Below, one piece after another: positions 1-53,359 of a stretch of 53,359 bases of DNA. The stretch spans positions 1-53,359 of the IMG/VR virus record IMGVR_UViG_3300045988_063706; one strand, written 5' to 3'. The notes below the pieces were generated by a model. The model saw nothing but the letters and a program-made list of their open reading frames with translations, did no database searches and was not told the DNA's origin. How positions within the stretch are numbered: position 1 is the stretch's first letter; the number at the start of each line of letters is the position of its first letter. The translations under genes and the position numbers were made by a program. Origin of the DNA: a virus.

Positions 1-55
1 AGACCGAGTCATTGCATTTTACGGTCATGCGAAAAAGACGGTGGTTGATATAATT
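1..55. repeat. 55-bp terminal direct repeat, identical to 53305..53359. It is the assembly overlap of a circular or circularly permuted genome.
   Basis: Bases 1-55 (agaccgagtcattgc...ggttgatataatt) recur exactly as the last 55 bases of the window. Confidence 0.95.
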
Positions 56-1255
56 CTTACCACTCAAAAACCCGGTGACTATATAACATATACGACTCCC
101 TATGGTGAAGAGTTGACCGGATTTATTGAAAGTCTTGATATCACCTTTAGCAAGGAAATGAAAGCAAGAGCAACTCTTATCTCTGGTTATAGTCCTCCAG
201 TCGTTCAAACCTTTGATAATAGAGTGGTTTTGACTGGTTCTGGACAATGGCAAGTTCCCGACGGAATTAGAAAAATTCGTTATGCTCTGTTTCAAGGTGC
301 AACAGGGGGAGGCCCTGGAGTAAAGGGCGGAGACGCAAGTGGTAGCACTACTCACAATTACGAATACACCTCTTGGATTTCTGGAAAAGTCACAAACCGT
401 TCAAGACACGTTCTTTGGGGAGGCCCCGGCGGGGTTGGAGGCCCCGGTGGGCCGGGTGGCTCAGGCTCTCGCATAAAAGAGGGGGAAATGGATGTTACTC
501 CTGGAGCCTTATTGGATTATTCATGTGGAGTTGGCGGTACTGGTGCGCCTTTTGGAACTCCTACTGGAACAGAGGGTTCTGTAACGACTCTAAATGGGGT
601 AAATTCCTCTGATGGAACTTTCCCCGCCATTTCTGGTTGGGTTGATGTACTGACTGGAGATGTGTATGCACTTCCTGGAGATGCTGGGCTTCCCGGAGGA
701 AATGGTGCAGGGGGTAGAGATGATTATACTATACCAGACACAAATGACCTCGAAGAAATCATGGGTGGGTATGTTAGTCAGACAGGGGCATACGACGAAG
801 ACGGGAAACTCTGGCCCGGTGCTCCCACTAAACTTGGAAGAACTGGATATCCAAATCATGCGAATTTACCATGGGCTCCTCAATACTATTCTGCAAACTC
901 AGCAGGGACTCGTGGATGCGGTGCTGGTTATGCTTTAGGCCCCGGAGGAGTTGCAGGTGTTACTCAGGCCGAACCTGGAAGAAACGGTGCTTCTCAATCT
1001 CAATCCGCTGGATATGCCGCTGACGGTATGACCCCTCCTGCGCCCTCTATTTCACCTAAAAAACCCGGTGTCACTAAAGGCGGCCGAGGGGGTTATGGTG
1101 GAGGCGGTGGTTCCTGCCCCGGATGGGCCGGTGGTGAATGTGATCCGAGCGAGGGTGCAAGTCTTCCGAGTGTTGTTGCTGGTACTCCCGGAACAGGAGG
1201 CCCCGGCGGGGTTGGAGGCCCCGGTGGTGATGGAATGATTATCATTTATTATTGA
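1..1255 (+). CDS. C-terminal part of a tail fibre / receptor-binding protein with a glycine-rich domain. It continues the ORF 52349..53359 across the circular junction.
   Basis: The frame is open from base 2 (DRVIAFYGHAKKTVVDII), the same peptide that ends the window, so the ORF-track start at 41 is internal. It has the pattern VLTGSGQWQVPDGIRKIRYALFQGATGGGPG plus GGPGGVGGPGG tracts, typical of phage glycine-rich tail-fibre domains. Confidence 0.8.
   Translation, partial: DRVIAFYGHAKKTVVDIILTTQKPGDYITYTTPYGEELTGFIESLDITFSKEMKARATLISGYSPPVVQTFDNRVVLTGSGQWQVPDGIRKIRYALFQGATGGGPGVKGGDASGSTTHNYEYTSWISGKVTNRSRHVLWGGPGGVGGPGGPGGSGSRIKEGEMDVTPGALLDYSCGVGGTGAPFGTPTGTEGSVTTLNGVNSSDGTFPAISGWVDVLTGDVYALPGDAGLPGGNGAGGRDDYTIPDTNDLEEIMGGYVSQTGAYDEDGKLWPGAPTKLGRTGYPNHANLPWAPQYYSANSAGTRGCGAGYALGPGGVAGVTQAEPGRNGASQSQSAGYAADGMTPPAPSISPKKPGVTKGGRGGYGGGGGSCPGWAGGECDPSEGASLPSVVAGTPGTGGPGGVGGPGGDGMIIIYY
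419..450 (+). repeat. 32-bp perfect direct repeat, copy 1, inside the tail-fibre gene
   Basis: ggaggccccggcggggttggaggccccggtgg is also present at 1196..1227 and encodes GGPGGVGGPGG. Confidence 0.9.
1196..1227 (+). repeat. 32-bp perfect direct repeat, copy 2, inside the tail-fibre gene
   Basis: Identical to 419..450. The offset is 777 nt (259 codons), so the copies are in frame. Confidence 0.9.
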
Positions 1256-1267
1256 GGGGGTTTGGTT

Positions 1268-1735
1268 ATGTTAGAGCATTCACCATCTTTACAAAGTTTA
1301 TCTAAAATAGCCGAATACCTTGCTCAAACCCTTACTGATGAAGAGGCTGTTGAAGTCCCTGACCTCTATCCTCCATGGTTGCCTGGAGTTCATTATGGAG
1401 GGGATAATGAGTCGAAAATTGTCTGTACTACTGGAAGTCCAAACCTTGGATATAAACTCTATAGATGTATTACTCCGCACACTTCTCAAGAAGATTGGCA
1501 CCCCAGTAAAACCCCGGCCCTATGGACTTATATTGACCGAACCCATGCGGGAACATTGGATGACCCTATACCGGCTCAGCGGTCTATGGAGTATGTGTAT
1601 GGGAAATACTACTTCGATCCAGAGGACGAAAAGATTTACCTGTGCAAGCGTACAGGGGAACCGGAGGGAGGGACAATCATACTGCATTATTTACCGCATG
1701 AACTCATTGGGCACTATTTTGAGGAGGTTGAGTAA
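1268..1735 (+). CDS. Tail-associated protein with a CBM5/12-like (chitin-binding type 3) carbohydrate-binding motif
   Basis: GAGGGGG RBS upstream of the ATG at 1268. YKLYRCITPHTSQEDWHPSKTPALW matches the Y..G..V...Y.C...H.S...W.P....ALW pattern of CBM5/12 domains. It sits directly after the tail fibre. Confidence 0.6.
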   Translation: MLEHSPSLQSLSKIAEYLAQTLTDEEAVEVPDLYPPWLPGVHYGGDNESKIVCTTGSPNLGYKLYRCITPHTSQEDWHPSKTPALWTYIDRTHAGTLDDPIPAQRSMEYVYGKYYFDPEDEKIYLCKRTGEPEGGTIILHYLPHELIGHYFEEVE

Positions 1736-2467
1736 ATGACAGAACAACAGGCCCGTCAAAAATTAGTCCTTGCTTTTAAGGGCTGGTTAGGGTATAATGA
1801 AGTCAACGGCAAACATCGGGAAATCATTGATCTCTACAATACCCAAAAGCCGCTTCCGAGAGGGTACAAGGTCAAATATTCTGACGAGTGGTGTGCAACT
1901 GCTGTCACCGCCGCCGGAATTAAAGCCGGGTTGAGCCGCATTATTCTCGGCGAATGTAGTTGCTCCAAAATGATTGAACTCTATAAGCAGAAAAACCGCT
2001 GGCAAGAGAATGACGCATACGTTCCCTCCATTGGGGATATCGTCATGTACGACTGGCAAGATGGTACGAATTACGCTAAAACTGATAACAAGGGCGCTCC
2101 CGACCATGTTGGAGTCGTTGCAGGTGTCAACGGTAACACGGTAACAATCATTGAGGGTAACAAGGGGGAGGCGGTGGCCTATCGAAACCTGAAAATCAAC
2201 GGTCGTTATATTCGTGGATGGTGCTTGCCTGATTACGCAAGTATCGCAACAGAAAAGGAGGATGACGAAGATATGGAAGCAAGGTACAAGTATCTCAAGG
2301 ATGTCCCGCCCTCTTACCGGGGGTCCGTGGAAAAGGTTATGAAAAAGGGTTTCCTCGGTGGGTACAGTGACCCGAACCCGAACTCCCTGGAGGATAACCT
2401 GTTGGACATTACGGAGACATTCTGCCGTATCATCAAGGTCATGGACAATGCTGGGGCGTTCGACTAA
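1736..2467 (+). CDS. Endolysin, CHAP-domain peptidoglycan hydrolase with a C-terminal SLH-like wall-binding region
   Basis: CHAP Cys (SDEWCATAV), His (APDHVGVV) and IEGN. The C-terminus YLKDVPPSYRGSVEKVMKKGFLGG resembles an SLH repeat (weak). Holin-like genes follow. Confidence 0.85.
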   Translation: MTEQQARQKLVLAFKGWLGYNEVNGKHREIIDLYNTQKPLPRGYKVKYSDEWCATAVTAAGIKAGLSRIILGECSCSKMIELYKQKNRWQENDAYVPSIGDIVMYDWQDGTNYAKTDNKGAPDHVGVVAGVNGNTVTIIEGNKGEAVAYRNLKINGRYIRGWCLPDYASIATEKEDDEDMEARYKYLKDVPPSYRGSVEKVMKKGFLGGYSDPNPNSLEDNLLDITETFCRIIKVMDNAGAFD

Positions 2468-2783
2468 AGGGAAGCGAGAGGCTCCTAAAAAGCCGAGACG
2501 CCGGGTTTCCGTGACGAGGGTGGTATTCCTATCCACTCAAATCTCGGCTCTTGTATGGGTCTCTATCTCCTATGGCATAGCCATTTATTCGACCGTTGCC
2601 TTACAACAGCCATTTCCAGTCACTGAATTATCCTCGCAAGCAATAACATCAATTCTCGGTGTGGGCTTCCTAAAGGTACTGGAAAACATTTTCGAGCATA
2701 ACGATGGACCCGTTTTTGGGCATTCTAAGAAAGGAGAACAGGACTATGGAGGAGAACAAAACTACGATGACCCCGGAGTCTGA
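2448..2783 (+). CDS. Putative membrane protein (holin/antiholin candidate)
   Basis: Fills the gap between the endolysin and the next gene. Basic N-terminus, then hydrophobic stretches (VVFLSTQISALVWVSISYGIAIYSTV; ITSILGVGFLKVL). The start is uncertain (ATG 2448 or GTG 2511) and the RBS is weak. Confidence 0.4.
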   Translation: MLGRSTKGKREAPKKPRRRVSVTRVVFLSTQISALVWVSISYGIAIYSTVALQQPFPVTELSSQAITSILGVGFLKVLENIFEHNDGPVFGHSKKGEQDYGGEQNYDDPGV

Positions 2784-3033
2784 GGGTTTTGCGGAATTGG
2801 AGGGTGTCGTTGAGAAGAGGGCTATGCCTAAAGCCATTCTCAACAGGCTCGCCGCTCTCATGTCTGTCAAGTCCATTGTGACTCTGGTTCTTACCGGGGT
2901 ATTCGCATTCATGGCTTGCACAAACAGCATTTCGCAAGACTTCATGACTATCTATGCGGTCATCATTGCGTTCTACTTTGGCACTCAGAGTCAGAAAATC
3001 CAGGAAGTCATCACTGACAAAGAGGAGCAGTAA
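2746..3033 (+). CDS. Holin, two transmembrane segments
   Basis: RBS aaaggagaacaggactATG. 95 aa with two hydrophobic helices (IVTLVLTGVFAFMA; FMTIYAVIIAFYFG) and a charged C-terminus. Adjacent to the endolysin. Confidence 0.7.
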   Translation: MEENKTTMTPESEGFAELEGVVEKRAMPKAILNRLAALMSVKSIVTLVLTGVFAFMACTNSISQDFMTIYAVIIAFYFGTQSQKIQEVITDKEEQ

Positions 3034-3035
3034 CT

Positions 3036-3368
3036 ATGGACGCCGGGACCGTGACTTTTGTTGCCGGTTTGATATCCTGTGTCATCGGTGTTTCAACATT
3101 CATTTCAGGCAGAATGACAAAGGCTGAGCGAAACGGCTCCATGGAGACCAAAATCAATCAAGCCTTGGAGGGTATAACTGCAATCAACAGGAAGTTAGAG
3201 ACTTCCTCGCATGACCAACACGCTGTCGAATTGATGGTGCGTTCGCATGAAGAGCAGTTGAAAACCCTGTTCCGCTATGATCAGGACATACGAGCCTCTA
3301 TCGAAGAGGGCAACAAAACTCGTGAGGTACTCATTGAGTTACTGCAAGTTATAAAGTCTCAACGATAA
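3036..3368 (+). CDS. Membrane-anchored coiled-coil protein (lysis-cassette associated)
   Basis: N-terminal TM segment (VTFVAGLISCVIGVSTFI) followed by a helical charged region. Tightly packed after the holin. Confidence 0.6.
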   Translation: MDAGTVTFVAGLISCVIGVSTFISGRMTKAERNGSMETKINQALEGITAINRKLETSSHDQHAVELMVRSHEEQLKTLFRYDQDIRASIEEGNKTREVLIELLQVIKSQR

Positions 3369-3380
3369 CGAGGTGAAACG

Positions 3381-3713
3381 ATGAATCCAGAACAGAACCC
3401 CTTGGAAAACCTCGGAGAAATTCGTGACGAAAAGGATGCACTTGACCAGAGTATCGCTCTAAACCGGATTGTCATGACTATGCTCCAGCACCAAAAAGAG
3501 TCAAATAAACGAATGTTTATTGTGCTCATCATCAGCCTCATCATCAATGCGTGTATCGTTGCAGGGTTTCTCTATTACGAAAGCCTCTGGGAGTACGAAA
3601 CAACTACCACGACCGTCACGCAAGAAGTCGAGGGCGAGGGGTCTGACATCAACAATGTGCAGGGCAATCAATACATGGATAACGCCACGCACAACGAGGG
3701 AGGGCCTGACTGA
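3381..3713 (+). CDS. Single-pass membrane protein, unknown function
   Basis: RBS aacgaggtgaaacgATG. Central TM segment (MFIVLIISLIINACIVAGFLYY). Confidence 0.6.
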   Translation: MNPEQNPLENLGEIRDEKDALDQSIALNRIVMTMLQHQKESNKRMFIVLIISLIINACIVAGFLYYESLWEYETTTTTVTQEVEGEGSDINNVQGNQYMDNATHNEGGPD

Positions 3714-3871
3714 TGGGAAGAGCAAGACAGACCGTTACTGTCACAACGACTCGCCGTACACGGCAACAGACATCCCCGAAAGTGAGCACGTCTACGAAGC
3801 CTAAAGCAACCAACAGCGGGAATCAGAACCGCTGTCCGACTTGTGGCAAGTATATGAGCCGACACAAGTAG
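3713..3871 (+). CDS. Small basic protein (52 aa) with a C-terminal CxxC
   Basis: Not in the ORF track (under 60 aa). Its ATG overlaps the previous stop (TGATG). Sequence MGRARQTVTVTTTRRTRQQTSPKVSTSTKPKATNSGNQNRCPTCGKYMSRHK. Confidence 0.45.
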   Translation: MGRARQTVTVTTTRRTRQQTSPKVSTSTKPKATNSGNQNRCPTCGKYMSRHK

Positions 3872-3888
3872 GGAGGATGTGAACCGAC

Positions 3889-4119
3889 GTGACGAGTCAC
3901 ATTCAAACTCGAGCGAAGTTGAAAGAAATATGCCTTGTTACTGCGTTTGAGGATTTGCTTGACTTGTGTACGTTGAGTGACATCGACAAAGAAATTCTCC
4001 GGTTGCATTACCTAAAGGAGAAAGACTTTCGGTTCATTGGAGACGAACTCGGTTTCAGTGAATCAGCAATAAAGCAAAGGCATAGAAAAGCCCTAAAGAA
4101 ACTCGGAAATATTATCTAA
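3889..4119 (+). CDS. Sigma-70 region-4-like HTH protein (small phage transcription regulator)
   Basis: LSDIDKEILRLHYLKEKDFRFIGDELGFSESAIKQRHRKALKKL is a typical sigma-70 region 4 / ECF-type HTH. At 76 aa it has no region 2. Confidence 0.7.
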   Translation: MTSHIQTRAKLKEICLVTAFEDLLDLCTLSDIDKEILRLHYLKEKDFRFIGDELGFSESAIKQRHRKALKKLGNII

Positions 4120-4120
4120 A

Positions 4121-4156
4121 GGCTCGCCCCTCCGGGGGTGGGCCTTTTGTTATTTT
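4121..4156 (+). terminator. Rho-independent terminator
   Basis: 10-bp stem ggctcgcccc/ggggtgggcc (two G-U pairs), UCCG loop, then ttttgttatttt. Confidence 0.8.
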
Positions 4157-4178
4157 GAAATACTTTTGGTGTCCTTTT

Positions 4179-4218
4179 AGGCCCCGTCTTATGTACTTGA
4201 GGCGGGGCCTTTTGCTTT
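4179..4218 (+). terminator. Second rho-independent terminator
   Basis: Stem aggccccg/cggggcct with an extendable base, about 8-nt loop, then tttgcttt. Confidence 0.7.
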
Positions 4219-4245
4219 ATACTTGAGTATAAAGGAGGCGATATA

Positions 4246-4410
4246 GTGCTCTATCCTGAGTCCGTTGTGTGTAATGAACTCCGCTGGGAGTACGGGTTGC
4301 CAAAATGGAAAGCCCTTGCGCTCATACAGAAGTACAAATCCCGGGATGAGTATGCGGTACTGTGTCGCCTCATTGAGATACGAAATTCCATACTTAGAGA
4401 GGAGCGATAG
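4246..4410 (+). CDS. Small hypothetical protein (54 aa), first gene of the accessory operon
   Basis: Not in the track. Strong RBS taaaggaggcgatataGTG. It ends 2 nt before the next start. Confidence 0.5.
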   Translation: MLYPESVVCNELRWEYGLPKWKALALIQKYKSRDEYAVLCRLIEIRNSILREER

Positions 4411-4412
4411 CC

Positions 4413-4895
4413 GTGTATCAATATCCGGGTCAAATGGGGGTTGCCCCCGGTATGCAGGTTCCGCAACCGGGTCAAATGTACGGGGTCCCCGGACAGCCCA
4501 TGCAACAGTCTCCAAATTTCGTCCCTCAGGTCCCGTCAGGCGTCCCGCAAGGGGTCAGTCAGGGTAACTATGCCCCCGCCCTACAAAACCCCATGAGGGT
4601 CCGCCCTGTGGCCTCCTACGACGAAGCGAAAGCAGTCCCGACCGATTTTATGGGGAATTTGCTCGTGCTTACTGACCTCTCCCATGGGTGCATATACACA
4701 AAGGTTCTGGACCCTGCGACTGGTAGTTCCATATTCCGTGTCTATAAGGAAGTCGTTGAACCTGCGCCTCAGCCTGAGCCGGTTGCTCCACCTGCGCCCA
4801 TGTATGACCCTAAAGCAGAGATTGAGCGGCTCCGTTCAGAGTTGGAGGGTATAAAGCACGAACTCGGTCTTGATAGCAAGGAGGAACAGAAATGA
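4413..4895 (+). CDS. Hypothetical protein with a Pro/Gln/Gly/Met-rich N-terminal low-complexity region
   Basis: YQYPGQMGVAPGMQVPQPGQMYGVPGQPMQQSPNFVPQVPSGVPQGV, then a folded-looking segment, a Pro-rich linker and a C-terminal coiled coil. GTG start, coupled to its neighbours. Confidence 0.65.
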   Translation: MYQYPGQMGVAPGMQVPQPGQMYGVPGQPMQQSPNFVPQVPSGVPQGVSQGNYAPALQNPMRVRPVASYDEAKAVPTDFMGNLLVLTDLSHGCIYTKVLDPATGSSIFRVYKEVVEPAPQPEPVAPPAPMYDPKAEIERLRSELEGIKHELGLDSKEEQK

Positions 4896-5125
4896 ACCAG
4901 ATGAACCCCATGCAGATGCTTCTTCAGATGACAAGAGCCGGTCAAAACCCGATGGGCCTGTTGCAGTCTCTATCGAGACAAAACCCGCAAGTCGCTCAGG
5001 CTATGCGGCTCATTCAGGGTAAAAGTCCTGAGCAACTCCGAAAGACTGCGGAGAACCTTGCTAAAGAGCGAGGGTACAACTTGGAGCAGATTGCTCAGCA
5101 GATGGGCATATCGCTCCCTAAATAA
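4892..5125 (+). CDS. Small Gln/Met-rich hypothetical protein
   Basis: ATGA overlap with the upstream stop. MNQMNPMQMLLQMTRAGQNPMGLLQSL... Confidence 0.6.
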   Translation: MNQMNPMQMLLQMTRAGQNPMGLLQSLSRQNPQVAQAMRLIQGKSPEQLRKTAENLAKERGYNLEQIAQQMGISLPK

Positions 5126-5178
5126 GATATTCGGCGGCGTACGAGCCGAGTATAAATACAATGAAAAGGAGAATATCT

Positions 5179-6036
5179 ATGGACGACTTTGGAATGGGCT
5201 ATGCTCTCGGTCAGGACTCCAACGGCGGCGGGAACTGTAACAATGGTTTCGGCGGTATGTGGGGAGAGGGTATCTGGGCTGTCATCATCCTCGGTATGAT
5301 TTTCGGTTGGGGCCGAGGCGGATGGGGAGGCTTTGGCGGCGGTGAGGGTATCAACTCTCCGGCCGGTCAGGGTGCTCTTACTCGTGGCGACCTGTGCGCT
5401 GAGTTTAACTTCAACAATCTGGACAACGCTGTCCGGGGTGTTCAGCAGGGTCTTTGCGACGGGTTCTATGCTCAGAACACGGCCCTCATGAACGGCTTCC
5501 ACGGTGTGGACAATGCGGTTTGCAGTCTGGGCTATCAAACTCAGCAGGGCTTCTCCACTCTGGCCGCTCAGATGGCTCAGTGTTGCTGTGACACTCAGAG
5601 AGCGATTGACGGCGTCAATTTCAGCACTTTGCAGGGCTTCAACGGCCTCCAGAATCAGATTGCTTCCTGTTGCTGTGATACTCAGCGACAGATTGAGCGG
5701 GGTTTCTGTGACGTCGGCTATAACATGGCAACCAACACGAACAACATCATCCAGTCTACTCATAACGATACTGACCGGGTCATTGCTCGTCTGGACGCTA
5801 TGGAGAACGCTCGTCAGGCCGAGAAGATTGCCGCTTTGCAGGCTGAGAACCAGACGCTCAAGTTCCAGGCTTCTCAGAATGCTCAGAACGCATTCATTAC
5901 CGCAAATCAGGAGGCTCAGACTGCGGAACTTATTCGCAGAATTGCTCCTACTCCTGTCCCCTCTTACGCTGTTCCGGCCCCTTATCCCTATTGTGGCGGC
6001 TGGAATAACGGATGCGGTTGCGGCTCTTGTTGCTAA
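5179..6036 (+). CDS. Gly-rich / Cys-rich membrane-associated protein with a repeated CCCDTQR motif
   Basis: RBS aaaggagaatatctATG (5179). Gly-rich N-terminus, a TM-like IWAVIILGMIFGW, CCCDTQR twice 29 codons apart (nt 5581 and 5668), a coiled coil, and a C-terminus of CGGWNNGCGCGSCC. Confidence 0.65.
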   Translation: MDDFGMGYALGQDSNGGGNCNNGFGGMWGEGIWAVIILGMIFGWGRGGWGGFGGGEGINSPAGQGALTRGDLCAEFNFNNLDNAVRGVQQGLCDGFYAQNTALMNGFHGVDNAVCSLGYQTQQGFSTLAAQMAQCCCDTQRAIDGVNFSTLQGFNGLQNQIASCCCDTQRQIERGFCDVGYNMATNTNNIIQSTHNDTDRVIARLDAMENARQAEKIAALQAENQTLKFQASQNAQNAFITANQEAQTAELIRRIAPTPVPSYAVPAPYPYCGGWNNGCGCGSCC

Positions 6037-6097
6037 CAATGACACATTCTGCGGAGGGTGGGCATTCCGCCCTCCGCATTGATTAGGAGGAATCTAT

Positions 6098-6502
6098 ATG
6101 GCTTGCAAAACGGCTTGTAAACTGTGCAACAAACTCATCATTTCGCAGTCTGTGACTTTTACTGGAGGGAATCTGATTATCAATCTTCCCGCCGGTAGTT
6201 ATAACGATGGTTGTAAATACTGCATTGTCGTCGCTCAGAGCATTCCATCAACTGCGACCATCAATGCACCGGTATTTATCACCATCGGAACCGGAACTCA
6301 GCAATACCCTCTGAACAAGTGCGATTGCACTCAGGCCACGGCTTGTTCCATTCGTACGAGAACCCGGTATGCGACTCGGGTAGAGACCACTCCTACGAGC
6401 GGCGTCTTCAAACTGCTGGGGAAAATCTGCTGTGCGCCTAACAACAATCTCAGAGGGATTAACGGGACGGCCCCGGTAACTCCGGCCTCGACTTCTGTTT
6501 AA
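6098..6502 (+). CDS. Small Cys-rich protein, unknown function
   Basis: RBS taggaggaatctatATG. Several Cys clusters in 134 aa (CKTACKLC, CKYC, CDC, CC) and a beta-rich composition. Confidence 0.65.
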   Translation: MACKTACKLCNKLIISQSVTFTGGNLIINLPAGSYNDGCKYCIVVAQSIPSTATINAPVFITIGTGTQQYPLNKCDCTQATACSIRTRTRYATRVETTPTSGVFKLLGKICCAPNNNLRGINGTAPVTPASTSV

Positions 6503-6514
6503 GGGGGTTATCAC

Positions 6515-7324
6515 ATGAACCCGAAAATGAAACGTATGCTCGTCAATGAGCGTCGCCGTCGCAAAGACGGAACCTTTATGGGGTATGGTGAACCCTACTC
6601 AGAGCGGAGCGGTAGCAGGGGTGTGAATCCTGATGGAACCACTTATCCAGTCTATCCGAGCATGGTTGTGGAGGCCCGATTTCGTGACCGGGATGGGAGA
6701 GAACATTATGACAATGGTCGGTTCGCTCCTGTTCGAGGAGCCTACGATAGAGGAAGCCCTGCAACTCTTGGGGGATATCCAGTCTATCCTCTCGTTCCTC
6801 CAATCTACGAACATCACGAAGAGATGGAGCCTTGGGGAGATAGGGAATGGGATGATGCTCCTGAGCATAAACCCCATAAACTGAACCGGATAGGGTTTGC
6901 CTCTCCTGATGAAATGGACGATAGCAGGTACGGCTCCAGAGTGGATATGCCCCGAATGAATGAAATGGCATATCGCAAGGGAGAAAAGGCTCACGGCTAT
7001 GCGAGCGGCGTGGAGGATATGCCCATGACAAAGGAACTCGCTATGAAGTGGGTCAAAGAAATGCGTAACTCTGATGGAACCTCCGGCCCTCATTGGACCA
7101 TGGAACAGGCGAAACAGATTATGCAACAGCAGAAAATCGACTGTGACCCGCTTGAATTCTTTGTGGCCTTGAATATGATGTATTCTGATTACTACAAGGC
7201 GGCAAAGGCTCGTAACTGTTCAACCGTTGAACTCTATGCGGCTATGGCAGAAGCATTCCTTGATGACAAGGACGCTCAGCCTGAGAAACTCTCTAAGTAT
7301 TACGAGTATATCGTAAAGCATTGA
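6515..7324 (+). CDS. Hypothetical protein, basic N-terminus, Pro/Tyr/Asp/Arg-rich middle, helical C-terminal domain
   Basis: RBS aagggggttatcacATG. I recognise no motif. Last gene before the terminator. Confidence 0.65.
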   Translation: MNPKMKRMLVNERRRRKDGTFMGYGEPYSERSGSRGVNPDGTTYPVYPSMVVEARFRDRDGREHYDNGRFAPVRGAYDRGSPATLGGYPVYPLVPPIYEHHEEMEPWGDREWDDAPEHKPHKLNRIGFASPDEMDDSRYGSRVDMPRMNEMAYRKGEKAHGYASGVEDMPMTKELAMKWVKEMRNSDGTSGPHWTMEQAKQIMQQQKIDCDPLEFFVALNMMYSDYYKAAKARNCSTVELYAAMAEAFLDDKDAQPEKLSKYYEYIVKH

Positions 7325-7334
7325 TTTCTTAGGG

Positions 7335-7369
7335 TTTAGAGGCCTCAGAAATGGGGCCTCTAAATTTTT
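7335..7369 (+). terminator. Rho-independent terminator closing the accessory operon
   Basis: Stem tttagaggcc/ggcctctaaa, 10-nt loop, then ttttt. Confidence 0.8.
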
Positions 7370-7390
7370 GCAAAATTTTGAAAATTTCTC

Positions 7391-7419
7391 TTGCACTCTG
7401 TTCCACTCTGTGTTAGAAT
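7391..7419 (+). promoter_or_regulatory. Sigma-A-type promoter, member of the conserved phage promoter family
   Basis: TTGCAC, 17 nt, TAGAAT, with TGTGT upstream of the -10. Confidence 0.65.
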
Positions 7420-7453
7420 ACCCATAGAAACAAAGAAACGGAGGTTTCACACT

Positions 7454-8353
7454 ATGTTAGAATGGATTGCAAAGGGGAATGACTTCTCTGAGTATGAGAA
7501 CTCTACTCACATTCGCCTGGACCGTATCGATAAGAATGGGACTCACTATTACACGGACACTCAATGCCCTAAATGCGGAGGCACTGGAAACATTCCCTAT
7601 TTCGGTCATGTTGAGGGTGGTGTGTGCTTCCTGTGCGGCGGCTCTGGTGTGCATGAAAAGAAGTTCAGAGTCTTGACTGAGGAGTACTCCAAAAAGTTGG
7701 AGGAAAAGCGGTTCAAGGACGCTTGCAAGCAAGCCCTCAAAGACAACGAGGTTTTCCTCAAGAAAGAGGGTTTCACCCCTGATGGAAAGACCTATGTTGT
7801 GCTCGGAAATACATGGCCTATCAAGGCTCAACTCAAGAATGCCGGTGCTTTCTTCTGCCATCAGTTCGGGTGGCACTTCAATCACCCCGTTGATGAGTGG
7901 CCTACCTTTACTCTTGACTTGAACCAGCCTATCGCATTCTCTGATGACGGCCCTATCTACCCTCTGGACAAGACCGTTCACGGGGCTTATCGGTATCATT
8001 TCGAGTTGGAGCATATCGTTCAGGGTTATATCAAGGACATCCAGCAGAAGTTTGAGAATGCTCAGCCGACCGAGACCGAGTGGTATGGTAGCCTCGGCGA
8101 GCGGGTCACTCTTACTGAATGCGCTTGCACTCTTCTTACTCAGTGGGAAACCGTGTATGGAACCACTCGCCTCTATAAGTTTGTAAACCCCGAGGGGTTT
8201 ATCTTCACATGGAAGACCGGGGCCTACATTGAGTCCGAGTATGTAAACACTGGAAAGACCCTCACCCTGAAAGGAACCATCAAGGAGCATTCCAAATTCA
8301 AGGGCGAAAAGCAGACCGAATTGACCCGTTGCAAAATTTCTTACGAAAATTGA
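7454..8353 (+). CDS. Zinc-finger protein (DnaJ-type CxxCxGxG x2) with an OB-fold-like C-terminus
   Basis: RBS aaacggaggtttcacactATG. CPKCGGTGNIPYFGHVEGGVCFLCGGSG. The C-terminus GERVTLTE...LYKFVNPEGFIFTWKT...LTLKGTIKEHSKFKGEKQTELTRCKI looks OB-like. Confidence 0.7.
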   Translation: MLEWIAKGNDFSEYENSTHIRLDRIDKNGTHYYTDTQCPKCGGTGNIPYFGHVEGGVCFLCGGSGVHEKKFRVLTEEYSKKLEEKRFKDACKQALKDNEVFLKKEGFTPDGKTYVVLGNTWPIKAQLKNAGAFFCHQFGWHFNHPVDEWPTFTLDLNQPIAFSDDGPIYPLDKTVHGAYRYHFELEHIVQGYIKDIQQKFENAQPTETEWYGSLGERVTLTECACTLLTQWETVYGTTRLYKFVNPEGFIFTWKTGAYIESEYVNTGKTLTLKGTIKEHSKFKGEKQTELTRCKISYEN

Positions 8354-8363
8354 AAAGTTTCTC

Positions 8364-8392
8364 TTGCATTCTCCTCTGGAGTGTGGTAGTAT
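8364..8392 (+). promoter_or_regulatory. Sigma-A-type promoter (conserved family)
   Basis: cTCTTGCAT, 17 nt (ending GTGTGG), TAGTATaatatcagaaag. Confidence 0.7.
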
Positions 8393-8435
8393 AATATCAG
8401 AAAGAAACAACTACTTCACTTCGGAGGAGATTATT

Positions 8436-8786
8436 ATGACAAAGTATCAGGAAAAGGCTATCGAAACCCTTAAGAATGAGTTCTTCAAGTATTACTCTTA
8501 TGGACTTTCTGAAACCCATGAATTCAAGGAAATCCACGTTGAGGAGTGGGAAGAGACCGGAACCGTGTACGTTCGCCTTGAGGTAGGTCGAATCGGTGAC
8601 GAGGGAACTTTGGCTGAGTGCTTCTGCCGGGACACGACGGCGGTCTGCATTGGAAAACGAGGCGGGTATTTCAGTTATAGAGAGTTCAGTAACAAGAAAT
8701 GCACACTCAATCTTCTGGAGGCTATCACATGGGGATTCCATTGTAGACAACTCCGTGAAAAGAGATTAAAGAAAGAGGAGGCCTGA
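8436..8786 (+). CDS. Hypothetical protein (116 aa)
   Basis: RBS cggaggagattattATG, own promoter, ends in the bidirectional terminator. Confidence 0.6.
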   Translation: MTKYQEKAIETLKNEFFKYYSYGLSETHEFKEIHVEEWEETGTVYVRLEVGRIGDEGTLAECFCRDTTAVCIGKRGGYFSYREFSNKKCTLNLLEAITWGFHCRQLREKRLKKEEA

Positions 8787-8805
8787 AAAGGCCTCCTTAA
8801 ATTTT
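8775..8805. terminator. Bidirectional terminator at the convergence of the plus and minus transcription units
   Basis: Stem aggaggcc/ggcctcct, loop tgaaaa. T-runs on both strands. Overlaps both stop codons. Confidence 0.7.
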
Positions 8806-9075
8806 GTCGCAGTCTTTAGCAAGAACCCATTTCTCAAGGAACGGCTCAGTCGTTACTCGTTTGACCCATATAGAATCAGCGGTGGTGAATCTGACTTTCA
8901 ATGCAGGTTTTCCACTCTTTTTATTTCTGCCGGTTGCTATCACTTTTGCAAGGTCATACCCATACCGAACTCGGGCGATTTTCTTCTCCGGGTTTGTTAC
9001 GCATACCGGAGCGGCAACAGTGTCTCCGACTTTGAACTTAGTCTCCAAAAGTGTTCCCCTCCTTTTCCATGACAT
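8797..9075 (-). CDS. Hypothetical protein (92 aa)
   Basis: Last ORF of the minus-strand arm. Overlaps the end of the SNF2 gene. Confidence 0.5.
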   Translation of the reverse strand: MSWKRRGTLLETKFKVGDTVAAPVCVTNPEKKIARVRYGYDLAKVIATGRNKKSGKPALKVRFTTADSIWVKRVTTEPFLEKWVLAKDCDKI

Positions 9076-10531
9076 ATTCTACAATGTCCTTTTTGAGTCG
9101 GACTGCTTCGATTATGGTGGAGTCTATGGTTTTAGAGCCGTCATGCAGGTCTGCGACAAGGTGGATATAGAATACCGGCCGAGTTTGTCCAGGTCTGTGA
9201 ATTCGCTTCTTGCTTTGCTCATACAGGGCCAGCCGGTCGGTCATGGTATAATACACCAGATACCGGGCCTTTGTAAAGTCAGCGGATTCAGAGCCTTTGT
9301 AGAACTGAACCCCGAGAACGGTGGTCTTACCGGCTTGCCAGTCAGCCTCCGTGTCTTCCTTTCCCGATAGCTCACTGTATTTCCGTCCTGAGGCTTGACA
9401 GGCCGTCCTTACTTGCCGTAGGTCATACGCATATTGGGCAAACACTACAACAGGCTCTGAGGGGTCCAGAGAATCCAGTATATCGGTTAGAACTTCCTGT
9501 CGGCTTGTGTCCAACCGGAATATCTTCTTTTCCTCTATGTCGTTCACTGTACTAACGAACCCGCTTGCGATTTGCCGCTTTCGTATCTGCATAGTCAGGG
9601 CGTTCTCTGCCTCGCAATACCATTCACCATTTCTTAAGACCCCGTCCTCGCACATTTTTCTATAGACCCGTGAGGCTTTTTCAGAGAGCCGGAAATGCCG
9701 AATGCGGTTGTTTTGCTTTGGCAGTTTTACACTGGATGGAATTTTGAATGCTATGGAGTAAACCCGCTCTCGCAGTTCATCGAGGTTTTTATATGGTTGA
9801 TGCTTGTCAAGAACGGTATAGCCAACAGCCATAGACCGCCGGAGGTCGACGTTCTGATACCGCTCTTTGAACAGGGTGAAATTCGTGCCAAATATCGACG
9901 GGTCAAGAAACCTGTATTGAGCATATACGTCCATCGGGCTTTCTGCGAGTGGTGTACCTGTAACAAGGTATCGGTCTGAGACCTTTCTACCGAGACGAGC
10001 GAGTGCTCTACTACATTTACTCGCCGGGGACTTTATGCGGTGACTCTCGTCGCAAATGACGCAATCAATAGGGACGGTCTTCCGCAACAGGTATTGAATA
10101 AACTTGTCACGCCAGACGCCCTCGTAGTTTACAAGTAGGACTAAAGTCTCGCTCGATGGACACTGAGGACGACGTGACAGCCTTTGTTGGACGTCCTGTA
10201 CCTTTTTGGGGGTAGGCTTGCCGGACAGGTTGAGGACGTTCTGAGGACGAAGTAGGGAATGGAGCCTAAACTGCTTCTCCCACACTTCACAACCCTTATT
10301 CGTGCAAACAATCAAGACCAGTTTGTAGCCTTTGTTGACAATCATATCAATCATGACTTTGCTCTTGCCGGTTCCCATATCTGTATAGAGAGCGGCTTGC
10401 TTGCGCTCCATCATGAATTTCAATGCGAGTAACTGATGCTTCCAGGGTTTGGTCTTGAACTTCAATCCGTCTATTTCAATGAGGGGATTCTTACCCATGA
10501 TACGCACCCATTGTCTTCGGGGAATACCCAT
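9038..10531 (-). CDS. SNF2-family (SF2) helicase
   Basis: Walker A DMGTGKSKV, DEAH-like CDESHRIK, LVTGTPL, and C-terminal helicase motifs QSKKRIHRPGQTRPV. The start could instead be 10498. Confidence 0.85.
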   Translation of the reverse strand: MGIPRRQWVRIMGKNPLIEIDGLKFKTKPWKHQLLALKFMMERKQAALYTDMGTGKSKVMIDMIVNKGYKLVLIVCTNKGCEVWEKQFRLHSLLRPQNVLNLSGKPTPKKVQDVQQRLSRRPQCPSSETLVLLVNYEGVWRDKFIQYLLRKTVPIDCVICDESHRIKSPASKCSRALARLGRKVSDRYLVTGTPLAESPMDVYAQYRFLDPSIFGTNFTLFKERYQNVDLRRSMAVGYTVLDKHQPYKNLDELRERVYSIAFKIPSSVKLPKQNNRIRHFRLSEKASRVYRKMCEDGVLRNGEWYCEAENALTMQIRKRQIASGFVSTVNDIEEKKIFRLDTSRQEVLTDILDSLDPSEPVVVFAQYAYDLRQVRTACQASGRKYSELSGKEDTEADWQAGKTTVLGVQFYKGSESADFTKARYLVYYTMTDRLALYEQSKKRIHRPGQTRPVFYIHLVADLHDGSKTIDSTIIEAVRLKKDIVEYVMEKEGNTFGD

Positions 10532-10833
10532 TCCCCGGTCTGGTTTGTGTCAATGTACTTTACAAGGGTCATGACGCTCAATTTGCTATATGCAACCATA
10601 ACGACGGCCCCTGCGCTTCTCCATTTTTCGAGGTTGTGGTTTTGCTTTGCGCTTGCCTTGTTTTTATGGTCAGGGGTTTTGACTTCAATTCTGAGGGTTC
10701 GCCCCCGGTAACAAGCATTGATATCGGCTCGACCGGAGGCGGAACTTGACCCTTTTAACTTTTCAGCCCTGCAATGAGGGAGAGAGTTTAGATACCTCAG
10801 GATTGACCCCGTGATACTGCCCTCAAGAGCCAT
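10471..10833 (-). CDS. VRR-NUC domain nuclease
   Basis: GRADINACYRGRTLRIEVKTP matches the VRR-NUC G.PD....G....IEVK core. I trimmed the track ORF to the ATG at 10833 (MALEGS...). Confidence 0.7.
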   Translation of the reverse strand: MALEGSITGSILRYLNSLPHCRAEKLKGSSSASGRADINACYRGRTLRIEVKTPDHKNKASAKQNHNLEKWRSAGAVVMVAYSKLSVMTLVKYIDTNQTGEWVFPEDNGCVSWVRIPSLK

Positions 10834-11239
10834 TGTGGACCCCCTTGCCGAGAGTAAAGCGCAACCCCAAACGCTCAGCCCAAAAACTGGGAGACATAGT
10901 GTGCGGAATGGCCTTGTCATCAATGTAGAGGTCAGCATATACTTTCCTCGTATCACTGTTGAACATTTGCTGGACTTCTGCGAGGTTCTCGTTCACGGCG
11001 TCAAACTCAAGGCCCCGCACCCTGCAAAAGTCAACGGCGTCCCACAGTGGCTGACCATCTCTGGATGACCACAGAATGAGCCGAATGCCCTGCGCCTTGA
11101 GTTGATTGCAGAGGTCGAACATTTCATAGTTCGGGTCGCCTATCTCGGGGAACTTATCTTGCACAAGGGTTCCGTCAAAATCAACGGCAACGATTTTCGG
11201 CAAGGTGTTCATCTCGGTTTTAGAAACTTTGTTTTGCAT
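10823..11239 (-). CDS. HAD-superfamily phosphatase (nucleotidase-like)
   Basis: Motif I VAVDFDGTL and the downstream YIDDK. Small cap-less HAD typical of phage 5-prime nucleotidases. Confidence 0.65.
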   Translation of the reverse strand: MQNKVSKTEMNTLPKIVAVDFDGTLVQDKFPEIGDPNYEMFDLCNQLKAQGIRLILWSSRDGQPLWDAVDFCRVRGLEFDAVNENLAEVQQMFNSDTRKVYADLYIDDKAIPHTMSPSFWAERLGLRFTLGKGVHNGS

Positions 11240-11614
11240 TTATTCCTCTCCTATTCTTGCGGCTATTTCAACTCTCATGTGATGCGATACCCACATTCTC
11301 ATCCAGCCGCTGATTTTAGGGTTTTCCTCTTCGTTTAGAGCATACAGTTCCGCATACTCCTCAGAGTACTTTTTATTTACCAAATATCTCAGGGTCTGGA
11401 TATCTTCAAAGGTGGACATACTGAGTTTAACAGAAAAGTCGCCTCTTGCCCAGATGGAGAGGAATGCCCCGAACTCAGACTTCTCACAGCCGGTAACTCG
11501 AAAAAATGTATCATACAGGTCTGTGAATACCCTGCAAAAATGCACCCATTTCAAGTCCCCGTCTCGTACCACCTTGACGAGAATTTTGCTTAGTTGAGGC
11601 ATTCCTCTCACCAC
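11240..11614 (-). CDS. Hypothetical protein (124 aa)
   Basis: Tightly packed between the ThyA-like and HAD genes. Confidence 0.55.
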   Translation of the reverse strand: MVRGMPQLSKILVKVVRDGDLKWVHFCRVFTDLYDTFFRVTGCEKSEFGAFLSIWARGDFSVKLSMSTFEDIQTLRYLVNKKYSEEYAELYALNEEENPKISGWMRMWVSHHMRVEIAARIGEE

Positions 11615-11615
11615 C

Positions 11616-12416
11616 TTATCTTACAAGGTTAGGAACCTGCTGAGGGATAGGACAGGCCCCGCCGTCACAGTGAGCAGAATGCTTTTCCCTCCACTCATCC
11701 AGACTGCGCTCATACAGGTGCAGGCTCCCGGCGAAATGGGTATAGGTTCCGATATCAACCCCGAGCCGAAATGCAAGCAAAATCTGGAAACAAGTGAATG
11801 AGAAAACATCATACGGGAACCCGGTCCACAGGTCATTGGAGCGCATATAGGTCGTCGCATGGAGTTTTCCGTCCCGGATTAAATACTGGAGCGCAACGGT
11901 GCAAGGGACGTCTTTTGTGGGGAATGTGTTGTAGTCCTCGGCATCCTTGATATGGATAACTGCCTGACGGCTGAGCGGGTTCTTGGTCAGGGCCTCAACC
12001 ACATACTCGAATTGGTCAAACCCGAACCGCTCAAAGATGCGCTGACCGTATGCAGAATTGACAGTCACGCCATCGTCAGACATACGCTCCCAAACCTTGG
12101 AGAATACGCTGATATCCTTGAGCCGGTTAGAGCCGGACAGATACCACAGCAGTTCCCCCACGGCGTACCGCATGGGCATTCTCCGGTCGTCGCTCGTAAC
12201 GATATTTCGGGTCGGGTCATTGATTACCGTGATAGCGTTCAGGCACTCAGCAACGACAGCCCCGTCACGAGAGGGGTCATTCTTACCGGCCTCAGCCTGT
12301 TTGTGGAACATATCGAACCACTCCTGCCACGCCTCATTGACCGTCCTGGTCTCAACCAGAATACCAGTCGGGGTCAGGGTCCCGCCATTCATGGGGATAT
12401 TGCATACGTCACTCAT
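11616..12416 (-). CDS. Thymidylate-synthase-fold pyrimidine C5 transferase. It has Asp at the base-discriminating position, so it is a candidate dCMP hydroxymethylase or methylase.
   Basis: Strong RBS GAAAAGGAGGAAAACGGATATG at 12416. VPCTVALQY (catalytic Cys), YMRSNDLWTGFPYD, SLHLY. The Asp lies 31 residues after the Cys, where E. coli ThyA has Asn177 and T4 gp42 has Asp179. Confidence 0.75.
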   Translation of the reverse strand: MSDVCNIPMNGGTLTPTGILVETRTVNEAWQEWFDMFHKQAEAGKNDPSRDGAVVAECLNAITVINDPTRNIVTSDDRRMPMRYAVGELLWYLSGSNRLKDISVFSKVWERMSDDGVTVNSAYGQRIFERFGFDQFEYVVEALTKNPLSRQAVIHIKDAEDYNTFPTKDVPCTVALQYLIRDGKLHATTYMRSNDLWTGFPYDVFSFTCFQILLAFRLGVDIGTYTHFAGSLHLYERSLDEWREKHSAHCDGGACPIPQQVPNLVR

Positions 12417-12879
12417 ATCCGTTTTCCTCCTTTTCAAGTTTGGTTCCTGCAAAGTTGGCGTCATACCGGATGACCGGCAAAATACTCTCCGCCATTAGTC
12501 CCTCGAAGCGACTGAGCAGTTCCGGGACGGGGATGAGGGTAACTTCACCCCTTGCCGCTAAACGCTCCATGATGAGTCCCTCAGGAGCCGTGACGAGGAT
12601 TACCTTGCCCTCGGCGTCAAGTATGCGAGCCTCAAGCCGGTGCAACTCCTCTTTTGTGATATGCCGCTCCTCTTTCTTTTGGTACACGAACTGACCGTAG
12701 CAGAACCGGTCAGCAATAATGTTCCGGGTCATAGCCGCCGAAATGATACTGTCGAAAAAGTCATAATCGTTCGGGGTTTTGGCGGTGCAATGAACGATAT
12801 CAGCGTTCAGCAGTTTGGAAAGGAACTTTGCAAGTGTAGTCTTGCCAGTTCCGTCACAGCCCTCGAGAACAACCAGCAT
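12409..12879 (-). CDS. Thymidylate-kinase-like dNMP kinase
   Basis: VLEGCDGTGKTT P-loop and the DRFCYGQFVYQ motif (Tmk DR..S..AYQ). 156 aa. Confidence 0.7.
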   Translation of the reverse strand: MLVVLEGCDGTGKTTLAKFLSKLLNADIVHCTAKTPNDYDFFDSIISAAMTRNIIADRFCYGQFVYQKKEERHITKEELHRLEARILDAEGKVILVTAPEGLIMERLAARGEVTLIPVPELLSRFEGLMAESILPVIRYDANFAGTKLEKEENGYE

Positions 12880-13305
12880 TCAATTCACCCCCGTTGAACC
12901 CCATCCGCCTCTGGACTTATCAGGGAGGGTTTCTACCTCTGTGAATTCGACCTCAGGCTGGAGAGGGTAAATCATAAATTGACAGATGCGCTCATTCTTT
13001 TCGATGGTGACGTCCCGTGTAGCATAGGCAAAGAAACCCCATACGTCGTCATTCCCACAGAAAGAATTCTCAAAAACCCCGATGGAGTTTGCTTGCAAAA
13101 GACCTGTCCGCTTGAATGTGCTGGAGCGGGGCGCAAGTATGGCTCCATACCCCTCAGGGAGTTTCATGGACACGCCGAGCGAAATAAGGGCCGATTCTCC
13201 TGCTTTCAGGGTAACACGCTCAGCGGCCCGGAGGTCAATCCAGTCACCGACAGGGGTTTTCTTCGGCAACTCAACATCGGTGTGCCGCTTGATTAAAATG
13301 TTCAT
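12880..13305 (-). CDS. dut: dUTP diphosphatase (trimeric dUTPase)
   Basis: GYGAILAPRSS, GVFENSFCGNDDVWGF and a C-terminal RGGWGSTG. Confidence 0.9.
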   Translation of the reverse strand: MNILIKRHTDVELPKKTPVGDWIDLRAAERVTLKAGESALISLGVSMKLPEGYGAILAPRSSTFKRTGLLQANSIGVFENSFCGNDDVWGFFAYATRDVTIEKNERICQFMIYPLQPEVEFTEVETLPDKSRGGWGSTGVN

Positions 13306-14348
13306 GACTTCCTCCGTTTCTTCTTGCCCTTTTTGGGTAGGTTCAGGTTATCGGCACAGGTGATGCCGGTTTCCTTTTCCCAGTCTCTCGCCCGGAGTAC
13401 AGTGAGCGGCTCGTGCTTCTCCAGAACGATATCGTAGTCCTCCTCAGTGGGTTCCTCCATTTCCTGCTTGCCTAAATGGTCAGGCAACAGGCCCTCCCTC
13501 ATGGGGATATGGTCACACACGTTACAGGGGAAGAAAGTCCGATGGTCATGGAACAGAATGCGCCGAGCGGCCTCATACCGAGGATGCCGCCACATATCGT
13601 CAAAACACTTTACCTCCGGGTCCATGCAGTTGACAACAGGGTATTGACCCCGGAAGTCCTGACAGCACATAGCAACCCATCCATCCCAGCGGAAAGACAT
13701 CTCCCGGAAAATGCGGGAGCATACCCGGTCAGAGTAGTCAGTCCGGGGAGGCATACCAGCCCCACAGTGATTCGTCAGTTTGCGGGAAACACAAATCTCC
13801 TCTTCCTCAATAGCGGGGATGATGAGGAGCCGATGCTTCTTGTACTGCTTCGGAGCATACAGGGGGACACCCTTTTGCATACGGACGAATTCAACATGGG
13901 TTCCAGTCTCTTCCTCGTACTTGTCCAACAGTTCTTGGATTTCATCATCGTCAAACTTGCTGTCCTTGTACTCGTCCAGAGTTACGTCGTTCAACCCGGC
14001 GTCAAACATTTTGCAAATAGCGTTGAGGTCTTTGCGAACCCCATAGCCATTCGTCAAAATCTGGACCCAGTGAGTGGGGAGAACCTTGCGAATGAGTTTA
14101 ATGCACGAATAGAAGTTCGGATGCAGGGCGTTCTCCCCATGCCCCGCAATCAGGATGCGAGGGTTATACCCACTCTCCGCAATCAGTTCGCACTCACGGC
14201 GGAGGACATCCTTGCTGATGAAATGCAGTTTGCGCTCAAACCCGTTAGAACCGCAAAAGAAACAAGAGCGGTTGCAACCCTGAACGAGTTCGATTTGAAC
14301 CGTGTTCGGCTTGTAAAAAGCCGAGTTTCTGTACTTCTTTTTCTTCAT
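13302..14348 (-). CDS. Radical SAM enzyme with a SPASM/twitch-like C-terminal Cys cluster
   Basis: QGCNRSCFFCG (CX3CX2C, nt 14251..14280). C-terminus VCSRIFREMSFRWDGWVAMCCQDF...FFPCNVCDH. Lys-rich tail. Confidence 0.85.
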   Translation of the reverse strand: MKKKKYRNSAFYKPNTVQIELVQGCNRSCFFCGSNGFERKLHFISKDVLRRECELIAESGYNPRILIAGHGENALHPNFYSCIKLIRKVLPTHWVQILTNGYGVRKDLNAICKMFDAGLNDVTLDEYKDSKFDDDEIQELLDKYEEETGTHVEFVRMQKGVPLYAPKQYKKHRLLIIPAIEEEEICVSRKLTNHCGAGMPPRTDYSDRVCSRIFREMSFRWDGWVAMCCQDFRGQYPVVNCMDPEVKCFDDMWRHPRYEAARRILFHDHRTFFPCNVCDHIPMREGLLPDHLGKQEMEEPTEEDYDIVLEKHEPLTVLRARDWEKETGITCADNLNLPKKGKKKRRKS

Positions 14349-14351
14349 CTC

Positions 14352-15311
14352 TTACCACCTTACGATGACCGGCTTGGACTCATGGAGTTTATGGTACTGT
14401 TGCCAGTTGATGTCCCCGAACTTATACTGACCATCAGGGAACTTGAATGTTTCCCTTAGATAATGCCGTATCTCCATCTCCATGAGGCCATCATATTCCA
14501 GTTTGTGGAGATGCCGGTTCTTGTCCGGGTTATGCGGGTCACGAACGACCGAGGCAACTTGGTCGTCAATGTAGTCGTAGCACAGGCACGGAATATTAAA
14601 GCAGTCATAACCATTCTGGAGAACCTCTGCGGCGAACCCGATGTCATCTCCATGGAGGTTGAATGCGTCGGGCATTCTTATCCCCGCTTTCTTGATACCT
14701 TTCATATTCAGTATCTTGGTCTGACGAGGAGTAGGGCCTTTGTCTATCTGATACTTGATATCAGCGAGGTCCGCATGGTTTGAAAACCGCTGTTTCCGTA
14801 TGTTACCGAGCAGGACGCTTGGATGCTCTCTAAAGACCTCTCGTGCTATGCGCCCCGTCAACTGCAAAACTTTTTGAGGAATTAAGGGGTCATCTTCCCA
14901 GTCCTTGACCCCGGTGTGCATACTACATTTTTCTCCTGAACCGTTTCGCCCGGTATAGAGGAACTGGAGATACTTGATGTCATCATCCATATCCATAATG
15001 CAGGGCAAATGGTTTTCAATGGCATAGTCCATTATGAACTGACGTGTACTGCCTACTCCGGAGACTGCGCCCTTGGGAATGGGAACCATGTTCATCCCAC
15101 GTTTGAGGAGTTTGCGGTTTGCCTTTTTATAGGCCGCATACTGTTCCTCCCGCACAACGATGAAGACACGCTCAAGGGCCTCGTCAGTGAACAGAGGCAG
15201 GATTTTCTCGCCAGTAACAAACTCAGGCCGATTATAGGAGGGTATGAATACGAATGGCAGGTCTTTCTCAGTGGTCTCGTTGAGAATGCGCTCCATCTTA
15301 CTGCGCTTCAT
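14352..15311 (-). CDS. GT-A-fold glycosyltransferase-like protein (DXD type), candidate DNA or nucleotide glycosyltransferase
   Basis: RBS AAAAGGAGGCTGACCCATG. FVFIPSYNRP first strand, then CIMDMDDDI about 85 residues later. The family assignment is tentative. Confidence 0.5.
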   Translation of the reverse strand: MKRSKMERILNETTEKDLPFVFIPSYNRPEFVTGEKILPLFTDEALERVFIVVREEQYAAYKKANRKLLKRGMNMVPIPKGAVSGVGSTRQFIMDYAIENHLPCIMDMDDDIKYLQFLYTGRNGSGEKCSMHTGVKDWEDDPLIPQKVLQLTGRIAREVFREHPSVLLGNIRKQRFSNHADLADIKYQIDKGPTPRQTKILNMKGIKKAGIRMPDAFNLHGDDIGFAAEVLQNGYDCFNIPCLCYDYIDDQVASVVRDPHNPDKNRHLHKLEYDGLMEMEIRHYLRETFKFPDGQYKFGDINWQQYHKLHESKPVIVRW

Positions 15312-15368
15312 GGGTCAGCCTCCTTTTCAGAGAGGGAGGGGCTTTTATACCCCTCCCCCGTGGTGGGA

Positions 15369-16085
15369 TTAGTCGTCCTCTTCCCAGTCGTCATCCTCGT
15401 CATCGTCCTCGTCGTCCTCCTCATCGGAAGACTTCTTGGACTTCTTTGCCGGGGCTTTCTTCTTGGCGGGAGGGGCTTTCTTGGACTTGCGCTTGGGGGC
15501 GGGTTCCTCATCCTCATCCTCGTCCTCATCGTCTTCGTCCTCTTCCTCGTCCTCGTCATCATCCTCAGGCTCAGGCTTCTTCTTTGCCGGGGCTTTCTTG
15601 GCGGGAGTCTTCTTGGCGGGGGCTTTCTTCTTGGGGGCCTCCTCCTCTTCCTCCTCGTCATCGGTATCGTCCTCATCCTCATCATCGAGGTCCTCGTCCT
15701 CAACCTTGCCGCCCTTTCCGGCCTTGTAATAGTCGGAAATCTTGGCTCTGGTCTGGCCGTTGTATTCCTCCCAGAAAACCTCGATGTCGCAGACCTTTCC
15801 AATCAGCTTGTCCAGGTCAATCTTGAGTTTGCCGTCGGCTTTCATGCCGATAGCCTGGAGGAATGCCTTGAACTTCCACAGGGCCTTGTCGGCCAGAACG
15901 AACGACTCGAACACGGCGGAACCCTTGTCCTCACCCTTGGTGATTTCGAACTTGAACTGGAGCATATCGTCCCCGCCCTGAGAGGTCTTCTCCAGGATTT
16001 CGGCGACCTTTGCGGTGTGAATGCCCTCGCTCGCCTTGGTGTAACTCTCTACACCAGTAAAGTCCAGTTTCTTAACTCTTGCCAT
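15369..16085 (-). CDS. DUF669-like phage ssDNA-binding protein with a long block-polyampholyte C-terminal tail
   Basis: The N-terminal ~125 aa (GIHTAKVAEILEKTSQGGDDMLQFKFEITKGEDKGSAVFESFVLADKALWKFKAFLQAIG) fit the DUF669 pattern found beside Sak4-like ATPases. The tail alternates poly-D/E blocks with KKAPAKK blocks. Confidence 0.65.
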   Translation of the reverse strand: MARVKKLDFTGVESYTKASEGIHTAKVAEILEKTSQGGDDMLQFKFEITKGEDKGSAVFESFVLADKALWKFKAFLQAIGMKADGKLKIDLDKLIGKVCDIEVFWEEYNGQTRAKISDYYKAGKGGKVEDEDLDDEDEDDTDDEEEEEEAPKKKAPAKKTPAKKAPAKKKPEPEDDDEDEEEDEDDEDEDEDEEPAPKRKSKKAPPAKKKAPAKKSKKSSDEEDDEDDDEDDDWEEDD

Positions 16086-16100
16086 TTTGATAGTTCCTCC

Positions 16101-16298
16101 TTAAAAATTATATGTCTTAACAGATACCGAATCACACGGGAGCAGGTCCACGCACTGACGGAAAACCTTGCCCATGATTTCCGGCCCTGTCTTGACTACA
16201 CCAGAACCACGCCGAATCTCTCTGACGGTTGTAGGCTTGCCATCCTTATCACGATTGTAGATGACACCCTTTGCCCGGAATTGAACGTACTCAGCCAT
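16101..16298 (-). CDS. Hypothetical protein (65 aa)
   Basis: Packed between the ATPase and SSB genes. Confidence 0.5.
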   Translation of the reverse strand: MAEYVQFRAKGVIYNRDKDGKPTTVREIRRGSGVVKTGPEIMGKVFRQCVDLLPCDSVSVKTYNF

Positions 16299-17040
16299 CC
16301 TTTTCCCCTCCCATCAGACCGAGTTTACTGAGTTTTGCAAATGAGGGGTTTATCATGACGGCCGGAACCTTTACTTCCTTCGGGGTTTGCAGTTTGGTCC
16401 AATAATAGGGGTTCGGCCCGAGATGCGCCGCATACCGAACAACAGTCTTTTCAACCCCATCCTCAACGACCTCTTTCTTGAGGCGAGTGGTGTGGAACCC
16501 ATAGTTCGCCATTCCCTCCAGATAGGTTCGAGCGCCCTTTGTGGTGCTCGGCCTTGCGTCAGGTAGGATTTCATCCTCCATGCCCTCAATAGCGTCCATA
16601 GCCTCGTGACATGACAGGATTACCCATGTATAGAGGGAGAGTTTGTATGCGAGGCGAATGAGTTCCTCAGTCTCTGTCTTGAGGTCTCCCCACATTTGCT
16701 GAGTCATTTTCTTCTTTTTCTTGACAGCATTTTCGTCAATCCACACATTCGTGACCATGGAAAAGGTGTCCACAAAGACTGACTCGTACCCTGCGCCCTT
16801 TTCCTTAATGAGTTCCTTAAGAACCCCTTTGACGCTGTCAATGTTGTCTGCCCGGAGGCCACTGATATTCTTCTTGTTGCGAATGGTGTTGGAGCCATCA
16901 TCACCGACCTGGACATAGAGTTGCGGCTTGGGCCATGTGGAGCCGAACTCGGTTTTACCCGTGTTAGACTTACCCCATAGCACAACGAGTTTCCGCTGTC
17001 CTAAATCAGCGATATCCTTGACCCCGTCAAGATAGGCCAT
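16291..17040 (-). CDS. Sak4-like RecA-fold ATPase (AAA_24 type)
   Basis: Walker A LWGKSNTGKTEF and Walker B-like VFVDTFS. Sits in a Cas4-nuclease / ATPase / SSB recombination module. Confidence 0.75.
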   Translation of the reverse strand: MAYLDGVKDIADLGQRKLVVLWGKSNTGKTEFGSTWPKPQLYVQVGDDGSNTIRNKKNISGLRADNIDSVKGVLKELIKEKGAGYESVFVDTFSMVTNVWIDENAVKKKKKMTQQMWGDLKTETEELIRLAYKLSLYTWVILSCHEAMDAIEGMEDEILPDARPSTTKGARTYLEGMANYGFHTTRLKKEVVEDGVEKTVVRYAAHLGPNPYYWTKLQTPKEVKVPAVMINPSFAKLSKLGLMGGEKDG

Positions 17041-17053
17041 TTATACCCCTCCT

Positions 17054-18097
17054 TTAGAATGGCTCTTCAACGTGTGCTTTATAGTACTCTGAGAAGAATG
17101 GGTCATAGGCCCTGCGCTCCTCATTCACTATATCCGGCCGAGGCTCAATAGTAAAGTTCCTCTCCATGAGATGCTCAAGGTTGCCCCCGGTGAGTTGTGC
17201 ATAGCAGATGTCACGATACTGACAGAAACTGCAATTTCGGGTCATGTTCTTGGTCTTGTTCTTTGCCCCGTACTTTGCTATCAGTTTTGCTTGAAACATA
17301 AAGCCGTCCCACGTGCCCTCCACCATTTGAGGGTCATACTCCTGTTCAACCCGAAAGAAGAACGCCGGTATATTCCCACGGAACTCCTCAGCCCTTGCAA
17401 GGGTTTCCTCATCGGTTATCCCATGCTCTTTACAGGCCCGGAGCCACGAATAGGGGGTTATCTGCTGATGCTTTGCCTCAGAAAATCGCTTGGACTTTTC
17501 CAGCCATACAGGTTGAGGGGCCGGACTGCTATGGATATAATCCCAGATTACCGACTTCGGTAAAATGCCGTATAAAATTTGAACCGCTTTCGCATAGAGA
17601 TTTTTCTGAATGTTCATGACGAGGGTATTGCTATCCGGTCGTCTGTTGAATGTTTTGTGCTCTCCAACTTTCAGAAACTTCTCTCCTGTACTGCGGCTCT
17701 TGCGCTTGTAGAGTTCATCAATCTTACCCTTGAAAACATAGGGTTCGCCCCTATGCTCAAACATAGGCAACTCGAACTCTTGCTCAGTTATGCTCGGAAC
17801 TGGGGCTTCCTTGTAGATGCGCCGGTAGTCGGCAAAAATACTGAACAGGTCCTCAAGGTAGTTTTCACCGAGTTCTGATTGCCATTGAGGGGGGATTTCG
17901 TAGTAGGTGTCACGAATGGTTTCCTTTGCCTCTTTGAGTGCTTTCTTGTCGTGCCTGACCTCAAGCAACTTGTGAAAGTCCGTACCGAAATACAACGGCC
18001 TTTGAGGTTTTGCAGGGCGCACCCCTAACTCATACCCGAGGAAATGTGCAAATGGGCATGACATCCAGGAGGCAACTCTTGAATAAGATATGTTCAT
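17054..18097 (-). CDS. PD-(D/E)XK nuclease, Cas4/RecB-like with an Fe-S cysteine set
   Basis: GKIDELYK (D-E-x-K), an N-terminal Cys (WMSCPF) and a C-terminal CSFCQYRDIC. Confidence 0.8.
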   Translation of the reverse strand: MNISYSRVASWMSCPFAHFLGYELGVRPAKPQRPLYFGTDFHKLLEVRHDKKALKEAKETIRDTYYEIPPQWQSELGENYLEDLFSIFADYRRIYKEAPVPSITEQEFELPMFEHRGEPYVFKGKIDELYKRKSRSTGEKFLKVGEHKTFNRRPDSNTLVMNIQKNLYAKAVQILYGILPKSVIWDYIHSSPAPQPVWLEKSKRFSEAKHQQITPYSWLRACKEHGITDEETLARAEEFRGNIPAFFFRVEQEYDPQMVEGTWDGFMFQAKLIAKYGAKNKTKNMTRNCSFCQYRDICYAQLTGGNLEHLMERNFTIEPRPDIVNEERRAYDPFFSEYYKAHVEEPF

Positions 18098-18208
18098 TCC
18101 TTACCTCCTTTCTTTGTGGTTTCCTCTCCTCTGCGTTTACACGGGCTTGGAACCGTTGAGCCGTGGCTCAGCCGCATTAGAGGAGCCGGGTTTCCCCGGC
18201 GAGGCGGA

Positions 18209-18682
18209 TTACTCCTCCTCTTCGTACTCCTCGTCATCGTCTTCCTCTTCGTCCTCCTCAGGCTTGGGCTGAGGCTTCTTGGCGGGCTTCTTCTTGCCCT
18301 TGGACTTCTTGGCAGGGCGGGGAGGCTCTTCCTCCTCATCCTCTTCATCCTCGTCTTCCTCGACCTCGGCGGCCTTGGCCTTTGCCTTGGTCTTGGACTT
18401 CTTGTCCTCAGTCTTCTTGGACTTCTTCTTGGAAGTCTTGGCCTGAGCGCCGGAGGGCTCATAGGAGCCGTCATCCTCGGTGATATAGTTTGCGAAACGG
18501 TCCTGCTTCGCCTTGGGCTCAACCTGCTTGCCGGTCTTGCGACTGAACTTCGCCTTTCCGATGCGGGTCTCCAGAGTGACAGTGTTCTTGTCGGCGGCGA
18601 GGACTTCCTTAACGCCGACGGCGATACCCGTGAACATATGCAGAATAACGGTGTCGCCCTTTTTCAGATTAGCCAGACTCAT
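18209..18682 (-). CDS. Hypothetical early protein with a block-polyampholyte C-terminal tail
   Basis: First gene after the promoter at 18758..18786. A folded-looking ~70-aa N-terminus, then K-rich and D/E-rich alternating blocks (KKKSKKTEDKKSKTKAKAKAA / EVEEDEDEEDEEEE / PAKKSKGKKKPAKKPQPKP / EEDEEEDDDEEYEEEE). Confidence 0.65.
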   Translation of the reverse strand: MSLANLKKGDTVILHMFTGIAVGVKEVLAADKNTVTLETRIGKAKFSRKTGKQVEPKAKQDRFANYITEDDGSYEPSGAQAKTSKKKSKKTEDKKSKTKAKAKAAEVEEDEDEEDEEEEPPRPAKKSKGKKKPAKKPQPKPEEDEEEDDDEEYEEEE

Positions 18683-18757
18683 TGATTATTCCTCCTTAAA
18701 TTCATTTTGTTTCATAAGTATGGCCGGAGTTGGTGGGGTTTCACCGCCTCCACGCTT

Positions 18758-18786
18758 ATACTACCACAATCCAGCGCAGATTGCAA
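18758..18786 (-). promoter_or_regulatory. Sigma-A-type promoter (conserved family)
   Basis: Minus strand reads TTGCAA, 17 nt (ending TTGTGG), TAGTAT. Confidence 0.65.
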
Positions 18787-18822
18787 CCCCTTTTTGCAAA
18801 ATTTTATAAAAAATTTTTGCGC

Positions 18823-20535
18823 TCAATGCGTACCCCATGGGCCGACCCCTATATCACAGTCAAGCGGCACTTTCAGTTCGACGCCGAAAGTGTCCATAGC
18901 GGCGGGGTGAAGCATTATCCGTCGAATTTCATCGACAATCCAGTCTTTGCATTCCTCAGGGAATTCACCGAGGATGGAGTCATGCACAGTCCCAACGATT
19001 TTCAGGCCCTCTCCCTTGAGTTCCTTGTGGATTTGCGTGGCGGCTGATATGAGCAGGTCTGACCCCGTACCTTGTACCGGCGTATTGATTGCTCGTCTCT
19101 CCGCTGAGGCCTTTTCCCACTTATTCGCAGAGTATATCAGCGGGAGTTTACGGAAACGCCCGAACTTATTATAGACCCCGCCCATAGCCTCACAGAGTAG
19201 GGCTTGCTCATGATGCCATGGTAACAGACGGGAATATTTTGCGAAAAACTTTTCCCGAAACTCAGTCGCCTCAGCGAGTGTGAAGATTACTCCATAGGAG
19301 TTATATGCGTAGTCAACGAATTTCTTTGCCAGCATACCATAGAGGAACCCGAAATTCACGGCTTTTGCCTTGCCTCGCTCCTCCTTTGTAGGCTCTCTCC
19401 CCCCGGTCATGAGTTTCGCCGTAGTGGTATGAATGTCGCCTCCATGCAGATAAATGTCCAGCATGGTCTTATCATTCGCATAATCGGCCGCTATCCGTAG
19501 CTCCAATTGAGAATAGTCAGCCTCAAAGAACAGCCTCCCCGGAGGGGCCTTGTAAATGGCTCTCACGTCCTTTGTGCGAGGCACTTGCTGGAGGTTTGGG
19601 TTTTGGCATGAGGTTCGTCCTGATACCACGTTGGTCAGGTTGAACGACGGGTGAATGCGCTTGTCAGGACCGAGGTCTCCCTCCCAGCGGTTGAGGAACA
19701 TTTTGTTCAGGGTATTCGCCGCCTTATAGTCCAGGATGAGTTGAGGCAGTTTATGGCCCTTTGCCGCAAGCCGTTTGAGGACAGCGGCGTCCGCTGAGGG
19801 TTTGCCGGTTTTCTTTGACTTCTTGAGTATGGGCAAGCCCTCTTTGTCGAATAGGACCTCTGCTACTTGCCCCGAACTGTTCCAGTTGATATCATACCTT
19901 GACTTGAGTTGTGCAAGGCAGTCTTTCTCAATCTTTGCATATTTCTTTTGGCATTCATGCAGAGCAGGAATATCCACATAGGCCCCATTCCGCTCGACGT
20001 CACGATACATGAGATAGGCAGGGCGCAACAACTCACGATAGATTTTCATTTGTACGTCCGTCATCTTCTCAAAAAAGAACTGAAAGAGTTCCCATGTATA
20101 GCGCACGTCTTTTCGCAGATATGGGCGAATGCTTTTTGACTTGCCGTTGGTCTTCTCTTTCTTTGAGATATCCCAGTCAGGGACCCCGAGGTACACTTGC
20201 GCCATCTTTTTCAGGCCATGCTCAGCGGCGAGGTCATAGGCCGTACCCATCAGCATGACGTCATCGTGAATGGGCAATTTGATTCCGAACTTTGCCTCGA
20301 TGAACAGAGTATCAAATTTACCGTTCTGGAATATAGTTTTCATCTTATCCGAGCGCATACGCTCAACCGCTTGCATAAAGGCTTTCACATCTGAATGAGA
20401 AGCCATATTGAACGTCTTTATCTTGCATTCGGAATTGACGTCTTCTGCCAGCCCTATTCCAATCCACGTTATCTCGTCCTTGAACCGATTGAGACCGGTG
20501 GTTTCGATATCTATGGTTGCATACTTGTATTTCAT
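18823..20535 (-). CDS. Family A DNA polymerase with a 3'-5' exonuclease domain
   Basis: ATIDIETTGL (Exo I), SCQNPNLQQVPR, ADYSQLELRI (motif A), RGKAKAVNFGFLYGM (motif B), VHDSIL (motif C). Confidence 0.95.
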   Translation of the reverse strand: MKYKYATIDIETTGLNRFKDEITWIGIGLAEDVNSECKIKTFNMASHSDVKAFMQAVERMRSDKMKTIFQNGKFDTLFIEAKFGIKLPIHDDVMLMGTAYDLAAEHGLKKMAQVYLGVPDWDISKKEKTNGKSKSIRPYLRKDVRYTWELFQFFFEKMTDVQMKIYRELLRPAYLMYRDVERNGAYVDIPALHECQKKYAKIEKDCLAQLKSRYDINWNSSGQVAEVLFDKEGLPILKKSKKTGKPSADAAVLKRLAAKGHKLPQLILDYKAANTLNKMFLNRWEGDLGPDKRIHPSFNLTNVVSGRTSCQNPNLQQVPRTKDVRAIYKAPPGRLFFEADYSQLELRIAADYANDKTMLDIYLHGGDIHTTTAKLMTGGREPTKEERGKAKAVNFGFLYGMLAKKFVDYAYNSYGVIFTLAEATEFREKFFAKYSRLLPWHHEQALLCEAMGGVYNKFGRFRKLPLIYSANKWEKASAERRAINTPVQGTGSDLLISAATQIHKELKGEGLKIVGTVHDSILGEFPEECKDWIVDEIRRIMLHPAAMDTFGVELKVPLDCDIGVGPWGTH

Positions 20536-20951
20536 AGCGATATGTCCTCCGGGTCTTTGAAGTTGCCGTTATCGTCAAAGAGTGCATTGTACCACGCCTC
20601 AACGTCAATACCGGCCTCTTTCAATTTATATCGCTCAGGGTACAGGTCATCAATCTCGTAGAACTTCCTCATCTCCATGTGGTGTCTAAACATACGGACA
20701 TAGAAGTCTTTGCACCGTTTAGGCCCCCATCCATACTCATGATGCAGGGTAGACAGCACCATGGAATCAACGTCCAGAGTGAACCGCTTGTCTGCCTCTA
20801 AGAGTTGAGCATTGATTTCCCTGTTCATAGCGGCCTTTCCAGGCCCCTTGAGAGCGGCTTTCACCATCTCAGCTCCGGTTACAGTGTAAACCGGCTCTTT
20901 CTTTGGAATAAGCCCCTTTCTCTCCATTTCTCTTCGTTGCCGTCTGTTCAT
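20532..20951 (-). CDS. Hypothetical protein (139 aa)
   Basis: 4-nt overlap with the polymerase start. No motif recognised. Confidence 0.6.
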   Translation of the reverse strand: MNRRQRREMERKGLIPKKEPVYTVTGAEMVKAALKGPGKAAMNREINAQLLEADKRFTLDVDSMVLSTLHHEYGWGPKRCKDFYVRMFRHHMEMRKFYEIDDLYPERYKLKEAGIDVEAWYNALFDDNGNFKDPEDISL

Positions 20952-21322
20952 GCACCATACCCTCCTCCGGCCTTGCTATGGTTGGAACAGGAGTCCCATC
21001 GGTGACAATGCGCCCCAGTCTTTCGGCATATTCCAAAAGCCTTGTTCGCATTCGCACTCTGATTGAATGAAGTGCAGGTATCACAAATCCCGAGGGACAG
21101 ACAACCTTTCGCACCGAAATAGTCTGACAGTTGGGTCAAAAGTTTTCGGGCCTCAGAATATCTGATTTTCCTCTCGTTAGGTTTGCCCTTTGCAAGTGTG
21201 ATACCTGCATTCGGCTTTTCCTCTATTTTATCGTCCATGAGTTTGCCCATCACTATGAGTAGGGCTTCGAGGTCGCTTATCTTGCACCCCTTGTCCTCAT
21301 TGAGCGTTGTTATCCGCTTCAT
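20948..21322 (-). CDS. Hypothetical Cys-rich protein (124 aa)
   Basis: CLSLGICDTCTSF...GICRKTGAHCHRWDSC. Coupled to the neighbouring genes. Confidence 0.55.
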   Translation of the reverse strand: MKRITTLNEDKGCKISDLEALLIVMGKLMDDKIEEKPNAGITLAKGKPNERKIRYSEARKLLTQLSDYFGAKGCLSLGICDTCTSFNQSANANKAFGICRKTGAHCHRWDSCSNHSKAGGGYGA

Positions 21323-21326
21323 AGGG

Positions 21327-21503
21327 TTATACCCTCAGAGCGTCTGCGAGCCGCTTCACGGCCTCCTGATGGTCCGCAGGAGAGAGGGCCATGGTATTCA
21401 ACTCCTGACGATACGAGTTGTAAACCGTGTAATTCCCTTTCGTTGTGGAACCCTTTGCGGCCTTGATGAGACGCTCAGCGCACTCAGGGAGTTTCGTTTT
21501 CAT
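21327..21503 (-). CDS. Small hypothetical protein (58 aa)
   Basis: Not in the track. ATGA overlap with the upstream stop. MKTKLPECAERLIKAAKGSTTKGNYTVYNSYRQELNTMALSPADHQEAVKRLADALRV. Confidence 0.45.
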   Translation of the reverse strand: MKTKLPECAERLIKAAKGSTTKGNYTVYNSYRQELNTMALSPADHQEAVKRLADALRV

Positions 21504-21826
21504 ACTTGTTTCTCCTTTCCATCAGCACAGAAGAAGTCAGGCTCCCTCTGTTTCTTATCCAGTTCGCACAAGCATTTGAACTCAGGCTTATATGAATTTT
21601 TCTTGCGATACCGCTTGTAATGAGCGCATTCTTTACAGTGGATGACCTTTTGGATATCAGCCGTATCAAGGTCCGGAAAGACCCATCCGCTGAGCCGCTG
21701 GATTTCGTTAGCGGCCTCGCAGTAAAGAACCTTTTTGCCGCCCACTGTAAAACTGCCCTCAGGGAATTTATGGGCTTTTGCCCGGAGCATTTTTGCACAG
21801 GCGAGGAGAATTTGTTTCAGGTTCAT
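21500..21826 (-). CDS. Hypothetical Cys-containing protein (108 aa)
   Basis: CKECAHYKRY...CLCELD...FFC. Preferred over the overlapping frame 21484..21798. Confidence 0.55.
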   Translation of the reverse strand: MNLKQILLACAKMLRAKAHKFPEGSFTVGGKKVLYCEAANEIQRLSGWVFPDLDTADIQKVIHCKECAHYKRYRKKNSYKPEFKCLCELDKKQREPDFFCADGKEKQV

Positions 21827-21830
21827 AGTC

Positions 21831-23783
21831 TTACTCCTTTTTACTCCTCTTGACGAGTTCCTTAGTAGTTACTCCAATCCAGATAGGTTCACGGGTTCTG
21901 GACTTGTCTCTGCCCTCATGGAAACCGAGGGAACGCATATTTCTCATGAAGCCGTGCTTCTTATGGCTCTCCCGGCCGGACGCATTACAGAATTCGAAAT
22001 ACGCCGAGTAGAGTTCCTCTTTCCGTATGCTATACTCCGGCCCGGTTGCACACTTTTTCTTGATGAATGCGTGGATGCTATCAGAGTCCTGACGCAAGCC
22101 CTCAACCATGCGATTACTCACACGAGTTCTCGGGATTTCCTGCATGGGCAACAGGCTCAGCAAATACGGGATAATCTCGCAAACACTTTCCTCTGAGCAC
22201 AGGTCATCAACATACTCGTTATTGAGGAAAAGTTCGTTATTCATGTAGAGAATTCTCATACGCTTATAGAACGCATTTGATTTCTCCTCCAACTGGAGCG
22301 GAAGTTGGTTAAATGAGAAAATCAGTTTACAGAATGGCACAAAGAAGAACGGTTCTTTACCTTTCTTTTCGTGCATAATCAGGTCTCCGCCGGTGATTTT
22401 CTTGAGGTTCTCAATGCTGGATAGCGGGAGCGAGCCATTATCGCCGCACGAGTTGAGCAACCTGTTATAGAGTTGCGACGGATAGAACCGATGACTCAAT
22501 TCGTGCATACTCAGGGCGGAGGTATTCTCATGCCCTATCATGGTCTCAATGAACCGTAAAAGAACCGACTTTCCCGTGTTGGACTGCCCACATAAAATCA
22601 TAAAGGTCTTGAGGCCATGGTCCAGCGTCAAGCAGTATGCCATATAGTCCAATATCATCTTGACGTCCTCTTTTGCGAGCCGGGTTTTCTTGAAGAACTG
22701 ATATAGCCGGGTCTCCGTGAATGGCTTATACAGGCCGACCTCATGCGGGATTTGCAGGGTCTGGAGGTACTTGCTATCATGAGGAATGAGTTTGGCTTGC
22801 TGGATGTCCCATACCCCATTCTTAAAATTGATGAGGTTCTTATCCCGGTTGAGTTCGCTCGGGTCCTTTTGGATACGAGTGTCATCGACTATGAGCCGAT
22901 ATACCTCCATTATACGGGCCTGAGTGATGAAACTGTCCAGCATAATCATTTCACGAATGGTATTTCGCACAGAACTGGAGGCCTCTACATACACACCGTC
23001 CCGGTACTGGAAGCACTCCCCTCCAAGAACAAACGTGTCACCACGGTTCACAAAGTAGTCACAAATAGCACGAGCATTGATATTCGTTGGATTGCCCTTG
23101 CTATTGTAAATGAGATACGGGTTTTCCCCTTGCTCAGCCGCTTCATATTTACGAGTGTTCCGCAGGATTTTCTCGAGTTCTGCCTCAGCCATGGGGTCTT
23201 CAAAGACGACCTCGTTTATGACGTGAGCCATTTCCTCAATCTGTTCCTCGGACGCACCCCGGTTCTTGTATGCCATCAGGTGAGCGAAAAGGGTAGCATT
23301 CCGGCCGTCACCATTTTTCAACCCGAGGAGGCTTTCCTTTCGGTTTATCATCGGGGTGAATTCGAGCGGTAACTCTGCAACCGTTTTCCGCTTATTGAAG
23401 CGACGGTTCTCTGTACCCCATGGGAGGAGGACGTACCCCTTATTCGCACAACGAAAGTCGCACTTCAAGCCACAGGGCAAAACCATTCCCACTCGCTGAG
23501 GAAACTCCTTATCTGTCTTAAAGTACAGATGGAGGCCTTTTGGGGTCTTGCACATGAGAGTCTTGAGACCGAGCCGCTTTACAATTTCAAGGGCTTGCTC
23601 CTTACCCTCATCAATGTCTACGACAATATACCCGGACCGCACCCACCATCCAATCTGACCTCCGGCGAAAACATGGGCCTCAGCCGCCTTGAGGCTTACA
23701 ATGGCAGAGTCAATCCGTTTCTTGTCAGAACAGCGGACATACGAATCTTGTCCAATGAGAGAGTCAAACTCCTGCAACTTCAA
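21831..23783 (-). CDS. Bifunctional primase-polymerase / SF3 (D5/P4-type) replicative helicase
   Basis: Prim-pol motifs YIVVDIDEG and TPKGLHLYF. C-terminal P-loop LCGQSNTGKSVL with the flanking D5_N/P4-primase-like region. Confidence 0.85.
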   Translation of the reverse strand: MKLQEFDSLIGQDSYVRCSDKKRIDSAIVSLKAAEAHVFAGGQIGWWVRSGYIVVDIDEGKEQALEIVKRLGLKTLMCKTPKGLHLYFKTDKEFPQRVGMVLPCGLKCDFRCANKGYVLLPWGTENRRFNKRKTVAELPLEFTPMINRKESLLGLKNGDGRNATLFAHLMAYKNRGASEEQIEEMAHVINEVVFEDPMAEAELEKILRNTRKYEAAEQGENPYLIYNSKGNPTNINARAICDYFVNRGDTFVLGGECFQYRDGVYVEASSSVRNTIREMIMLDSFITQARIMEVYRLIVDDTRIQKDPSELNRDKNLINFKNGVWDIQQAKLIPHDSKYLQTLQIPHEVGLYKPFTETRLYQFFKKTRLAKEDVKMILDYMAYCLTLDHGLKTFMILCGQSNTGKSVLLRFIETMIGHENTSALSMHELSHRFYPSQLYNRLLNSCGDNGSLPLSSIENLKKITGGDLIMHEKKGKEPFFFVPFCKLIFSFNQLPLQLEEKSNAFYKRMRILYMNNELFLNNEYVDDLCSEESVCEIIPYLLSLLPMQEIPRTRVSNRMVEGLRQDSDSIHAFIKKKCATGPEYSIRKEELYSAYFEFCNASGRESHKKHGFMRNMRSLGFHEGRDKSRTREPIWIGVTTKELVKRSKKE

Positions 23784-23802
23784 GGGTCACCCCTCCTTTC
23801 GG

Positions 23803-24252
23803 TTATTTCTTAGGAGTAAACCCTTTATATCCGGGTTCGGCTTTACAGGAGACACAAGGCAGAGCGTTCGGGTCAGGCCCATCATACAGGCACAAATGAC
23901 AGGGAGCGTCAGGGACGACTCTATCTGTCATAGTGACCTGTTGCGTGTCCCCCTGCAACCAGCGCACAAGTCGGTCGCCCTTACGAGCCGCCGCCTCAAC
24001 GATTTCCTCGTCCGAGATATTGAAAATGGCTTGCACATGGTCCAGGGCATTGAACACGTCCCCGCACTCTTCCAGCACCTTGTTTCTGAGGCTTTGAATG
24101 GCTTCCTCATGGGTATCAAACCGAGGGTATTTTGTCAGGACGCATGAGAGTTCATTCAGTTCCTCAACGGACACCAGCACTTGATTGACGTTTCCGTACC
24201 GCTGTCTCGCTGAGGCAAGGGCTTTTCGTGTTCTGTCGAATAACGCTTGCAT
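23803..24252 (-). CDS. MazG-like nucleoside triphosphate pyrophosphohydrolase with a C-terminal Cys4 ribbon
   Basis: SVEELNEL ... VLEECGDVFNAL (EExxE...EExGD metal-binding pattern). PCHLC...PCVSC at the C-terminus. Confidence 0.6.
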   Translation of the reverse strand: MQALFDRTRKALASARQRYGNVNQVLVSVEELNELSCVLTKYPRFDTHEEAIQSLRNKVLEECGDVFNALDHVQAIFNISDEEIVEAAARKGDRLVRWLQGDTQQVTMTDRVVPDAPCHLCLYDGPDPNALPCVSCKAEPGYKGFTPKK

Positions 24253-24567
24253 TCAATCCAATCCACCTTTCAAAAGTTTACTCCATATTCGTTTGATGCG
24301 GTTTAGGTTCTTTTTCCGAACCCTTGCCGTCTTGCCGTGCTTTGACAAGTATAACACACGGGGCGGGACTATGCAAGCACTAATTTTGTTCCATGCTTTT
24401 ACGATTGTATGGACAATATCTTTGACAATGTCAATCAGCACTTCAAAGACCGCTTTAATATTGTCCATACACGACTCCACGGCGGACCTCAGGTCGTCCA
24501 AGGCGGACATGAACTCCTGACGACGTGCAAACTCCTCGTCGTAGGGTACAAGGCTCACACATCCCAT
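24253..24567 (-). CDS. Hypothetical protein (104 aa)
   Basis: Abuts the MazG-like start. No motif recognised. Confidence 0.55.
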   Translation of the reverse strand: MGCVSLVPYDEEFARRQEFMSALDDLRSAVESCMDNIKAVFEVLIDIVKDIVHTIVKAWNKISACIVPPRVLYLSKHGKTARVRKKNLNRIKRIWSKLLKGGLD

Positions 24568-24568
24568 C

Positions 24569-25036
24569 TCAGTTCCTCACGTCCGGGGCGTCCCAGTCCT
24601 TTTCCCAAATGACAGTGACACCAGAGTCCTCGAAAATACGTTGGGTCTCCTCACTGATTTTCTGTTGCCGCCCATAGATGACCCTCGTGATACCGGCCGA
24701 GACAATGGCACGAGCGCAAGCCTCGCACGGATAGCGAGTGACAAAAATGGTTGTCCCGGTGAGGTCTTCTCTTGCGCCACAGATAGCGTCAACCTCGGAA
24801 TGGATTGCCCTGCAATCAGCCGGGGAACGGTGAGTCTTGTCATTGTCCCCATACTTCTCAATCCGGAGACAGCCCCGATACTTGCAGAGGTCAGGGATTG
24901 CCCGGTTCGCACCAAAACTCACCGCTCGGCCATGCTTCACAATAACGGCCCCGACCGTGACCTTAGTGCAACCAGACATGATTCCGGCATAAATGTTCGC
25001 CATGTCTAACCAGTTACTCCACCCCATTACTCGCAT
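24569..25036 (-). CDS. dCMP deaminase (cytidine/deoxycytidylate deaminase fold)
   Basis: RBS GGAGGAGCATCACAATG. HSEVDAI (H-x-E) and YPCEACARAI (PCxxC) zinc motifs. Confidence 0.9.
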   Translation of the reverse strand: MRVMGWSNWLDMANIYAGIMSGCTKVTVGAVIVKHGRAVSFGANRAIPDLCKYRGCLRIEKYGDNDKTHRSPADCRAIHSEVDAICGAREDLTGTTIFVTRYPCEACARAIVSAGITRVIYGRQQKISEETQRIFEDSGVTVIWEKDWDAPDVRN

Positions 25037-25418
25037 TGTGATGCTCCTCCTCTCTCATAATCCCATCGGCTTGAATGTTGTTCTGGATGCGCTCAACGAT
25101 AACGGCGATGAATGTGGTATTCGTGACCTTGCCGCTGTTCATGCTCACCACATTCCCGAAATACTTCTTGCGAGTGTCCTCCGCCATGTTATTGAATGCG
25201 CTCTCAATAGCGTGGCGAATGGCTCTCTCAACTCTGGACGTGGTAGAGTCCACTTCCTTTGCAATATCAGGGTACAGTTTCCCGGTCATGTTCCGCAGGT
25301 ACTCCCGGTCATTGTAGACCATCTCAACTCCGACCTTGAGATAGTCCCACCCCAAAAGACCGGGGTTTATGCCAACATCCAGCAGGGTATCAGAAATCAT
25401 CCATTGTACGGAAGTCAT
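25014..25418 (-). CDS. Stand-alone Spo0A C-terminal (DNA-binding) domain protein, no receiver domain
   Basis: RBS AAAAGGAGGAAAACTGATG at 25418. [43 protein letters not shown]...[15 protein letters not shown] is near-collinear with B. subtilis Spo0A [43 protein letters not shown]...KPTNSEFIAMVADKL. Confidence 0.9.
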   Translation of the reverse strand: [134 protein letters not shown]

Positions 25419-26518
25419 CAGTTTTCCTCCTTTTGGTAGTTCCACGGCTCAGTCGTGGGATGATAGCAGTTGCGGGGACGACCCGTACCATTCACAGCCT
25501 TGATATATTTGCTCAACTCACAGAAGCAATTCTCAAGGGCCATGACATTCAGACAGCGGTCTCCCTCGGGGCGATACTTGAACAGTTTCTCAGGGTTCCA
25601 TCCAAACAGACGAGCATAGTCCCCGGCCTGGAGCGCAATAAAGTACTCGTCAATGTTGTCCCGGAGGAAGAACAGGGCCTCCTCATGGGTCATACCGCCG
25701 TAGTCACTGAACACAAGGTCAAGACCCCGCTTGCACCCCGGCCCCGCAACAGTAAACTCATTCTCGGAGAACGGAAAGTCCTCAATATAGGTCAGGTCAA
25801 CGAATACCTGATAGGCAAGGAATGAGGCAAACCCACGAATCTCCCGGATGATATTGTATGCGGCCTCCTGGTCTTTGGCTTTCATCAGGCGGCGGAACAC
25901 CTTGCGCTCTTTTAACCATGGACCGATATGGAATACCCGCAGGGGGATGTCCGGCTCGTAGTCCTTGAATTTCTTCCCCATTTCCTCAGACGGAGCACGA
26001 CTAAAGCCCTCCCCGTCCGGGAATTTCCATGCGTACTTTGTGCCGCCCTGATTATATGCGCTGGACCACCACTTGCGGTCAGGGCTCTCAATGAGGAGCC
26101 GCTTATAGGTCGGGCGAACTGCTTCCTTTAGGGCCAGCCCATCATAGATTTCATCAGCCGACCACGGCCCCCCGAAATCCGTGAATGTGTTCGGGTTATT
26201 CCAGGACCGGAGCAGGAATGTATTCAGCACCTTTTCCTCCAGAGTGAGTTCAGGGTTCGTGGAAACCAGTTCAATCAGCGCACGGCTGACACGGTCATCC
26301 TCCCGGAATACGTTGGTAAACTTGTACTCCTTAAGAACCGGGTTCTTAGTCCACGGCTGAGGTTTACCGAGGATATCCTTGCGAACGTGAATACGATACC
26401 GCTCAACAATGAAGTCCCGGAGATGCGCCGTGTTCTCCTCATTGAGGTATGGTTCCGCCTTTCTGATGCGCTTTTCGTTGACGCCACAGTAGGCAACGTC
26501 TCTCGGCTTTGTCTGCAT
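25418..26518 (-). CDS. Candidate DNA base hypermodification protein (alpha-glutamyl/putrescinyl-thymine pyrophosphorylase-like, aGPT-Pplase-like)
   Basis: 366 aa. PQPWTKNPVLKEYKFTNVFREDDRVS matches my memory of the PWT..pIL..YRF.NV.RE.DrvT signature of that family, and FLAYQVFVDL lies downstream. From memory only, not searched. Confidence 0.45.
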   Translation of the reverse strand: MQTKPRDVAYCGVNEKRIRKAEPYLNEENTAHLRDFIVERYRIHVRKDILGKPQPWTKNPVLKEYKFTNVFREDDRVSRALIELVSTNPELTLEEKVLNTFLLRSWNNPNTFTDFGGPWSADEIYDGLALKEAVRPTYKRLLIESPDRKWWSSAYNQGGTKYAWKFPDGEGFSRAPSEEMGKKFKDYEPDIPLRVFHIGPWLKERKVFRRLMKAKDQEAAYNIIREIRGFASFLAYQVFVDLTYIEDFPFSENEFTVAGPGCKRGLDLVFSDYGGMTHEEALFFLRDNIDEYFIALQAGDYARLFGWNPEKLFKYRPEGDRCLNVMALENCFCELSKYIKAVNGTGRPRNCYHPTTEPWNYQKEEN

Positions 26519-26521
26519 GGG

Positions 26522-26794
26522 TCACATCCCCTTTCTATGGATAAATACTGCAACGGCCTCCATCAGTGCTGGAAATAGGACCAGCACAAACGGCTCCAGC
26601 ATACGGCCGGAGGCCAGTTGCATGACGAGGAGGTACAGGTAGGGACAGGCCACAAACAGGGCCACCCCCAACACACGGAGCAAAAACTTCGTCCTCCTCC
26701 GTCCCTCAGACGACCTCAATAGCCGTCTGCCCTTTGCCGGAGCAAGGGTTCCCGGCTCGACCCAACGAGCCTCACGTCGTCCCTGAGTTCCCAT
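26522..26794 (-). CDS. Small membrane protein (90 aa, two TM segments)
   Basis: Arg-rich N-terminus, then FLLRVLGVALFVACPYLYLLV and FVLVLFPALMEAVAVFI. Trimmed to the ATG at 26794. Confidence 0.5.
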   Translation of the reverse strand: MGTQGRREARWVEPGTLAPAKGRRLLRSSEGRRRTKFLLRVLGVALFVACPYLYLLVMQLASGRMLEPFVLVLFPALMEAVAVFIHRKGM

Positions 26795-26796
26795 AA

Positions 26797-27402
26797 TCAA
26801 TACCCCAGGATTTTGGACACACACATATCCGCATGATGAGTCCACAGCACGTTCGGACAGACCTTGATAGCGGCCTCAAACTCATTCCACTTGTCGGTCT
26901 CGTATGCGCCCATGTGCCAGCGGATGCACAAGGCCTCCTCACGGGTGAGAGGGACTTCAAGGAGAAGTTTGCACAGGGAATCAGCACCGTGACCTCCGAA
27001 ACCGGCAACTCCATCCACATGGGCATAGATAGGTTTCAGGCCGTTAGAGTCGTTGTCCTCATGGGTTCCAACAATTCTATAAGCCCCGATTTTGCAGAAG
27101 TCATGGAAAAGCCCTACCAGCAACGGAGAACAGGGCCGCTCCCATTTGAGATGCTCAGCCTCGGTAAAGTGCATGAGATATTGAGCCACGCTAAACGAGT
27201 GCTTGAACAGTCCTCCAGGGAATGCCCCGTGATACTTAGTGGAAGCAGGGGCCTCAAAATAGTCCGTCCCGTCCACAATGACAGAAAGATGATTTGCGAG
27301 TTCAGCAGAGACACCCTCAACAGTGAGGGCCTCCATGAACTGTTTGTAGTTCTCGTCATACACATCCGGAAAGTCCGGGCAGTATTTACCGAGTACTTTC
27401 AT
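26797..27402 (-). CDS. HD-domain phosphohydrolase
   Basis: KYHGAFPGGLFKHS, GLFHDFCK, GHGADS, IRWHMG, HHADM. Confidence 0.8.
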   Translation of the reverse strand: MKVLGKYCPDFPDVYDENYKQFMEALTVEGVSAELANHLSVIVDGTDYFEAPASTKYHGAFPGGLFKHSFSVAQYLMHFTEAEHLKWERPCSPLLVGLFHDFCKIGAYRIVGTHEDNDSNGLKPIYAHVDGVAGFGGHGADSLCKLLLEVPLTREEALCIRWHMGAYETDKWNEFEAAIKVCPNVLWTHHADMCVSKILGY

Positions 27403-27448
27403 TTTACAAAATACCTCCTTACATTGCCATAAATAGGCGGTTTACTAC

Positions 27449-27477
27449 ATAATACCACAATCCCGCCCATTTGTAAA
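27449..27477 (-). promoter_or_regulatory. Sigma-A-type promoter (conserved family)
   Basis: Minus strand reads TTTACA, 17 nt (ending TTGTGG), TATTAT. Confidence 0.6.
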
Positions 27478-27510
27478 GCCCCTATTTTTGCCTTATAAAT
27501 GGGCGGGATT
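27459..27510. repeat. Perfect 14-bp inverted repeat (aatcccgcccattt / aaatgggcgggatt) with a 24-nt spacer, overlapping the promoter
   Basis: Arms at 27459..27472 and 27497..27510. The -35 hexamer lies in the spacer. Confidence 0.85.
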
Positions 27511-27523
27511 TTGTACTTTTGTT

Positions 27524-28180
27524 TCATGCCTCAATACTTCTGCGAGACATAACACTCGAACCGTCCCGCATACCAGCCTCATACGCATTACGACCGAACG
27601 CCGCTTTCGTATTAGAGGAACGGGTCTGTCTCAGGTTCGGGAACTTTTTGCCAAATGCGTCATTCACGTCCTGAGGAACTACCACAGCGAGAGCCACAGT
27701 CTGAGCGTCCAGAGCGGACTTGATACCATGCAGGAACCCGAGGACATAGGAGTTATAATAGTGAGCCGCTCCCTGATGACCGGGGATGAACCCGTTGTCC
27801 CGAGTAGCCTTGTCGCCGCCTTTCTTCATCACGCTGAATGCGAATTCCATAGCGGAGGCGACGGCCTTTGCATTGTCAGAGCGTCCGAAGAATGCGATTT
27901 TATTGGTTGCGCCGAGGATGATGATGCGACAGGCAAAAGCATTCGCCAGAATGGTCCCGAGGGAATTGTTGAACTTGTGCGCTTTGACCTTGGTCTCGAC
28001 GAGTTCGTAGGTGATTTTCTCACCGGTCTGAGCGGCTTCCATATCGACGTTATACTTCGCCATCAGAGCCTGAGCCTTGAGGAGAGCCGCCTTTGCCTCG
28101 GTCTCGGAGGGGTTGTTACCAGCCAGAGCAAGCAGTTTCTGAATCTTGTCGGCAATCTGGTTCATCTTAGTGTCAGTCAT
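27524..28180 (-). CDS. DUF2786-like protein
   Basis: The N-terminus KIQKLLALAGNNPSETEAKAALLKAQALMAKYNV is the DUF2786 signature common in phage and plasmid early regions. Confidence 0.65.
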   Translation of the reverse strand: MTDTKMNQIADKIQKLLALAGNNPSETEAKAALLKAQALMAKYNVDMEAAQTGEKITYELVETKVKAHKFNNSLGTILANAFACRIIILGATNKIAFFGRSDNAKAVASAMEFAFSVMKKGGDKATRDNGFIPGHQGAAHYYNSYVLGFLHGIKSALDAQTVALAVVVPQDVNDAFGKKFPNLRQTRSSNTKAAFGRNAYEAGMRDGSSVMSRRSIEA

Positions 28181-28212
28181 TTTGAAAACTCCTTTCAGCG
28201 ATTGAGTGGTGG

Positions 28213-28743
28213 TTAGGCGACCTCAGTGGAGATATACTCCACGTCGGTCAGCTCGTACTCAGCATTCTTGAAGCGGAACCACACAGAGCCGGTCAGCTCG
28301 TTCTGCCACGCACGGCGGCGAGCCACAGTATCAGCACCCATGAGGAGGGAAACCATCTGAGTGGTCTCATCGTACTCAACGGAGGTCAGGTCGAACAGAC
28401 CGCAGAGCCCGTCGAGGCTGATGCGAGTGTGGGACAGGCCCCACTTCTGCTCCTCGTAGGTCTTGGCACGAGGGCCGGTCTTCTTGCCGGACTTCTTGGA
28501 GGTCTTCTTCTCGGGCTTGCTCTCCTCGGTGGTGGTCTCCTCAGTGGTCTCCTCCTCAGGCTTCTCCTCGGCATTGGTGAAGTCAACGACGATGGACTTC
28601 TTGTACCAACGCTTGAGGACGGACTCGGTGGTGATGATGATATCGGTGGAGTCCTCGATGGAAGTGAGTTCGAACTTGCCGTTCTCCATGGTCTTCATGG
28701 TGTAGGAAGCGCCAGTCTTCTTGGAAGTGTAGATAGTAGTCAT
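28213..28743 (-). CDS. Hypothetical early protein with an acidic/Thr then Lys-rich linker
   Basis: First gene after the promoter at 28809..28837. EEKPEEETTEETTTEESKPEKKTSKKSGKKTGPRAK separates two folded-looking halves. Confidence 0.65.
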   Translation of the reverse strand: MTTIYTSKKTGASYTMKTMENGKFELTSIEDSTDIIITTESVLKRWYKKSIVVDFTNAEEKPEEETTEETTTEESKPEKKTSKKSGKKTGPRAKTYEEQKWGLSHTRISLDGLCGLFDLTSVEYDETTQMVSLLMGADTVARRRAWQNELTGSVWFRFKNAEYELTDVEYISTEVA

Positions 28744-28808
28744 TTTATTTTCCTCCTATAATGTTCTGATTTTGTTTCCGGGGTTCTCGCCCCTTGCTTT
28801 CTGACATT

Positions 28809-28837
28809 ATATTACCACACTCTCAAGAAGAATGCAA
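28809..28837 (-). promoter_or_regulatory. Sigma-A-type promoter (conserved family)
   Basis: Minus strand reads CTCTTGCAT, 17 nt (ending GTGTGG), TAATATaatgtcagaaag. Confidence 0.7.
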
Positions 28838-28854
28838 GAGTTTTCTTCAAATTT

Positions 28855-29301
28855 TTAGAATAATTTTTCTACACTCTTGAAACCCTTGAGCCTCAACGCA
28901 TTCAGGATTTTAGAACAGTCTTTTCCATGGTTTCTGAGCCATAAAATTTGAGAATAAAGTTTTTCTTCGGTATGAAAACCGGCATACGGATTGTCCGTGC
29001 TAAAGTACATTTCGAGCCAGTCGAGCCGGAGACAGCGGAAAGGCTCATGGAGGCCCCTGTACTCAATGTCATCCCATACAGGGGAACGCTCAAGCCCACG
29101 CTTATCGACCTCACAAGCAACGAGGCTCCAGTAGGCTATCAACTGCTCATAGGCCCCATACCAAACACACGGGACAATCTTAGTTGAGGAACCTACCCTA
29201 TCCCTCCAACCCTCCCTCATGTCCTGAACATACTGCAACAGTTTCAGCAGGGTCTTGTCAGGCATGAGGGGAATGAGGTCTGGATGCCACAGCATTCTCA
29301 T
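28855..29301 (-). CDS. Hypothetical protein, possibly related to the pyrimidine-dimer DNA glycosylase-like (TIGR02328-type) family
   Basis: The N-terminus MRMLWHPDLIPLMPDKTLLKLL resembles the MRLWH..LIP.LP...LL opening of that family. Weak, and the expected downstream Glu is not obvious. Confidence 0.35.
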   Translation of the reverse strand: MRMLWHPDLIPLMPDKTLLKLLQYVQDMREGWRDRVGSSTKIVPCVWYGAYEQLIAYWSLVACEVDKRGLERSPVWDDIEYRGLHEPFRCLRLDWLEMYFSTDNPYAGFHTEEKLYSQILWLRNHGKDCSKILNALRLKGFKSVEKLF

Positions 29302-29507
29302 ACTCGGTCAAACCTTGCAGGGTCCAACCAGAATGAGGGACAGGAGCCTTTCAGCCCCATAGCATACAACATCCAGTCCCCCTGACGGTCAGCGTGTCCG
29401 CAACCTATTCTCCCGACGGGTTTGCCGTCCCATCCGATAGCATTCGGCCCATACAAGCAGGTCGAACAGTTCTCAGGAACACGCTTGCGCTCAGTTACCT
29501 CAATCAT
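29298..29507 (-). CDS. Small Cys-rich protein (69 aa)
   Basis: CSTC...GCGH...SCPSF. 4-nt overlap with the next gene. Confidence 0.5.
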   Translation of the reverse strand: MIEVTERKRVPENCSTCLYGPNAIGWDGKPVGRIGCGHADRQGDWMLYAMGLKGSCPSFWLDPARFDRV

Positions 29508-29748
29508 CTTCCATACCCCTTTTCTTTAGGTTATTCCATTCCCTGCGAGCCTCTTGCTCTGTACTGCACCAGTGGGTCTGAGTCCAACAATCACCGTTGC
29601 ACTCGTATTTATATCGGGACCGCTTATTCCTATGGAGTTTAGGGTATGCGCCACAGTTCGGACATGGTCTCGGTTCTATCCTCCTAAAGTCAACGATACG
29701 AAACCGGCTTTCCCATGAGTCGTGGAGCGGCTTATCCCTCTTCTCCAT
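29500..29748 (-). CDS. Lar-family restriction-alleviation-like zinc-ribbon protein
   Basis: PCPNCGAYPKL...YKYECNGDCWTQTHWCSTEQEARREWNN fits the Lar pattern CP.CG...y.v.C..C......eA...WN. Confidence 0.5.
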   Translation of the reverse strand: MEKRDKPLHDSWESRFRIVDFRRIEPRPCPNCGAYPKLHRNKRSRYKYECNGDCWTQTHWCSTEQEARREWNNLKKRGMEDD

Positions 29749-29962
29749 CTTTACTCCCCTTTTTCAGAGGCCGCATGACCTCAAGGATGACATTCACACA
29801 ATCCCGACAGAACTTCTTGTCAGGGGAAAGGTTCTGACCGAGATTGAATGAGGCTGACTCTACATTGTTACCTCCCATCACGGACTCAGCACCGATGCCC
29901 ACAGTGTAAACCGTATTCGGGATAATCTTCCCGCACCGGTCACAGACATAGCAATATCCCAT
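29732..29962 (-). CDS. Small zinc-ribbon protein (76 aa)
   Basis: CYVCDRCGK ... FCRDC. Confidence 0.5.
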   Translation of the reverse strand: MGYCYVCDRCGKIIPNTVYTVGIGAESVMGGNNVESASFNLGQNLSPDKKFCRDCVNVILEVMRPLKKGSKDGEEG

Positions 29963-29963
29963 A

Positions 29964-30221
29964 TTAGATACCTCCTAACATTTTCTTGACTTCTCTGCCG
30001 ACAGTGGTGTCATCAAACGGGGTTCCAAGGAGAACGGCCTCGACACACTTGTCCAAGACCTTGTTTGTGCTGACCCCTGTCCATTCAGAGATGCGCTTGA
30101 CGGCTATCCGTATGCAGTCTCTTTCTAAAGGGGTGAACCCGTCAACAACGACATACAGACACAACAGGCTCCGCTCATATTCTGCCCTTGCACTTAGGAA
30201 CTCACGAATTGCGCTGAACAT
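29964..30221 (-). CDS. Hypothetical protein (85 aa)
   Basis: RBS GGAGGAACCCGATG at 30221. The track ORF was trimmed. Confidence 0.5.
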   Translation of the reverse strand: MFSAIREFLSARAEYERSLLCLYVVVDGFTPLERDCIRIAVKRISEWTGVSTNKVLDKCVEAVLLGTPFDDTTVGREVKKMLGGI

Positions 30222-30474
30222 CGGGTTCCTCCAGTTTGATGATATACAGGCTCCCGCCGAAAACACGGGCTTTCATATTGCGGAACCCTAACTTCTTGAT
30301 ACAGTTGTGATAGCTCGCCTGAGCCGAGCGAATGGTTGCATACTCGTCGTCGCTCAAGATGACCTTGAACACCTGCCCCTCAGACTTGTGGATTGCCATC
30401 AGAGCGCTCTGGAGTTTGGTGGGCCGGAACAGCCGATTCACCAGAGCGGGGTCATTTACCTTTTCGAATTTCAT
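30202..30474 (-). CDS. Hypothetical protein (90 aa)
   Basis: RBS aaggaggaaaactgcaATG. Confidence 0.55.
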   Translation of the reverse strand: MKFEKVNDPALVNRLFRPTKLQSALMAIHKSEGQVFKVILSDDEYATIRSAQASYHNCIKKLGFRNMKARVFGGSLYIIKLEEPDVQRNS

Positions 30475-30488
30475 TGCAGTTTTCCTCC

Positions 30489-31166
30489 TTACATATAATC
30501 AGAGCCATAATGGGAATGAGTAGGCTCCCAAAAGTTTTCGAACTCCTCGTGCTCGGTACGAAACCAGTTCCGCTCCCCGTCACCGTGGAAGTACACATAC
30601 TCAACCGGCAACGTGCGAACAGCAGTCGGGTCTCCAAGATGGAGTCGGTTCCATTCATTCCACACACTGAGAGCCATATCGTAGAACTCAGGCTCAACCG
30701 GGTTATCAGGGTCATATCCGTGGAACTGAGACTGAGTGCATACCTCAGCAATCGTGTCAGGGAAGCGAGGGTCATCAATACGGTTGAACACGCACCAGAT
30801 GACAGCCTCCTGCTCAACCTTTAATTCCACGCCACGAGCCTCCCCCCATACCATTTGAGCAAGACGGCGCATATCAGCAGGGTCAGCGGCGGGGACTAAT
30901 GTGTTATAGTCCACAGTGACGGACTCTGAGCCGACCTCAGCCTCCTCCCCGCTATTGGGGAGGGACTGGGTCATGGTTGCCTTTGCCGGGACGGTGAGGT
31001 CGTCCTGAGCGTCCCTCGCAAGGACTGTCATGGTGATACCTGCATACATAACCAAACACACGGCCGACAGCAGTACACCCAACAGGATGCCAAACGGCTC
31101 AGGGCGATAGCGGCGTCTCCGCTTGCGCTCAGGGTGGATGCGAACGGTGATTATCTTCTGGGTCAT
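30489..31166 (-). CDS. Membrane-anchored SleB/CwlJ-like cell-wall hydrolase (Hydrolase_2 family)
   Basis: Basic N-terminus plus a TM segment (FGILLGVLLSAVCLVMYAGI). LAQMVWGEARGVELKVEQEAVIWCVFNRIDDPRFPDTIAEVCTQSQF matches the SleB catalytic-domain signature. Confidence 0.75.
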   Translation of the reverse strand: MTQKIITVRIHPERKRRRRYRPEPFGILLGVLLSAVCLVMYAGITMTVLARDAQDDLTVPAKATMTQSLPNSGEEAEVGSESVTVDYNTLVPAADPADMRRLAQMVWGEARGVELKVEQEAVIWCVFNRIDDPRFPDTIAEVCTQSQFHGYDPDNPVEPEFYDMALSVWNEWNRLHLGDPTAVRTLPVEYVYFHGDGERNWFRTEHEEFENFWEPTHSHYGSDYM

Positions 31167-31357
31167 TTCAGGTCCTCCTCCTTGAACGGCTTTCCGTTCA
31201 GGTATAGTTTATATCCGGCCTTTCGCATAGAGGCACGAGTCCTCTTATCATAGACCGCTGACTTGTACCGGGTTGACATGAGGGTTTTCCCGTCTCGCCT
31301 GACTTCAAATAGGAAATGCGGGGTCGGTTTGGGCTTTTCTGAACTATTCGTCTTCAT
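31163..31357 (-). CDS. Small basic hypothetical protein (64 aa)
   Basis: 4-nt overlap with the SleB-like start. Confidence 0.5.
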   Translation of the reverse strand: MKTNSSEKPKPTPHFLFEVRRDGKTLMSTRYKSAVYDKRTRASMRKAGYKLYLNGKPFKEEDLK

Positions 31358-31601
31358 GCCCGATTACCTCATATTCGAGATGGTTGTACTGATACAGAGG
31401 GTAAAGTTCCCGAGTCCATTCAGGGTGACGCTCCAGGAATGCCTCATTGGAAGCATTGATACCGAGGTCATACTGCTCCGGAGTACCCTCTGCGAGATAC
31501 ACCTTTTCGGTCATCCCATCTCCGTCGAAACGGATGATATCGCCGGGGCGAACAAGAGTGCCATGCTTGTCCACATATTGTCGGATAGGCTTATCCATCA
31601 C
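31344..31601 (-). CDS. Hypothetical protein (85 aa)
   Basis: Coupled to the neighbouring genes. Confidence 0.55.
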   Translation of the reverse strand: MMDKPIRQYVDKHGTLVRPGDIIRFDGDGMTEKVYLAEGTPEQYDLGINASNEAFLERHPEWTRELYPLYQYNHLEYEVIGHEDE

Positions 31602-31870
31602 TCTGTCGCCTCCTCTACTCGCTCAATAGCGTTTTCAAGGTTGGTGACGGCCTCCTCGACGGAACTAATGGCCTCCTCCAGAATGGACACCACTTCCTCC
31701 GCTCGGTCGTGCTTCTCGCTGGACTGCATATTCTCCGGCATATTGTCGGCGTAGTCCTGCTCCTCGTCTTTCGGCTCCTCGAGGTCAGAACGAATGCTGT
31801 CCAAGTCGTCTTTGAGGGACTCCATCCGCTCACGGATTTCGTCCAGGACCTTTCTTCTATCTTTGTTCAT
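31598..31870 (-). CDS. Strongly acidic helical early protein (90 aa)
   Basis: First gene after the promoter at 31911..31939. RBS taaaggaggtaaaccATG. Very high Glu/Asp content. Confidence 0.6.
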   Translation of the reverse strand: MNKDRRKVLDEIRERMESLKDDLDSIRSDLEEPKDEEQDYADNMPENMQSSEKHDRAEEVVSILEEAISSVEEAVTNLENAIERVEEATE

Positions 31871-31910
31871 GGTTTACCTCCTTTAGAATGTGGTGGGGCT
31901 TACAACTGCT

Positions 31911-31939
31911 ATATTACCACATAAAACAACAAATTGCAA
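31911..31939 (-). promoter_or_regulatory. Sigma-A-type promoter (conserved family)
   Basis: Minus strand reads TTGCAA, 17 nt (ending ATGTGG), TAATAT. Confidence 0.65.
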
Positions 31940-31958
31940 GCCCCATTTTACAAAGATT

Positions 31959-32147
31959 TTAGACGGTCCACTCCACGGAGTAGTTCAGGGCCGGGTTCAC
32001 TCCGCAGATGACAGCGATAGAACATGGGGGTCGGCCACGCTCAACACGCTTGCGGTCTTTGTTGAGGTCATAGATGACGCCCCGCTTGTTTTCTCCCTTG
32101 AACTGCTTCGCCTCCTCCAGAGTCTTAAATGCTTTCCACTGGTACAT
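31959..32147 (-). CDS. Hypothetical protein (62 aa)
   Basis: RBS taggagggtttctATG. Confidence 0.5.
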   Translation of the reverse strand: MYQWKAFKTLEEAKQFKGENKRGVIYDLNKDRKRVERGRPPCSIAVICGVNPALNYSVEWTV

Positions 32148-32161
32148 AGAAACCCTCCTAT

Positions 32162-32584
32162 TCAGTTTTGCTCCAGCAGGGTTCCGTCAACGTATACGTC
32201 AACCTCGTCGTCATAGTCCTCGCCCTTTTCCCGGATATAGTAGATGTCCGAGTCTATATTTCGGGTGATTTTCCAGAGGTCACCATAGAACTCGTCTCCG
32301 CAGGGAGTGGAAATACAGGCCGCCGAGATTTTGTTGATACGAATAGATGAAACCTTGCTTTCGCCGGTATAGTCGGAGCCGTCAATGTAATAGATGAACA
32401 GGGAGAAGTCATCGTCCTGGAGGAACTGATACTCACCTTTGCAGAACGGGCCATTCTCGCCGAGTTCGTTGTAGTCATAAAGGTTCTTGTCGAATGCCCG
32501 GAGAGACTTATAATGGATGAACTGAACACCATTGTCATCCTCGAGAATACGATAGGAACGGTCTTCGTAACTAATGCGTAACAT
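32162..32584 (-). CDS. Hypothetical early protein (140 aa)
   Basis: RBS cagaaaggagccgaatATG at 32584. The 309-aa track ORF extends through the promoter region and was trimmed. Confidence 0.6.
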   Translation of the reverse strand: MLRISYEDRSYRILEDDNGVQFIHYKSLRAFDKNLYDYNELGENGPFCKGEYQFLQDDDFSLFIYYIDGSDYTGESKVSSIRINKISAACISTPCGDEFYGDLWKITRNIDSDIYYIREKGEDYDDEVDVYVDGTLLEQN

Positions 32585-32714
32585 ATTCGGCTCCTTTCTG
32601 AAAGAACTCGAGCGAGGTTGCCTTTCGCAACTATTTGTCGCCTTGATACTCCGGAGAGTTGGGTACGACCATTGAGTATTCTGTTTTATCCTCGCTGTTG
32701 TTCTTTCTGACATT

Positions 32715-32743
32715 ATACTACCACAAGGTCGAACAGAATGCAA
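32715..32743 (-). promoter_or_regulatory. Leftward early promoter (conserved family)
   Basis: Minus strand reads TTCTTGCAT, 17 nt (ending TTGTGG), TAGTATaatgtcagaaag. Confidence 0.7.
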
Positions 32744-32822
32744 GAATAATTCTTTGAAAAGATGCACAAAAGAATGAAGAATAAATTGTTCACTTTTATT
32801 CAACAGAAATAGAAGAAAGTTC

Positions 32823-32851
32823 TTGCTTTTAGAATAAAGGTATGGTATTAT
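32823..32851 (+). promoter_or_regulatory. Rightward early promoter (conserved family), divergent from 32715..32743
   Basis: TTGCTT, 17 nt (ending GTATGG), TATTATactatcagaaagg. Confidence 0.65.
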
Positions 32852-32881
32852 ACTATCAGAAAGGAACAGGAGGTCAATCAA

Positions 32882-33043
32882 ATGTATAGCAAGGTCATCA
32901 ACGGTATCTCTTATCTCTGCCAGGACTTCTTCCAGATTGCTGTCGCTGAGAAGTTCGCATACGAAAACAAGGCCCTCAACATTGAGACTCGTCAACTCAA
33001 AAACGGCTTCACTTATTACAGAGTTATCGTTCGGGCCGAGTAA
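32882..33043 (+). CDS. Small hypothetical protein (53 aa)
   Basis: Not in the track. RBS gaaaggaacaggaggtcaatcaaATG. Confidence 0.5.
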   Translation: MYSKVINGISYLCQDFFQIAVAEKFAYENKALNIETRQLKNGFTYYRVIVRAE

Positions 33044-33059
33044 AGGAAGGAGAACAACA

Positions 33060-33275
33060 ATGTATAGAGCGGGAATGTTTAGTGTTCTCACAGAAACAGC
33101 CGATGGTCAATTTCATAGGAGCCGTTTCTTTGAGACCGAACAGGAAGCGAGAACCTATGGGAACACTCAGTGGAAGAAAGCAAGTGTCATTTCCGTTGAG
33201 ATTTACAAGACCGGGTTTTATAAGAAGCGTCGTCACTCTGTACTGGTTGCAAGTGCAAGAAAGAAAGGAGAATAA
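33060..33275 (+). CDS. Hypothetical protein (71 aa)
   Basis: RBS aaggaaggagaacaacaATG. The track ORF was trimmed. Confidence 0.55.
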   Translation: MYRAGMFSVLTETADGQFHRSRFFETEQEARTYGNTQWKKASVISVEIYKTGFYKKRRHSVLVASARKKGE

Positions 33276-33277
33276 CA

Positions 33278-33478
33278 ATGTATTCCTCTAAGAATCTCAA
33301 TACTGCCGTATATCTGCTCAGCGAGTGCGAACAGTTCTACGACAGTGACGAGAACGCCGTTAAGGTGTTCAACCTGTGCGTTGAGTACCTCTACACCAAA
33401 AAGGTCAGCAAACTCAAAAAGGCCGCAAAACTGTATCACGCTGTCACCGGGTTTCCGGTAACTGTTGAGGAGGAGTAA
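33278..33478 (+). CDS. Hypothetical protein (66 aa)
   Basis: RBS agaaaggagaataacaATG. Confidence 0.55.
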   Translation: MYSSKNLNTAVYLLSECEQFYDSDENAVKVFNLCVEYLYTKKVSKLKKAAKLYHAVTGFPVTVEEE

Positions 33479-33481
33479 AGC

Positions 33482-33847
33482 ATGAAGAAACTGAAAACGA
33501 AAGAGGAACTACTGGAGTACATTGGGGAGAACTGCTTCATTCGCAACTCCGATGGAACGGAAATCGGCTCCACGTCAGGCGGGTTCGCTCCACTGTTCTA
33601 CAAATGTGCGGATGACCTTGAGGGTACGCCGCTCAAGGACTGGGACGAGGCCTATGACCTTTATATCCAGCACAACACACGGCGCAACCTCGGTCAAGAC
33701 CTGCTCCGATATGGGGTCATCCTCAAGGTGAACAACTTCCAAACGGAGAAAGGCTACTACACCATCCGCCTCATCCGGTACGAGGGAGCCATTTACTTCC
33801 ACAAGATGAAAAACGGTATGCAGGTTGAAATCAAAAAGTTGAATTGA
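33482..33847 (+). CDS. Hypothetical protein (121 aa)
   Basis: RBS gaggaggagtaaagcATG. Followed by a terminator. Confidence 0.6.
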   Translation: MKKLKTKEELLEYIGENCFIRNSDGTEIGSTSGGFAPLFYKCADDLEGTPLKDWDEAYDLYIQHNTRRNLGQDLLRYGVILKVNNFQTEKGYYTIRLIRYEGAIYFHKMKNGMQVEIKKLN

Positions 33848-33860
33848 ACAGGAGGAAAGG

Positions 33861-33894
33861 GGGCCTCGGCAAATAGCCGGGGTCCTTAAATTTT
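33861..33894 (+). terminator. Rho-independent terminator
   Basis: Stem gggcctcgg/ccggggtcc (two G-U pairs), 7-nt loop, then ttaaatttt. Confidence 0.6.
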
Positions 33895-33908
33895 GGCAAC
33901 AGGGTCTG

Positions 33909-34050
33909 AAAAATTGGCAATTTATTCAACGAAAATCGTCAAAAATTGGCATTTTATTCGCGACTTTCGTCCAAAAATTGACATCTAAATAAGAATAAAT
34001 TTAGAATGAAAATACTGCCAAATTTTTTATTTTCCTATTGTGTGTAAACG
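33909..34050 (+). repeat. Iteron cluster A: three 19-nt boxes at exact 32-bp phasing, plus a shared tail
   Basis: aaaaattggcaatttattc (33909), aaaaattggcattttattc (33941), aaaaattgacatctaaa (33973), followed by attttcctattgtgtgtaaacgga. Confidence 0.85.
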
Positions 34051-34181
34051 GAGGACAGGGATTTATTCCAAAATGCAAAAGTCTCGAACTTTTTGGTAAA
34101 ATTAGGTAATCTGCATAAAATTTTTATAATTATACAGTCCATTACACGGGCTGGACAAAAATTTTGCATGATTTTGACGTG

Positions 34182-34325
34182 AAAAATTGGCAATTTATTC
34201 AGCGAGTTTGGACAAAAATTGGCAATCTATTCTTGGAAAATCGTCAAAAATTGACATCTAAACAAGAATAAATTTAGATAGCCTTTAGATGTCAATATTT
34301 TATATTTCCTATTAGTTATAAATGG
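34182..34325 (+). repeat. Iteron cluster B: a diverged duplicate of cluster A, 273 bp downstream
   Basis: aaaaattggcaatttattc (34182), aaaaattggcaatctattc (34214), aaaaattgacatctaaa (34246), again at 32-bp phasing, followed by atatttcctattagttataaatgga. Confidence 0.85.
34251..34295. repeat. Perfect 12-bp palindrome arms ttgacatctaaa / tttagatgtcaa with a 21-nt spacer
   Basis: Arms at 34251..34262 and 34284..34295. Confidence 0.9.
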
Positions 34326-34403
34326 AATATGTATAAATATATAAATATAAATGAATACATAAAATATATATATAAAAGTAAGGGGCCAAAAAACGGCAAA
34401 AAA

Positions 34404-34448
34404 TTGACATCTAAAGTTAGAAAGGATTTTGAATAAATTAGATGTCAA
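34404..34448. repeat. Second ttgacatctaaa / (a)ttagatgtcaa palindrome
   Basis: Arms at 34404..34415 and 34437..34448 (11 of 12 match). The same 12-mer also occurs at 33978..33989. Confidence 0.85.
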
Positions 34449-34645
34449 TTTTTGCAAATTTTTAAGAATAAAAAACCAAATTTTCGCAGGGTGGACGAGA
34501 ATAAATTGCCAAATTTTTTGGACAAAAAGCCAAATTTTACACGCAAAAAGTCCAAAAGTTCGAGACTTTGGTCGTCACAACCTTTTAGGGCCTGCGCCCT
34601 GGAGCTGTCCTAATCGGACTTGGAACTCGTGTCGTCCCTGGAGCC

Positions 34646-34687
34646 GGGTTTAGGGTTTGGGCATGGTGCAGGGTTAGGGGCATAGGG
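34646..34687 (+). repeat. G-run cluster (six GGG runs, TTAGGG-like), G-quadruplex-capable
   Basis: GGGtttaGGGtttGGGcatggtgcaGGGttaGGGGcataGGG. Confidence 0.8.
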
Positions 34688-34720
34688 TGAGGACGCTCTG
34701 TCGTCCCTGAGGACGCTCTG
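34688..34720 (+). repeat. Short direct repeats upstream of terS: tgaggacgctctg x2, and gtcgtccctg x2 with 34631..34640
   Basis: The 13-mer occurs at 34688 and 34708. The 10-mer occurs at 34631 and 34700. Confidence 0.8.
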
Positions 34721-34754
34721 GCGAGACTTTTACCGTGGAGGGTAAAACAGGGGC

Positions 34755-34783
34755 TTTACAAATTCGAGACTCGGGCTTATAAT
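34755..34783 (+). promoter_or_regulatory. Promoter of the packaging/late operon
   Basis: TTTACA, 17 nt, TATAAT, 19 nt upstream of terS. Confidence 0.65.
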
Positions 34784-34801
34784 GGGGTTATCGAGAGGAG
34801 G

Positions 34802-35506
34802 ATGCTCATGGGTGCATTCAAGAAATTGGAGGGTAGATATCTCTATGTAGATATGTCAAAAATTCATGTGCCCTCATGGAAAATTCGTGAAGTACAAAAG
34901 GCCGCACACGCAAAAACAAGGCTACTCAAAAAGATTGACCCCTTTGCCCGGTGCGTGGGCAGAAAAAGAACATTTGAGACTCCTGAGCAACTCAGAGCCG
35001 CTTGCGACGACTACTTCAAAAGTCAGGAATGTTTCGTCTATGACAAATGGGGACAGCCTATCAAAGACCCCATGACCGGCGAATTCATAAAAACCACTCA
35101 TCCGCTCACGATTGCAGGGTTAGGGCTTCATATCGGGGTTGCAACTTCTACACTCAGGAGGTACAAGGCAATCGCAGAAAGCGGGACTGTTCCATACGAA
35201 TTCGCTGAGGTCGTCATGGAAGCCCTGCAAAAGATTGAATCCTATGCAGAACGTCGAGGATACGATAAGGACGGACAGCGTGGTTCTCAGTTTGTTCTGC
35301 AAGCTGGATTCAATTGGAACACTAAGAAAGAAGAGAGTGAAAGCCGCCGTCTTTCTGTTGAATCTAAAATTGCTCTGGAAAAGTTGAAGATGCAACAGGA
35401 AGAGCATGAACTCAAGATGAAAATGCTTCAAGCCGGGTTGGATGGAGATGAGGATAACGATATCAGCATAACCATCACCAGAGCGAAAAGAAAGGATGAG
35501 GAATAA
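34802..35506 (+). CDS. terS: Terminase small subunit
   Basis: CDDYFKSQE...HPLTIAGLGLHIGVATSTLRRYKAI is the HTH pattern of Firmicute-phage small terminases. Charged coiled-coil C-terminus. Lies upstream of terL. Confidence 0.7.
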   Translation: MLMGAFKKLEGRYLYVDMSKIHVPSWKIREVQKAAHAKTRLLKKIDPFARCVGRKRTFETPEQLRAACDDYFKSQECFVYDKWGQPIKDPMTGEFIKTTHPLTIAGLGLHIGVATSTLRRYKAIAESGTVPYEFAEVVMEALQKIESYAERRGYDKDGQRGSQFVLQAGFNWNTKKEESESRRLSVESKIALEKLKMQQEEHELKMKMLQAGLDGDEDNDISITITRAKRKDEE

Positions 35507-35622
35507 TGCTGACTGAGGTTCTGTTCGGGTTGTCCGTTCTGGTCTTTCTGGCTGGCACTCATCTCCTTGCATATCTCATCGGGTATAAACACGGATTAAA
35601 ACAGAATAAGGAGGACGAATAA
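35506..35622 (+). CDS. Tiny hydrophobic peptide (38 aa)
   Basis: Not in the track. TAATG overlap with the terS stop. MLTEVLFGLSVLVFLAGTHLLAYLIGYKHGLKQNKEDE. Confidence 0.35.
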   Translation: MLTEVLFGLSVLVFLAGTHLLAYLIGYKHGLKQNKEDE

Positions 35623-35623
35623 A

Positions 35624-35992
35624 ATGGCATTCAAGAAAACTGTGGTCTTTGACTTTGACGGGGTCATCCATTCGTATTCTAGTGGGTGGAAGGGCGCTGA
35701 GTGCATTCCTGATCCGCCTGTCCCCGGTATTGAGAAAGCCCTTGCCAAACTCCATGAGGAGTACGAGATTGCCGTTGTGTCCTCTCGGTGCTCCACTCAG
35801 GCCGGAGTTGATGCGATTAACCATTGGCTCTACAAGAACGGCCTCGCTCAGTATGTGGACAAGGTGTGCAAGGAGAAGCCTCCGGCCATTGTTTACATTG
35901 ATGACCGGGCTATTTGCTTTGACGGGAATGCGGCCTCTCTCGTGGAAAAGGTTCGCTCGTTCAAGCCTTGGACGGAGGTGAATAAAGGGTGA
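35624..35992 (+). CDS. HAD-superfamily phosphatase (second copy of this type in the genome)
   Basis: VVFDFDGVIH motif I, VSSR, YIDDR. Confidence 0.65.
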   Translation: MAFKKTVVFDFDGVIHSYSSGWKGAECIPDPPVPGIEKALAKLHEEYEIAVVSSRCSTQAGVDAINHWLYKNGLAQYVDKVCKEKPPAIVYIDDRAICFDGNAASLVEKVRSFKPWTEVNKG

Positions 35993-36285
35993 AGTCCGTA
36001 TTCATTTCTCAGCCTATGAATGGCAAAAGCGAAAAGGAAATCATGAAAGAGCGGCAACGTGTAGCCGGTATTCTGCTCACCATGATAGGGCCGTTCAATC
36101 TGCTGGACACACACTTTACTCATCCCATTGGAACCGGCACCCCGCTCGAGTATCTGGGCGAGTCTATAAAATACCTTTCGCAAGCCGACCTCGCTGTCTT
36201 TTGTCCGGGGTGGGAAACCGCTCGTGGATGCAGGGTGGAGCGTCTCTGCTGTGAGGAGTACGGGGTCAGCATTGTGGAATTATAG
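35989..36285 (+). CDS. DUF4406 / nucleoside 2-deoxyribosyltransferase-like protein
   Basis: VFISQPMNGKSEKEI ... ADLAVFCPGWETARGCRVERLCCEEYGVSIV fits the isGPm.G ... gWe.S.G...E pattern. GTG start overlaps the upstream stop. Confidence 0.55.
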   Translation: MKSVFISQPMNGKSEKEIMKERQRVAGILLTMIGPFNLLDTHFTHPIGTGTPLEYLGESIKYLSQADLAVFCPGWETARGCRVERLCCEEYGVSIVEL

Positions 36286-36294
36286 GAGGTTGAA

Positions 36295-36441
36295 ATGGAG
36301 GAAAAGGAAGAACTGTTAGAACAACTGGAATTTTGTACTGAGGCTGATTGCTTCTGGAATACGAATTGCGTTTGCTATTGCAAGCAGAACAACAAAGACC
36401 CTCGCTATGGAAAGGGGTGTCCTCAGTATCAGCCGGATTGA
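36295..36441 (+). CDS. Small Cys-rich protein (48 aa)
   Basis: Not in the track. RBS ataggaggttgaaATG. FCTEADCFWNTNCVCYCKQ...GCPQY. Confidence 0.45.
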   Translation: MEEKEELLEQLEFCTEADCFWNTNCVCYCKQNNKDPRYGKGCPQYQPD

Positions 36442-36452
36442 GAGGTGATTTT

Positions 36453-36671
36453 ATGTCAAGAAAGAAAGGGCCGAACCCATTTAGACCCCGGACCATGGTT
36501 TGGGCCTTGTATGAGGAGGACTGGTCTGACCTGACCGTTCACCAGATTGCGGAGGTGTTTGCCTCCTCTGATGAATCCATTTATGCCGCTATGCGCCTCA
36601 TCAAGCGGAAGACCGGGTACATGGTTCCTCATGTGAGGCTTTCCTCCAAGGGGGTTCCGGTATGCAAGTAG
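36453..36671 (+). CDS. Small putative HTH protein (72 aa)
   Basis: RBS gagaggtgattttATG. LTVHQIAEVFASSDESIYAAMRLIKRKTG looks HTH-like. Overlaps the terL start. Confidence 0.5.
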   Translation: MSRKKGPNPFRPRTMVWALYEEDWSDLTVHQIAEVFASSDESIYAAMRLIKRKTGYMVPHVRLSSKGVPVCK

Positions 36672-37990
36672 AAAAGGCAGTCAATCCCCGGTTCGAGGAC
36701 TTCATATTTGACTGGGATTATCGGGAATACCTGCTCGTCGGTGGGTACGGCTCAAGCAAGAGTTACCATATAGCGCTCAAACTCATTCTCAAGGCTCTTG
36801 AGGAGAAACGAAAGATTCTGGTCGTGCGTGAGGTCTACGATACCATTCGTGAGTCATGCTTTGACCTGTTCCTGGAAATCCTGGAAGACCTTGACTTGCT
36901 CGACCCGAATAGCAACCGCAAGCGGAGCAAAAAGGTTCGGTATAGAACGAGTCCCATGCAACTCATTTTCCCGAATGGGAGCAAGGTTATTTTCAAGGGC
37001 ATGGACAAACCGGGCAAACTCAAGTCAATCAATGGTGTTTCCATTGTGTGGCTGGAAGAGGCCTCAGAAATCAAGTATGCAGGCTATAAGGAGTTGAAAG
37101 GCCGTCTCCGTCATCCGAGCCTGAGCCTACACTTTATCCTCAGCACAAACCCGGTCGGGACTGAGAATTGGGTGTATCAGCACTTCTTCAAGCGCACGAA
37201 TGATGACGGCTCTGTAACCGTTATTCTGGACGACAAGCGGCTCTATCGCAAGCATACTATCGTAAAGAATGGTGTGTACTACCACCACTCCGTCGTTGAT
37301 GACAACCTATTCGTCCCGAAGAGTTACGTCCGCACACTGGATGAAATGCAGGACTATGACCCTGACCTGTATCGTGTGGCACGGCTGGGTCAGTTCGGCT
37401 TGAACGGTGTTCGGGTTCTGCCTCAGTTCCAGGTCGCCGCCTCCCATGCCCAAGTTATGCGGGCCGTGAATGGTATTCCCTCCGCATTCAAATTCACAGG
37501 GTTCGACTTTGGCTTTGAGACCTCGTACAATGCAGTCGTCAGAATGGCGGTGGATGACCGGGAAAAGGTGCTCTATATCTATTGGGAGTACTACAAGAAC
37601 CATATGACAGACGACCAGACCGCCGCCGAACTGGAAGAGTTGGGGTTGCAGGGTGAACAAATTATAGCCGATAACGAAGACCCGAAAGCCATTCAATACT
37701 ATCGTCAGATGGGGTTCCATATCCGGCCTTGTCACAAGTGGGCGGGGTCTCGCCTTGCGAATACAAGAAAGGTGAAGCGATTCAAGAAAATCATTTGTTC
37801 TCCGGACTGCATAAATACCATTCGTGAACTCTCGACGCTCACCTATGCAAAAGACCAGAAAGACAACCTTGTATTCGACCAGTTCAACATCGACCCGCAT
37901 ACATTCTCCGCTATATGGTACGGCCTGGATAATTACACGGTTGCGGACGTCAAGGACGAACTGAGGAACAGTAGAAAGGGGGCCGCATAA
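36662..37990 (+). CDS. terL: Terminase large subunit (PBSX/Terminase_3-like)
   Basis: Walker A VGGYGSSKSY and VWLEEASEI (Walker B region). C-terminal nuclease-domain length is as expected. Confidence 0.9.
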   Translation: MQVEKAVNPRFEDFIFDWDYREYLLVGGYGSSKSYHIALKLILKALEEKRKILVVREVYDTIRESCFDLFLEILEDLDLLDPNSNRKRSKKVRYRTSPMQLIFPNGSKVIFKGMDKPGKLKSINGVSIVWLEEASEIKYAGYKELKGRLRHPSLSLHFILSTNPVGTENWVYQHFFKRTNDDGSVTVILDDKRLYRKHTIVKNGVYYHHSVVDDNLFVPKSYVRTLDEMQDYDPDLYRVARLGQFGLNGVRVLPQFQVAASHAQVMRAVNGIPSAFKFTGFDFGFETSYNAVVRMAVDDREKVLYIYWEYYKNHMTDDQTAAELEELGLQGEQIIADNEDPKAIQYYRQMGFHIRPCHKWAGSRLANTRKVKRFKKIICSPDCINTIRELSTLTYAKDQKDNLVFDQFNIDPHTFSAIWYGLDNYTVADVKDELRNSRKGAA

Positions 37991-38206
37991 TTGCTCCAAC
38001 CTCCTTGCTACGACCCTCGAGCTCGCATTGACTGTCCTCAGAGGTCCGCTTTTTGCCGCCTGTCTTGTGCAAAGTGGCAAGCCTTTGAAAAGGAAAAGGC
38101 CGAATACTATGCAAGGCGGGAAAAGGAATACCTCCAGCGGTCATCAGACTACGAATACCAACGCAAAATCCATGAAAAATTTGAAAGGAGAAAGCACAAG
38201 AAATGA
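37991..38206 (+). CDS. Small Cys-containing, Lys/Glu-rich protein (71 aa)
   Basis: TTG start directly after the terL stop. Overlaps the portal start. Confidence 0.4.
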   Translation: MLQPPCYDPRARIDCPQRSAFCRLSCAKWQAFEKEKAEYYARREKEYLQRSSDYEYQRKIHEKFERRKHKK

Positions 38207-39756
38207 GTAGAGAAGTCGAAACGGTCGTGAATGGCCTCCGTATCCCCTGGAGCATGATTTCCGAAGAACTGGAGGGCCTGTATGGTAGCACACTCCTCGC
38301 CGAATTCAAGGAAATCATCGGGTATTATGACGTCTATGAGAATGGCGCAAAGTTTGTTTCTGAGAGTGCGAAGACCGACTTTACCGGGGCGAACTTACGC
38401 TTCAAGGAATGTCGCAAACTCATAAACAAAGAAGCCCGGTTCCTGTTCTCCAAACATCCGGACTTCTGGGTTCGGGTTCCGTACGACAAGGATTCTGCGG
38501 ACGAGACTGCAAAGGCTACGGCAAAGGCGCAGACCACCATCCTCCAGAACTATGTGGACTCCGTATTCAAGGCGACGGGCCTGTATGCCAAACTCGTCAA
38601 GGCGGCGAAAGACTGCTTCATTGGAAAGCGGGTTGCATACTTTGTCAACTTTGATGAAGTGAATAAGCGCATTATGATTGACTTCATCCCGAGCCTGGAG
38701 TTTGTGTTCGAGACTGACGAGAGCGACACAAGCAAACTCACCAAAATCGTCACATTCTACACCATCAAGGACAGCAAAAGCAAAGTTGACCAGAGGGTTT
38801 ACAAGAAGAAGTATTGGCTCCATGAGGAGACTGACGTATGCTGGCTCAGCGAAGCCATTTATGACGGAACTGGCACTCTCCTTGAGGAGATTACACCTGA
38901 GCGCCCGACGAAGTTTGTGGGCCGCATTCCCGCCGGTGTCATCATCAACGATGGGTTGACCGGCGACATGGACGGTTCCAGCGAAATTGAAGACCTGGAG
39001 AACTCTGAGAGTTGGTTTAGCCGCATTTCCAACGGTGACATTGACTCCGAGCGGTGCGGTATGAACCCTATTCGCTGGGCAAGGGACATGAACCCCAAAA
39101 CTACGAAAGGCCTCTCTATTGCGCCGGGGGCCTTCTGGGACCTTGCCTCCGACCCGAATGCGCCTGATGGGGTCATCGGCGAAGTGGGTATGATGGAAAC
39201 TTCCCTCAACTACACCAACGCCGTCAACTCCACACTGAACCGCATTCGTACCTCCATGTATGACGCCCTCGACGTCCCCGATGTGTCCCCTGATGCCCTG
39301 AAAGGTGTAGTTTCCTCCGGGAAGACTCTAAAGGCTCTGTACTGGGGACTCATTGTCCGCTGTGATGAGAAAATGCTGGCATGGAGACCGGCCCTTGAGA
39401 ACATTGTGAGCCTCGTTGTTGAGGGTGGCAAACTCTATCCGGAGAGTGCAGGGCGATACACGGAGCAACCGCTCCCCGATTCCCCCTATGAAATTGAAGT
39501 GGAGAATCAATATCCTCTGCCGGATGACGAAGCCGATGAGAAGCAGGTTGACCTCGCCGAAGTGAATGCTCAGACGATGAGCAAAATGGCCTATATGAAG
39601 AAATGGCGTGGCCTGACTGACGTGGAAGCCATGCAGGAACTCAAGCAGATTGCCATGGAGCGGGAAATGCTGGAGGACACTTTTGGCTACCAGAACCCGG
39701 CTCAGCAACAGCAGGAGCAAGAACAGCAGGAAGAGGAGGACTTTGACAATGTATGA
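38203..39756 (+). CDS. Portal protein (SPP1 gp6-like)
   Basis: 517 aa immediately after terL. Acidic Gln-rich C-terminus. The overall pattern is that of the SPP1-type portal family. Confidence 0.85.
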   Translation: MSREVETVVNGLRIPWSMISEELEGLYGSTLLAEFKEIIGYYDVYENGAKFVSESAKTDFTGANLRFKECRKLINKEARFLFSKHPDFWVRVPYDKDSADETAKATAKAQTTILQNYVDSVFKATGLYAKLVKAAKDCFIGKRVAYFVNFDEVNKRIMIDFIPSLEFVFETDESDTSKLTKIVTFYTIKDSKSKVDQRVYKKKYWLHEETDVCWLSEAIYDGTGTLLEEITPERPTKFVGRIPAGVIINDGLTGDMDGSSEIEDLENSESWFSRISNGDIDSERCGMNPIRWARDMNPKTTKGLSIAPGAFWDLASDPNAPDGVIGEVGMMETSLNYTNAVNSTLNRIRTSMYDALDVPDVSPDALKGVVSSGKTLKALYWGLIVRCDEKMLAWRPALENIVSLVVEGGKLYPESAGRYTEQPLPDSPYEIEVENQYPLPDDEADEKQVDLAEVNAQTMSKMAYMKKWRGLTDVEAMQELKQIAMEREMLEDTFGYQNPAQQQQEQEQQEEEDFDNV

Positions 39757-39961
39757 GCGAGCGGAAGTGTTTAACGAGGACCCCTCTCTGAATGAGACGG
39801 TGCGAAAGGGTATTGTTATCTCCCTCAATGCTGAGGACAAGACCGTGGACCTTATCCCCCTGAACCTTAGTGCGGATGAGATGCTGGGGCTGTTGTTTGC
39901 CGTGAGCCATGTGGATGCTCAGGGCCTGATTGAAATGGCCGAGGCTCAGTCCGAACAGTAA
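39749..39961 (+). CDS. Hypothetical protein (70 aa)
   Basis: The ATG overlaps the portal stop. Followed by a terminator. Confidence 0.5.
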   Translation: MYERAEVFNEDPSLNETVRKGIVISLNAEDKTVDLIPLNLSADEMLGLLFAVSHVDAQGLIEMAEAQSEQ

Positions 39962-39964
39962 AGA

Positions 39965-39999
39965 AAAGCCCCGCCCTTTTTACGGGGCGGGGTTTGTTT
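39965..39999. terminator. Bidirectional rho-independent terminator
   Basis: Stem ccccgccc/gggcgggg, 8-nt loop. T-runs on both strands. Confidence 0.8.
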
Positions 40000-40000
40000 C

Positions 40001-40198
40001 TTATCGCTTCAAAAAGTCATATTCAATATGGAGAACGGGGATTCCGGATTTCTTCATATGGCCTATCTTTGTGACCTTGGAAGCATATACCTCAGGAATC
40101 ATGCCGTCTACTGCAATCGGGTGGAAGATGTGGCCTTGTGTGCCTCTCAGGTAAAACAGTTTGCCGGGGTTCTGAGCCTTGTATTCGTTGACTGTCAT
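40001..40198 (-). CDS. Hypothetical protein (65 aa) in the minus-strand islet
   Basis: RBS taaggaggaaaacaaaATG at 40198. The track ORF was trimmed. Confidence 0.55.
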   Translation of the reverse strand: MTVNEYKAQNPGKLFYLRGTQGHIFHPIAVDGMIPEVYASKVTKIGHMKKSGIPVLHIEYDFLKR

Positions 40199-40211
40199 TT
40201 TGTTTTCCTCC

Positions 40212-40346
40212 TTAAATTTTATACATATCAACATTCCAGGAACCGAAAATCTTTTCCATCTTAGTGGCATAGGCAAGGGCTTCTTCAAATGTAGCGAACT
40301 CCTCACGCTCAACGAAGTCTTCATCAGCGGCTCTAACTACGAACAT
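40212..40346 (-). CDS. Small acidic protein (44 aa) in the minus-strand islet
   Basis: RBS agggaggaaaacaaaATG at 40346. MFVVRAADEDFVEREEFATFEEALAYATKMEKIFGSWNVDMYKI. Confidence 0.5.
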   Translation of the reverse strand: MFVVRAADEDFVEREEFATFEEALAYATKMEKIFGSWNVDMYKI

Positions 40347-40377
40347 TTTGTTTTCCTCCCTGTTTCTTTGTGAGTAT

Positions 40378-40406
40378 AATATAGCACACTCTTTCGAAGA
40401 ATGCAA
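40378..40406 (-). promoter_or_regulatory. Sigma-A-type promoter (conserved family) driving the islet
   Basis: Minus strand reads CCCTTGCAT, 17 nt (ending GTGTGC), TATATT. Confidence 0.65.
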
Positions 40407-40453
40407 GGGCTTTTTGAAAATTTCTCAGAAAAATTTTGAAAGGAGGTTTTCGT

Positions 40454-42250
40454 ATGGCAGAATGGACACTTGCTGACGCTACTCAAATCAGGGCAAACCT
40501 AACGAAAGAGCAGGAAGACGAGATATCCATGCTCTATCGCAAGGTCTATTTGCAGGTGCGAAAGCAAATGCTCGCTATTCCTAAAGACGGAACGACCTCG
40601 CAACAGCTTCAAAGGCAATATCTGGACAAACTGCATAAACAACTCGACGAGGCGTACAAGTCTCTCGGCGTGGGTCTTGAAAAGCAGATTCAAAAGGAGG
40701 CAAAGAAAGCCGCTCAAGGCGTGGTAGAGTCCTCCAAAAAGATGACGAATAAACTCGGGTTCAAGATTGAGGGTGCATACTCATTCGTTCCAAAAGATGT
40801 CATCAACGCTTTAGTGACTGGGCAGGTATATGGAGGAAACTGGAGCCTGAGTGGTGCTATCTGGGCCGACATCGACAAGAAGCAGTCCGACATCAGTAAA
40901 GTTATCGCTGAGGGCCTTGCGGCGAATAAAAGTGCATACGATATCGCAAAAGACTTGGAAACCTACGTTGACCCTAAAGCGAAAAAGGAATGGGACTGGA
41001 GCAAGGTTTATCCGGGCACAAGCAAAAAGGTCGACTACAATGCTCAGCGGCTGGCTCGTACTATGATTTCCCATGCCTACCAACAGAGTCTCGAACGGGT
41101 ATGCAAGAATAATCCATTTGTTGAGGGGTTTATCTGGCAATCCGCACACTCAAGTCGGGTTTGTCCTATCTGCGCCGAGCGGGATGGGCAGTTCTACAAA
41201 AAGGGTGAACTCCCGCTTGACCATCCGAATGGAATGTGTACCTTTATCGCAAGTATTCAAGGCTCTATGAATGATGTCGCTGACCGGCTTGCTGATTGGG
41301 CAAATGGCAAGAGTGACCCCGAACTGGACAAATGGTACGAGGATATGACCGGGGGCAAGGCTACTCCGGTATTCAACGAGGAACAAAAGAAATGGCTGGA
41401 GCCTCTTGGCTACTCGGTGAATAATATGCCTACAAACTTCAAAGAGTTTGCTACTCAGTTATCCTTTGACCAACAGAGCGAGCTCCTTTCCCTTGCCGGT
41501 GGCTCATGGAGCAGTCCTCATCCATATCAGCTCATGGAGAAATACTACAAAGAGCACTTGCTCAGTGTGAGGGCCGGGGTTTCTGCTATACAGAAGCCGA
41601 AAAAGCCTCCTATCGGTATGAGCAAGGAACTCATGGAGGAACTGTTCAGAAAGCAGGATTACTCTGTCATTGGAAAACTTTCCGAAGCGACGAATAAGTG
41701 GTGGAAGTCCTTAACTCAAGAGGAGCGAGATGCGGTTGAGGCCTATACTGGAAGTTCCTACATTGATATGAATAACTTCCTGCGTGGCATTGATAAAAAT
41801 ATCGCAGACTATATGAAGAAGCGAATTCAGGACTGCCGCTCCGCTCTTAACAAGGTAGAAAGCCCCTTTGACATCGTTGTGGGCCGTGGCTCCAGCACAA
41901 GCAGTCTCCGGGGAATGCTTGGAAAGCCTAAAGGCATGAAAACCGCTATTGATGATGGCGAACTTGCAGATTGGGTGAATAAGAACAAGGACTCTTTGAT
42001 TGGCTCTATTGCAAGCGACAAGGGTTTCCTCTCAACGACCCCTGTTGAGGGCGGCGGGTTCTCGGGCGATATCACTTATCGAATTTTTGTGCCTAAAGGC
42101 AGTCATGGAGCCTATGTTGACGAGTACAGTAGACATCAGGGTGAGCGAGAGCTCCTGTTGCAAGCCGATGGAAAGTTTAGAGTGACTGACCTTGTCGCCT
42201 CCTATGGGAATAGGGTTACGGTCTATATGGAGTACATTCCGCAAAAATAA
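40454..42250 (+). CDS. Minor head protein (SPP1 gp7 / Mu F-like) fused to a C-terminal ADP-ribosyltransferase (R-S-E type) domain
   Basis: gp7 core ARTMISHAYQQS...WQSAHSSRVCPICAERDGQFY...LDHPNGMCTF. ART region from about nt 41690: AYTGSSYIDMNNFLRG, VVGRGS (Arg), GFLSTT (STS-like), QGERELLL (ExE). Confidence 0.8.
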   Translation: MAEWTLADATQIRANLTKEQEDEISMLYRKVYLQVRKQMLAIPKDGTTSQQLQRQYLDKLHKQLDEAYKSLGVGLEKQIQKEAKKAAQGVVESSKKMTNKLGFKIEGAYSFVPKDVINALVTGQVYGGNWSLSGAIWADIDKKQSDISKVIAEGLAANKSAYDIAKDLETYVDPKAKKEWDWSKVYPGTSKKVDYNAQRLARTMISHAYQQSLERVCKNNPFVEGFIWQSAHSSRVCPICAERDGQFYKKGELPLDHPNGMCTFIASIQGSMNDVADRLADWANGKSDPELDKWYEDMTGGKATPVFNEEQKKWLEPLGYSVNNMPTNFKEFATQLSFDQQSELLSLAGGSWSSPHPYQLMEKYYKEHLLSVRAGVSAIQKPKKPPIGMSKELMEELFRKQDYSVIGKLSEATNKWWKSLTQEERDAVEAYTGSSYIDMNNFLRGIDKNIADYMKKRIQDCRSALNKVESPFDIVVGRGSSTSSLRGMLGKPKGMKTAIDDGELADWVNKNKDSLIGSIASDKGFLSTTPVEGGGFSGDITYRIFVPKGSHGAYVDEYSRHQGERELLLQADGKFRVTDLVASYGNRVTVYMEYIPQK

Positions 42251-42253
42251 CTC

Positions 42254-42282
42254 TTGCATTCTGTTTCTTTCTATGGTATAAT
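42254..42282 (+). promoter_or_regulatory. Sigma-A-type promoter (conserved early-type family) inside the structural module
   Basis: CTCTTGCAT, 17 nt (ending CTATGG), TATAAT. Confidence 0.7.
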
Positions 42283-42306
42283 GCAAGTGGAAAGGAGTGA
42301 GACTAT

Positions 42307-42492
42307 ATGTCAAGCAAATTCGAATGGACAGAAGAGACGGCTCCGAAGCCGGTACGCATGGAAGACCTCGTCTGTAAAGACTGCTTCCATAGGAGCGGAC
42401 GAACTGACATCTGTGCTGAGTATCAGGAACTAAAGCCTTTCTCAGTGCTGGATGGTGGTTCTTGTCCACACTACAAAAAGGAGAAGAAATGA
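42307..42492 (+). CDS. Small zinc-ribbon protein (61 aa)
   Basis: RBS gaaaggagtgagactatATG. CKDCFH...ICAEY...SCPHY. Confidence 0.55.
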   Translation: MSSKFEWTEETAPKPVRMEDLVCKDCFHRSGRTDICAEYQELKPFSVLDGGSCPHYKKEKK

Positions 42493-43316
42493 TAAAGAAC
42501 AAGGACAAAATTCTCGGTTCCCTGATTGGGTTTGCTATTGGCGACGCTATGGGTGCAACGACCGAGTTCATGAGCAAGGAGCAAATTCAAAAGCAATACG
42601 GAAAAGTCGACCATATCATGGGCGGCGGTTGGTTAAATCTGCGCCCCGGCTCCGTCACTGATGATACGCAAATGTCCCTCGTAGTTTATAGGGCTATGCG
42701 GGACACGGCTGGTCATCCTGAGCGGACGCTCGAGACGATGTGCGCCGGGTTTAGGGCGTGGGCGGACAGCAACCCGCCTGACATTGGTGGGGCCTGTCGA
42801 CGGGCGATTTACGGAACAAAGTCGCTGAAACCCCGTGCGTGGATATGGCATAACAAGCGGCGACAGGAGGCAACCAAACACAAGGACCTCGGCAACGGTG
42901 GCCTCATGCGCTGTCTTGTGCCTCTGCTGGCGGGTGACTTACGACTGGCAAAGGCTCAGTCTTATCTCACGCATTCCGTTGACACTCACGACACCTATAT
43001 CGAACTCTACTACGAAGCCCTCCAGGATGCCTTTCTTGGGCTGAGGCCTGTATATCCGAAGCACATGGAGCCGACGGGTCATGTCATCAATACTGAGCGA
43101 AATGCTGAATATTGGTGTTATGCTACGACTTCATTCGAGGAGGCTATTATTGGGGCCGTAAATGATGGGGGCGACGCTGATACCATAGCCGCTCTCACTG
43201 GAGGCCTTGCCGGTGCTCTGTATGGGTTTGAGGCAATTCCATTTGAGTGGGTAAATGCCCTCGAACCAGAGGTCGCCGATGAACTTTGTGACTGTGCAGA
43301 CTGGCTCATAAAATGA
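42489..43316 (+). CDS. ADP-ribosylglycohydrolase (ARH/DraG family)
   Basis: GSLIGFAIGDAMGATTEF, SVTDDTQMSL, and the C-terminal GGDADTIAALTGGLAGALYG. Confidence 0.9.
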   Translation: MIKNKDKILGSLIGFAIGDAMGATTEFMSKEQIQKQYGKVDHIMGGGWLNLRPGSVTDDTQMSLVVYRAMRDTAGHPERTLETMCAGFRAWADSNPPDIGGACRRAIYGTKSLKPRAWIWHNKRRQEATKHKDLGNGGLMRCLVPLLAGDLRLAKAQSYLTHSVDTHDTYIELYYEALQDAFLGLRPVYPKHMEPTGHVINTERNAEYWCYATTSFEEAIIGAVNDGGDADTIAALTGGLAGALYGFEAIPFEWVNALEPEVADELCDCADWLIK

Positions 43317-43333
43317 CAACTTAAAAATCGCTG

Positions 43334-43370
43334 AAAGCCCTGAGCCGCAACGGTTCGGGGCTTTACCTTT
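43334..43370 (+). terminator. Rho-independent terminator
   Basis: 14-bp stem aaagccctgagccg/cggttcggggcttt (two G-U pairs), 3-nt loop, then accttttat. Confidence 0.65.
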
Positions 43371-43387
43371 TATGGTAAACAACTACC

Positions 43388-43416
43388 TTGTCAAAGTTCA
43401 GAGTTCGATGTATAAT
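43388..43416 (+). promoter_or_regulatory. Promoter ahead of the head genes
   Basis: TTGTCA, 17 nt, TATAAT. Confidence 0.6.
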
Positions 43417-43496
43417 TCAAATAGGTGTTTACCGGAGTTCAGTAAAACCGGATTAAAGTGACCGGGCATTCATCCCGGAGAAAAGGAGAAAACACT

Positions 43497-44171
43497 ATGA
43501 ACGAGAAGAGCAAACTTAAGGGGATTGGACTCCAGTTCTTTGCCGATGGCGGAGACCCCGGTGCTGGCGGTGATGGCGGGAATCCTGAGGGCGGTGCTGG
43601 TGGTACTGGTGGCTCCGGCGGTGGAACTGGCGGAGAGGGTGGTACTCAGACCAAAACCTTTACTCAGGAAGAAGTCAATAGAATGCTGGCAAACGAGAAG
43701 CGTCAGGGCAGACAGGCCGCTCTCAAGGCTCTGGGTCTTGACCCCAACGACAAGGACGCCGAGAAAAAGGCAAAGGCCATTCTCGACACTCAGAAGACTC
43801 AGGCCGAAAAGGATGCTGAGGCCCTCACCACTGAAAAGAATGCCCGTGCTGAGGCTGAGGCAAAGGCACTCGCCGCCGAACGTAAACTCGCAGTCCTCAC
43901 AACTGGATGCAAGGCTGAGTTCGTCGAGGAAGTGTTTGCGCTGGCCTCTGCAAAGGTAAACGACTCCACTGACTTTGAGGCCGCTCTCAAGGCAGTCAAG
44001 GAGAAGTGTCCCGCATTCTTTGAGGGTGACGGTGGTGGCGACCCCGGTACTGGTGGCGGTCAGGGTCATCGTCGTCAGAAACAGGGTGAAAAGCCCGGTG
44101 CAAGAGGAGCCGCTCTTGCTCAGAGTGTTATCTCTTCGAACCCCACAAAAAATCCGTATTTCAATGATTAA
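43497..44171 (+). CDS. Scaffolding protein
   Basis: RBS gaaaaggagaaaacactATG. N-terminal GIGLQFFAD motif, Gly-rich tract, long Ala/Lys/Glu coiled coil. Positioned before the decoration and capsid genes. Confidence 0.75.
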   Translation: MNEKSKLKGIGLQFFADGGDPGAGGDGGNPEGGAGGTGGSGGGTGGEGGTQTKTFTQEEVNRMLANEKRQGRQAALKALGLDPNDKDAEKKAKAILDTQKTQAEKDAEALTTEKNARAEAEAKALAAERKLAVLTTGCKAEFVEEVFALASAKVNDSTDFEAALKAVKEKCPAFFEGDGGGDPGTGGGQGHRRQKQGEKPGARGAALAQSVISSNPTKNPYFND

Positions 44172-44183
44172 GGAGGAAAAGAA

Positions 44184-44567
44184 ATGTTGAATCGCTCTGG
44201 TATCAGAAAAGAAACTGCTGGCGCTCCGGTTCAGATTCTGGGTTCTACGAGTCCCTATTATGCAATCGGGATTATCGTGGATGACTCTGCCGGAACCGTC
44301 GTCGGCTCCCGCAAGATTGTTAAGGCCGGTACTCCCCTCACCGTGGACTTCTCGAACCTCCAGACCCCGGCGACAAAGATTGCCGCAAATACAAACATCG
44401 GGGATGCGAACGTCATTCTGCTCCATGACGTTGACGTCACCAACGGGGATGCAAACGGCTCCGGTCTGGTGACGGGCATTGTGAACTACAACCGTTTGGA
44501 GACCGACGTTCAGGCCCTGCTCAAGCCCGGTAACTCTGTTTCCGGTGTGTTCTGTATTGCGCTGTAA
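44184..44567 (+). CDS. Head decoration protein (candidate)
   Basis: 127 aa, between the scaffold and an E-type major capsid gene. Called on position and size. Confidence 0.5.
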   Translation: MLNRSGIRKETAGAPVQILGSTSPYYAIGIIVDDSAGTVVGSRKIVKAGTPLTVDFSNLQTPATKIAANTNIGDANVILLHDVDVTNGDANGSGLVTGIVNYNRLETDVQALLKPGNSVSGVFCIAL

Positions 44568-44583
44568 AGGAGGAAAACAAAAC

Positions 44584-45687
44584 ATGAATAAGAGAAAGTC
44601 TGTGCTGAGCGGTATCGGCTTGCAGTTTTTCGCCGAGCGCCTGTCCATCTTCGACTTGGTCAAGGCTCCTGAGCTGACCGCATACTGGGAAACTTTCATC
44701 AAGGACCGGCCTCCCTATCTGGGCGAGACCCTGTGGAACAACCAGAAGAAACTCGGCCTGGACCTCAAGTGGATTAAGGGTTCTCAGGGTCTGCCCGTTG
44801 TTCTGAAGCCCTCCGCCTTTGATGTGAATGCTGTTCCCCGGCCCCGTATCGGCTTTGACCGGCTGTCCGCTGAGATGCCGTTCTTCAAGGAGAGCACCTA
44901 CATTGACGAGGAACTGCGTCAGCAGTTGAACATGGTCATCGAGACCGGCAATCAGGCATATATCGATTCCGTCCTGAACCGTGTGTTCAACGACGAGATT
45001 CGTCTGCTGGAGGGTGCTCGTGCCCGTCGTGAGATGATGCGTATGATGATGCTGACTACCGGCTCTATCGCTATCTCTGCGAATGGGCAGAACTACTCCT
45101 ATGACTACGGCGTCCCCGCCGAGCACAAGGCGACCGTCACGAAGTCCTGGAGCGACCCCTCTGCCGACATCCTGGCCGATGTGCGGGGCTGGCAGGACAA
45201 GGTCGAGAGCGATACCGGCGTCCGTCCCACTCGGGCCGTGTGTGACTCCAAGACTTGGGGTTATATCAAGAAGAATACCATCATCTCTAAGGCTATCTAT
45301 GTGATTGCCGGTGGTGGCATTCTGGTCTCTGATGCCCGTGTCAAGGCTCTGCTCAAGGAGGAACTGGACCTGGAGGTCGTTGTGTACTCCAAACTCTACA
45401 CGGGTGACTCTGGTAAGGCTGTGAAGTTCATCCCCGACGACACTTTCGTTCTGTTCCCGACCGGTCTGCTGGGTTCCACTTGGTTCGGCACCACTCCCGA
45501 GGAGTCCGACCTGCTGACCAGCAACGTCGCCAACGTGTCCATCACCGATACCGGCGTCGCCGTTTGCACTTCCGAAAAGGTTGACCCCGTCAATGTGGAG
45601 ACAAAGGTTTCCATGGTCTCTCTGCCCTCTTTCGAGGCCGCTGACCAGATTTTCATCGCTGACGTGAGCGCCGGAGGGGAGGCGTAA
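44584..45687 (+). CDS. Major capsid protein (lambda gpE-like family)
   Basis: RBS taaaggaggaaaacaaaacATG. N-terminal GIGLQFFAE motif. ELTAYWETFIKDRPPYLGETLWNNQKKLGLDLKWIKGSQGLPVVLKPSAFD fits the Phage_cap_E pattern. Confidence 0.8.
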   Translation: MNKRKSVLSGIGLQFFAERLSIFDLVKAPELTAYWETFIKDRPPYLGETLWNNQKKLGLDLKWIKGSQGLPVVLKPSAFDVNAVPRPRIGFDRLSAEMPFFKESTYIDEELRQQLNMVIETGNQAYIDSVLNRVFNDEIRLLEGARARREMMRMMMLTTGSIAISANGQNYSYDYGVPAEHKATVTKSWSDPSADILADVRGWQDKVESDTGVRPTRAVCDSKTWGYIKKNTIISKAIYVIAGGGILVSDARVKALLKEELDLEVVVYSKLYTGDSGKAVKFIPDDTFVLFPTGLLGSTWFGTTPEESDLLTSNVANVSITDTGVAVCTSEKVDPVNVETKVSMVSLPSFEAADQIFIADVSAGGEA

Positions 45688-45690
45688 ACC

Positions 45691-46071
45691 ATGGTCACAA
45701 TTGAGAGAGCCGGTCATGTACTGACTGTCACTCAGGGCGCATTCAAGGCCCTGTATAAGCCCATGGGGTACGTCATCGTCGGGACTGAGGGAGAGCCTGA
45801 GGCCTCCCCGGTCCCTGACGAGGTAACTACTCCCCCTGTCGACGAGGATGGCTCTGAGGACGACCAGACCTCCGAGGAGGACGAGGTTCAGGACGATGGC
45901 GAAGACACCGACGAAGACCAGGACGATGAGGACCTCGAGGAGAAGCCCCTCAGCGAAATGAACTTCAAGGAGTTGAAAGCCTATGCCAAACGGCGGGGAA
46001 TCAACGTGAATGGCATGAGTAGCAAGAAAGAGGTCCGTGAAGCCATTCTGGAGGCCGAGGAGGAAGACTAA
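45691..46071 (+). CDS. Head-associated protein with an acidic tract and a Rho-N/SAP-like C-terminal motif
   Basis: DEDGSEDDQTSEEDEVQDDGEDTDEDQDDEDLEE, then LSEMNFKELKAYAKRRGINVNGMSSKKEVREAIL. Confidence 0.6.
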   Translation: MVTIERAGHVLTVTQGAFKALYKPMGYVIVGTEGEPEASPVPDEVTTPPVDEDGSEDDQTSEEDEVQDDGEDTDEDQDDEDLEEKPLSEMNFKELKAYAKRRGINVNGMSSKKEVREAILEAEEED

Positions 46072-46086
46072 GAAAGGAGGAATACC

Positions 46087-46353
46087 ATGGCCGGAGAAAA
46101 CCCTATTGACAGCATGAAAATCGTTCTCCGGGAAAAGGACATTCCTTTCTTTTCTGACGAAGAGTTGCAGTTCTACCTCAGCGCAAACGGCGGGAACGTC
46201 AACGACGCCCTGTATCAATGTTTGTGCATAAAGGCAGAGAACACAACGATGTCTCTTTCCGGGTTTTCAACGGGTGACACAAGCACCTATTTCCGTCGCC
46301 TTGCGAATATGTACCGTCCCTCCAACTCTGGGACGCTGGGAGGTACTGTATGA
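46087..46353 (+). CDS. Head-tail connector (adaptor) protein, candidate
   Basis: Position and size within the connector block. Confidence 0.5.
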   Translation: MAGENPIDSMKIVLREKDIPFFSDEELQFYLSANGGNVNDALYQCLCIKAENTTMSLSGFSTGDTSTYFRRLANMYRPSNSGTLGGTV

Positions 46354-46709
46354 GAACCCCGAAATTCGAACTGAATAAGCTGGTTCGGCTCATCCGGACG
46401 CATGGGGTTCCCTACGAGTTCCAGCGTGATGGAGTTGATGAGTTCAAAGAACCCGTAAAGGCGGCGTCCAAAATCAGCGTGAATGGGGTGTACCACGAAC
46501 AGAGTCAACATCTTACTCTCACTGAGGCGGACGCCGCCTCTGTTAGACAGAAGCAAAGTCCCTATATTCTGGCTCTGTTTTCAGAGGCAAACGGTATCAA
46601 ACAGGGCGACTATGTCATCATAAATGGATTGAAATACACGGTGGTCGGGACGAATAATATTGGGAACTGGAACCTTGCGCTCGACATCAGTCTGGAGGAA
46701 CCTGTATGA
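46350..46709 (+). CDS. Head closure / head-tail joining protein, candidate
   Basis: 4-nt overlaps on both sides. Called on position. Confidence 0.5.
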   Translation: MRTPKFELNKLVRLIRTHGVPYEFQRDGVDEFKEPVKAASKISVNGVYHEQSQHLTLTEADAASVRQKQSPYILALFSEANGIKQGDYVIINGLKYTVVGTNNIGNWNLALDISLEEPV

Positions 46710-47059
46710 ACTTTAGACTGGATGCGGAGTCGTTGCTGAATGGGCTTGCAAACTTTGAAACAAGGGCGCAAGCGGCTATCCGTATGTATGCGGAAACCTC
46801 AGCACTCAAACTCCAAAACTACGCAAAGGAAAAGGCCCGGTGGACCGATAGAACCGGACACGCTCGTCAGCGATTGACAGGTGAGGCGCTCACCGTGACG
46901 AATGGGTATAAGTTGCGGCTCGCCCATGGGGTTGATTATGGAAAATGGCTGGAACTGGCCCACGAGAAACGGTTTGCAATCATCATGGAGACTATTGAGA
47001 TAGTTGGTTCCTCGGAAATTCTTCCCGGCTTTGAAAGGCTCTTAGAGAGGGTGAGGTAA
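46706..47059 (+). CDS. HK97 gp10-like tail-component protein
   Basis: AKEKARWTDRTGHARQRLTGE...WLELAHEKRFAII resembles the gp10 family pattern. Confidence 0.6.
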   Translation: MNFRLDAESLLNGLANFETRAQAAIRMYAETSALKLQNYAKEKARWTDRTGHARQRLTGEALTVTNGYKLRLAHGVDYGKWLELAHEKRFAIIMETIEIVGSSEILPGFERLLERVR

Positions 47060-47422
47060 ATGCCACAAGAAACGAGATACATGGATATTTTCAAGCACCT
47101 TTCTGACAATGGCATTGACGTCTACTCTCCCGCTCAGAAAAAGGGCGAATGTGAGGCCCCGTATGTGGTGCTCAAAGATGCAGGTACTACCAAAATCGCC
47201 GGACTGAGCACTACTCAAACCATCTATGACGTCATGTGCTATGTGCCGAAAGACCATTTCACACTCTTGGAAAAGTACGTCCAAAGGGTAAAGCAAGTCA
47301 TGAGCCAACTGCAACCGATGATAATGCCGGTATTCATCGAGACTGCGTCGTTTTACGACGATTCTGTAGAGGCTCACATGATTAGCGTTCAATACCGAAA
47401 CAACCGTAAAATCATTCTTTGA
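47060..47422 (+). CDS. Tail completion / terminator protein, candidate
   Basis: Positioned immediately before the major tail protein. Confidence 0.5.
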   Translation: MPQETRYMDIFKHLSDNGIDVYSPAQKKGECEAPYVVLKDAGTTKIAGLSTTQTIYDVMCYVPKDHFTLLEKYVQRVKQVMSQLQPMIMPVFIETASFYDDSVEAHMISVQYRNNRKIIL

Positions 47423-47435
47423 GGAGGTTTACACT

Positions 47436-48320
47436 ATGGCAACCAAAAAGGGTCATGAAATTCCTACCATTGATGTCGTTCTGGTAACTGTCGGCCCTGT
47501 TGAGGAGGGCGGTGACGAGATTGCTCTCGATACTGCCTCCAACATCCAGGTCAGCCCTCAGATTGAGACCGAGGACGCTATCAAACTCATCGTAAAGGGC
47601 CGTCTCATTGCTCAGAAGAACGCCGTGAACACCATGACCGGCAACGCTATCACGCTGACCGACAACGTGTTCAATCCCGAACTGGTGAAGATTCTCCAGG
47701 GCGGCGTCATCAAGTATTGGGCCGACGCTGAGCAGGGGTCCACTTCTGATACCGACATGGGGTTCGGCGTGGCTTCTTACACTCCTCCCGTCGCCGGTGC
47801 TATGGAGAAACTCGCCACGTTCCCGCTGAATGCGTATTCCGCTATCTACAACGCCGCCGGAGTCATTACCGGGTACGAGCGTATCACTTATCCGAACTGT
47901 CAGGGTGTCCCCGTCGCTCTGAACAGCGAGGACGGCGTGTTCCGTGTTTCCGAGTACACTATCAACTCCGCCCCTGCTGAGGGTGAGGCCCCCTATGTCA
48001 TCAACTATATCAAGGAACTGCCCGTCGTGGGTATTCTGGGCGAACTGACTGTTCAGTCTACTGCTGGTACTACCTCCGGCAAAACCAAACTGACCGTCAC
48101 TCCTACAAAGGGTCCTGACAATGCCTATTGGACGAAGACCGGGACTTCCCTGACCCTGCCCAACTACCACGAGGTCGTCGGTACTGGCGGCGGGTACACG
48201 TCTTGGAACGGGACTGCGGAACTGACTGCAACCACGGGTCAGGAGGTCATCGTGGTTGAGGTGGATGCAAGCAACCGGGCCGTCAAGGGTGGCAAGACAA
48301 CTGTCACCGCTATGGCCTAA
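47436..48320 (+). CDS. Major tail protein with a C-terminal Ig-like domain
   Basis: Positioned before the chaperone and tape measure genes. The C-terminus LTVQSTAGTTSGKTKLTVTP...VIVVEVDASNRAVKGGKTTVTA looks Big_2-like. Confidence 0.75.
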   Translation: MATKKGHEIPTIDVVLVTVGPVEEGGDEIALDTASNIQVSPQIETEDAIKLIVKGRLIAQKNAVNTMTGNAITLTDNVFNPELVKILQGGVIKYWADAEQGSTSDTDMGFGVASYTPPVAGAMEKLATFPLNAYSAIYNAAGVITGYERITYPNCQGVPVALNSEDGVFRVSEYTINSAPAEGEAPYVINYIKELPVVGILGELTVQSTAGTTSGKTKLTVTPTKGPDNAYWTKTGTSLTLPNYHEVVGTGGGYTSWNGTAELTATTGQEVIVVEVDASNRAVKGGKTTVTAMA

Positions 48321-48337
48321 AGAGAGGAGAATAAACA

Positions 48338-48799
48338 ATGGAGAATCTGAAGATTACACCTATTTCCGAACTCATCGAATCCAGCCGGGGCGAGGTCGTC
48401 GCCCTGCCCCCTTTCCGTGAGGGCTGTCCTTTCGTGGCTCAGTTGAAGCGGCCCTCCATGCTGATGCTGACAAAGTCCGGCCGCATTCCTAACTCCCTCA
48501 TTTCTTCTGCGAACAAACTGTTCAACGGAAAGGGGGTTGACGGCTCTAATGGCAACACGATGAAAGACGCTTTTGATGTGTTCGAAACTCTGTGCGAGGC
48601 CTCTTTCGTGGAGCCTACCTACGCTCAGCTCAAGGAAGCCGGGGTTGAACTGACTGACGAACAGTTCATGGCGGTATTCAACTATACTCAGGCCGGGGCG
48701 AAGTCCCTTGCTCCCTTTCGTGGAAAGCAAGCAGATTCTGTCCCTCCTGTCTCTGGCTCAGAGGTATCGGGAAAGACCGTCGAGGCTCCTCGGAATTGA
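48338..48799 (+). CDS. Tail assembly chaperone (gpG-like)
   Basis: Sits between the major tail and tape measure genes, with an overlapping downstream ORF. Confidence 0.7.
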   Translation: MENLKITPISELIESSRGEVVALPPFREGCPFVAQLKRPSMLMLTKSGRIPNSLISSANKLFNGKGVDGSNGNTMKDAFDVFETLCEASFVEPTYAQLKEAGVELTDEQFMAVFNYTQAGAKSLAPFRGKQADSVPPVSGSEVSGKTVEAPRN

Positions 48800-48929
48800 G
48801 GATGCTTATACTGCCTATTGTCTTGACGAGGCCTGTGCTTACATAATGGCCCGTCTTGACAATGGGGAGGAGATGGAATACAAAAAGAAATATAGCAGTT
48901 TCACCGAACTTTATAGTCAGTACGAATAG
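48708..48929 (+). CDS. gpT-like extension of the tail assembly chaperone, probably expressed by frameshifting from 48338..48799
   Basis: Open in the +1 frame from 48654. RPSRLLGIEDAYTAYCLDEACAYIM resembles chaperone T-segments. There is no RBS. Candidate slip site CCC_UUU_C at 48713..48719. Confidence 0.55.
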   Translation: MLPFVESKQILSLLSLAQRYRERPSRLLGIEDAYTAYCLDEACAYIMARLDNGEEMEYKKKYSSFTELYSQYE

Positions 48930-48940
48930 GAGGTGTCTAA

Positions 48941-51900
48941 ATGCCTGGAGTTGACCTTGGAACCGCTGTTGGCTATCTTATGTTAGACGCCTCAGGTTTC
49001 ACAAGTGGGTTCGATAGGGCAAGGTCCGCTCTCAGGACCTTTCAAGACGAGTCTGCGACTGCCGCTGACAAGTTTTCTGCTGTTGGAACTGCGATGACTG
49101 CGGTGGGTGGCACTCTGACAAAGAGCGTCACCCTCCCTGTCGTTGGTCTGGGAACAGCAGTTATGAAAGTCGGTAACGACTTTGAAGCCCAAATGAGCCG
49201 AGTTAAGGCCATAGCCGGGGCGACTGGCGAAGAGATGGAGAAGTTGAATGACCTTGCGCTCCAATTAGGTGCTGAAACTTCTTTCTCCGCAAGTGAAGCC
49301 GCTGAGGGTATGGAAAATCTTGCGAGTGCGGGTTTTACCGTGAATGAAATTATGGACGCTATGCCGGGACTCCTGGACTTAGCGGCGTCGTCTGGTGCTG
49401 ACCTTGCCACGGCAACCGAAATCGCCGCCTCAGCCGTCCGAGGGTTCGGCCTGGAGGCCTCTGACACTACTCACGTCGCTGACGTATTTGCTGAGGCCGC
49501 CGCTCGTACAAATGCTCAGACTGAGGACATGGGCGAGGCTATGAAATATATTGCCCCTGTCGCAAAGGCTATGGGACAGAGCCTCGAAGAGACTGCCGCC
49601 GCTGTGGGTATCCTTTCCGATGCAGGTATTAAGGGTTCTCAGGCTGGCACGTCCTTGAGAGGTGCTCTTTCTCGTTTGGCTCGTCCAACAGATACTATGA
49701 CTCAGGTCATGAAAGAGTATAGCCTTTCTTTCTACGATGCGTCTGGCAATATGCTCCAACTGAACCAGATTATCGCAGAACTTGAAAAAGGTCTTGGAGG
49801 GCTTACTCAGGAACAGCGAAACAACGCATTGGTCACTCTGTTCGGTCAAGAATCTCTTTCGGGTATGCTGGCTCTAATGGAGCGAGGTCCTGAGGAACTG
49901 CAAGCACTCACTCAATCGTTCTATGACGTTGATGGAGCCGCCGCTGAAATGGCCGATACCATGATGGACAATACCTCCGGAGCAATCGAGGAAATGATGG
50001 GTTCCATTGAAACCCTTGCTATCAAGATTCAACAGGTCATGGCCCCGGTTGTTACAGACATTGTCCAAAAGATTACAGAATTCATCAATAAAATCTCCTC
50101 AATGGATGATGAAACCCTGCAATTAGTTGTGAAAATCGCCGCCGTCGCCGCCGCTCTTGGGCCTCTGCTTCTCATCTTTGGAAAGATAACAAGCGCAGTC
50201 GGCTCAGTCATCAATATATTCACAAGCCTATCCGGAACCATTGGCGGAATTGTGAGTACGTTGAGTCAGGTTGGAGGGGCTTTGACCGGAACCCTTACCG
50301 GGCCTCTAACCGGAGCGGCGGCAACCATTACCAAACTCATCACGTCTTTTGCAAGTTTGGCCCCCACTATTCTTCCGATTGTTGCTATTGTTGGAACCCT
50401 TGCGGCGGCATTCAAACACCTGTGGGACACGAATGAAGAATTTCGTGAAAGCATGACTGCAATCTGGGAGGGTATCTCCGAAACCGTTGGCAATTTTTGT
50501 GATGGAATTGTTGAACGTATTAACGAACTCGGGTTCAGTTTTGAGAATCTTGGGGAAGTTTTGAGTGCTCTTTGGGATGCCTTTACTACGTTACTCGCCC
50601 CTCTATTTGAGGGTGTATTCCAGAATATTGCAATAGCAATAGAAACCGCCTTAAACACTATCCTAAGTGTTCTCGACATCTTTATCGGGCTATTCACTGG
50701 TGATTGGGAGCAAATGTGGAATGGTATCAAAAACCTTTTCACTGGGGTCTTTGACGGTATGATAGCAACAGTCGAGAATTGGGGAAATACCCTCATGGGC
50801 TTGCTGGATGCTGTTCTCGGGCTTTTTGGAACCTCTTGGGAAGAACTTTGGACCGGTGTCAAAGACTGGTTCAGTAATGCCGTTAACTCCATTGTCTCCG
50901 GGGTACAGTCCATCATCGATTGGTTCGCCGCTCTACCGAGCAATATTGCAACCGCTGTCCAAAATGCTATTTCTGCGATTGGAAACTTTGCTTCTGAGGT
51001 ATGGTCCAGTCTTGTTTCTGGGGTTGGAGACGCTATCAGCGCAGTTGGTTCGTTCTTTGCAGAGTTGCCGAATAATATTGCCTATGCCCTCGGATATGCT
51101 ATCGGCTCCATCCAAAATTGGGTTGAGGAAATGTGGAACACTCTTTCAACGGCTATTCCGCAACTCATTGAGGATATTGGCACATGGTTCGGCGAATTAC
51201 CTGGAAGAATCAAAGAATGGCTTGCTCAAACTGTTACCGCTATCGGTGAATGGTTTTCTCAAGTGTGGGCTTCTGTCACTGAGTGGCTTGCTCAAACTTT
51301 CAACGTGATCGCCGAATGGTTCATGTCAATTCCGGGGGCCGTTTATGAGTGGCTCTCCGGGGTATTCACAACGATTGTTGACTGGGGTGCAAACCTCATT
51401 GAAACTATCGGAACAGTCATGGGAGATTTCTTCCAGTCCATTGTGGATTGGCTTGCAGGTATTCCAGACGCCTTTGTCGAGTGGTTCAATAAGGTTATTG
51501 AATTCCTCAAGAGTTTACCTGCTACTCTGTTTGAAATTGGTAAAGATATGCTCCAGTCTTTGTGGGATGGGATGGTGTCCATTGTGGATGGTTTGTTCGG
51601 TTGGATTGGTGATGTCATTGAGGGGATAAAAAGCATTTTCTCCTCCGCTGAGGAGGGTTATGAAGATGCTCGGCGTTCTGCTGAGTCTGTGAGCGGTTCT
51701 TATGCAAGCGGCCTTGATTATGTCCCTCGGGACATGAACGTCCGTGTGCATGAGGGCGAGCGCATTCTTACCAAACAGGAGAACGCTTCTGGAGTGTTCG
51801 GCAACTCTGGCTCCGGTGGTGTTCAGACCGTGAACTTTGATCTCTCAATTCCTATGGATGGGCAGGTACTCGCAAGAGCAAGTTACAGTTACAATCTAAA

Positions 51901-51952
51901 AGAGGGTTCTCTTAGAGGGGGCGATTTAGTAGAGGGAGGCAATAGCCTATGA
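48941..51952 (+). CDS. Tape measure protein
   Basis: 1003 aa. The N-terminal TMP core (VKAIAGATGEEMEKLNDLALQLGAETSFSASEAAEGMENLASAGF), a long helical W/F-periodic region, and the position all fit. Confidence 0.9.
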   Translation: MPGVDLGTAVGYLMLDASGFTSGFDRARSALRTFQDESATAADKFSAVGTAMTAVGGTLTKSVTLPVVGLGTAVMKVGNDFEAQMSRVKAIAGATGEEMEKLNDLALQLGAETSFSASEAAEGMENLASAGFTVNEIMDAMPGLLDLAASSGADLATATEIAASAVRGFGLEASDTTHVADVFAEAAARTNAQTEDMGEAMKYIAPVAKAMGQSLEETAAAVGILSDAGIKGSQAGTSLRGALSRLARPTDTMTQVMKEYSLSFYDASGNMLQLNQIIAELEKGLGGLTQEQRNNALVTLFGQESLSGMLALMERGPEELQALTQSFYDVDGAAAEMADTMMDNTSGAIEEMMGSIETLAIKIQQVMAPVVTDIVQKITEFINKISSMDDETLQLVVKIAAVAAALGPLLLIFGKITSAVGSVINIFTSLSGTIGGIVSTLSQVGGALTGTLTGPLTGAAATITKLITSFASLAPTILPIVAIVGTLAAAFKHLWDTNEEFRESMTAIWEGISETVGNFCDGIVERINELGFSFENLGEVLSALWDAFTTLLAPLFEGVFQNIAIAIETALNTILSVLDIFIGLFTGDWEQMWNGIKNLFTGVFDGMIATVENWGNTLMGLLDAVLGLFGTSWEELWTGVKDWFSNAVNSIVSGVQSIIDWFAALPSNIATAVQNAISAIGNFASEVWSSLVSGVGDAISAVGSFFAELPNNIAYALGYAIGSIQNWVEEMWNTLSTAIPQLIEDIGTWFGELPGRIKEWLAQTVTAIGEWFSQVWASVTEWLAQTFNVIAEWFMSIPGAVYEWLSGVFTTIVDWGANLIETIGTVMGDFFQSIVDWLAGIPDAFVEWFNKVIEFLKSLPATLFEIGKDMLQSLWDGMVSIVDGLFGWIGDVIEGIKSIFSSAEEGYEDARRSAESVSGSYASGLDYVPRDMNVRVHEGERILTKQENASGVFGNSGSGGVQTVNFDLSIPMDGQVLARASYSYNLKEGSLRGGDLVEGGNSL

Positions 51953-52335
51953 CATTCAAAGTTGATAATGTTGATTACAGTTCCAAGATAACGATTGCAG
52001 GGTATAAGGTTTCTCCCCGAAGAGTCTATGGAGGCGCTCGGGGAGACCTCCTAAATGGTGAAAGCGTGGCTGACCTTATAGTCATTAAAAAAGACTTGGA
52101 AGTCACGATTGTTTCTACTGTTGAGGCTGATACTTCTGCAATAGCAACGGCACTATTAAAGGAATACGTTCAACTCGTATTCTCTGACCCTGTTACTGCT
52201 ACGGATATTTCAGGAACATATGAACCCGAAGTCTCTTCTATTGAGATGGCTATTGATATTGGAGGGGCTGTTGGTACAACTGCCTCAAATAATCGGTATT
52301 GGTACGGGTTTGAAGTATCATTCAAACAGAAGTAG
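51949..52335 (+). CDS. Distal tail protein-like (short)
   Basis: 4-nt overlap with the TMP stop. Called on position. Confidence 0.5.
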   Translation: MTFKVDNVDYSSKITIAGYKVSPRRVYGGARGDLLNGESVADLIVIKKDLEVTIVSTVEADTSAIATALLKEYVQLVFSDPVTATDISGTYEPEVSSIEMAIDIGGAVGTTASNNRYWYGFEVSFKQK

Positions 52336-52348
52336 AAAGGAGGTTATC

Positions 52349-53359
52349 ATGGCTGTCAACGAATTACTGTATAATAGTAAAACCTTTGAACGGCTTAGAA
52401 AAGCCTCTTGCAATCTAAGCGAGTCCCTTTCTTTGAGTGCATTACCCATAGATACTCTGAGTGCAACTGTGGTAGAAGAAACAGACGTTGCAGATTTGAA
52501 AGAATATGAGTACGGTTCAATCGTTCAATACAAGCATAACAATATTCTCATCGGGAAATTTTATCTGGAAAAGATTGAACAGACTGGAAAATGGGATTGG
52601 ACATTTTCCTGTATATCTCCTATTGGTCTTCTTGAAAAAGACAACCATTGGGGAGGAATTTATACTGGTCAAACTGCTGAAGAGGTTCTTGCTGATGTCA
52701 TTGGTGGGGTTATACCTTACACTATTGATGATGGGTTAAAAACCGTTCTTGTATATGGTTGGTTGCCAAAAGGTACTCGAAGGGATAACCTGAGAAATGT
52801 TCTTTTTGCTATCAATGCAAGAGTTATTAAAAATGATGCAGGGGATTGTCATTTTGTTGCTCTTTCTGAGGGAGAACCTTATGAACTCCCTATCAGTAAA
52901 TTCTATTTAACGGGTGGGAGTGTTACTAAAGGCTCCCCCGCTACTCAAGCACAAATTACAGAGCACTCTTACTATCAATCCCCCGGAGCAACTACTGAGA
53001 CAATTTTTGAGGGTGTTGCAACTGGTTCAAGTTTTATAACTCCTAAAGGAACAAGTATCTCGCAAGCAACTCTTCTTGAATGGGATAAACCATACTATGA
53101 CTATCAGGTTACAGGCTCAACTATCTTAGAGTCTGGAGTGAACTACGTTGTAGTCTCTCAATCTGCTAACTGTACTATAACAGCGAAAGCCTATGCACAC
53201 TCTGAACGAGTTTTGTTTCGAAATGGTGAGGAGAACGAGTCTCCTAATGTCGTAAATTCAAATGCTTGTCACCTTGTAAATTTAACAAATTCAGAACTCG
53301 TTGTAGACCGAGTCATTGCATTTTACGGTCATGCGAAAAAGACGGTGGTTGATATAATT
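52349..53359 (+). CDS. N-terminal part of the tail fibre / tip protein. The ORF has no stop in the window and continues at base 1 (about 736 aa joined).
   Basis: RBS gaaaggaggttatcATG at 52349. Not in the ORF track because it has no stop. In frame with 1..1255 through the 55-bp overlap (…LVVDRVIAFYGHAKKTVVDII…). Confidence 0.8.
   Translation, partial: MAVNELLYNSKTFERLRKASCNLSESLSLSALPIDTLSATVVEETDVADLKEYEYGSIVQYKHNNILIGKFYLEKIEQTGKWDWTFSCISPIGLLEKDNHWGGIYTGQTAEEVLADVIGGVIPYTIDDGLKTVLVYGWLPKGTRRDNLRNVLFAINARVIKNDAGDCHFVALSEGEPYELPISKFYLTGGSVTKGSPATQAQITEHSYYQSPGATTETIFEGVATGSSFITPKGTSISQATLLEWDKPYYDYQVTGSTILESGVNYVVVSQSANCTITAKAYAHSERVLFRNGEENESPNVVNSNACHLVNLTNSELVVDRVIAFYGHAKKTVVDII
53305..53359. 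repeat. 55-bp terminal direct repeat (copy of 1..55)
   Basis: Exact identity with bases 1-55. Confidence 0.95.

Follow-up and report, generated by a model that had tools for sequence, protein, structure and literature searches.

A PF18723 (aGPT-Pplase clade 1) protein encoded with a cytosine-type DNA-modification gene set in a phage genome

The window, that is, the whole 53,359-nucleotide stretch of viral DNA analyzed here (IMG/VR record IMGVR_UViG_3300045988_063706), carries on its minus strand, at positions 25418–26518, an open reading frame (ORF) for a 366-aa protein with an ATG start, exactly where the original prediction had placed it. A GGGGA Shine-Dalgarno sequence lies 8 nt upstream of this ATG and the TGA stop codon of the upstream gene ends 3 nt ahead of it; the start codon assignment is credible. 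The same 366-aa product, with 97% identity, was called independently on two ~53.5-kb metagenomic contigs. The protein has 901 homologues in a 90%-clustered database, and in an exhaustive search 3,070 representative clusters matched it with E ≤ 1e-3, far more than a chance ORF would give. Megablast of the 20–32 kb part of the window against the INPHARED phages gave no match, so that only comparison at the protein level is informative, and the protein matched neither a family in NCBIfam nor, by phmmer, any PDB sequence.

Profile comparison assigns the protein unambiguously to PF18723 (HMUDK_hel, formerly aGPT-Pplase clade 1). Among the Pfam models of the aGPT-Pplase clades, PF18723 gave a significant match, in which residues 33–342 align with positions 7–275 of the 281-position profile at E 1.3e-56 and 192.5 bits (cutoff 25); the possibility raised in the original prediction that the family assignment was wrong can be rejected. 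No other Pfam family matches at E ≤ 1, and PHROG 2396 is matched at 9e-73. The proposed identity as an alpha-glutamyl/putrescinyl-thymine pyrophosphorylase (aGPT-Pplase) stands for the superfamily in the broad Iyer/Aravind sense, represented by PF18723, and not for PF18724 (AADT/ADDT, formerly clade 2), the clade of the proven transferases: PF18724 does not match the protein even at E ≤ 1, while the control PaMx11 gp46 matches this profile at 1.6e-27, and phmmer with gp46 or gp51 as query reaches the ORF only at E ≥ 3.8. The clades are reportedly those defined by Iyer et al. in 2013. Phage annotators and UniProt label PF18723 proteins "aGPT-Pplase1" or "Pplase1 ... clade 1", and NCBI labels them "putative DNA base hypermodification protein"; the clade names used here were pieced together from Lee et al. 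and the annotations in UniProt and in sequence records.

PF18723 also includes ViI gp160, CBA120 orf156, M6 gp55, PaMx11 gp50, PhiW-14 C9DG43 and the C-terminal half of SP10 gp186. In tblastn comparisons, the protein shares 34–38.5% identity over 95% of its length with ViI gp160 and CBA120 orf156 (Ackermannviridae) and 25% identity with PaMx11 gp50, and it is an orthologue-level relative of these three proteins, of M6 gp55 and of the C-terminal half of SP10 gp186. The only Pplase-type domain in SP10 is PF18723. In SP10 gp186, P0149 and L058, the domain forms a fusion with a genuine PF18748 DNA-kinase domain, and a PF18748 kinase, fused or nearby, is its usual partner, which the present protein lacks; this partnership is a habit of the family rather than part of its Pfam definition.

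The PF18723 gene is accompanied by a dCMP deaminase gene at 24569–25036 (minus strand; Pfam dCMP_cyt_deam_1 at 7.7e-15), as had been proposed, and, two genes upstream, by a gene for an HD-type metal-dependent phosphohydrolase at 26797–27402 (minus; PHROG 28876 at 1.1e-24). A further set of minus-strand genes lies at 11616–15311. It contains a ThyA-fold pyrimidine hydroxymethylase (11616–12464; Pfam Thymidylat_synt at 4e-28), which probably begins further downstream than the listed ATG. The view that this enzyme is dCMP-directed is borne out by Asp at the Asn/Asp selector position (GFPYDVFSF), which is Asn in PaMx11 gp51 and SP10 gp188, and by its best PDB relative, the CMP 5-hydroxymethylase MilA (2.7e-37 versus ~1e-19 for thymidylate synthases). 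Next to it lies a small Tmk-like P-loop nucleotide kinase (12409–12879; LEGCDGTGKTT...DRF; N-terminal dTMP-kinase matches in Pfam and NCBIfam, PHROG 761, best PDB match YorR), which, as noted originally, is the only kinase-like ORF of the window with an N-terminal Walker A motif. The possibility that this protein is a disguised 5-hmdU DNA kinase (5-HMUDK) was considered and rejected, as it bears a Tmk signature, has no similarity to the kinases of PaMx11, M6, P0149 or L015 and, in sister phages, occurs together with a true HMUDK. The set continues with a dUTPase/dCTP-deaminase-fold enzyme (12880–13305; Pfam dUTPase at 1e-14 and DCD at 6e-8; PHROG 135 at 2.5e-37), a radical SAM/SPASM enzyme (13302–14348; Pfam Radical_SAM at 9e-11 and SPASM at 5e-4, with no NCBIfam family at cutoff) and a TAGT-family (TET-associated) DNA glycosyltransferase (14352–15311; Pfam PF20691 at 3.7e-9; PHROG 4519 and 842). 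Neither a 5-hmdU DNA kinase (PF18748), the absence of which had been remarked before, nor an AADT/clade-2 transferase was found among all six-frame ORFs of the window.

This gene content includes a T4-like set of 5-hmC components, namely a cytosine-type hydroxymethylase, a nucleotide kinase, a dCMP deaminase and a DNA glycosyltransferase. The window shares this set, with an Asp-type hydroxymethylase, with both the T4-type 5-hmC and the TET/TAGT systems, and also matches them in the dUTPase-fold enzyme and the HD hydrolase; however, neither system has PF18723 or a radical SAM enzyme, whereas the window has both. Moreover, each of the 5-hmC-pathway components belongs to another subfamily than its T4 counterpart, the kinase being Tmk-like rather than gp1-like and the hydroxymethylase nearer to MilA than to gp42. 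The thymidine hypermodification system (Lee et al. 2018/2021) differs in its Asn-selector dUMP hydroxymethylase, where the window enzyme has Asp, and in its 5-hmdU DNA kinase and clade-2 transferase, both absent from the window. The phages ViI, CBA120, M6, PaMx11, PhiW-14 and SP10 are, like the present one, hydroxymethyl-pyrimidine phages in which a nucleotide phosphohydrolase gene lies near the PF18723 gene (for example, the HD gene gp52 in PaMx11 and the MazG gene gp161 in ViI). Nevertheless, they are 5-hmdU phages with an Asn-type dUMP hydroxymethylase, a 5-HMUDK and usually an AADT; the present phage instead combines an Asp-type hydroxymethylase with TAGT and radical SAM genes in place of the DNA kinase and AADT. 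The context of PF18723 described here, with cytosine-type and sugar-adding enzymes and no kinase partner, is a new variant.

Comparison with related loci showed which of these genes are constant. The Asp selector is present in all 80 hydroxymethylases related to the window enzyme, while the 12 ThyA-fold genes that lie no more than 10 kb from other PF18723 genes in IMG/VR all have the Asn type. The dCMP deaminase gene adjoins PF18723 in ~40 of 55 loci and in all PolA-anchored relatives, and is the most constant PF18723 neighbour in this phage group; HD homologues are found near PF18723 in ~24 loci. TAGT and radical SAM form a variable cassette: HMUDK and TAGT (with or without radical SAM) fill the same slot in different relatives, with PF18723 kept in both, and in the sister phages L152 and L154 an HMUDK-family kinase sits where the window has TAGT and radical SAM. 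The radical SAM gene is present in the window and in L094, and absent from L155–157. Contig-level co-occurrence was established in only ~8 genomes, as flanks of ±10 kb span both modules only where they are PolA-anchored. The 36% identity figure for L154 probably reflects an untrimmed ORF and was left out of account. An unrelated phage, Microbacterium phage Carostasia, independently combines PF18723 with an Asp-type hydroxymethylase and TAGT, and has neither HMUDK nor AADT.

Conservation was assessed in 137 diverse family members. The segment quoted in the original prediction, PQPWTKNPVLKEYKFTNVFREDDRVS, corresponds to residues 53–78 and contains the N-terminal signature F67-T-N69-V-F-R72-E-D-D75-R (26291–26320, minus), in which F67, N69, R72 and D75 are invariant in all contexts and found in at least 129 of the 137 members. 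The second quoted motif, FLAYQVFVDL (residues 233–242), falls within the segments G229-F-A-S-F-L-A-Y-Q-V-F-V-D241 and A258-G-P-G-C-K-R-G-L266 (25721–25834, minus), which may be read as HhH/GPD-like from their helix-hairpin-like pattern, with F233, Y236, Q237, D241, G259, G261 and G265 each at least 90% conserved. A putative catalytic motif, G319-D-R-C-L-N-V-M-A-L-E329-N330-C-F-C333-E334-L-S-K337-Y338, is encoded at 25505–25564 (minus). Within it, C333 (131 of 137), E334 (130) and K337 (131) are nearly invariant, E329 is present in 117 members (Gln in 16) and N330 in 120 (His in 10). The protein retains every family residue conserved in at least 90% of the members, R40 and R104 included, with C333, E334, K337, D241, D75, R72 and N69 each present in at least 129. 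All 18 positions conserved in PF18723 are intact in the protein and in both its HMUDK-type and TAGT-type relatives. C262 and C331, considered as further important residues, were rejected because they are not conserved across the family.

The AF2 model of the protein (pLDDT 91.3) has an all-alpha fold shared with ten PF18723 models in BFVD (Foldseek probability 1.00, TM-scores up to 0.87), below which the AADT-domain proteins are ranked. In the PDB, the only credible Foldseek neighbours are the PaMx11 gp46 structures 8z2n and 8z2m (probabilities 0.94 and 0.87), with a remote superposition (TM-scores 0.31–0.41, rmsd 9 Å, Foldseek E ~0.05, identity ~12%). A weak local hhalign match (E 1.1e-3, probability 21%) places E329-N330-x-x-C333 onto gp46 E243-T244-x-x-C247, within the segment G-D-R-P-V-N-I-Q-E-V-E243-T244-I-L-C247; the position of Thr244 is Asn or His in PF18723. 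In gp46, Cys247 is catalytic and Glu243 and Thr244 are metal/O4 ligands (PMC11472151). These profile and model comparisons suggest that PF18723 is a remote homologue of AADT (also called PUGT or Pplase2; M6 gp51, PaMx11 gp46, ViI gp247, PhiW-14 gp109 and SH-Ab 15599 Pplase2), which is likewise encoded among phage DNA-modification genes. The two would share a C-terminal G-D-R-x-[LV]-N-[VI]-x-x-[LV]-E-[NT]-x-x-C motif that contains the catalytic Cys of AADT and its metal-binding Glu. Specific to PF18723, in contrast, are an invariant Glu-x-x-Lys-Tyr that follows the Cys, an N-terminal FxNxxRxxD motif and R104. AADT, moreover, requires 5-PmdU produced by 5-HMUDK, which the present phage lacks.

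The original prediction had attributed to these enzymes the replacement of a pyrophosphate by an amino acid or polyamine. Such a transfer has been shown only for PF18724/AADT (M6 gp51, ViI gp247, PaMx11 gp46 and PhiW-14 gp109), where the displaced leaving group is a monophosphate and not a pyrophosphate (PMC8989533); beside PF18724, no clade is proven to transfer amino acids or polyamines to DNA. For clade 1, no activity has been demonstrated in any protein, and such proteins are dispensable in the published reconstitutions: product was still formed in lysates from which the M6 clade-1 paralogue gp55 was omitted, and ViI gp160 is not among the proteins given a functional assignment in the 2021 table (PMC8989533). 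A literature search found no paper on PF18723/HMUDK_hel or on the "DNA base hypermodification protein", no report of a 5-hmC DNA kinase and none linking PF18723 to glycosylation. The clade-2 enzymes had accounted for the known products.

The job of the protein in this phage is probably not the textbook one. The absence of a DNA kinase and of AADT implies that the classical route from 5-hmdU via 5-PmdU to amino-acid-T cannot run here, and the substrate is then most likely 5-hmC or its glycoside rather than phosphorylated 5-hmU; the earlier suggestion that the homologue acts on a cytosine derivative is strengthened by the gene context. Our preferred explanation, tentative though it may well be right, is that the protein is a clade-1 Pplase acting through Cys333 on the 5-hydroxymethyl-pyrimidine DNA of the phage, as one part of the system that modifies this DNA. 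The pre-replicative part of this system would consist of the dCMP-directed Asp-type hydroxymethylase, the Tmk-like kinase, the dUTPase, the HD hydrolase and the dCMP deaminase, and the post-replicative cassette of the TAGT glycosyltransferase and the radical SAM enzyme. We infer, partly from the fusions of the domain to DNA kinases, that the protein works on the replicated DNA of the phage itself, with a base derived from 5-hydroxymethyl-pyrimidine flipped into its all-alpha pocket. Cys333 would act as the nucleophile and attack C6 of the pyrimidine, assisted by Glu329 and Asn330 at the AADT metal/O4 position and by the family-specific Glu334, Lys337 and Tyr338, and the attack would activate the C5-CH2-X substituent, which could then be exchanged, eliminated or reduced. 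A wider proposal, possible though doubtful, is that the range of PF18723 enzymes includes cytosine-derived bases and that clade-1 Pplases remodel 5-hmC DNA at C5; this could occur directly, after TAGT glycosylation (as in the window) or after phosphorylation by an HMUDK-family kinase (as in L152 and L154). Against the preferred explanation stand the remoteness of the homology to AADT, the clade-1 findings in the reconstitution and the Asn type of the 12 ThyA-fold genes near other PF18723 genes; in addition, the hydroxymethyl carbon has no obvious good leaving group without a kinase, and the PF18723 phages studied so far are all 5-hmdU phages.

A rather improbable alternative retains the classical pathway, with the deaminase making 5-hm-dUMP from 5-hm-dCMP, as one of the original readings had it, 5-hmU present in the DNA and PF18723 exchanging the phosphate on 5-hmU for an amine or hydroxyl nucleophile. 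The thymidylate-kinase type of the nucleotide kinase and the constancy of the neighbouring dCMP deaminase are in line with it, as is the HMUDK-family kinase of L152 and L154; the one characterized commercial 5-HMUDK accepts 5hmU and not 5hmC (PMC6457204). SP10, moreover, makes glutamyl-T although no clade-2 gene was detected in its genome (PMC5889632, Table 3), where PF18723 is the one Pplase-type domain. However, the window has no recognizable DNA kinase, and the cytosine-type Asp is found in its hydroxymethylase and in all 80 related ones. The 5-hmdU phages rely on Asn-type enzymes that dCMP deaminase supplies directly, which makes a detour via hm-dCMP needlessly indirect. In T4, dCMP deaminase supplies dUMP for dTMP synthesis, and the enzyme is thus equally expected in a T4-like hmC phage.

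The retention of PF18723 with unchanged conserved positions next to either cassette would also fit a non-catalytic accessory that binds DNA, recognizes or flips the hydroxymethyl base and targets or regulates the kinase or glycosyltransferase, for example according to sequence context. In vitro, the known kinases modify only ~20% of sites and do so depending on the sequence, clade 1 is dispensable for product formation in the lysate reconstitution, and PF18723 is fused to kinases in several lineages, to which the Pfam name "helical domain" can be attributed. Nevertheless, such a role is unlikely, as the near-invariant Cys-Glu-x-x-Lys-Tyr, Asp241 and Asn69/Arg72/Asp75 resemble an active site and the Cys aligns, in the weak hhalign match, with the catalytic Cys of AADT. 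Moreover, the SP10 kinase domain is active without its PF18723 half (PMC8989533), so that PF18723 is not merely a kinase appendage. A more distant suggestion comes from the GxG/GPG hairpin-like motifs followed by the invariant Asp241, which recall an HhH-GPD-type DNA glycosylase/lyase excising canonical or unmodified pyrimidines for host DNA degradation or proofreading of phage DNA, a role that would suit any phage with a fully substituted pyrimidine. This is very improbable: the HhH enzymes OGG (3f10) and AlkA (2yg8) are at noise level (Foldseek probability ≤ 0.06), the fusion to a DNA hydroxymethyl-base kinase would be left unexplained, and the non-hypermodifying hmU/hmC phages SPO1 and T4 lack the family (PMC5889632).

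Clade-1 Pplases occur in essentially all thymidine-hypermodifying phages and in thousands of metagenomic clusters. The phage group described here provides a natural experiment on their role, in which PF18723 is equally conserved while the cassette holds either a DNA kinase or a glycosyltransferase, the latter with or without radical SAM, and the cytosine-type hydroxymethylase is always present across both cassette types. The constancy of PF18723 next to an alternating cassette speaks against a role bound to a single downstream chemistry, and the compact, ~50-kb genomes of these gut Clostridia phages are suited to testing that role. A cytosine branch of the Pplase/AADT chemistry, if true, would mean hypermodified cytosines not yet described, and the HMUDK-family kinase of L152 and L154, should it phosphorylate 5-hmC, would be the first 5-hmC DNA kinase. 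A cytosine derivative as substrate would thus extend the known DNA hypermodifications and may offer tools, such as a kinase or transferase directed at 5-hmC that could serve in epigenetic sequencing.

The ORF at 25418–26518 (minus strand) begins with an ATG located 3 nt after the upstream gene's stop codon and 8 nt downstream of a GGGGA ribosome-binding site, and encodes a 366-aa protein that includes PQPWTKNPVLKEYKFTNVFREDDRVS and FLAYQVFVDL. This start and the homologues (901 in a 90%-clustered database; 3,070 representative clusters from an exhaustive search cut at E ≤ 1e-3) bear out the ORF as originally predicted. Gene callers assigned a product of identical length (97% identity) to two metagenomic contigs of ~53.5 kb, implying that the window is a near-complete phage genome. 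The sole Pfam match of the protein was PF18723 ('HMUDK_hel: 5-hmdU DNA kinase, helical domain'; E = 1.3e-56, residues 33–342, 192.5 bits against a cutoff of 25), with no further family even at E ≤ 1. It also matched PHROG 2396 (unknown function; 9e-73), and an NCBIfam search gave no match. The top matches among annotated phages were Ackermannviridae proteins (34–38% identity over 95% of the length). The counterpart in phage ViI is orf00160 (gp160), and that in PaMx11 is gp50, whose neighbours on either side are gp49, the 5-hmdU DNA kinase, and gp51, the dUMP hydroxymethylase.

Control Pfam scans placed ViI gp160 and PaMx11 gp50 in PF18723, and PaMx11 gp46, a proven glycine:DNA transferase, in PF18724 ('ADDT, amino acid:DNA transferase'; hereafter AADT). 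SP10 gp186 joins a PF18748 kinase domain (residues 35–193) to PF18723 (residues 313–598), which explains the current name of the latter. That PF18723 is the former aGPT-Pplase 'clade 1' is evident from a phage record and from UniProt entries: the label survives for Klebsiella phage PWKp5 ('aGPT-Pplase1 domain-containing protein') and for a family member in BFVD ('Pplase1 alpha-glutamyl/putrescinyl thymine pyrophosphorylase clade 1'), while protein P0056 is named 'putative DNA base hypermodification protein' by NCBI. Several GenBank records label 5-hmdU DNA kinases (HMUDKs) or PF18723 proteins 'terminase small subunit' (PaMx11 gp49, M6 gp54, and Klebsiella phages phi1_146021 and FKP14), and PHROG 800, which carries this name, weakly matched the protein studied here (7e-9); the label looks like a propagated mis-annotation. 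Directly after M6 gp55 (PF18723), gp56 (L008:10383-10943) is an Nmad5 protein ('nucleotide modification associated domain 5', PF18757, 2e-33), which gives the M6 cluster a further uncharacterised partner.

Two paralogous 'aG/PT-PPlases' have been listed for thymidine-hypermodifying phages (Lee et al. 2018, PMC5889632). Glycine, serine or putrescine is transferred by the clade-2 enzymes M6 gp51, ViI gp247, PaMx11 gp46 and PhiW-14 gp109, the product still forms without the clade-1 paralogue M6 gp55, the SP10 kinase domain is active alone, and ViI gp160 is not among the function-assigned proteins of Table 1 (Lee et al. 2021, PMC8989533). Our literature search found no function for clade 1, and the protein is an ordinary member of this known, functionally uncharacterised family. 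The original prediction, which had itself allowed for a wrong assignment, identified the superfamily correctly; the protein belongs to clade 1, however, and not to the clade with the amino acid or polyamine chemistry that was cited for it. Nor is a pyrophosphate displaced from 5-hmdU, as had been supposed, since the kinase adds a single phosphate and yields a monophosphate (PMC8989533).

An AlphaFold2 model built on a 57-sequence alignment was all-alpha and confident (pLDDT 91.3, pTM 0.90). Its only credible matches in the PDB were two structures of PaMx11 gp46 (probabilities 0.94 and 0.87, E ~0.05, TM-scores 0.31–0.41), with HhH glycosylases at noise level. PF18723 members ranked first in BFVD, including SP10 gp186, PhiW-14 C9DG43, phiRSL1 and a Microbacterium phage protein, followed by AADT-domain proteins (probabilities 0.90, 0.66 and 0.38). 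Profile–profile comparison of 137 PF18723 sequences with seven diverse AADTs gave a local alignment (E = 1.1e-3) in which P-E-G-D-R-C-L-N-V-M-A-L-E329-N330-C-F-C333-E stands opposite P-L-G-D-R-P-V-N-I-Q-E-V-E243-T244-I-L-C247-K of gp46. In the gp46 active site, Cys247 is the nucleophile at C6, and Glu243 and Thr244 contact the metal and thymine O4 (PMC11472151); metal dependence of Pplase2 was confirmed in a 2026 paper (PMC13458397). Among the 137 PF18723 sequences, C333 and K337 are each conserved in 131, E334 in 130, D241 in 135, D75 in 134, R72 in 132 and N69 in 129, while E329 is found in 117 (Gln in 16) and N330 in 120 (His in 10). This conservation and the gp46 alignment suggest an enzyme that, like the AADTs, would work by covalent catalysis at C6. 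A PF18723-like fold was also found in Q56ED1 (ORF233c of the T4-like Aeromonas phage 31, 795 aa; BFVD probability 1.0, E = 2.6e-5), and the phage may be another cytosine-modifying carrier of the family.

The gene lies in a minus-strand array comprising an SNF2 helicase (9038–10531), a HAD phosphatase-like protein (10823–11239), a ThyA-fold enzyme (11616–12464), a Tmk-like kinase (12409–12879), a dUTPase fold (12880–13305), a radical SAM/SPASM enzyme (13302–14348), a TET-associated DNA glycosyltransferase (TAGT; 14352–15311), DUF669 (15369–16085), AAA_24 (16291–17040), a PD-(D/E)XK nuclease (17054–18097), PolA (18823–20535), a D5-type primase (21831–23783), a dCMP deaminase (24569–25036), a Spo0A_C protein (25014–25445; PF08769, 8e-30) and, beyond PF18723, an HD phosphohydrolase (26797–27402). 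An Asn/Asp selector switches ThyA-fold enzymes between dUMP and dCMP (T4 gp42 Asp179, L. casei TS Asn229). The window enzyme carries Asp ('PYD'), as does MilA CMP 5-hydroxymethylase, its best solved relative (E = 2.7e-37, against ~1e-19 for true thymidylate synthases and 3e-17 for T4 dCMP hydroxymethylase); thymidylate synthase has the uracil-selecting Asn ('PFN'), and the enzymes of two 5-hmdU phages, PaMx11 gp51 and SP10 gp188, likewise carry Asn. The predicted dCMP preference thus holds. As listed, the hydroxymethylase ORF shares 56 nt with the Tmk-like gene, and homologues (235–250 aa in relatives) lack anything matching its first ~40 residues, so its true start is probably an internal Met.

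Six-frame ORFs of the window contained no detectable HMUDK or AADT and no kinase-like P-loop ORF other than the Tmk-like gene, which has a thymidylate-kinase signature and no similarity to HMUDKs. The window therefore does not encode the textbook kinase-then-transferase route. The original prediction had rightly noted the missing DNA kinase and named the Tmk-like ORF as the sole kinase; with the AADT, the second obligatory partner, also absent and the cited chemistry belonging to clade 2, its interpretation is supported in part only.

Fifty-three IMG/VR loci around PF18723 homologues (29–80% identity) were scanned with custom HMMs. A dCMP deaminase adjoins PF18723 in ~40 of 55 loci, and nearby genes include HD hydrolases (~24), TAGT-like genes (~12), HMUDKs (~9) and one AADT. 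All 12 ThyA-fold genes within 10 kb whose selector position was alignable are Asn-type, often with an HMUDK, whereas all 80 in loci around homologues of the window hydroxymethylase are Asp-type; the window's phage group thus differs from other PF18723 loci. PolA-anchored loci, used to span both modules, revealed a cassette swap. Two sister phages (L152, with PF18723 80% identical, and L154) carry PF18723 and dCMP deaminase, then HMUDK, Tmk-like kinase and Asp-type hydroxymethylase, with a dUTPase also in L152; L155–157 have the same set with TAGT replacing HMUDK, and a third arrangement, TAGT together with radical SAM, is seen in the window and in L025/L094. The kinase of L152 is a true PF18748 member (34.5 bits, cutoff 27; 7e-29 to PaMx11 gp49) and sits after DUF669, exactly where the window carries TAGT and radical SAM. 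Neither variant has lost any of the 18 PF18723 positions conserved across the family. The commercial 5-HMUDK that has been characterised leaves 5-hmC unphosphorylated (PMC6457204), and the pairing of HMUDK with an Asp-type hydroxymethylase is thus without characterised precedent. An independent lineage, Microbacterium phage Carostasia (complete genome), combines PF18723 with an Asp-type ThyA-fold enzyme, TAGT (PF20691, 5.5e-11), a Tmk-like kinase and MazG, and lacks both HMUDK and AADT; the kinase-less combination is therefore recurrent and presumably functional.

Several accessory genes accompany these modules. The radical SAM/SPASM enzyme, above the cutoff of no NCBIfam family, is restricted to a subset of the TAGT-type relatives (L094 and the window; absent in L155–157 and L107) and may further modify the sugar or base. 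The HAD-type phosphatase adjoining the nucleotide-modification module shows similarity to the BT0820 family (8e-30 in NCBIfam, short of the cutoff) and to PHROG 'phosphoheptose isomerase', and might be a nucleotidase or sugar-phosphate phosphatase. Mom proteins are the adenine-modification family of phage Mu; one (PF25680, 2.4e-44) is encoded just past the hydroxymethylase module at L070:7199-7870 (minus strand) in IMGVR_UViG_3300035507_000073, the closest IMG/VR relative and an HMUDK-type sister phage, and has no counterpart there in the window. In L006:9878-13106 (contig logan:ERR10101635_1164; PF18723 61% identical), PolA is broken by an intein/HNH element (Intein_splicing and HNH_3), and an additional HNH gene splits the polymerase region.

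The Spo0A_C gene, together with a homologue of the PF18723 protein named by NCBI from a Niameybacter MAG and, among the genome-collection matches, a contig of 53.6 kb from a 'Candidatus Avilachnospira' MAG, points to Lachnospiraceae-type Clostridia as hosts. It lies between PF18723 and the dCMP deaminase, as in L004–L006, L018–L020 and L155–157, and could reflect phage manipulation of host sporulation control. PF18723 contigs of 46–127 kb (L159–L165) binned into 'Woesearchaeota' and 'Methanosarcinales' MAGs look like phage contigs, representing either wrong binning or archaeal viruses with PF18723.

In the most economical reading, the phage would make 5-hm-dCMP and incorporate 5-hmC in a T4-like manner, TAGT would then glycosylate it, and the PF18723 protein would be an AADT-like, Cys-dependent enzyme acting on a hydroxymethyl-pyrimidine (or derivative) in DNA, whichever downstream cassette (HMUDK, or TAGT with or without radical SAM) is present. 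Conversion by the deaminase into the 5-hmU series followed by classical chemistry, one of the originally proposed routes, is weakened by the lack of a DNA kinase of any sort in the window. A non-catalytic targeting subunit is likewise less favoured, given the active-site-like conservation in PF18723, and the fold search and the PF18723–kinase fusions both weaken the case for a glycosylase.

What is new is the system context: a hydroxymethylase of the cytosine type accompanied by TAGT (radical SAM being optional), neither a DNA kinase nor an AADT, and in sister phages a swap of the cassette for an HMUDK; our literature search found no account of such a system. All 5-hmdU hypermodifying phages turn leftover 5-hmdU into thymine at the polymer level, and M6 gp51 with borohydride yields thymidine (PMC8989533). 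Since this step has no assigned enzyme and a clade-1 protein occurs in all such phages, we infer that clade 1 could be their methyl-forming enzyme; if so, the cytosine context would yield 5-methylcytosine.

What the first reader, a model, noticed from the sequence alone, without database searches (positions are those of the whole stretch)
33900..34575. About 675 bp of AT-rich non-coding DNA with two clusters of three iterons at exact 32-bp phasing, TTGACATCTAAA palindromes and flanking inverted repeats: candidate origin
Seen directly:
- Boxes aaaaattggcaatttattc, aaaaattggcattttattc and aaaaattgacatctaaa start at 33909, 33941 and 33973.
- The same series starts again at 34182, 34214 and 34246. 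The spacing is 32 bp, about three helical turns, and the cluster offset is 273 bp.
- The 12-mer ttgacatctaaa occurs three times in direct orientation and twice inverted, forming palindromes at 34251..34295 and 34404..34448.
- An inverted iteron lies at 34498..34519.
- A 16-bp inverted pair (34078..34093 and 34554..34569) brackets the core.
- A nearly pure A/T stretch (34297..34380, tataaatatataaatataaatgaatacataaaatatatatataaaag) lies between them.

Established knowledge: phased iterons beside an AT-rich unwinding element are the classic architecture of theta-type origins.

Inference: this is the ori recognised by the prim-pol/helicase or another early protein. Two alternatives exist. It could be a packaging or partition-like site, since it lies just upstream of terS. 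Or it could be a set of small promoters (TTGACA, 17 nt, TTAGAT-like) for non-coding RNAs.
Basis: partly seen in the sequence, partly recalled or inferred. Interest (0 to 1): 0.65.

Follow-up and report, generated by a model that had tools for sequence, protein, structure and literature searches.

The report
Probable replication origin of gut phage
The only long non-coding stretch of this 53-kb phage genome carries about fifteen phased repeat boxes around the easiest-to-melt DNA in the genome. It is most likely where the phage's own primase-helicase starts DNA replication, a familiar type of origin that has not been proven here.

Summary
All listed boxes are at the stated coordinates, occur nowhere else in the window (expected by chance 0.02-0.3), and sit in the only large non-coding gap (33848-34801) of a complete circular 53.3-kb siphophage genome.

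The anatomy is richer than reported:
- Two clusters each hold three direct boxes at 32 bp plus one inverted box.
- An 80-bp stretch of 90% A+T follows and is the least stable duplex in the genome (z about 6).
- A third cluster has mostly inverted boxes.

The same layout recurs in 18 related uncultured phage genomes, although box sequences and neighbouring genes vary.

The phage encodes a primase-helicase homologous to SaPI5 PriRep5, a self-loading SF3 helicase. It has a modelled C-terminal winged helix. SaPI origins also have iterons in opposite orientation on either side of an AT-rich centre.

Best reading, confidence 0.5: a replication origin of that kind, with a duplicated cluster that resembles P4 crr.

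Rivals:
- A pac site. terS starts 230 bp downstream, but four relatives have genes inserted in between.
- A promoter/operator array. A σA-like promoter at box 3 is found in only 6 of 11 genomes.

Covariation tests could not identify the binding protein. This is a new member of a known kind, of moderate interest.

The parts
33860..33894 (+). Terminator-like GC hairpin plus T-rich tail. It ends the small rightward operon (ORF 33482-33847) and marks the left edge of the non-coding region.
   Evidence: Read from the sequence. The equivalent hairpin is present in relatives (alignment A3, columns 1-45). The simple terminator scan did not call it.
33909..33989 (+). Cluster I: three direct boxes at 33909-33927, 33941-33959 and 33973-33989, with 32-bp start-to-start spacing.
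   Evidence: The same 32/33-bp triplet occurs in 9 of 10 related genomes.
33978..34007 (+). σA-type promoter-like site, TTGACA-18-TAGAAT, whose -35 element is the core of box 3.
   Evidence: 11 of 12 matches. An equivalent box3-TAGAAT arrangement is found in 6 of 11 genomes.
34014..34025 (-). Inverted box (AAATTTGGCAGT on the - strand) that closes cluster I, 39 bp after box 3.
   Evidence: An inverted box 39-49 bp after box 3 is present in all relatives.
34030..34048 (+). Conserved motif TTTTCCTATTGTGTGTAAA that follows the inverted box of cluster I. Function unknown.
   Evidence: only two good matches in the window, both here. It is conserved as CCTATTRTGTGCAAACGG in relatives.
34078..34093 (.). 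Near-palindromic 16-mer AAAGTCTCGAACTTTT, operator-like, copy 1.
   Evidence: I15, I21. L001 has TTCACGAA at the equivalent places.
34182..34262 (+). Cluster II: three direct boxes at 34182-34200, 34214-34232 and 34246-34262, with 32-bp spacing, 273 bp after cluster I.
34284..34300 (-). Inverted B-box that closes cluster II and forms a 17-nt inverted pair with 34246-34262.
   Evidence: (I13).
34297..34380 (.). AT-rich candidate DNA-unwinding element. It begins with the second copy of the CCTATT motif (34304-34322).
   Evidence: 90% A+T over 34297-34376, and dG of the 60-bp core is -54.8 against a genome mean of -84.3 (sd 5.0). An equally unstable 60-mer (-48 to -58) lies at the same place in 10 genomes.
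34399..34537 (-). Cluster III: one direct box (34399-34415), then inverted boxes at 34437-34453, 34466-34484 (weak), 34499-34517 and 34526-34537 (weak).
   Evidence: Orientation bias pooled over 10 genomes: 64 direct / 25 inverted left of the AT core and 18 / 27 right of it.
34554..34569 (.). Near-palindromic 16-mer, operator-like, copy 2 (reverse complement of 34078-34093).
   Evidence: I15.
34583..34750 (+). G+C-rich element (TTTTAGGGCCTGCGCCCTGG ... GTCCTAATCGGAC ... TTTTACC-N5-GGGTAAAA). It always stays next to the terS promoter and is a separate module from the box array. It may be a pac or regulatory site.
   Evidence: In L001, L013, L015 and L016 a small gene lies between the box array and this element.
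34755..34783 (+). Promoter-like site TTTACA-17-TATAAT for terS, with a third copy of the operator-like motif in its spacer (34760-34771).
   Evidence: 11 of 12. A promoter-like site lies just upstream of terS in the relatives read. Motif copy: (D10, I21).
34802..35506 (+). Small terminase (terS), first gene of the rightward late arm.
   Evidence: PF16677 GP3_package and phrog_606.
21831..23783 (-). Primase-helicase with PriCT_1, D5_N, SF3 ATPase and a C-terminal winged helix. Candidate initiator, 10.1 kb from the box array.
   Evidence: Pfam. Homology to SaPI5 PriRep5 7OLA, E 1e-13 to 1e-15. AlphaFold2 model of residues 531-650 has pLDDT 85, and its best fold match is RFX1 DBD 1DP7.

Best explanation
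The region is the phage's origin of replication, of the kind used by self-loading SF3 primase-helicases.

Proposed mechanism (inferred):
- The C-terminal winged-helix domain of the 650-aa primase-helicase (21831-23783) binds the roughly 19-bp boxes.
- Cluster II (boxes pointing right) and cluster III (boxes mostly pointing left) place helicase assemblies on either side of the 80-bp AT-rich element at 34297-34376.
- That element melts, and two forks leave in opposite directions, co-oriented with the two divergent gene arms.
- Cluster I is a near-copy of cluster II lying 273 bp upstream without its own AT-rich element. It acts as an auxiliary binding array (enhancer or copy control), as crr does for P4.
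- In this genome a σA-type promoter built on box 3 may add transcriptional activation.

What is shown: the anatomy, its uniqueness in the genome, its conservation across the family, the low duplex stability, and the homology and fold of the candidate initiator.

What is inferred: which protein binds the boxes, that melting and initiation occur here, and the role of cluster I.
For: 1. Uniqueness. 33848-34801 is the only large non-coding stretch of a complete circular genome (55-bp end overlap; gaps). The boxes occur nowhere else.

2. Anatomy.
- Direct boxes are phased at 32 bp.
- The least stable duplex of the genome lies between arrays with opposite orientation bias (pooled 64/25 against 18/27, Fisher p 6e-4).

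3. Conservation.
- The same tripartite layout is present in 10 Logan/ENA relatives and 8 IMG/VR contigs.
- It persists although box cores, flanking genes and terS (down to 37% identity) differ.

4. Candidate initiator.
- The primase-helicase aligns with SaPI5 PriRep5 (7OLA) from the D5_N region into the C-terminal domain (E 1e-15).
- Its C-terminal domain models as a winged helix (pLDDT 85). Best matches are RFX1-DNA 1DP7, the ASFV PrimPol C-terminal domain and Orc1/Cdc6 winged helices.

5. Precedent.
- SaPI Reps bind iterons through that domain. Their origins have an AT-rich centre with at least two iterons on each side pointing in opposite directions (PMC9371898).
- The same logic was applied to Enterococcus phage Abitsa (PMC13517437).

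6. Variability. The C-terminal domain holds the most variable stretches of an otherwise highly conserved protein: 1.77 and 1.32 bits against a mean of 0.57.

7. Genome layout.
- The region sits where the two gene arms diverge.
- The cumulative GC-skew minimum lies at 32-33 kb and the maximum at about 9 kb, nearly opposite on the circle.
Against: - There is no direct evidence of binding, melting or initiation.
- The array is 10.1 kb from the primase-helicase gene, whereas SaPI origins abut rep.
- Boxes are 17-19 bp at 32-bp spacing, not 5-10-bp iterons.
- Covariation failed. The recognition helix is invariant, and the type of wing does not predict the type of box: L013's wing resembles L002's, but its boxes resemble the window's.
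- GC skew is confounded by gene orientation.
- The array lies immediately upstream of terS in every family member, which also fits a packaging site.
- A triple AAAAATTGGCA box at 33-bp phasing also occurs upstream of an ATPase gene in Collinsella chromosomes. Phased boxes of this sequence are therefore not specific to origins.
Confidence: 0.5

Rival explanations
1. The region is a packaging recognition (pac) site. The small terminase ring binds the phased, A-tract-rich boxes, wraps the DNA and directs the first headful cut in or near the AT-rich centre.
For: - terS (GP3_package), a Terminase_3-type terL and an SPP1-type portal indicate headful packaging.
- The array lies upstream of terS, in the same orientation, in all 19 genomes.
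- From my own knowledge: known pac/cos sites (SPP1 pacL/pacR, P1 pac, lambda cosB) also use repeated terS sites flanking a cut site.
Against: - In L001, L013, L015 and L016 a small gene lies between the array and terS; in L001 and L016 a promoter-like site and a terminator hairpin flank it. A different G+C-rich element always stays with the terS promoter.
- terS diverges to 37-39% identity in the L008 group, while the box core AAAAATYGG and the primase-helicase (78-81% identity) stay conserved.
- About 15 boxes spread over 650 bp, with the genome's least stable DNA in the middle, is larger than the known pac sites I recall.
- Contig ends that fall in the array are repeat-induced assembly breaks, not termini.
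Confidence: 0.15
2. The region is a transcriptional control array. The boxes are -35/UP-like promoter elements or operator sites for a phage regulator (sigma-like proteins, the Spo0A_C-only protein or the small HTH protein upstream of terL). Together they time the early-to-late switch or produce non-coding RNAs.
For: - TTGACA-18-TAGAAT lies at 33978-34007.
- A box3-N17/18-TAGAAT promoter-like site is present in 6 of 11 genomes.
- The region lies between the early and late arms.
- The phage encodes a σ70 region-4 protein, a Spo0A_C protein and a variable small HTH protein.
- Operator-like near-palindromes are shared with the terS promoter spacer.
- The Collinsella triple box lies next to a gene start.
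Against: - The boxes are absent from every other intergenic region of the genome.
- The -10 partner is missing in 5 of 11 genomes. Box cores in L008 (TCGGCG) and L002 (CTGACC) are poor -35 elements.
- The sequence between clusters I and II is not conserved, so there is no conserved RNA. There is no Rfam hit above threshold.
- No 0A box lies in the region.
- The orientation switch across a conserved AT-rich core is not explained.
Confidence: 0.2
3. The region is a partition (centromere-like) site or another plasmid-maintenance site of a non-integrating prophage.
For: From my own knowledge, clustered phased direct repeats are typical of parC/parS-type centromeres.
Against: - No ParA/ParM/TubZ-type NTPase, integrase or repressor was found among the ORFs scanned.
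- The gene content is that of a virulent phage with its own replisome.
Confidence: 0.03

Closest known systems
Replication origins of Staphylococcus aureus pathogenicity islands (SaPI ori, bound by Rep/PriRep5 self-loading SF3 helicases; PMC9371898), and the origin predicted on that model for Enterococcus phage Abitsa (PMC13517437)
   Same: - The element encodes a homologous primase-helicase: D5_N, SF3 ATPase and a C-terminal winged helix. PDB 7OLA is the only solved sequence homologue.
- Repeated sites lie on both sides of a central AT-rich stretch, with opposite orientation on the two sides.
   Different: - Boxes are 17-19 bp at 32-bp phasing, not 5-6-bp or 10-bp iterons.
- There are about 15 boxes in three clusters spread over 650 bp.
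- The array is 10 kb from the helicase gene, not immediately downstream of it.
- An extra duplicated cluster is present.
- No binding data exist.
Bacteriophage P4 ori and crr, bound by the alpha primase-helicase (domain organisation in PMC2777425; ori/crr details from my own knowledge, not checked in a paper here)
   Same: - One polypeptide combines primase, SF3 helicase and a C-terminal winged helix.
- There are two cis elements carrying the same repeats. P4 crr is, as I recall, two direct 120-bp repeats with three iterons each, much like clusters I and II here.
   Different: - The primase domain here carries PriCT_1, and the family is labelled P4-family primase by JGI. P4 alpha has a DnaG-type primase.
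- P4 iterons are 8-bp octamers.
- P4 ori and crr are, as I recall, several kb apart and flank the alpha gene. Here all clusters lie within 650 bp.
Classical iteron origins (lambda ori, plasmid oriV of F, P1, RK2, pSC101; review PMC4980987, seen only as a title and abstract, not read)
   Same: Several sites of about 19 bp repeated in helical phase next to an AT-rich unwinding element.
   Different: - No DnaA box lies in the region.
- No initiator gene overlaps or adjoins the site.
- Inverted arrays on the far side suggest double loading of a self-loading helicase rather than a Rep/DnaA/DnaB-DnaC pathway.
pac sites of headful phages (SPP1 pacL-pacC-pacR, P1 pac; from my own knowledge)
   Same: The site lies next to terS, and repeated A-tract-rich sites flank a central segment.
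   Different: - It is much larger.
- It is separable from terS by inserted genes in relatives.
- Box conservation follows the replication protein more closely than terS.

Membership tests
SaPI/PICI-type origin for a self-loading SF3 helicase | The element encodes an SF3 helicase-initiator with a C-terminal winged-helix DNA-binding domain. | tested here: met
   - Pfam: PriCT_1, D5_N, DUF5906.
- 7OLA PriRep5: E 1e-13 and 1e-15, aligned through the C-terminal domain.
- AlphaFold2 model has pLDDT 85 and a winged-helix fold. 1DP7 is the best match at E 7e-4.
SaPI/PICI-type origin for a self-loading SF3 helicase | A central AT-rich region with at least two repeats on each side pointing in opposite directions. 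| tested here: met
   - By the box pattern, left of 34297-34376 there are 7 direct and 4 inverted boxes; right of it, 1 direct and 4 inverted.
- Pooled over 10 genomes: 64/25 against 18/27.
- AT-core stability.
SaPI/PICI-type origin for a self-loading SF3 helicase | Iterons are short (5-6 nt; 10 nt in Abitsa). | tested here: not met
   Boxes are 17-19 nt with a conserved 9-10-nt core, AAAAATYGGY, spaced 32-33 bp apart.
SaPI/PICI-type origin for a self-loading SF3 helicase | [quoted passage not shown] | tested here: not met
   The gene ends at 21831 and starts at 23783. The array begins at 33909, so 10.1 kb separates the gene's nearer end (23783) from the array, with about 25 genes in between.
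SaPI/PICI-type origin for a self-loading SF3 helicase | The initiator binds the repeats and melts the AT-rich region. | not testable with these tools
   Needs EMSA, footprinting or a melting assay. The covariation surrogate was uninformative.
Classical iteron (theta) origin | At least three direct repeats of about 17-22 bp in helical phase beside an AT-rich element. | tested here: met
Classical iteron (theta) origin | Host DnaA boxes next to the iterons. | tested here: not met
   No TTATCCACA with up to 1 mismatch lies inside 33848-34801. The genome-wide count equals chance.
P4 ori/crr | A second cis element made of duplicated repeat clusters that carry the same iterons as ori. | tested here: inconclusive
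   Clusters I and II are near-copies (D1, 77-85% identity), and this is conserved in relatives. The comparison with crr rests on my memory of the P4 literature.
Headful pac site | It lies in or beside the terS gene. | tested here: met
   The last box ends 264 bp before the terS start codon, and 230 bp separate the finding's right edge (34569) from it. In four relatives a gene is inserted in between.
Headful pac site | It is bound by terS, and the first packaging cut maps there. | not testable with these tools
   No reads or termini data are available. Contig ends in the array are repeat-induced.
σA promoter cluster | Each box is paired with a -10 hexamer at 16-18 bp, and this pairing is conserved. 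| tested here: not met
   - Only box 3 of cluster I qualifies in the window.
- Box-3 promoters occur in 6 of 11 genomes.
- Boxes 1 and 2 have no -10 partner.

The most novel reading that the evidence does not exclude
The array is a three-part origin in which each of three inverted box pairs (33973/34014, 34246/34284, 34399/34437) nucleates a helicase assembly. The duplicated, AT-core-less cluster I works as a crr-like enhancer or handcuffing (copy-control) element. That would be a P4-style two-element origin operating in a virulent siphophage family of gut bacteria with hypermodified thymidine. It might also double as the entry point for headful packaging.
Probability: 0.15. Interest if true: 0.55.

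Novelty: new member of a known kind. Interest (0 to 1): 0.35.

Why it matters
If confirmed, this would give a defined origin and a cognate initiator for a large, so far uncultured family of roughly 50-kb gut phages. That family comprises hundreds of protein clusters in public metagenomes.

It would also extend the SaPI-type 'self-loading helicase plus inverted iterons around an AT core' design to long, 32-bp-phased boxes placed far from the helicase gene. The box array is a convenient marker for recognising and orienting these genomes.

There is a practical point for assembly: the near-identical clusters I and II break assemblies at this spot.

It does not open a new class of mechanism.

Tried and rejected
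1. DNA similarity to GenBank phages and PLSDB plasmids found no match. The nearest deposited phage, bajarodcaudo virus 5, has only 230 bp upstream of its terS. I read no sequence there, so it gave no information on the array.

2. A terS-based scan of IMG/VR with the single protein found nothing.

3. The motif CCTATTRTRTGYAAACGG in IMG/VR gave only chance hits.

4. Other candidate origins were excluded.
- The gaps after polA in relatives are tRNA clusters.
- 52336-53359 is a gene that crosses the window junction.
- 14349-16290 is coding on the minus strand.

5. Covariation of box sequence with terS, with the primase-helicase winged helix and with the small HTH protein was uninformative.
- The recognition helices of terS and of the primase-helicase are identical in the window and L002.
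- L002 keeps canonical AAAATTGGT boxes beside its CTGACCA variants.
- The type of wing does not predict the type of box.

6. Contig ends in the array are not physical termini. The ends abut or overlap across clusters I and II, which is a repeat-induced break.

7. Rfam gave nothing at gathering thresholds. With relaxed thresholds there were only two miRNA-like hairpin hits far below threshold.

8. DnaA boxes and Spo0A 0A boxes are absent from the region.

9. The genome-contig scan did not reveal a host or a prophage copy. The hits, mostly one Collinsella locus, share no homology with the window.

Full report
**Observation**

- Pattern searches place the A-box (AAAAATTGGCAATTTATTC, at most 1 mismatch) at 33909, 33941, 34182 and 34214 on the + strand and at 34499-34517 on the - strand.
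- They place the B-box (AAAAATTGACATCTAAA) at 33973, 34246 and 34399 on the + strand and at 34284-34300 and 34437-34453 on the - strand.
- No further copy exists in the 53,359-base window. Chance expectation is 0.02-0.34.
- Spacing is 32 bp, and the second cluster starts 273 bp after the first.
- The 16-nt pair 34078-34093 / 34554-34569 is perfectly complementary.

- One of the two inverted 12-mers has a mismatch.
- The non-coding stretch is 33848-34801, which is 954 bp.
- There are more boxes than listed: an inverted one at 34014-34025 and weak inverted ones at 34466-34484 and 34526-34537.

**Context**

The window is a complete circular assembly with an exact 55-bp end overlap. It is a siphophage.
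- The rightward late arm carries terS (34802-35506, GP3_package), terL (36662-37990, Terminase_3), an SPP1-type portal, head proteins and a tape measure. The arm continues across the window junction to about 8.8 kb.
- The leftward arm runs from about 33 kb to 9 kb and carries a replisome and nucleotide metabolism genes. These include DNA polymerase A, a 650-aa primase-helicase, a PD-(D/E)XK nuclease, AAA_24, DUF669 and an SNF2 helicase. They also include a thymidylate-synthase-family protein, dUTPase, dCMP deaminase, a 5-hmdU DNA kinase and a TAGT-like glycosyltransferase.
- No integrase, repressor or partition NTPase was found among the ORFs scanned.
- The region under study is the only large ORF-free stretch. 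Other apparent gaps are a gene crossing the window junction or are coding on the other strand.

**Anatomy**

From left to right:
- A terminator-like hairpin (33860-33894).
- Cluster I: three direct boxes at 32 bp, then an inverted box 39 bp on, then the motif TTTTCCTATTGTGTGTAAA.
- A non-conserved spacer of about 130 bp.
- Cluster II, with the same design.
- An AT-rich element, 34297-34376, that is 90% A+T. Its 60-bp core has dG -54.8 kcal/mol against a genome mean of -84.3 (sd 5.0), the extreme of the genome.
- Cluster III: one direct box, an inverted box 40 bp on, and three more inverted boxes.
- A G+C-rich element.
- A near-consensus σA promoter (34755-34783) and terS.

**Relatives**

terS, the 5-hmdU kinase and the primase-helicase each have hundreds of homologues on roughly 50-kb metagenomic contigs.

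I read the region in ten Logan/ENA genomes: L001, L002, L003/L005, L006, L007, L008 and L013-L016. A triple-box pattern then found eight more family contigs in IMG/VR.

All of them have the same tripartite design.
- Direct boxes are spaced 32-33 bp apart in 9 of 10 genomes.
- An inverted box follows 39-51 bp after the third direct box.
- A 60-bp core of dG -48 to -58 is present.
- Orientation is biased: 64 direct and 25 inverted boxes left of the core, 18 and 27 right of it (Fisher p 6e-4). The genomes are related, so this p-value overstates independence.
- Box cores vary around AAAAATYGGY: TTGGCA/TTGACA here, TTGGCT in L001, TTGGTA/TTGGCG in several, TCGGCG in the L008 group, and CTGACCA beside TTGGTCA in L002.
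- In four relatives a small gene sits between the array and the G+C-rich element. That element always stays with the terS promoter. The array and the terS-proximal element are therefore separate modules.

Contigs that end in the array do so between clusters I and II, and their ends abut or overlap. These are repeat-induced assembly breaks, not genome termini.

**Who binds the boxes?**

The primase-helicase has PriCT_1, D5_N and SF3 ATPase domains, plus weak RFX/Pox_D5 hits at its C-terminus.
- Its only solved sequence homologue is SaPI5 PriRep5 (7OLA). The alignment runs from residue 203 to 615 and enters the C-terminal domain (E 1e-15).
- An AlphaFold2 model of residues 531-650 (pLDDT 85) is a winged helix. 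The closest folds are RFX1 bound to DNA (1DP7, TM 0.74), RFX5, the ASFV PrimPol C-terminus and the Orc1/Cdc6 winged-helix domains.

According to PMC9371898:
- SaPI Reps are self-loading helicases.
- Their C-terminal winged helix recognises iterons.
- Their origins have an AT-rich centre with iterons on each side pointing in opposite directions.
- Two hexamers are thought to load, one on each side.

PMC13517437 applied the same reasoning to Enterococcus phage Abitsa. The layout of cluster II, the AT core and cluster III fits this scheme. Cluster I resembles what I recall of P4 crr.

Across 171 family members the protein is very conserved (mean column entropy 0.57 bits). The exception is two stretches of the C-terminal domain, at 1.32 bits and at 1.77 bits (the wing and the tail), and the wing also varies in length.

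I could not turn this into a covariation argument.
- The recognition helix is invariant.
- Box cores are nearly the same in most genomes.
- L013 has a wing like L002's but boxes like the window's.
- terS is equally uninformative at short range, because its HTH is identical in the window and L002.
- At long range terS falls to 37-39% identity while the box core and the primase-helicase (78-81% identity) persist. This mildly favours the replication protein.

**Rivals**

A pac site remains possible.
- The phage packages by headful, and the array always precedes terS.
- Against it: the inserted genes, the size of the array, the AT core, and the separate conserved element next to terS.

A promoter/operator array is partly true.
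- The window has TTGACA-18-TAGAAT on box 3 of cluster I.
- Such a site exists in only 6 of 11 genomes. Boxes 1 and 2 never have a -10 partner, and the L008 and L002 box cores are poor -35 elements.
- No conserved RNA is evident.
- DnaA and Spo0A boxes are absent from the region.
- Partition is unlikely, because no partition genes were found.

One cautionary result: a scan of bacterial genomes found the triple box at 33-bp phasing upstream of an AAA_14/DUF4143 ATPase gene in many Collinsella genomes. These loci share no homology with the phage. Phased AAAAATTGGCA boxes are therefore not diagnostic of an origin by themselves.

**Verdict**

The origin interpretation is the best supported (confidence about 0.5) but rests on architecture, conservation and homology of the candidate initiator, not on function.

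This is a new member of a known kind: an iteron/AT-core origin for a self-loading SF3 primase-helicase. Its particular features are long boxes, strict 32-33-bp phasing, three clusters and a position remote from the helicase gene. Interest is moderate.

Noticed in passing
window 1-55 and 53305-53359: The first and last 55 bases are identical. The window is therefore a complete circular assembly of about 53,304 bp, and a tail gene runs across the junction (52350 to 1255).
   Followed up: yes
window 25014-25445 (-): A 143-aa protein consists only of the Spo0A C-terminal DNA-binding domain (PF08769, E 8e-30), with the SRVERAIRHAIE signature and no receiver domain. Homologues are present in most relatives. 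It may mimic active Spo0A in a spore-forming host.
   Followed up: partly
window 11616-15311 and 24569-26518 (-): This gene set suggests hypermodified thymidine in the phage DNA. It comprises a thymidylate-synthase-family protein, a kinase, dUTPase, a radical SAM/SPASM protein, a TAGT-like glycosyltransferase, dCMP deaminase and the 5-hmdU DNA kinase helical domain.
   Followed up: partly
window 34583-34750: A G+C-rich element is conserved next to the terS promoter in all relatives (TTTTACGGCCTGCNCCCTGG, GTCCTAATCGGAC). It includes a palindrome, TTTTACC-N5-GGGTAAAA, just upstream of the -35. The two halves of the palindrome change together between genomes (TTTACTG/CAGTAAA in L001, TTTACT/AGTAAA in L002). 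It may be a pac or activator site.
   Followed up: partly
window 34078-34093, 34554-34569, 34760-34771: There are three copies of a near-palindromic motif, AAGTCTCGAACTT, and one lies in the spacer of the terS promoter. L001 has TTCACGAA at the equivalent places. They look like operators of a dimeric regulator.
   Followed up: partly
window 36453-36671 (+): A protein of about 70 aa with an HTH-like sequence pattern (no Pfam match) overlaps the start of terL. It is present in L001-L004 and varies in its putative recognition helix (41-71% identity). The GP3_package terS lies 1.2 kb further upstream.
   Followed up: partly
window 40436-43316 (+): A head-morphogenesis (Mu F-like) protein is fused to an ADP-ribosyltransferase exoenzyme domain (PF03496, E 7e-29). 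The next gene encodes an ADP-ribosylglycohydrolase-like protein.
   Followed up: no
L006 18042-19539, L007 15437-16871, L008 17636-18674: Relatives appear to carry tRNA genes (T-arm-like repeats such as GGTTCGAGTCCC) between the polA-side genes and the PD-(D/E)XK nuclease gene; no tRNA scan was run on them. The window has no tRNA gene.
   Followed up: partly
L019/L021 and L023/L024 (IMG/VR contigs 3300045988_181833 and _171166): Assemblies of family members break between clusters I and II, so box clusters sit at both contig ends. This could be mistaken for terminal repeats or physical termini.
   Followed up: yes
L056 5436-5512 and about 90 other Collinsella loci (L029-L148): Three copies of AAAAATTGGCA[AG]ATAGATTTG.CCCTAATCATAC at 33-bp phasing lie immediately upstream of an AAA_14 + DUF4143 ATPase gene. 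The locus is conserved across many Collinsella genomes and has no homology to the phage.
   Followed up: partly
window 32590-33080: The 309-aa ORF 32162-33091 is probably real only in its C-terminal 140 aa. The AT-rich part (32667-32866, 69% A+T) likely holds the divergent early promoters, as in the 180-230-bp divergent gaps of relatives.
   Followed up: no
window 3889-4119 (+); L003 4638-5201; L008 4457-4975; L024 279-800: The window encodes a 76-aa σ70 region-4-only protein. Relatives encode σ70 region-2 proteins, either right after terS or as the first early gene next to the box array.
   Followed up: no

Follow-up and report, generated by a model that had tools for sequence, protein, structure and literature searches.

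A probable MuF toxin-immunity cassette with a predicted ADP-ribosyltransferase and two adjoining genes in the head module of a gut Clostridia phage

Results

Organization of the locus

The window (the whole 53,359-nt stretch of DNA analysed) is a complete circular assembly of ~53.3 kb with a 55-nt end overlap, and its source is a Clostridia siphophage of the gut. The genes for the terminase (36662), portal (38203), MuF-type head protein (40454), scaffold (43497), and capsid protein (~44583) follow in this order, and the MuF gene lies in the packaging/head module, 3' of the portal gene (38203..39756). The phage encodes its own PolA, primase, and helicase, and a scan of the large ORFs in its genome detected neither an integrase nor a recombinase; this integrase-less phage is probably virulent. 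Relatives came from gut Clostridia metagenome-assembled genomes. No close DNA relatives were found among GenBank phages, and an IMG/VR scan with the MuF protein, which carries an ADP-ribosyltransferase (ART) domain, gave no relatives. The same scan with the downstream ADP-ribosylhydrolase (ARH) gave a single match, to an unrelated giant-virus contig, and an Rfam search over the whole window gave none. The features of the locus are as follows.

40454..42250, + strand: MuF/gp7-ART gene, 598 aa, with its ATG behind a GAAAGGAGG ribosome-binding site
40454..41335, + strand: MuF/SPP1-gp7-like N-terminal domain, residues 1–294 (phrog_1657, phrog_21401)
41336..41683, + strand: linker, residues 295–410, the left edge of the variable cassette (homology break at 41310–41336)
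41684..42250, + strand: predicted R-S-E ART domain, residues 411–598 (PF03496, Foldseek, catalytic residues)
41885..41887, + strand: predicted ART catalytic R478, aligned with the VIP2 R
42032..42037, + strand: ART S527-T528, aligned with the VIP2 STS
42143..42151, + strand: ART E564-R565-E566, aligned with the VIP2 EKE
42254..42282, + strand: σA-type promoter with extended -10, TTGCAT-17-TGgTATAAT, preceding the zinc-ribbon and ARH genes
42307..42492, + strand: 61-aa four-Cys zinc-ribbon-like protein (C23, C26, C36, C53; pattern CxxC...C...CxH)
42489..43316, + strand: DraG-like ADP-ribosyl(arginine) hydrolase, 275 aa, ATG with an AGGAG site (PF03747)
43334..43364, + strand: intrinsic terminator at the right cassette edge, 14-bp stem with 8 G-C pairs (-24.3 kcal/mol, z = -4.7)
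43388..43416, + strand: scaffold/capsid σA-type promoter, TTGTCA-17-TATAAT, 11/12 consensus matches
~41336..43320, + strand: putative toxin-immunity cassette of linker, ART, promoter, zinc-ribbon gene, and ARH (blastn against the relatives L002, L004, L038, and L039)

The MuF protein and its predicted ART domain

The MuF protein matched phrog_1657 (head morphogenesis, 4.4e-63) and phrog_21401 (8.7e-59), and its matches to PF04233 (Phage_Mu_F, 7.5e-5) and TIGR01641 (SPP1 gp7, 3.3e-8) fell under the gathering score and the cut-off, respectively. Phage entries described as "minor capsid protein" and "MuF-like fusion protein" were retrieved by Foldseek. The N-terminal domain is a backbone common to relatives with different C-termini; MuF N-termini are 84–97% identical in P0025, P0040, P0049, and P0075, the C-termini of which are a diverged ART or unassigned. 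The linker is helical in the AF2 model, with a low-confidence stretch at residues 377–386. The mechanical ORF call begins upstream of the ATG, at TTG 40436, and for the MuF gene the sole σA promoter candidate found was a weak TTTCCT-17-TATAAT, which stands back-to-back with a leftward promoter at 40406.

The C-terminal region matched PF03496 (ADPrib_exo_Tox, 6.6e-29) over residues 411–582, and the motifs YTGSSYIDMNNFLRG, VVGRGS, FLSTT, and ERE (42143..42151) listed by the first-pass annotation, made from the sequence alone, were all found. Sequence matches in the PDB included Lmo0066 (8za7_B, 1.2e-20) and VIP2 (1qs2, 2.8e-13), both with the R, STS, and ExE aligned. The structure prediction and fold comparison that the annotation had recommended returned an ART fold with C3 among the matches: the AF2 pLDDT was ~90 across the domain, and Foldseek ranked 8za7_B first (E 8.6e-15, TM 0.81), followed by VIP2, Plx2A, and C3, with TM values of 0.7–0.8 for 8za7_B, Plx2A, and C3. 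PHROG gave weak matches to Alt-like families. R478, S527, E564, and E566 were invariant in 46 homologues, down to 43% identity, and an inactive or purely structural domain was therefore rejected. Judged from the sequence and the model, the C-terminal domain is a VIP2/C3-type R-S-E ART, and arginine is predicted as its acceptor because of the E-x-E motif.

Besides Lmo0066, the nearest solved structures are eukaryote-targeting (VIP2, C3, CDTa, iota, and Plx2A). These matches, the gut Clostridia metagenomes that supplied the relatives, and the example of Bxa, a MuF-ART with epithelial-cell effects as well as bacterial immunity proteins (PMC11699363), would suit an ART that acts mainly outside bacteria, being released in the gut on lysis and modifying animal-host proteins, with the downstream genes only preventing self-intoxication of the producer. 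We regard such an action as very unlikely: the protein lacks a secretion or cell-entry domain, its best match belongs to a bacterial effector-immunity pair (8za7), and the retention of two putative neutraliser genes points to modification of bacterial proteins.

The ADP-ribosylhydrolase

The ARH start overlaps the stop of the preceding zinc-ribbon gene (ATGA), so that the two genes are translationally coupled. The motifs GDAMGATTEF, TDDTQM, and GGDADTIAALTGGLAGALYG, listed for the ARH by the first-pass annotation, are all present, and the sequence matched PF03747 (ADP_ribosyl_GH, 5.7e-44), DraG (2woc, 3.3e-41), Tri1 (6dre_A), and Lmo0067 (8za7_A). In the alignment with 2woc, the counterparts of DraG E28, T59/D60/D61, D97 (the residue mutated in 2woe), and D243/D245/T246 are all conserved. 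The scores against the DraG model TIGR02662 (3.1e-55, 187 bits) and the Tri1 model NF041672 (1.6e-29, 103 bits) were under the equivalog cut-offs of 337 and 490, respectively. These scores place the ARH among the relatives of DraG and Tri1 but outside the orthologues of either.

The 61-aa zinc-ribbon protein

The 61-aa protein had no matches in Pfam, PHROG, or NCBIfam, and its AF2 model was poor (pLDDT 58), too uncertain for a fold search. Its family comprised 49 clusters in one search and 309 representatives (about 309 clusters at 50% identity) in another; C23, C26, and C36 are invariant, and C53 is kept at a level of at least 90%. The domain is naturally fused to an ARH in P0191. Fusions to unrelated domains (DUF1643, DUF6508, and a GIY-YIG-like region) occur as well, and for this reason the zinc-ribbon domain may be a general adaptor and not a dedicated inhibitor.

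Beyond head modules, the zinc-ribbon and ARH genes occur as a pair in another phage contig (L044), and an orphan zinc-ribbon gene with its own promoters lies next to tRNA-Arg at the end of a prophage in L041–L043. These orphan copies might protect lysogens against ART-carrying phages, and they may be prophage morons expressed in lysogens. That reading was not adopted for the window, since no integrase was found there.

Boundaries and gene content of the cassette

The flanks of the locus are 83–97% identical to those of L002, L004, L038, and L039 in blastn comparisons, and no homology was detected between ~41336 and 43320. The left flank homology (83–94% to the four relatives) stops at 41310–41336, and the right flank homology restarts at 43321–43358. 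The exchanged segment corresponds to MuF residues ~295–598 through the ARH. The first-pass annotation had listed the parts of the unit correctly but had opened it at 40454; the functional unit opens at ~41336, inside the MuF gene. In L002, the segment is replaced by a diverged ART and a 75-aa zinc-ribbon homologue. The other replacements (L004, L038, and L039) consist of different C-termini with a 37-aa ORF, a 50-aa ORF, or no ORF; these C-termini had no PHROG matches, and those of L004 and L039 had no significant PDB match.

The zinc-ribbon gene was located downstream of the ART-type MuF gene in all 8 loci and of none of the 27 other MuF genes (Fisher 4e-8), and the ARH gene was present in 5/8 and 0/27 of these loci, respectively (p = 1.7e-4), the counts being drawn from related phages in which events are not independent. 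The 61-aa protein, which accompanies the ART in each of these 8 loci, is not a passenger and is more constant than the ARH. The identities between the window and L005 were 76% for the ART, 93% for the zinc-ribbon protein, and 98.5% for the ARH, and a pattern of tight co-evolution was therefore not seen.

The restriction of the ARH to ART-type MuF loci and its place in the same swappable cassette support its assignment, from sequence comparison, as the cognate eraser of the neighbouring ART and not as a general counter-defence enzyme. On the strength of these counts and of the cassette boundaries common to both genes, we rejected the ARH as a chance neighbour. The earlier suggestion of an eraser directed against host ADP-ribosylating defences is not borne out by this distribution. 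In a broader form, the ARH, with or without the zinc-ribbon protein, would counter the ARTs of the host or of competitor phages and would adjoin the MuF-ART gene by chance. A general action on macromolecular ADP-ribose adducts has been suggested for phage ADP-ribosylglycohydrolases (PMC9503650), the pair in L044 lies outside the head module, and the orphan genes by tRNA-Arg fit protection against incoming ARTs. However, among the MuF loci examined, the ARH and zinc-ribbon genes accompany an ART C-terminus only, and both disappear along with the ART in relatives whose flanks are up to 97% identical. Furthermore, the predicted chemistries of the arginine-targeting E-x-E ART and the DraG-type arginine-ADP-ribose hydrolase fit each other. 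We consider counter-defence improbable for these reasons.

Transcription signals

The promoter of the zinc-ribbon and ARH genes begins at the fourth base after the MuF stop codon, where the first-pass annotation had placed it. The pattern TTGCAT-N17-TATAAT gave 16 matches against 2.9 expected, and none of 100 shuffles reached 16. Exact recurrences of the -35 block, CTTGCATTCT, were located at 8363 (+), 28838 (-), 32744 (-), 40407 (-), and 42253 (+), and a 43-nt block is conserved among the promoters at 28839 (-), 32745 (-), and 40408 (-). The proposal of a conserved "early-type" promoter family holds as regards the family. The promoter type fails to mark an early gene because the terS gene (34757) and the scaffold gene, too, are preceded by near-consensus σA-type promoters.

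A σA-type promoter with extended -10 lies directly upstream of the zinc-ribbon gene in 6/8 ART loci, even where the sequence has diverged; its position is kept in L005, L006, L007, L009, and L012, and a separate promoter is absent in L002 and L040 among the 8 loci examined. In the relatives it is of the generic TTTACA/TTGACA type and not of the "early family". These comparisons support transcription of the putative neutraliser genes on their own as a conserved trait. The unit had been described as closed by a terminator, and a strong hairpin was indeed found at 43334..43364; it is conserved in L002, L005, and L006. The scaffold promoter (43388), conserved in L002, L004, L005, and L006, restarts transcription past it. 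No + strand terminator was found between the MuF stop and the zinc-ribbon gene, and late MuF transcripts are therefore expected to run to 43334.

The first-pass annotation had described writer and eraser as separated in timing. In the strict form of this model, the ART would be made only late and act only after injection, and an early eraser would end the modification at a set time. The 42254 promoter shares its -35 block, spacing, and TGn with the promoters at 28838 (-) and 32744 (-), which head leftward operons of the replication/early region, and the conserved promoter position also agrees with the model. The missing terminator between toxin and eraser, owing to which the eraser is expected late too, speaks against it, as do the σA-type promoters before late operons, the generic promoters of the relatives, and the two loci without a separate promoter. 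A strict temporal separation is accordingly doubtful.

Discussion

Proposed function of the cassette

We are fairly confident that the locus represents a MuF polymorphic toxin cassette with enzymatic immunity, in which a capsid-delivered ART and two neutraliser genes belong to one recombination cassette. The MuF/gp7 N-terminal domain (residues 1 to ~294) would be the capsid-targeting part, probably located at the portal inside the head, and a few copies per virion would be ejected with the DNA into the next host cell. We infer this delivery from the homology with SPP1 gp7 and from published MuF hypotheses. The ejected ART would mono-ADP-ribosylate host proteins, and both downstream genes would neutralise it: the DraG-like hydrolase would take ADP-ribose off arginine, and the 61-aa zinc-ribbon protein would either block the ART directly, like Bsi on Bxa or the Tri1 N-terminal plug on Tre1, or work with the hydrolase. 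The neutraliser genes would be transcribed both from their own σA-type promoter and, as no terminator intervenes, by read-through from the toxin gene, so that a neutraliser would be present whenever the toxin is made and the producing cell would be protected. The neutralisers would also be made soon after injection, which would limit the delivered dose. Linker, ART, promoter, zinc-ribbon gene, and ARH would move together as one recombination cassette between the conserved flanks.

The 61-aa protein may neutralise the ART by a non-enzymatic route, or it may be a cofactor of the ARH. We tentatively raise the further possibility that it founds an undescribed family of ART-specific neutralisers, as a trans-acting equivalent of the Tri1 plug or a hydrolase-targeting subunit, and that in this integrase-less phage arginine ADP-ribosylation would come as a self-limited pulse when infection begins.

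A system of this kind is already known, and the modestly new elements are the zinc-ribbon partner family and a host phage without a recognisable integrase. Current concepts are unchanged by the MuF-ART cassette. It adds a delimited Clostridia-phage example to the MuF toxin/immunity systems, of which only those of Apk2 and Bxa have been tested so far. With exact recombination boundaries, a promoter and a terminator of its own, and allelic replacements that occur naturally, it offers a convenient model for the effects of a capsid-delivered ART on the host, and the zinc-ribbon partner may be a small protein of a new type that inhibits ADP-ribosylation enzymes or serves them as a cofactor.

Comparison with known systems

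T4 Alt is likewise a head-carried, arginine-specific R-S-E ART, which acts at the very start of infection (PMC8120803). Unlike the protein described here, Alt is not a MuF fusion, and the homology is confined to residues 410–470. No phage-encoded eraser of the Alt modification was found in the literature examined.

The pairs Tre1/Tri1 (Serratia T6SS; 6dre/6drh) and Lmo0066/Lmo0067 (8za7) also combine an R-S-E ART with a DraG-like hydrolase immunity protein. Both pairs were matched by sequence, and the best structural match of the ART was Lmo0066, a Listeria protein that 8za7 assigns to an "ART-ARH toxin effector-immunity pair" as its ART; the literature gave only genome-survey mentions of Lmo0066. 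Delivery is by secretion systems in these pairs and presumably by the capsid here. Tri1 has a dual mechanism, and E-x-E is typical of arginine-modifying ARTs (PMC8120803). The N-terminal extension of Tri1 plugs the toxin, whereas the ARH described here begins at Tri1 profile position 66 and therefore lacks an extension of this type. A separate zinc-ribbon gene stands at the place of the extension, fused to the ARH in P0191.

The arrangement of a MuF-fused ART beside its eraser, singled out as notable by the first-pass annotation, has a published layout (PMC3482391, PMC5576092, PMC11699363). The MuF toxin and immunity kind was predicted in 2012 (Zhang et al., PMC3482391) and 2017 (PMC5576092), and a MuF-ART toxin/immunity system, Bxa/BAH/Bsi, was demonstrated experimentally in 2024 (PMC11699363). 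In the Bacteroides stercoris prophage ΦBxa, as here, the ART gene is adjoined by an ADP-ribosylhydrolase and by small ORFs, and homologous MuF N-termini bear other toxin domains in relatives (PMC11699363). Two proteins neutralise Bxa: the ARH BAH, which reverses the modification, and Bsi, a small protein that binds and blocks the toxin. One of two small neighbouring ORFs failed to neutralise it (PMC11699363). The systems differ in host (Clostridia here, Bacteroides there), in toxin length (598 and about 869 aa, respectively), and in the hydrolase, which is DraG-like here, whereas BAH was compared with human ARH1. In the present locus the small protein has 61 aa and four Cys residues; the text of the Bxa paper does not contain the word "zinc" and mentions cysteine only in the proteomics methods (PMC11699363). 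Furthermore, in contrast to ΦBxa, the phage described here has no recognisable integrase.

MuF polymorphic toxins share with our locus a MuF N-terminus, a variable C-terminal toxin, and a small downstream ORF (PMC5576092, PMC3482391). Imm-ARG has been described as an enzymatic immunity strictly associated with R-S-E toxin ARTs, with MuF as a packaging route (PMC3482391). Jamet et al. (2017) described the MuF toxin family and hypothesised its delivery with the injected DNA; ARTs accounted for 14% of the MuF toxins surveyed (PMC5576092). Phages often carry MuF-ART fusions (PMC9503650), and we found such fusions annotated in phages that infect Pseudomonas, Xanthomonas, Stenotrophomonas, Microbacterium, and other hosts. 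The toxins of the 2017 survey came from temperate phages and prophages only (PMC5576092), an association within the survey and not a structural criterion, whereas the complete genome described here lacks an integrase and encodes PolA, primase, and helicase. Beyond these surveys, the cassette boundaries, the promoter and terminator of the cassette, and the zinc-ribbon partner are documented here for a Clostridia lineage.

Organization of the MuF-ART Locus

The segment between window positions ~41336 and 43320, which comprises a linker, the ADP-ribosyltransferase (ART) domain, a promoter, the Zn-ribbon gene, and the ARH gene, is best read as a cassette for an arginine ART that would be delivered with the capsid, together with two putative cognate neutralizer genes (Zn-ribbon and ARH). 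The features were located on the ORF map and the sequence as follows.

Features of the MuF-ART locus.
40454..42250, + strand: MuF-ART gene (598 aa)
42254..42282, + strand: σA-type promoter of a genome motif family (TTGCATTCT, 17-nt spacer, TGn, TAnnAT)
42307..42492, + strand: Zn-ribbon gene (61 aa)
42489..43316, + strand: ARH gene (275 aa), with an ATGA overlap with the stop of the Zn-ribbon gene
43334..43364, + strand: terminator hairpin (fold -24.3 kcal/mol, z = -4.7)

Every feature and peptide motif named in the first-pass annotation was found, including E564-R-E566 of MuF-ART, encoded at 42143..42151, and its assignment of the parts was correct and well supported. Pfam placed ADPrib_exo_Tox on residues 411–582 of MuF-ART (6.6e-29) and ADP_ribosyl_GH on ARH (5.7e-44). 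The MuF/gp7 identity of the N-terminus was below the cut-off in Pfam and TIGRFAM; the PHROGs match of this region was strong (head morphogenesis, 4.4e-63).

ART Domain and ARH

The closest solved structure to the ART domain by alignment was Lmo0066 (8za7_B, 1.2e-20), from a PDB entry entitled 'ART-ARH type toxin effector-immunity protein pair', followed by the R-S-E toxins VIP2, C3larvin, Plx2A, Certhrax, CDTa, and C3. The R, STS, and EKE motifs of VIP2 were matched by the R (VVGRGS), S-T-T (FLSTT), and E-x-E of the ART, and R478, S527, E564, and E566 were invariant among 46 homologues with identity down to 43%. An AlphaFold2 model (pLDDT ~90 over the ART domain) matched 8za7_B with a TM of 0.81, and its next matches were VIP2, Plx2A, and C3. 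Arginine-modifying ARTs typically carry an E-x-E motif (PMC8120803). The ART looks catalytically competent. The identity between the window and L005, a contig of a relative, was 76% for the ART domain (41684–42250), 96% for the MuF N-domain, 93% for the Zn-ribbon protein, and 98.5% for ARH. The low value for the ART suggests that the toxin domain evolves fast or has partly recombined.

The best match of ARH was DraG (2woc, 3.3e-41), and Tri1 (6dre_A) and Lmo0067 (8za7_A) were also matched. Because the scores fall below the equivalog cut-offs, ARH counts as related to DraG and Tri1 but orthologous to neither. The residues corresponding to DraG E28, T59/D60/D61, D97, and D243/D245/T246 were all kept, and ARH likewise appears catalytically competent.

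Cassette Replacement among Relatives

The protein database contained many full-length MuF-ART homologues, as well as other proteins that were 84–97% identical over the first ~300 residues and had different C-termini. We compared the window by blastn with the contigs of four relatives (L002, L004, L038, and L039). Nucleotide homology of 83–97% extended up to window positions 41310–41336, broke off, and resumed at 43321–43358. Such replacement of the cassette among relatives is the defining mark of polymorphic toxin systems.

MuF C-termini and downstream genes in the window and four relatives.
Locus; MuF C-terminus; downstream
Window; ART; promoter, Zn-ribbon gene, ARH
L002; diverged ART; 75-aa homologue of the Zn-ribbon protein, without ARH
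L004; unknown; no genes
L038; unknown; 37-aa ORF
L039; unknown; 50-aa ORF

L002 also carries a 911-aa Peptidase_M14/collagen-like gene right after the portal gene (L002 1550–4285), and the window has no such gene.

Zn-Ribbon Protein

An HMM of the 61-aa protein detected a homologue directly downstream of the ART-type MuF gene in all eight evaluable loci (window, L002, L005, L006, L007, L009, L012, and L040) and adjoining none of 27 non-ART MuF genes (Fisher 4e-8), and ARH was present in 5/8 versus 0/27 loci (p = 1.7e-4), although these p-values overstate independence because the loci are related. The near-isogenic cassette replacements are the stronger argument. In these loci the Zn-ribbon protein is the constant partner of ART-type MuF proteins.

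Its family forms 49 clusters at 90% identity; at 50%, it has 309 representatives. No model of it exists in Pfam, PHROG, or NCBIfam. C23, C26, and C36 are invariant and C53 is nearly so, and G-N-T-S and K-P motifs are present. The database representative P0191 is a clean in-frame Zn-ribbon-ARH fusion, the ARH part of which closely resembles that of the window, and another 54-kb phage contig (L044) carries a Zn-ribbon and ARH pair among small ORFs. An orphan Zn-ribbon gene was found at a prophage end in three contigs (L041–L043, 3754–4210), beside tRNA-Arg(ACG) and lysis genes, with a duplicated GATAGTTCTTGGTATGGTATAAT promoter-like repeat upstream (TGgTATAAT promoters) and no ART or ARH within 4 kb. 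Three observations call for caution: the Zn-ribbon domain is also fused to DUF1643, DUF6508, and a GIY-YIG-like region; its AlphaFold2 model was poor; and between the window and L005 the protein diverges far less than the ART.

Promoter and Expression of the Putative Neutralizer Genes

The window genome has a genuine promoter family to which the motif at 42254..42282 belongs; other members stand at the head of the leftward operons at 28838 and 32744 and of a small leftward cassette at 40407. This second autonomous mini-cassette (39966–40407, - strand), placed after the portal gene and before the MuF gene, runs from a TTGCATTCT-family promoter at 40406(-) through two small ORFs (~40346..40212 and ~40198..40001) to a bidirectional terminator (39966..39995), and is kept in relatives with or without the ART.

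A σA-type extended -10 promoter occupies the same position as 42254..42282 in L005, L006, L007, L009, and L012, with TTTACA, TGTACA, or TTGACA as the -35 box, and L002 and L040 have no separate promoter for the Zn-ribbon homologue. With the promoter at this position in 6/8 ART loci, independent transcription of the neutralizer genes is therefore a conserved trait. No + strand terminator was found between the MuF-ART stop and the Zn-ribbon gene, and near-consensus σA-type promoters likewise lie upstream of terS (34757) and the scaffold gene (43388); thus, expression of the eraser genes is expected both alone and alongside the toxin, as an immunity function would require. The first-pass annotation had regarded the ART (writer) and ARH (eraser) as separated in timing. 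The eraser's own promoter held up, the separation was not supported, and the idea is plausible only in the weaker form of an eraser expressed independently of the toxin and also together with it.

After the scaffold promoter, the stretch up to the start codon of the scaffold gene (43417–43496) is a conserved leader containing two hairpins (ACCGGAG...CCGG and GACCGGGCATTCATCCCGG). L002, L004, and L005 have almost the same sequence there, and it matched no Rfam family.

Phage Genome

An exact 55-nt direct repeat at its two ends (1–55 and 53305–53359) shows that the window represents a complete genome of ~53,304 bp, assembled as a closed circle. Its products include PolA, primase, helicase, exonuclease, Sak4, a thymidylate-synthase-like protein, a glycosyltransferase, a radical-SAM protein, and an endolysin, and it has an SPP1-like head module. 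The large ORFs yielded no integrase or recombinase. The MuF protein has relatives in metagenome-assembled genomes of gut Clostridia/Oscillospiraceae, frequently on ~50-kb contigs; no close DNA relative was found among GenBank phages.

In the replication region (- strand), the thymidylate-synthase-like gene is grouped with those of the radical-SAM/SPASM protein and the glycosyltransferase (11616–15311), which suggests hypermodification of the phage DNA, and runs of GAx/acidic codon repeats at 15351–15707 and 18200–18382 encode highly acidic proteins. The AT-rich, non-coding stretch at 33900–34560 contains direct AAAAATTGGCAATTTATTC repeats at 32-nt spacing and inverted TTGACATCTAAA / TTTAGATGTCAA pairs (core motif, 14 observed versus 2.9 expected) and resembles an iteron/origin, pac, or regulatory region, with the packaging genes downstream of it.

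Comparison with Known Systems

MuF was recognized in 2012 as a capsid route for toxins, and the same work described Imm-ARG as the enzymatic immunity that strictly accompanies R-S-E ARTs (PMC3482391). In 2017 the MuF toxins were described as a family in which ARTs make up 14% of members, and delivery along with the DNA was suggested (PMC5576092). The toxins in that survey were associated with temperate phages, whereas the window phage has no recognizable integrase. As far as the literature covered here shows, two points are undescribed so far, the family of Zn-ribbon partners and the precise anatomy of the cassette in this Clostridia phage lineage. The finding would gain weight if the Zn-ribbon protein turned out to act as a new inhibitor of ARTs or as a new cofactor of the hydrolase.

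Many Alt/VIP2 ARTs fused to MuF were reported in a survey of viral NAD+/ADP-ribose systems (PMC9503650), Foldseek against viral models returned many 'MuF-like fusion' ARTs, and tblastn found annotated ART-type MuF proteins in phages of Pseudomonas, Xanthomonas, Stenotrophomonas, Microbacterium, and other hosts. Bxa, a MuF-ART of a Bacteroides prophage, was shown to be neutralized by BAH, an ARH encoded next to it, and by Bsi, a small protein that binds it (PMC11699363). Because such precedents are published or annotated, the window cassette is a member of an already described kind.
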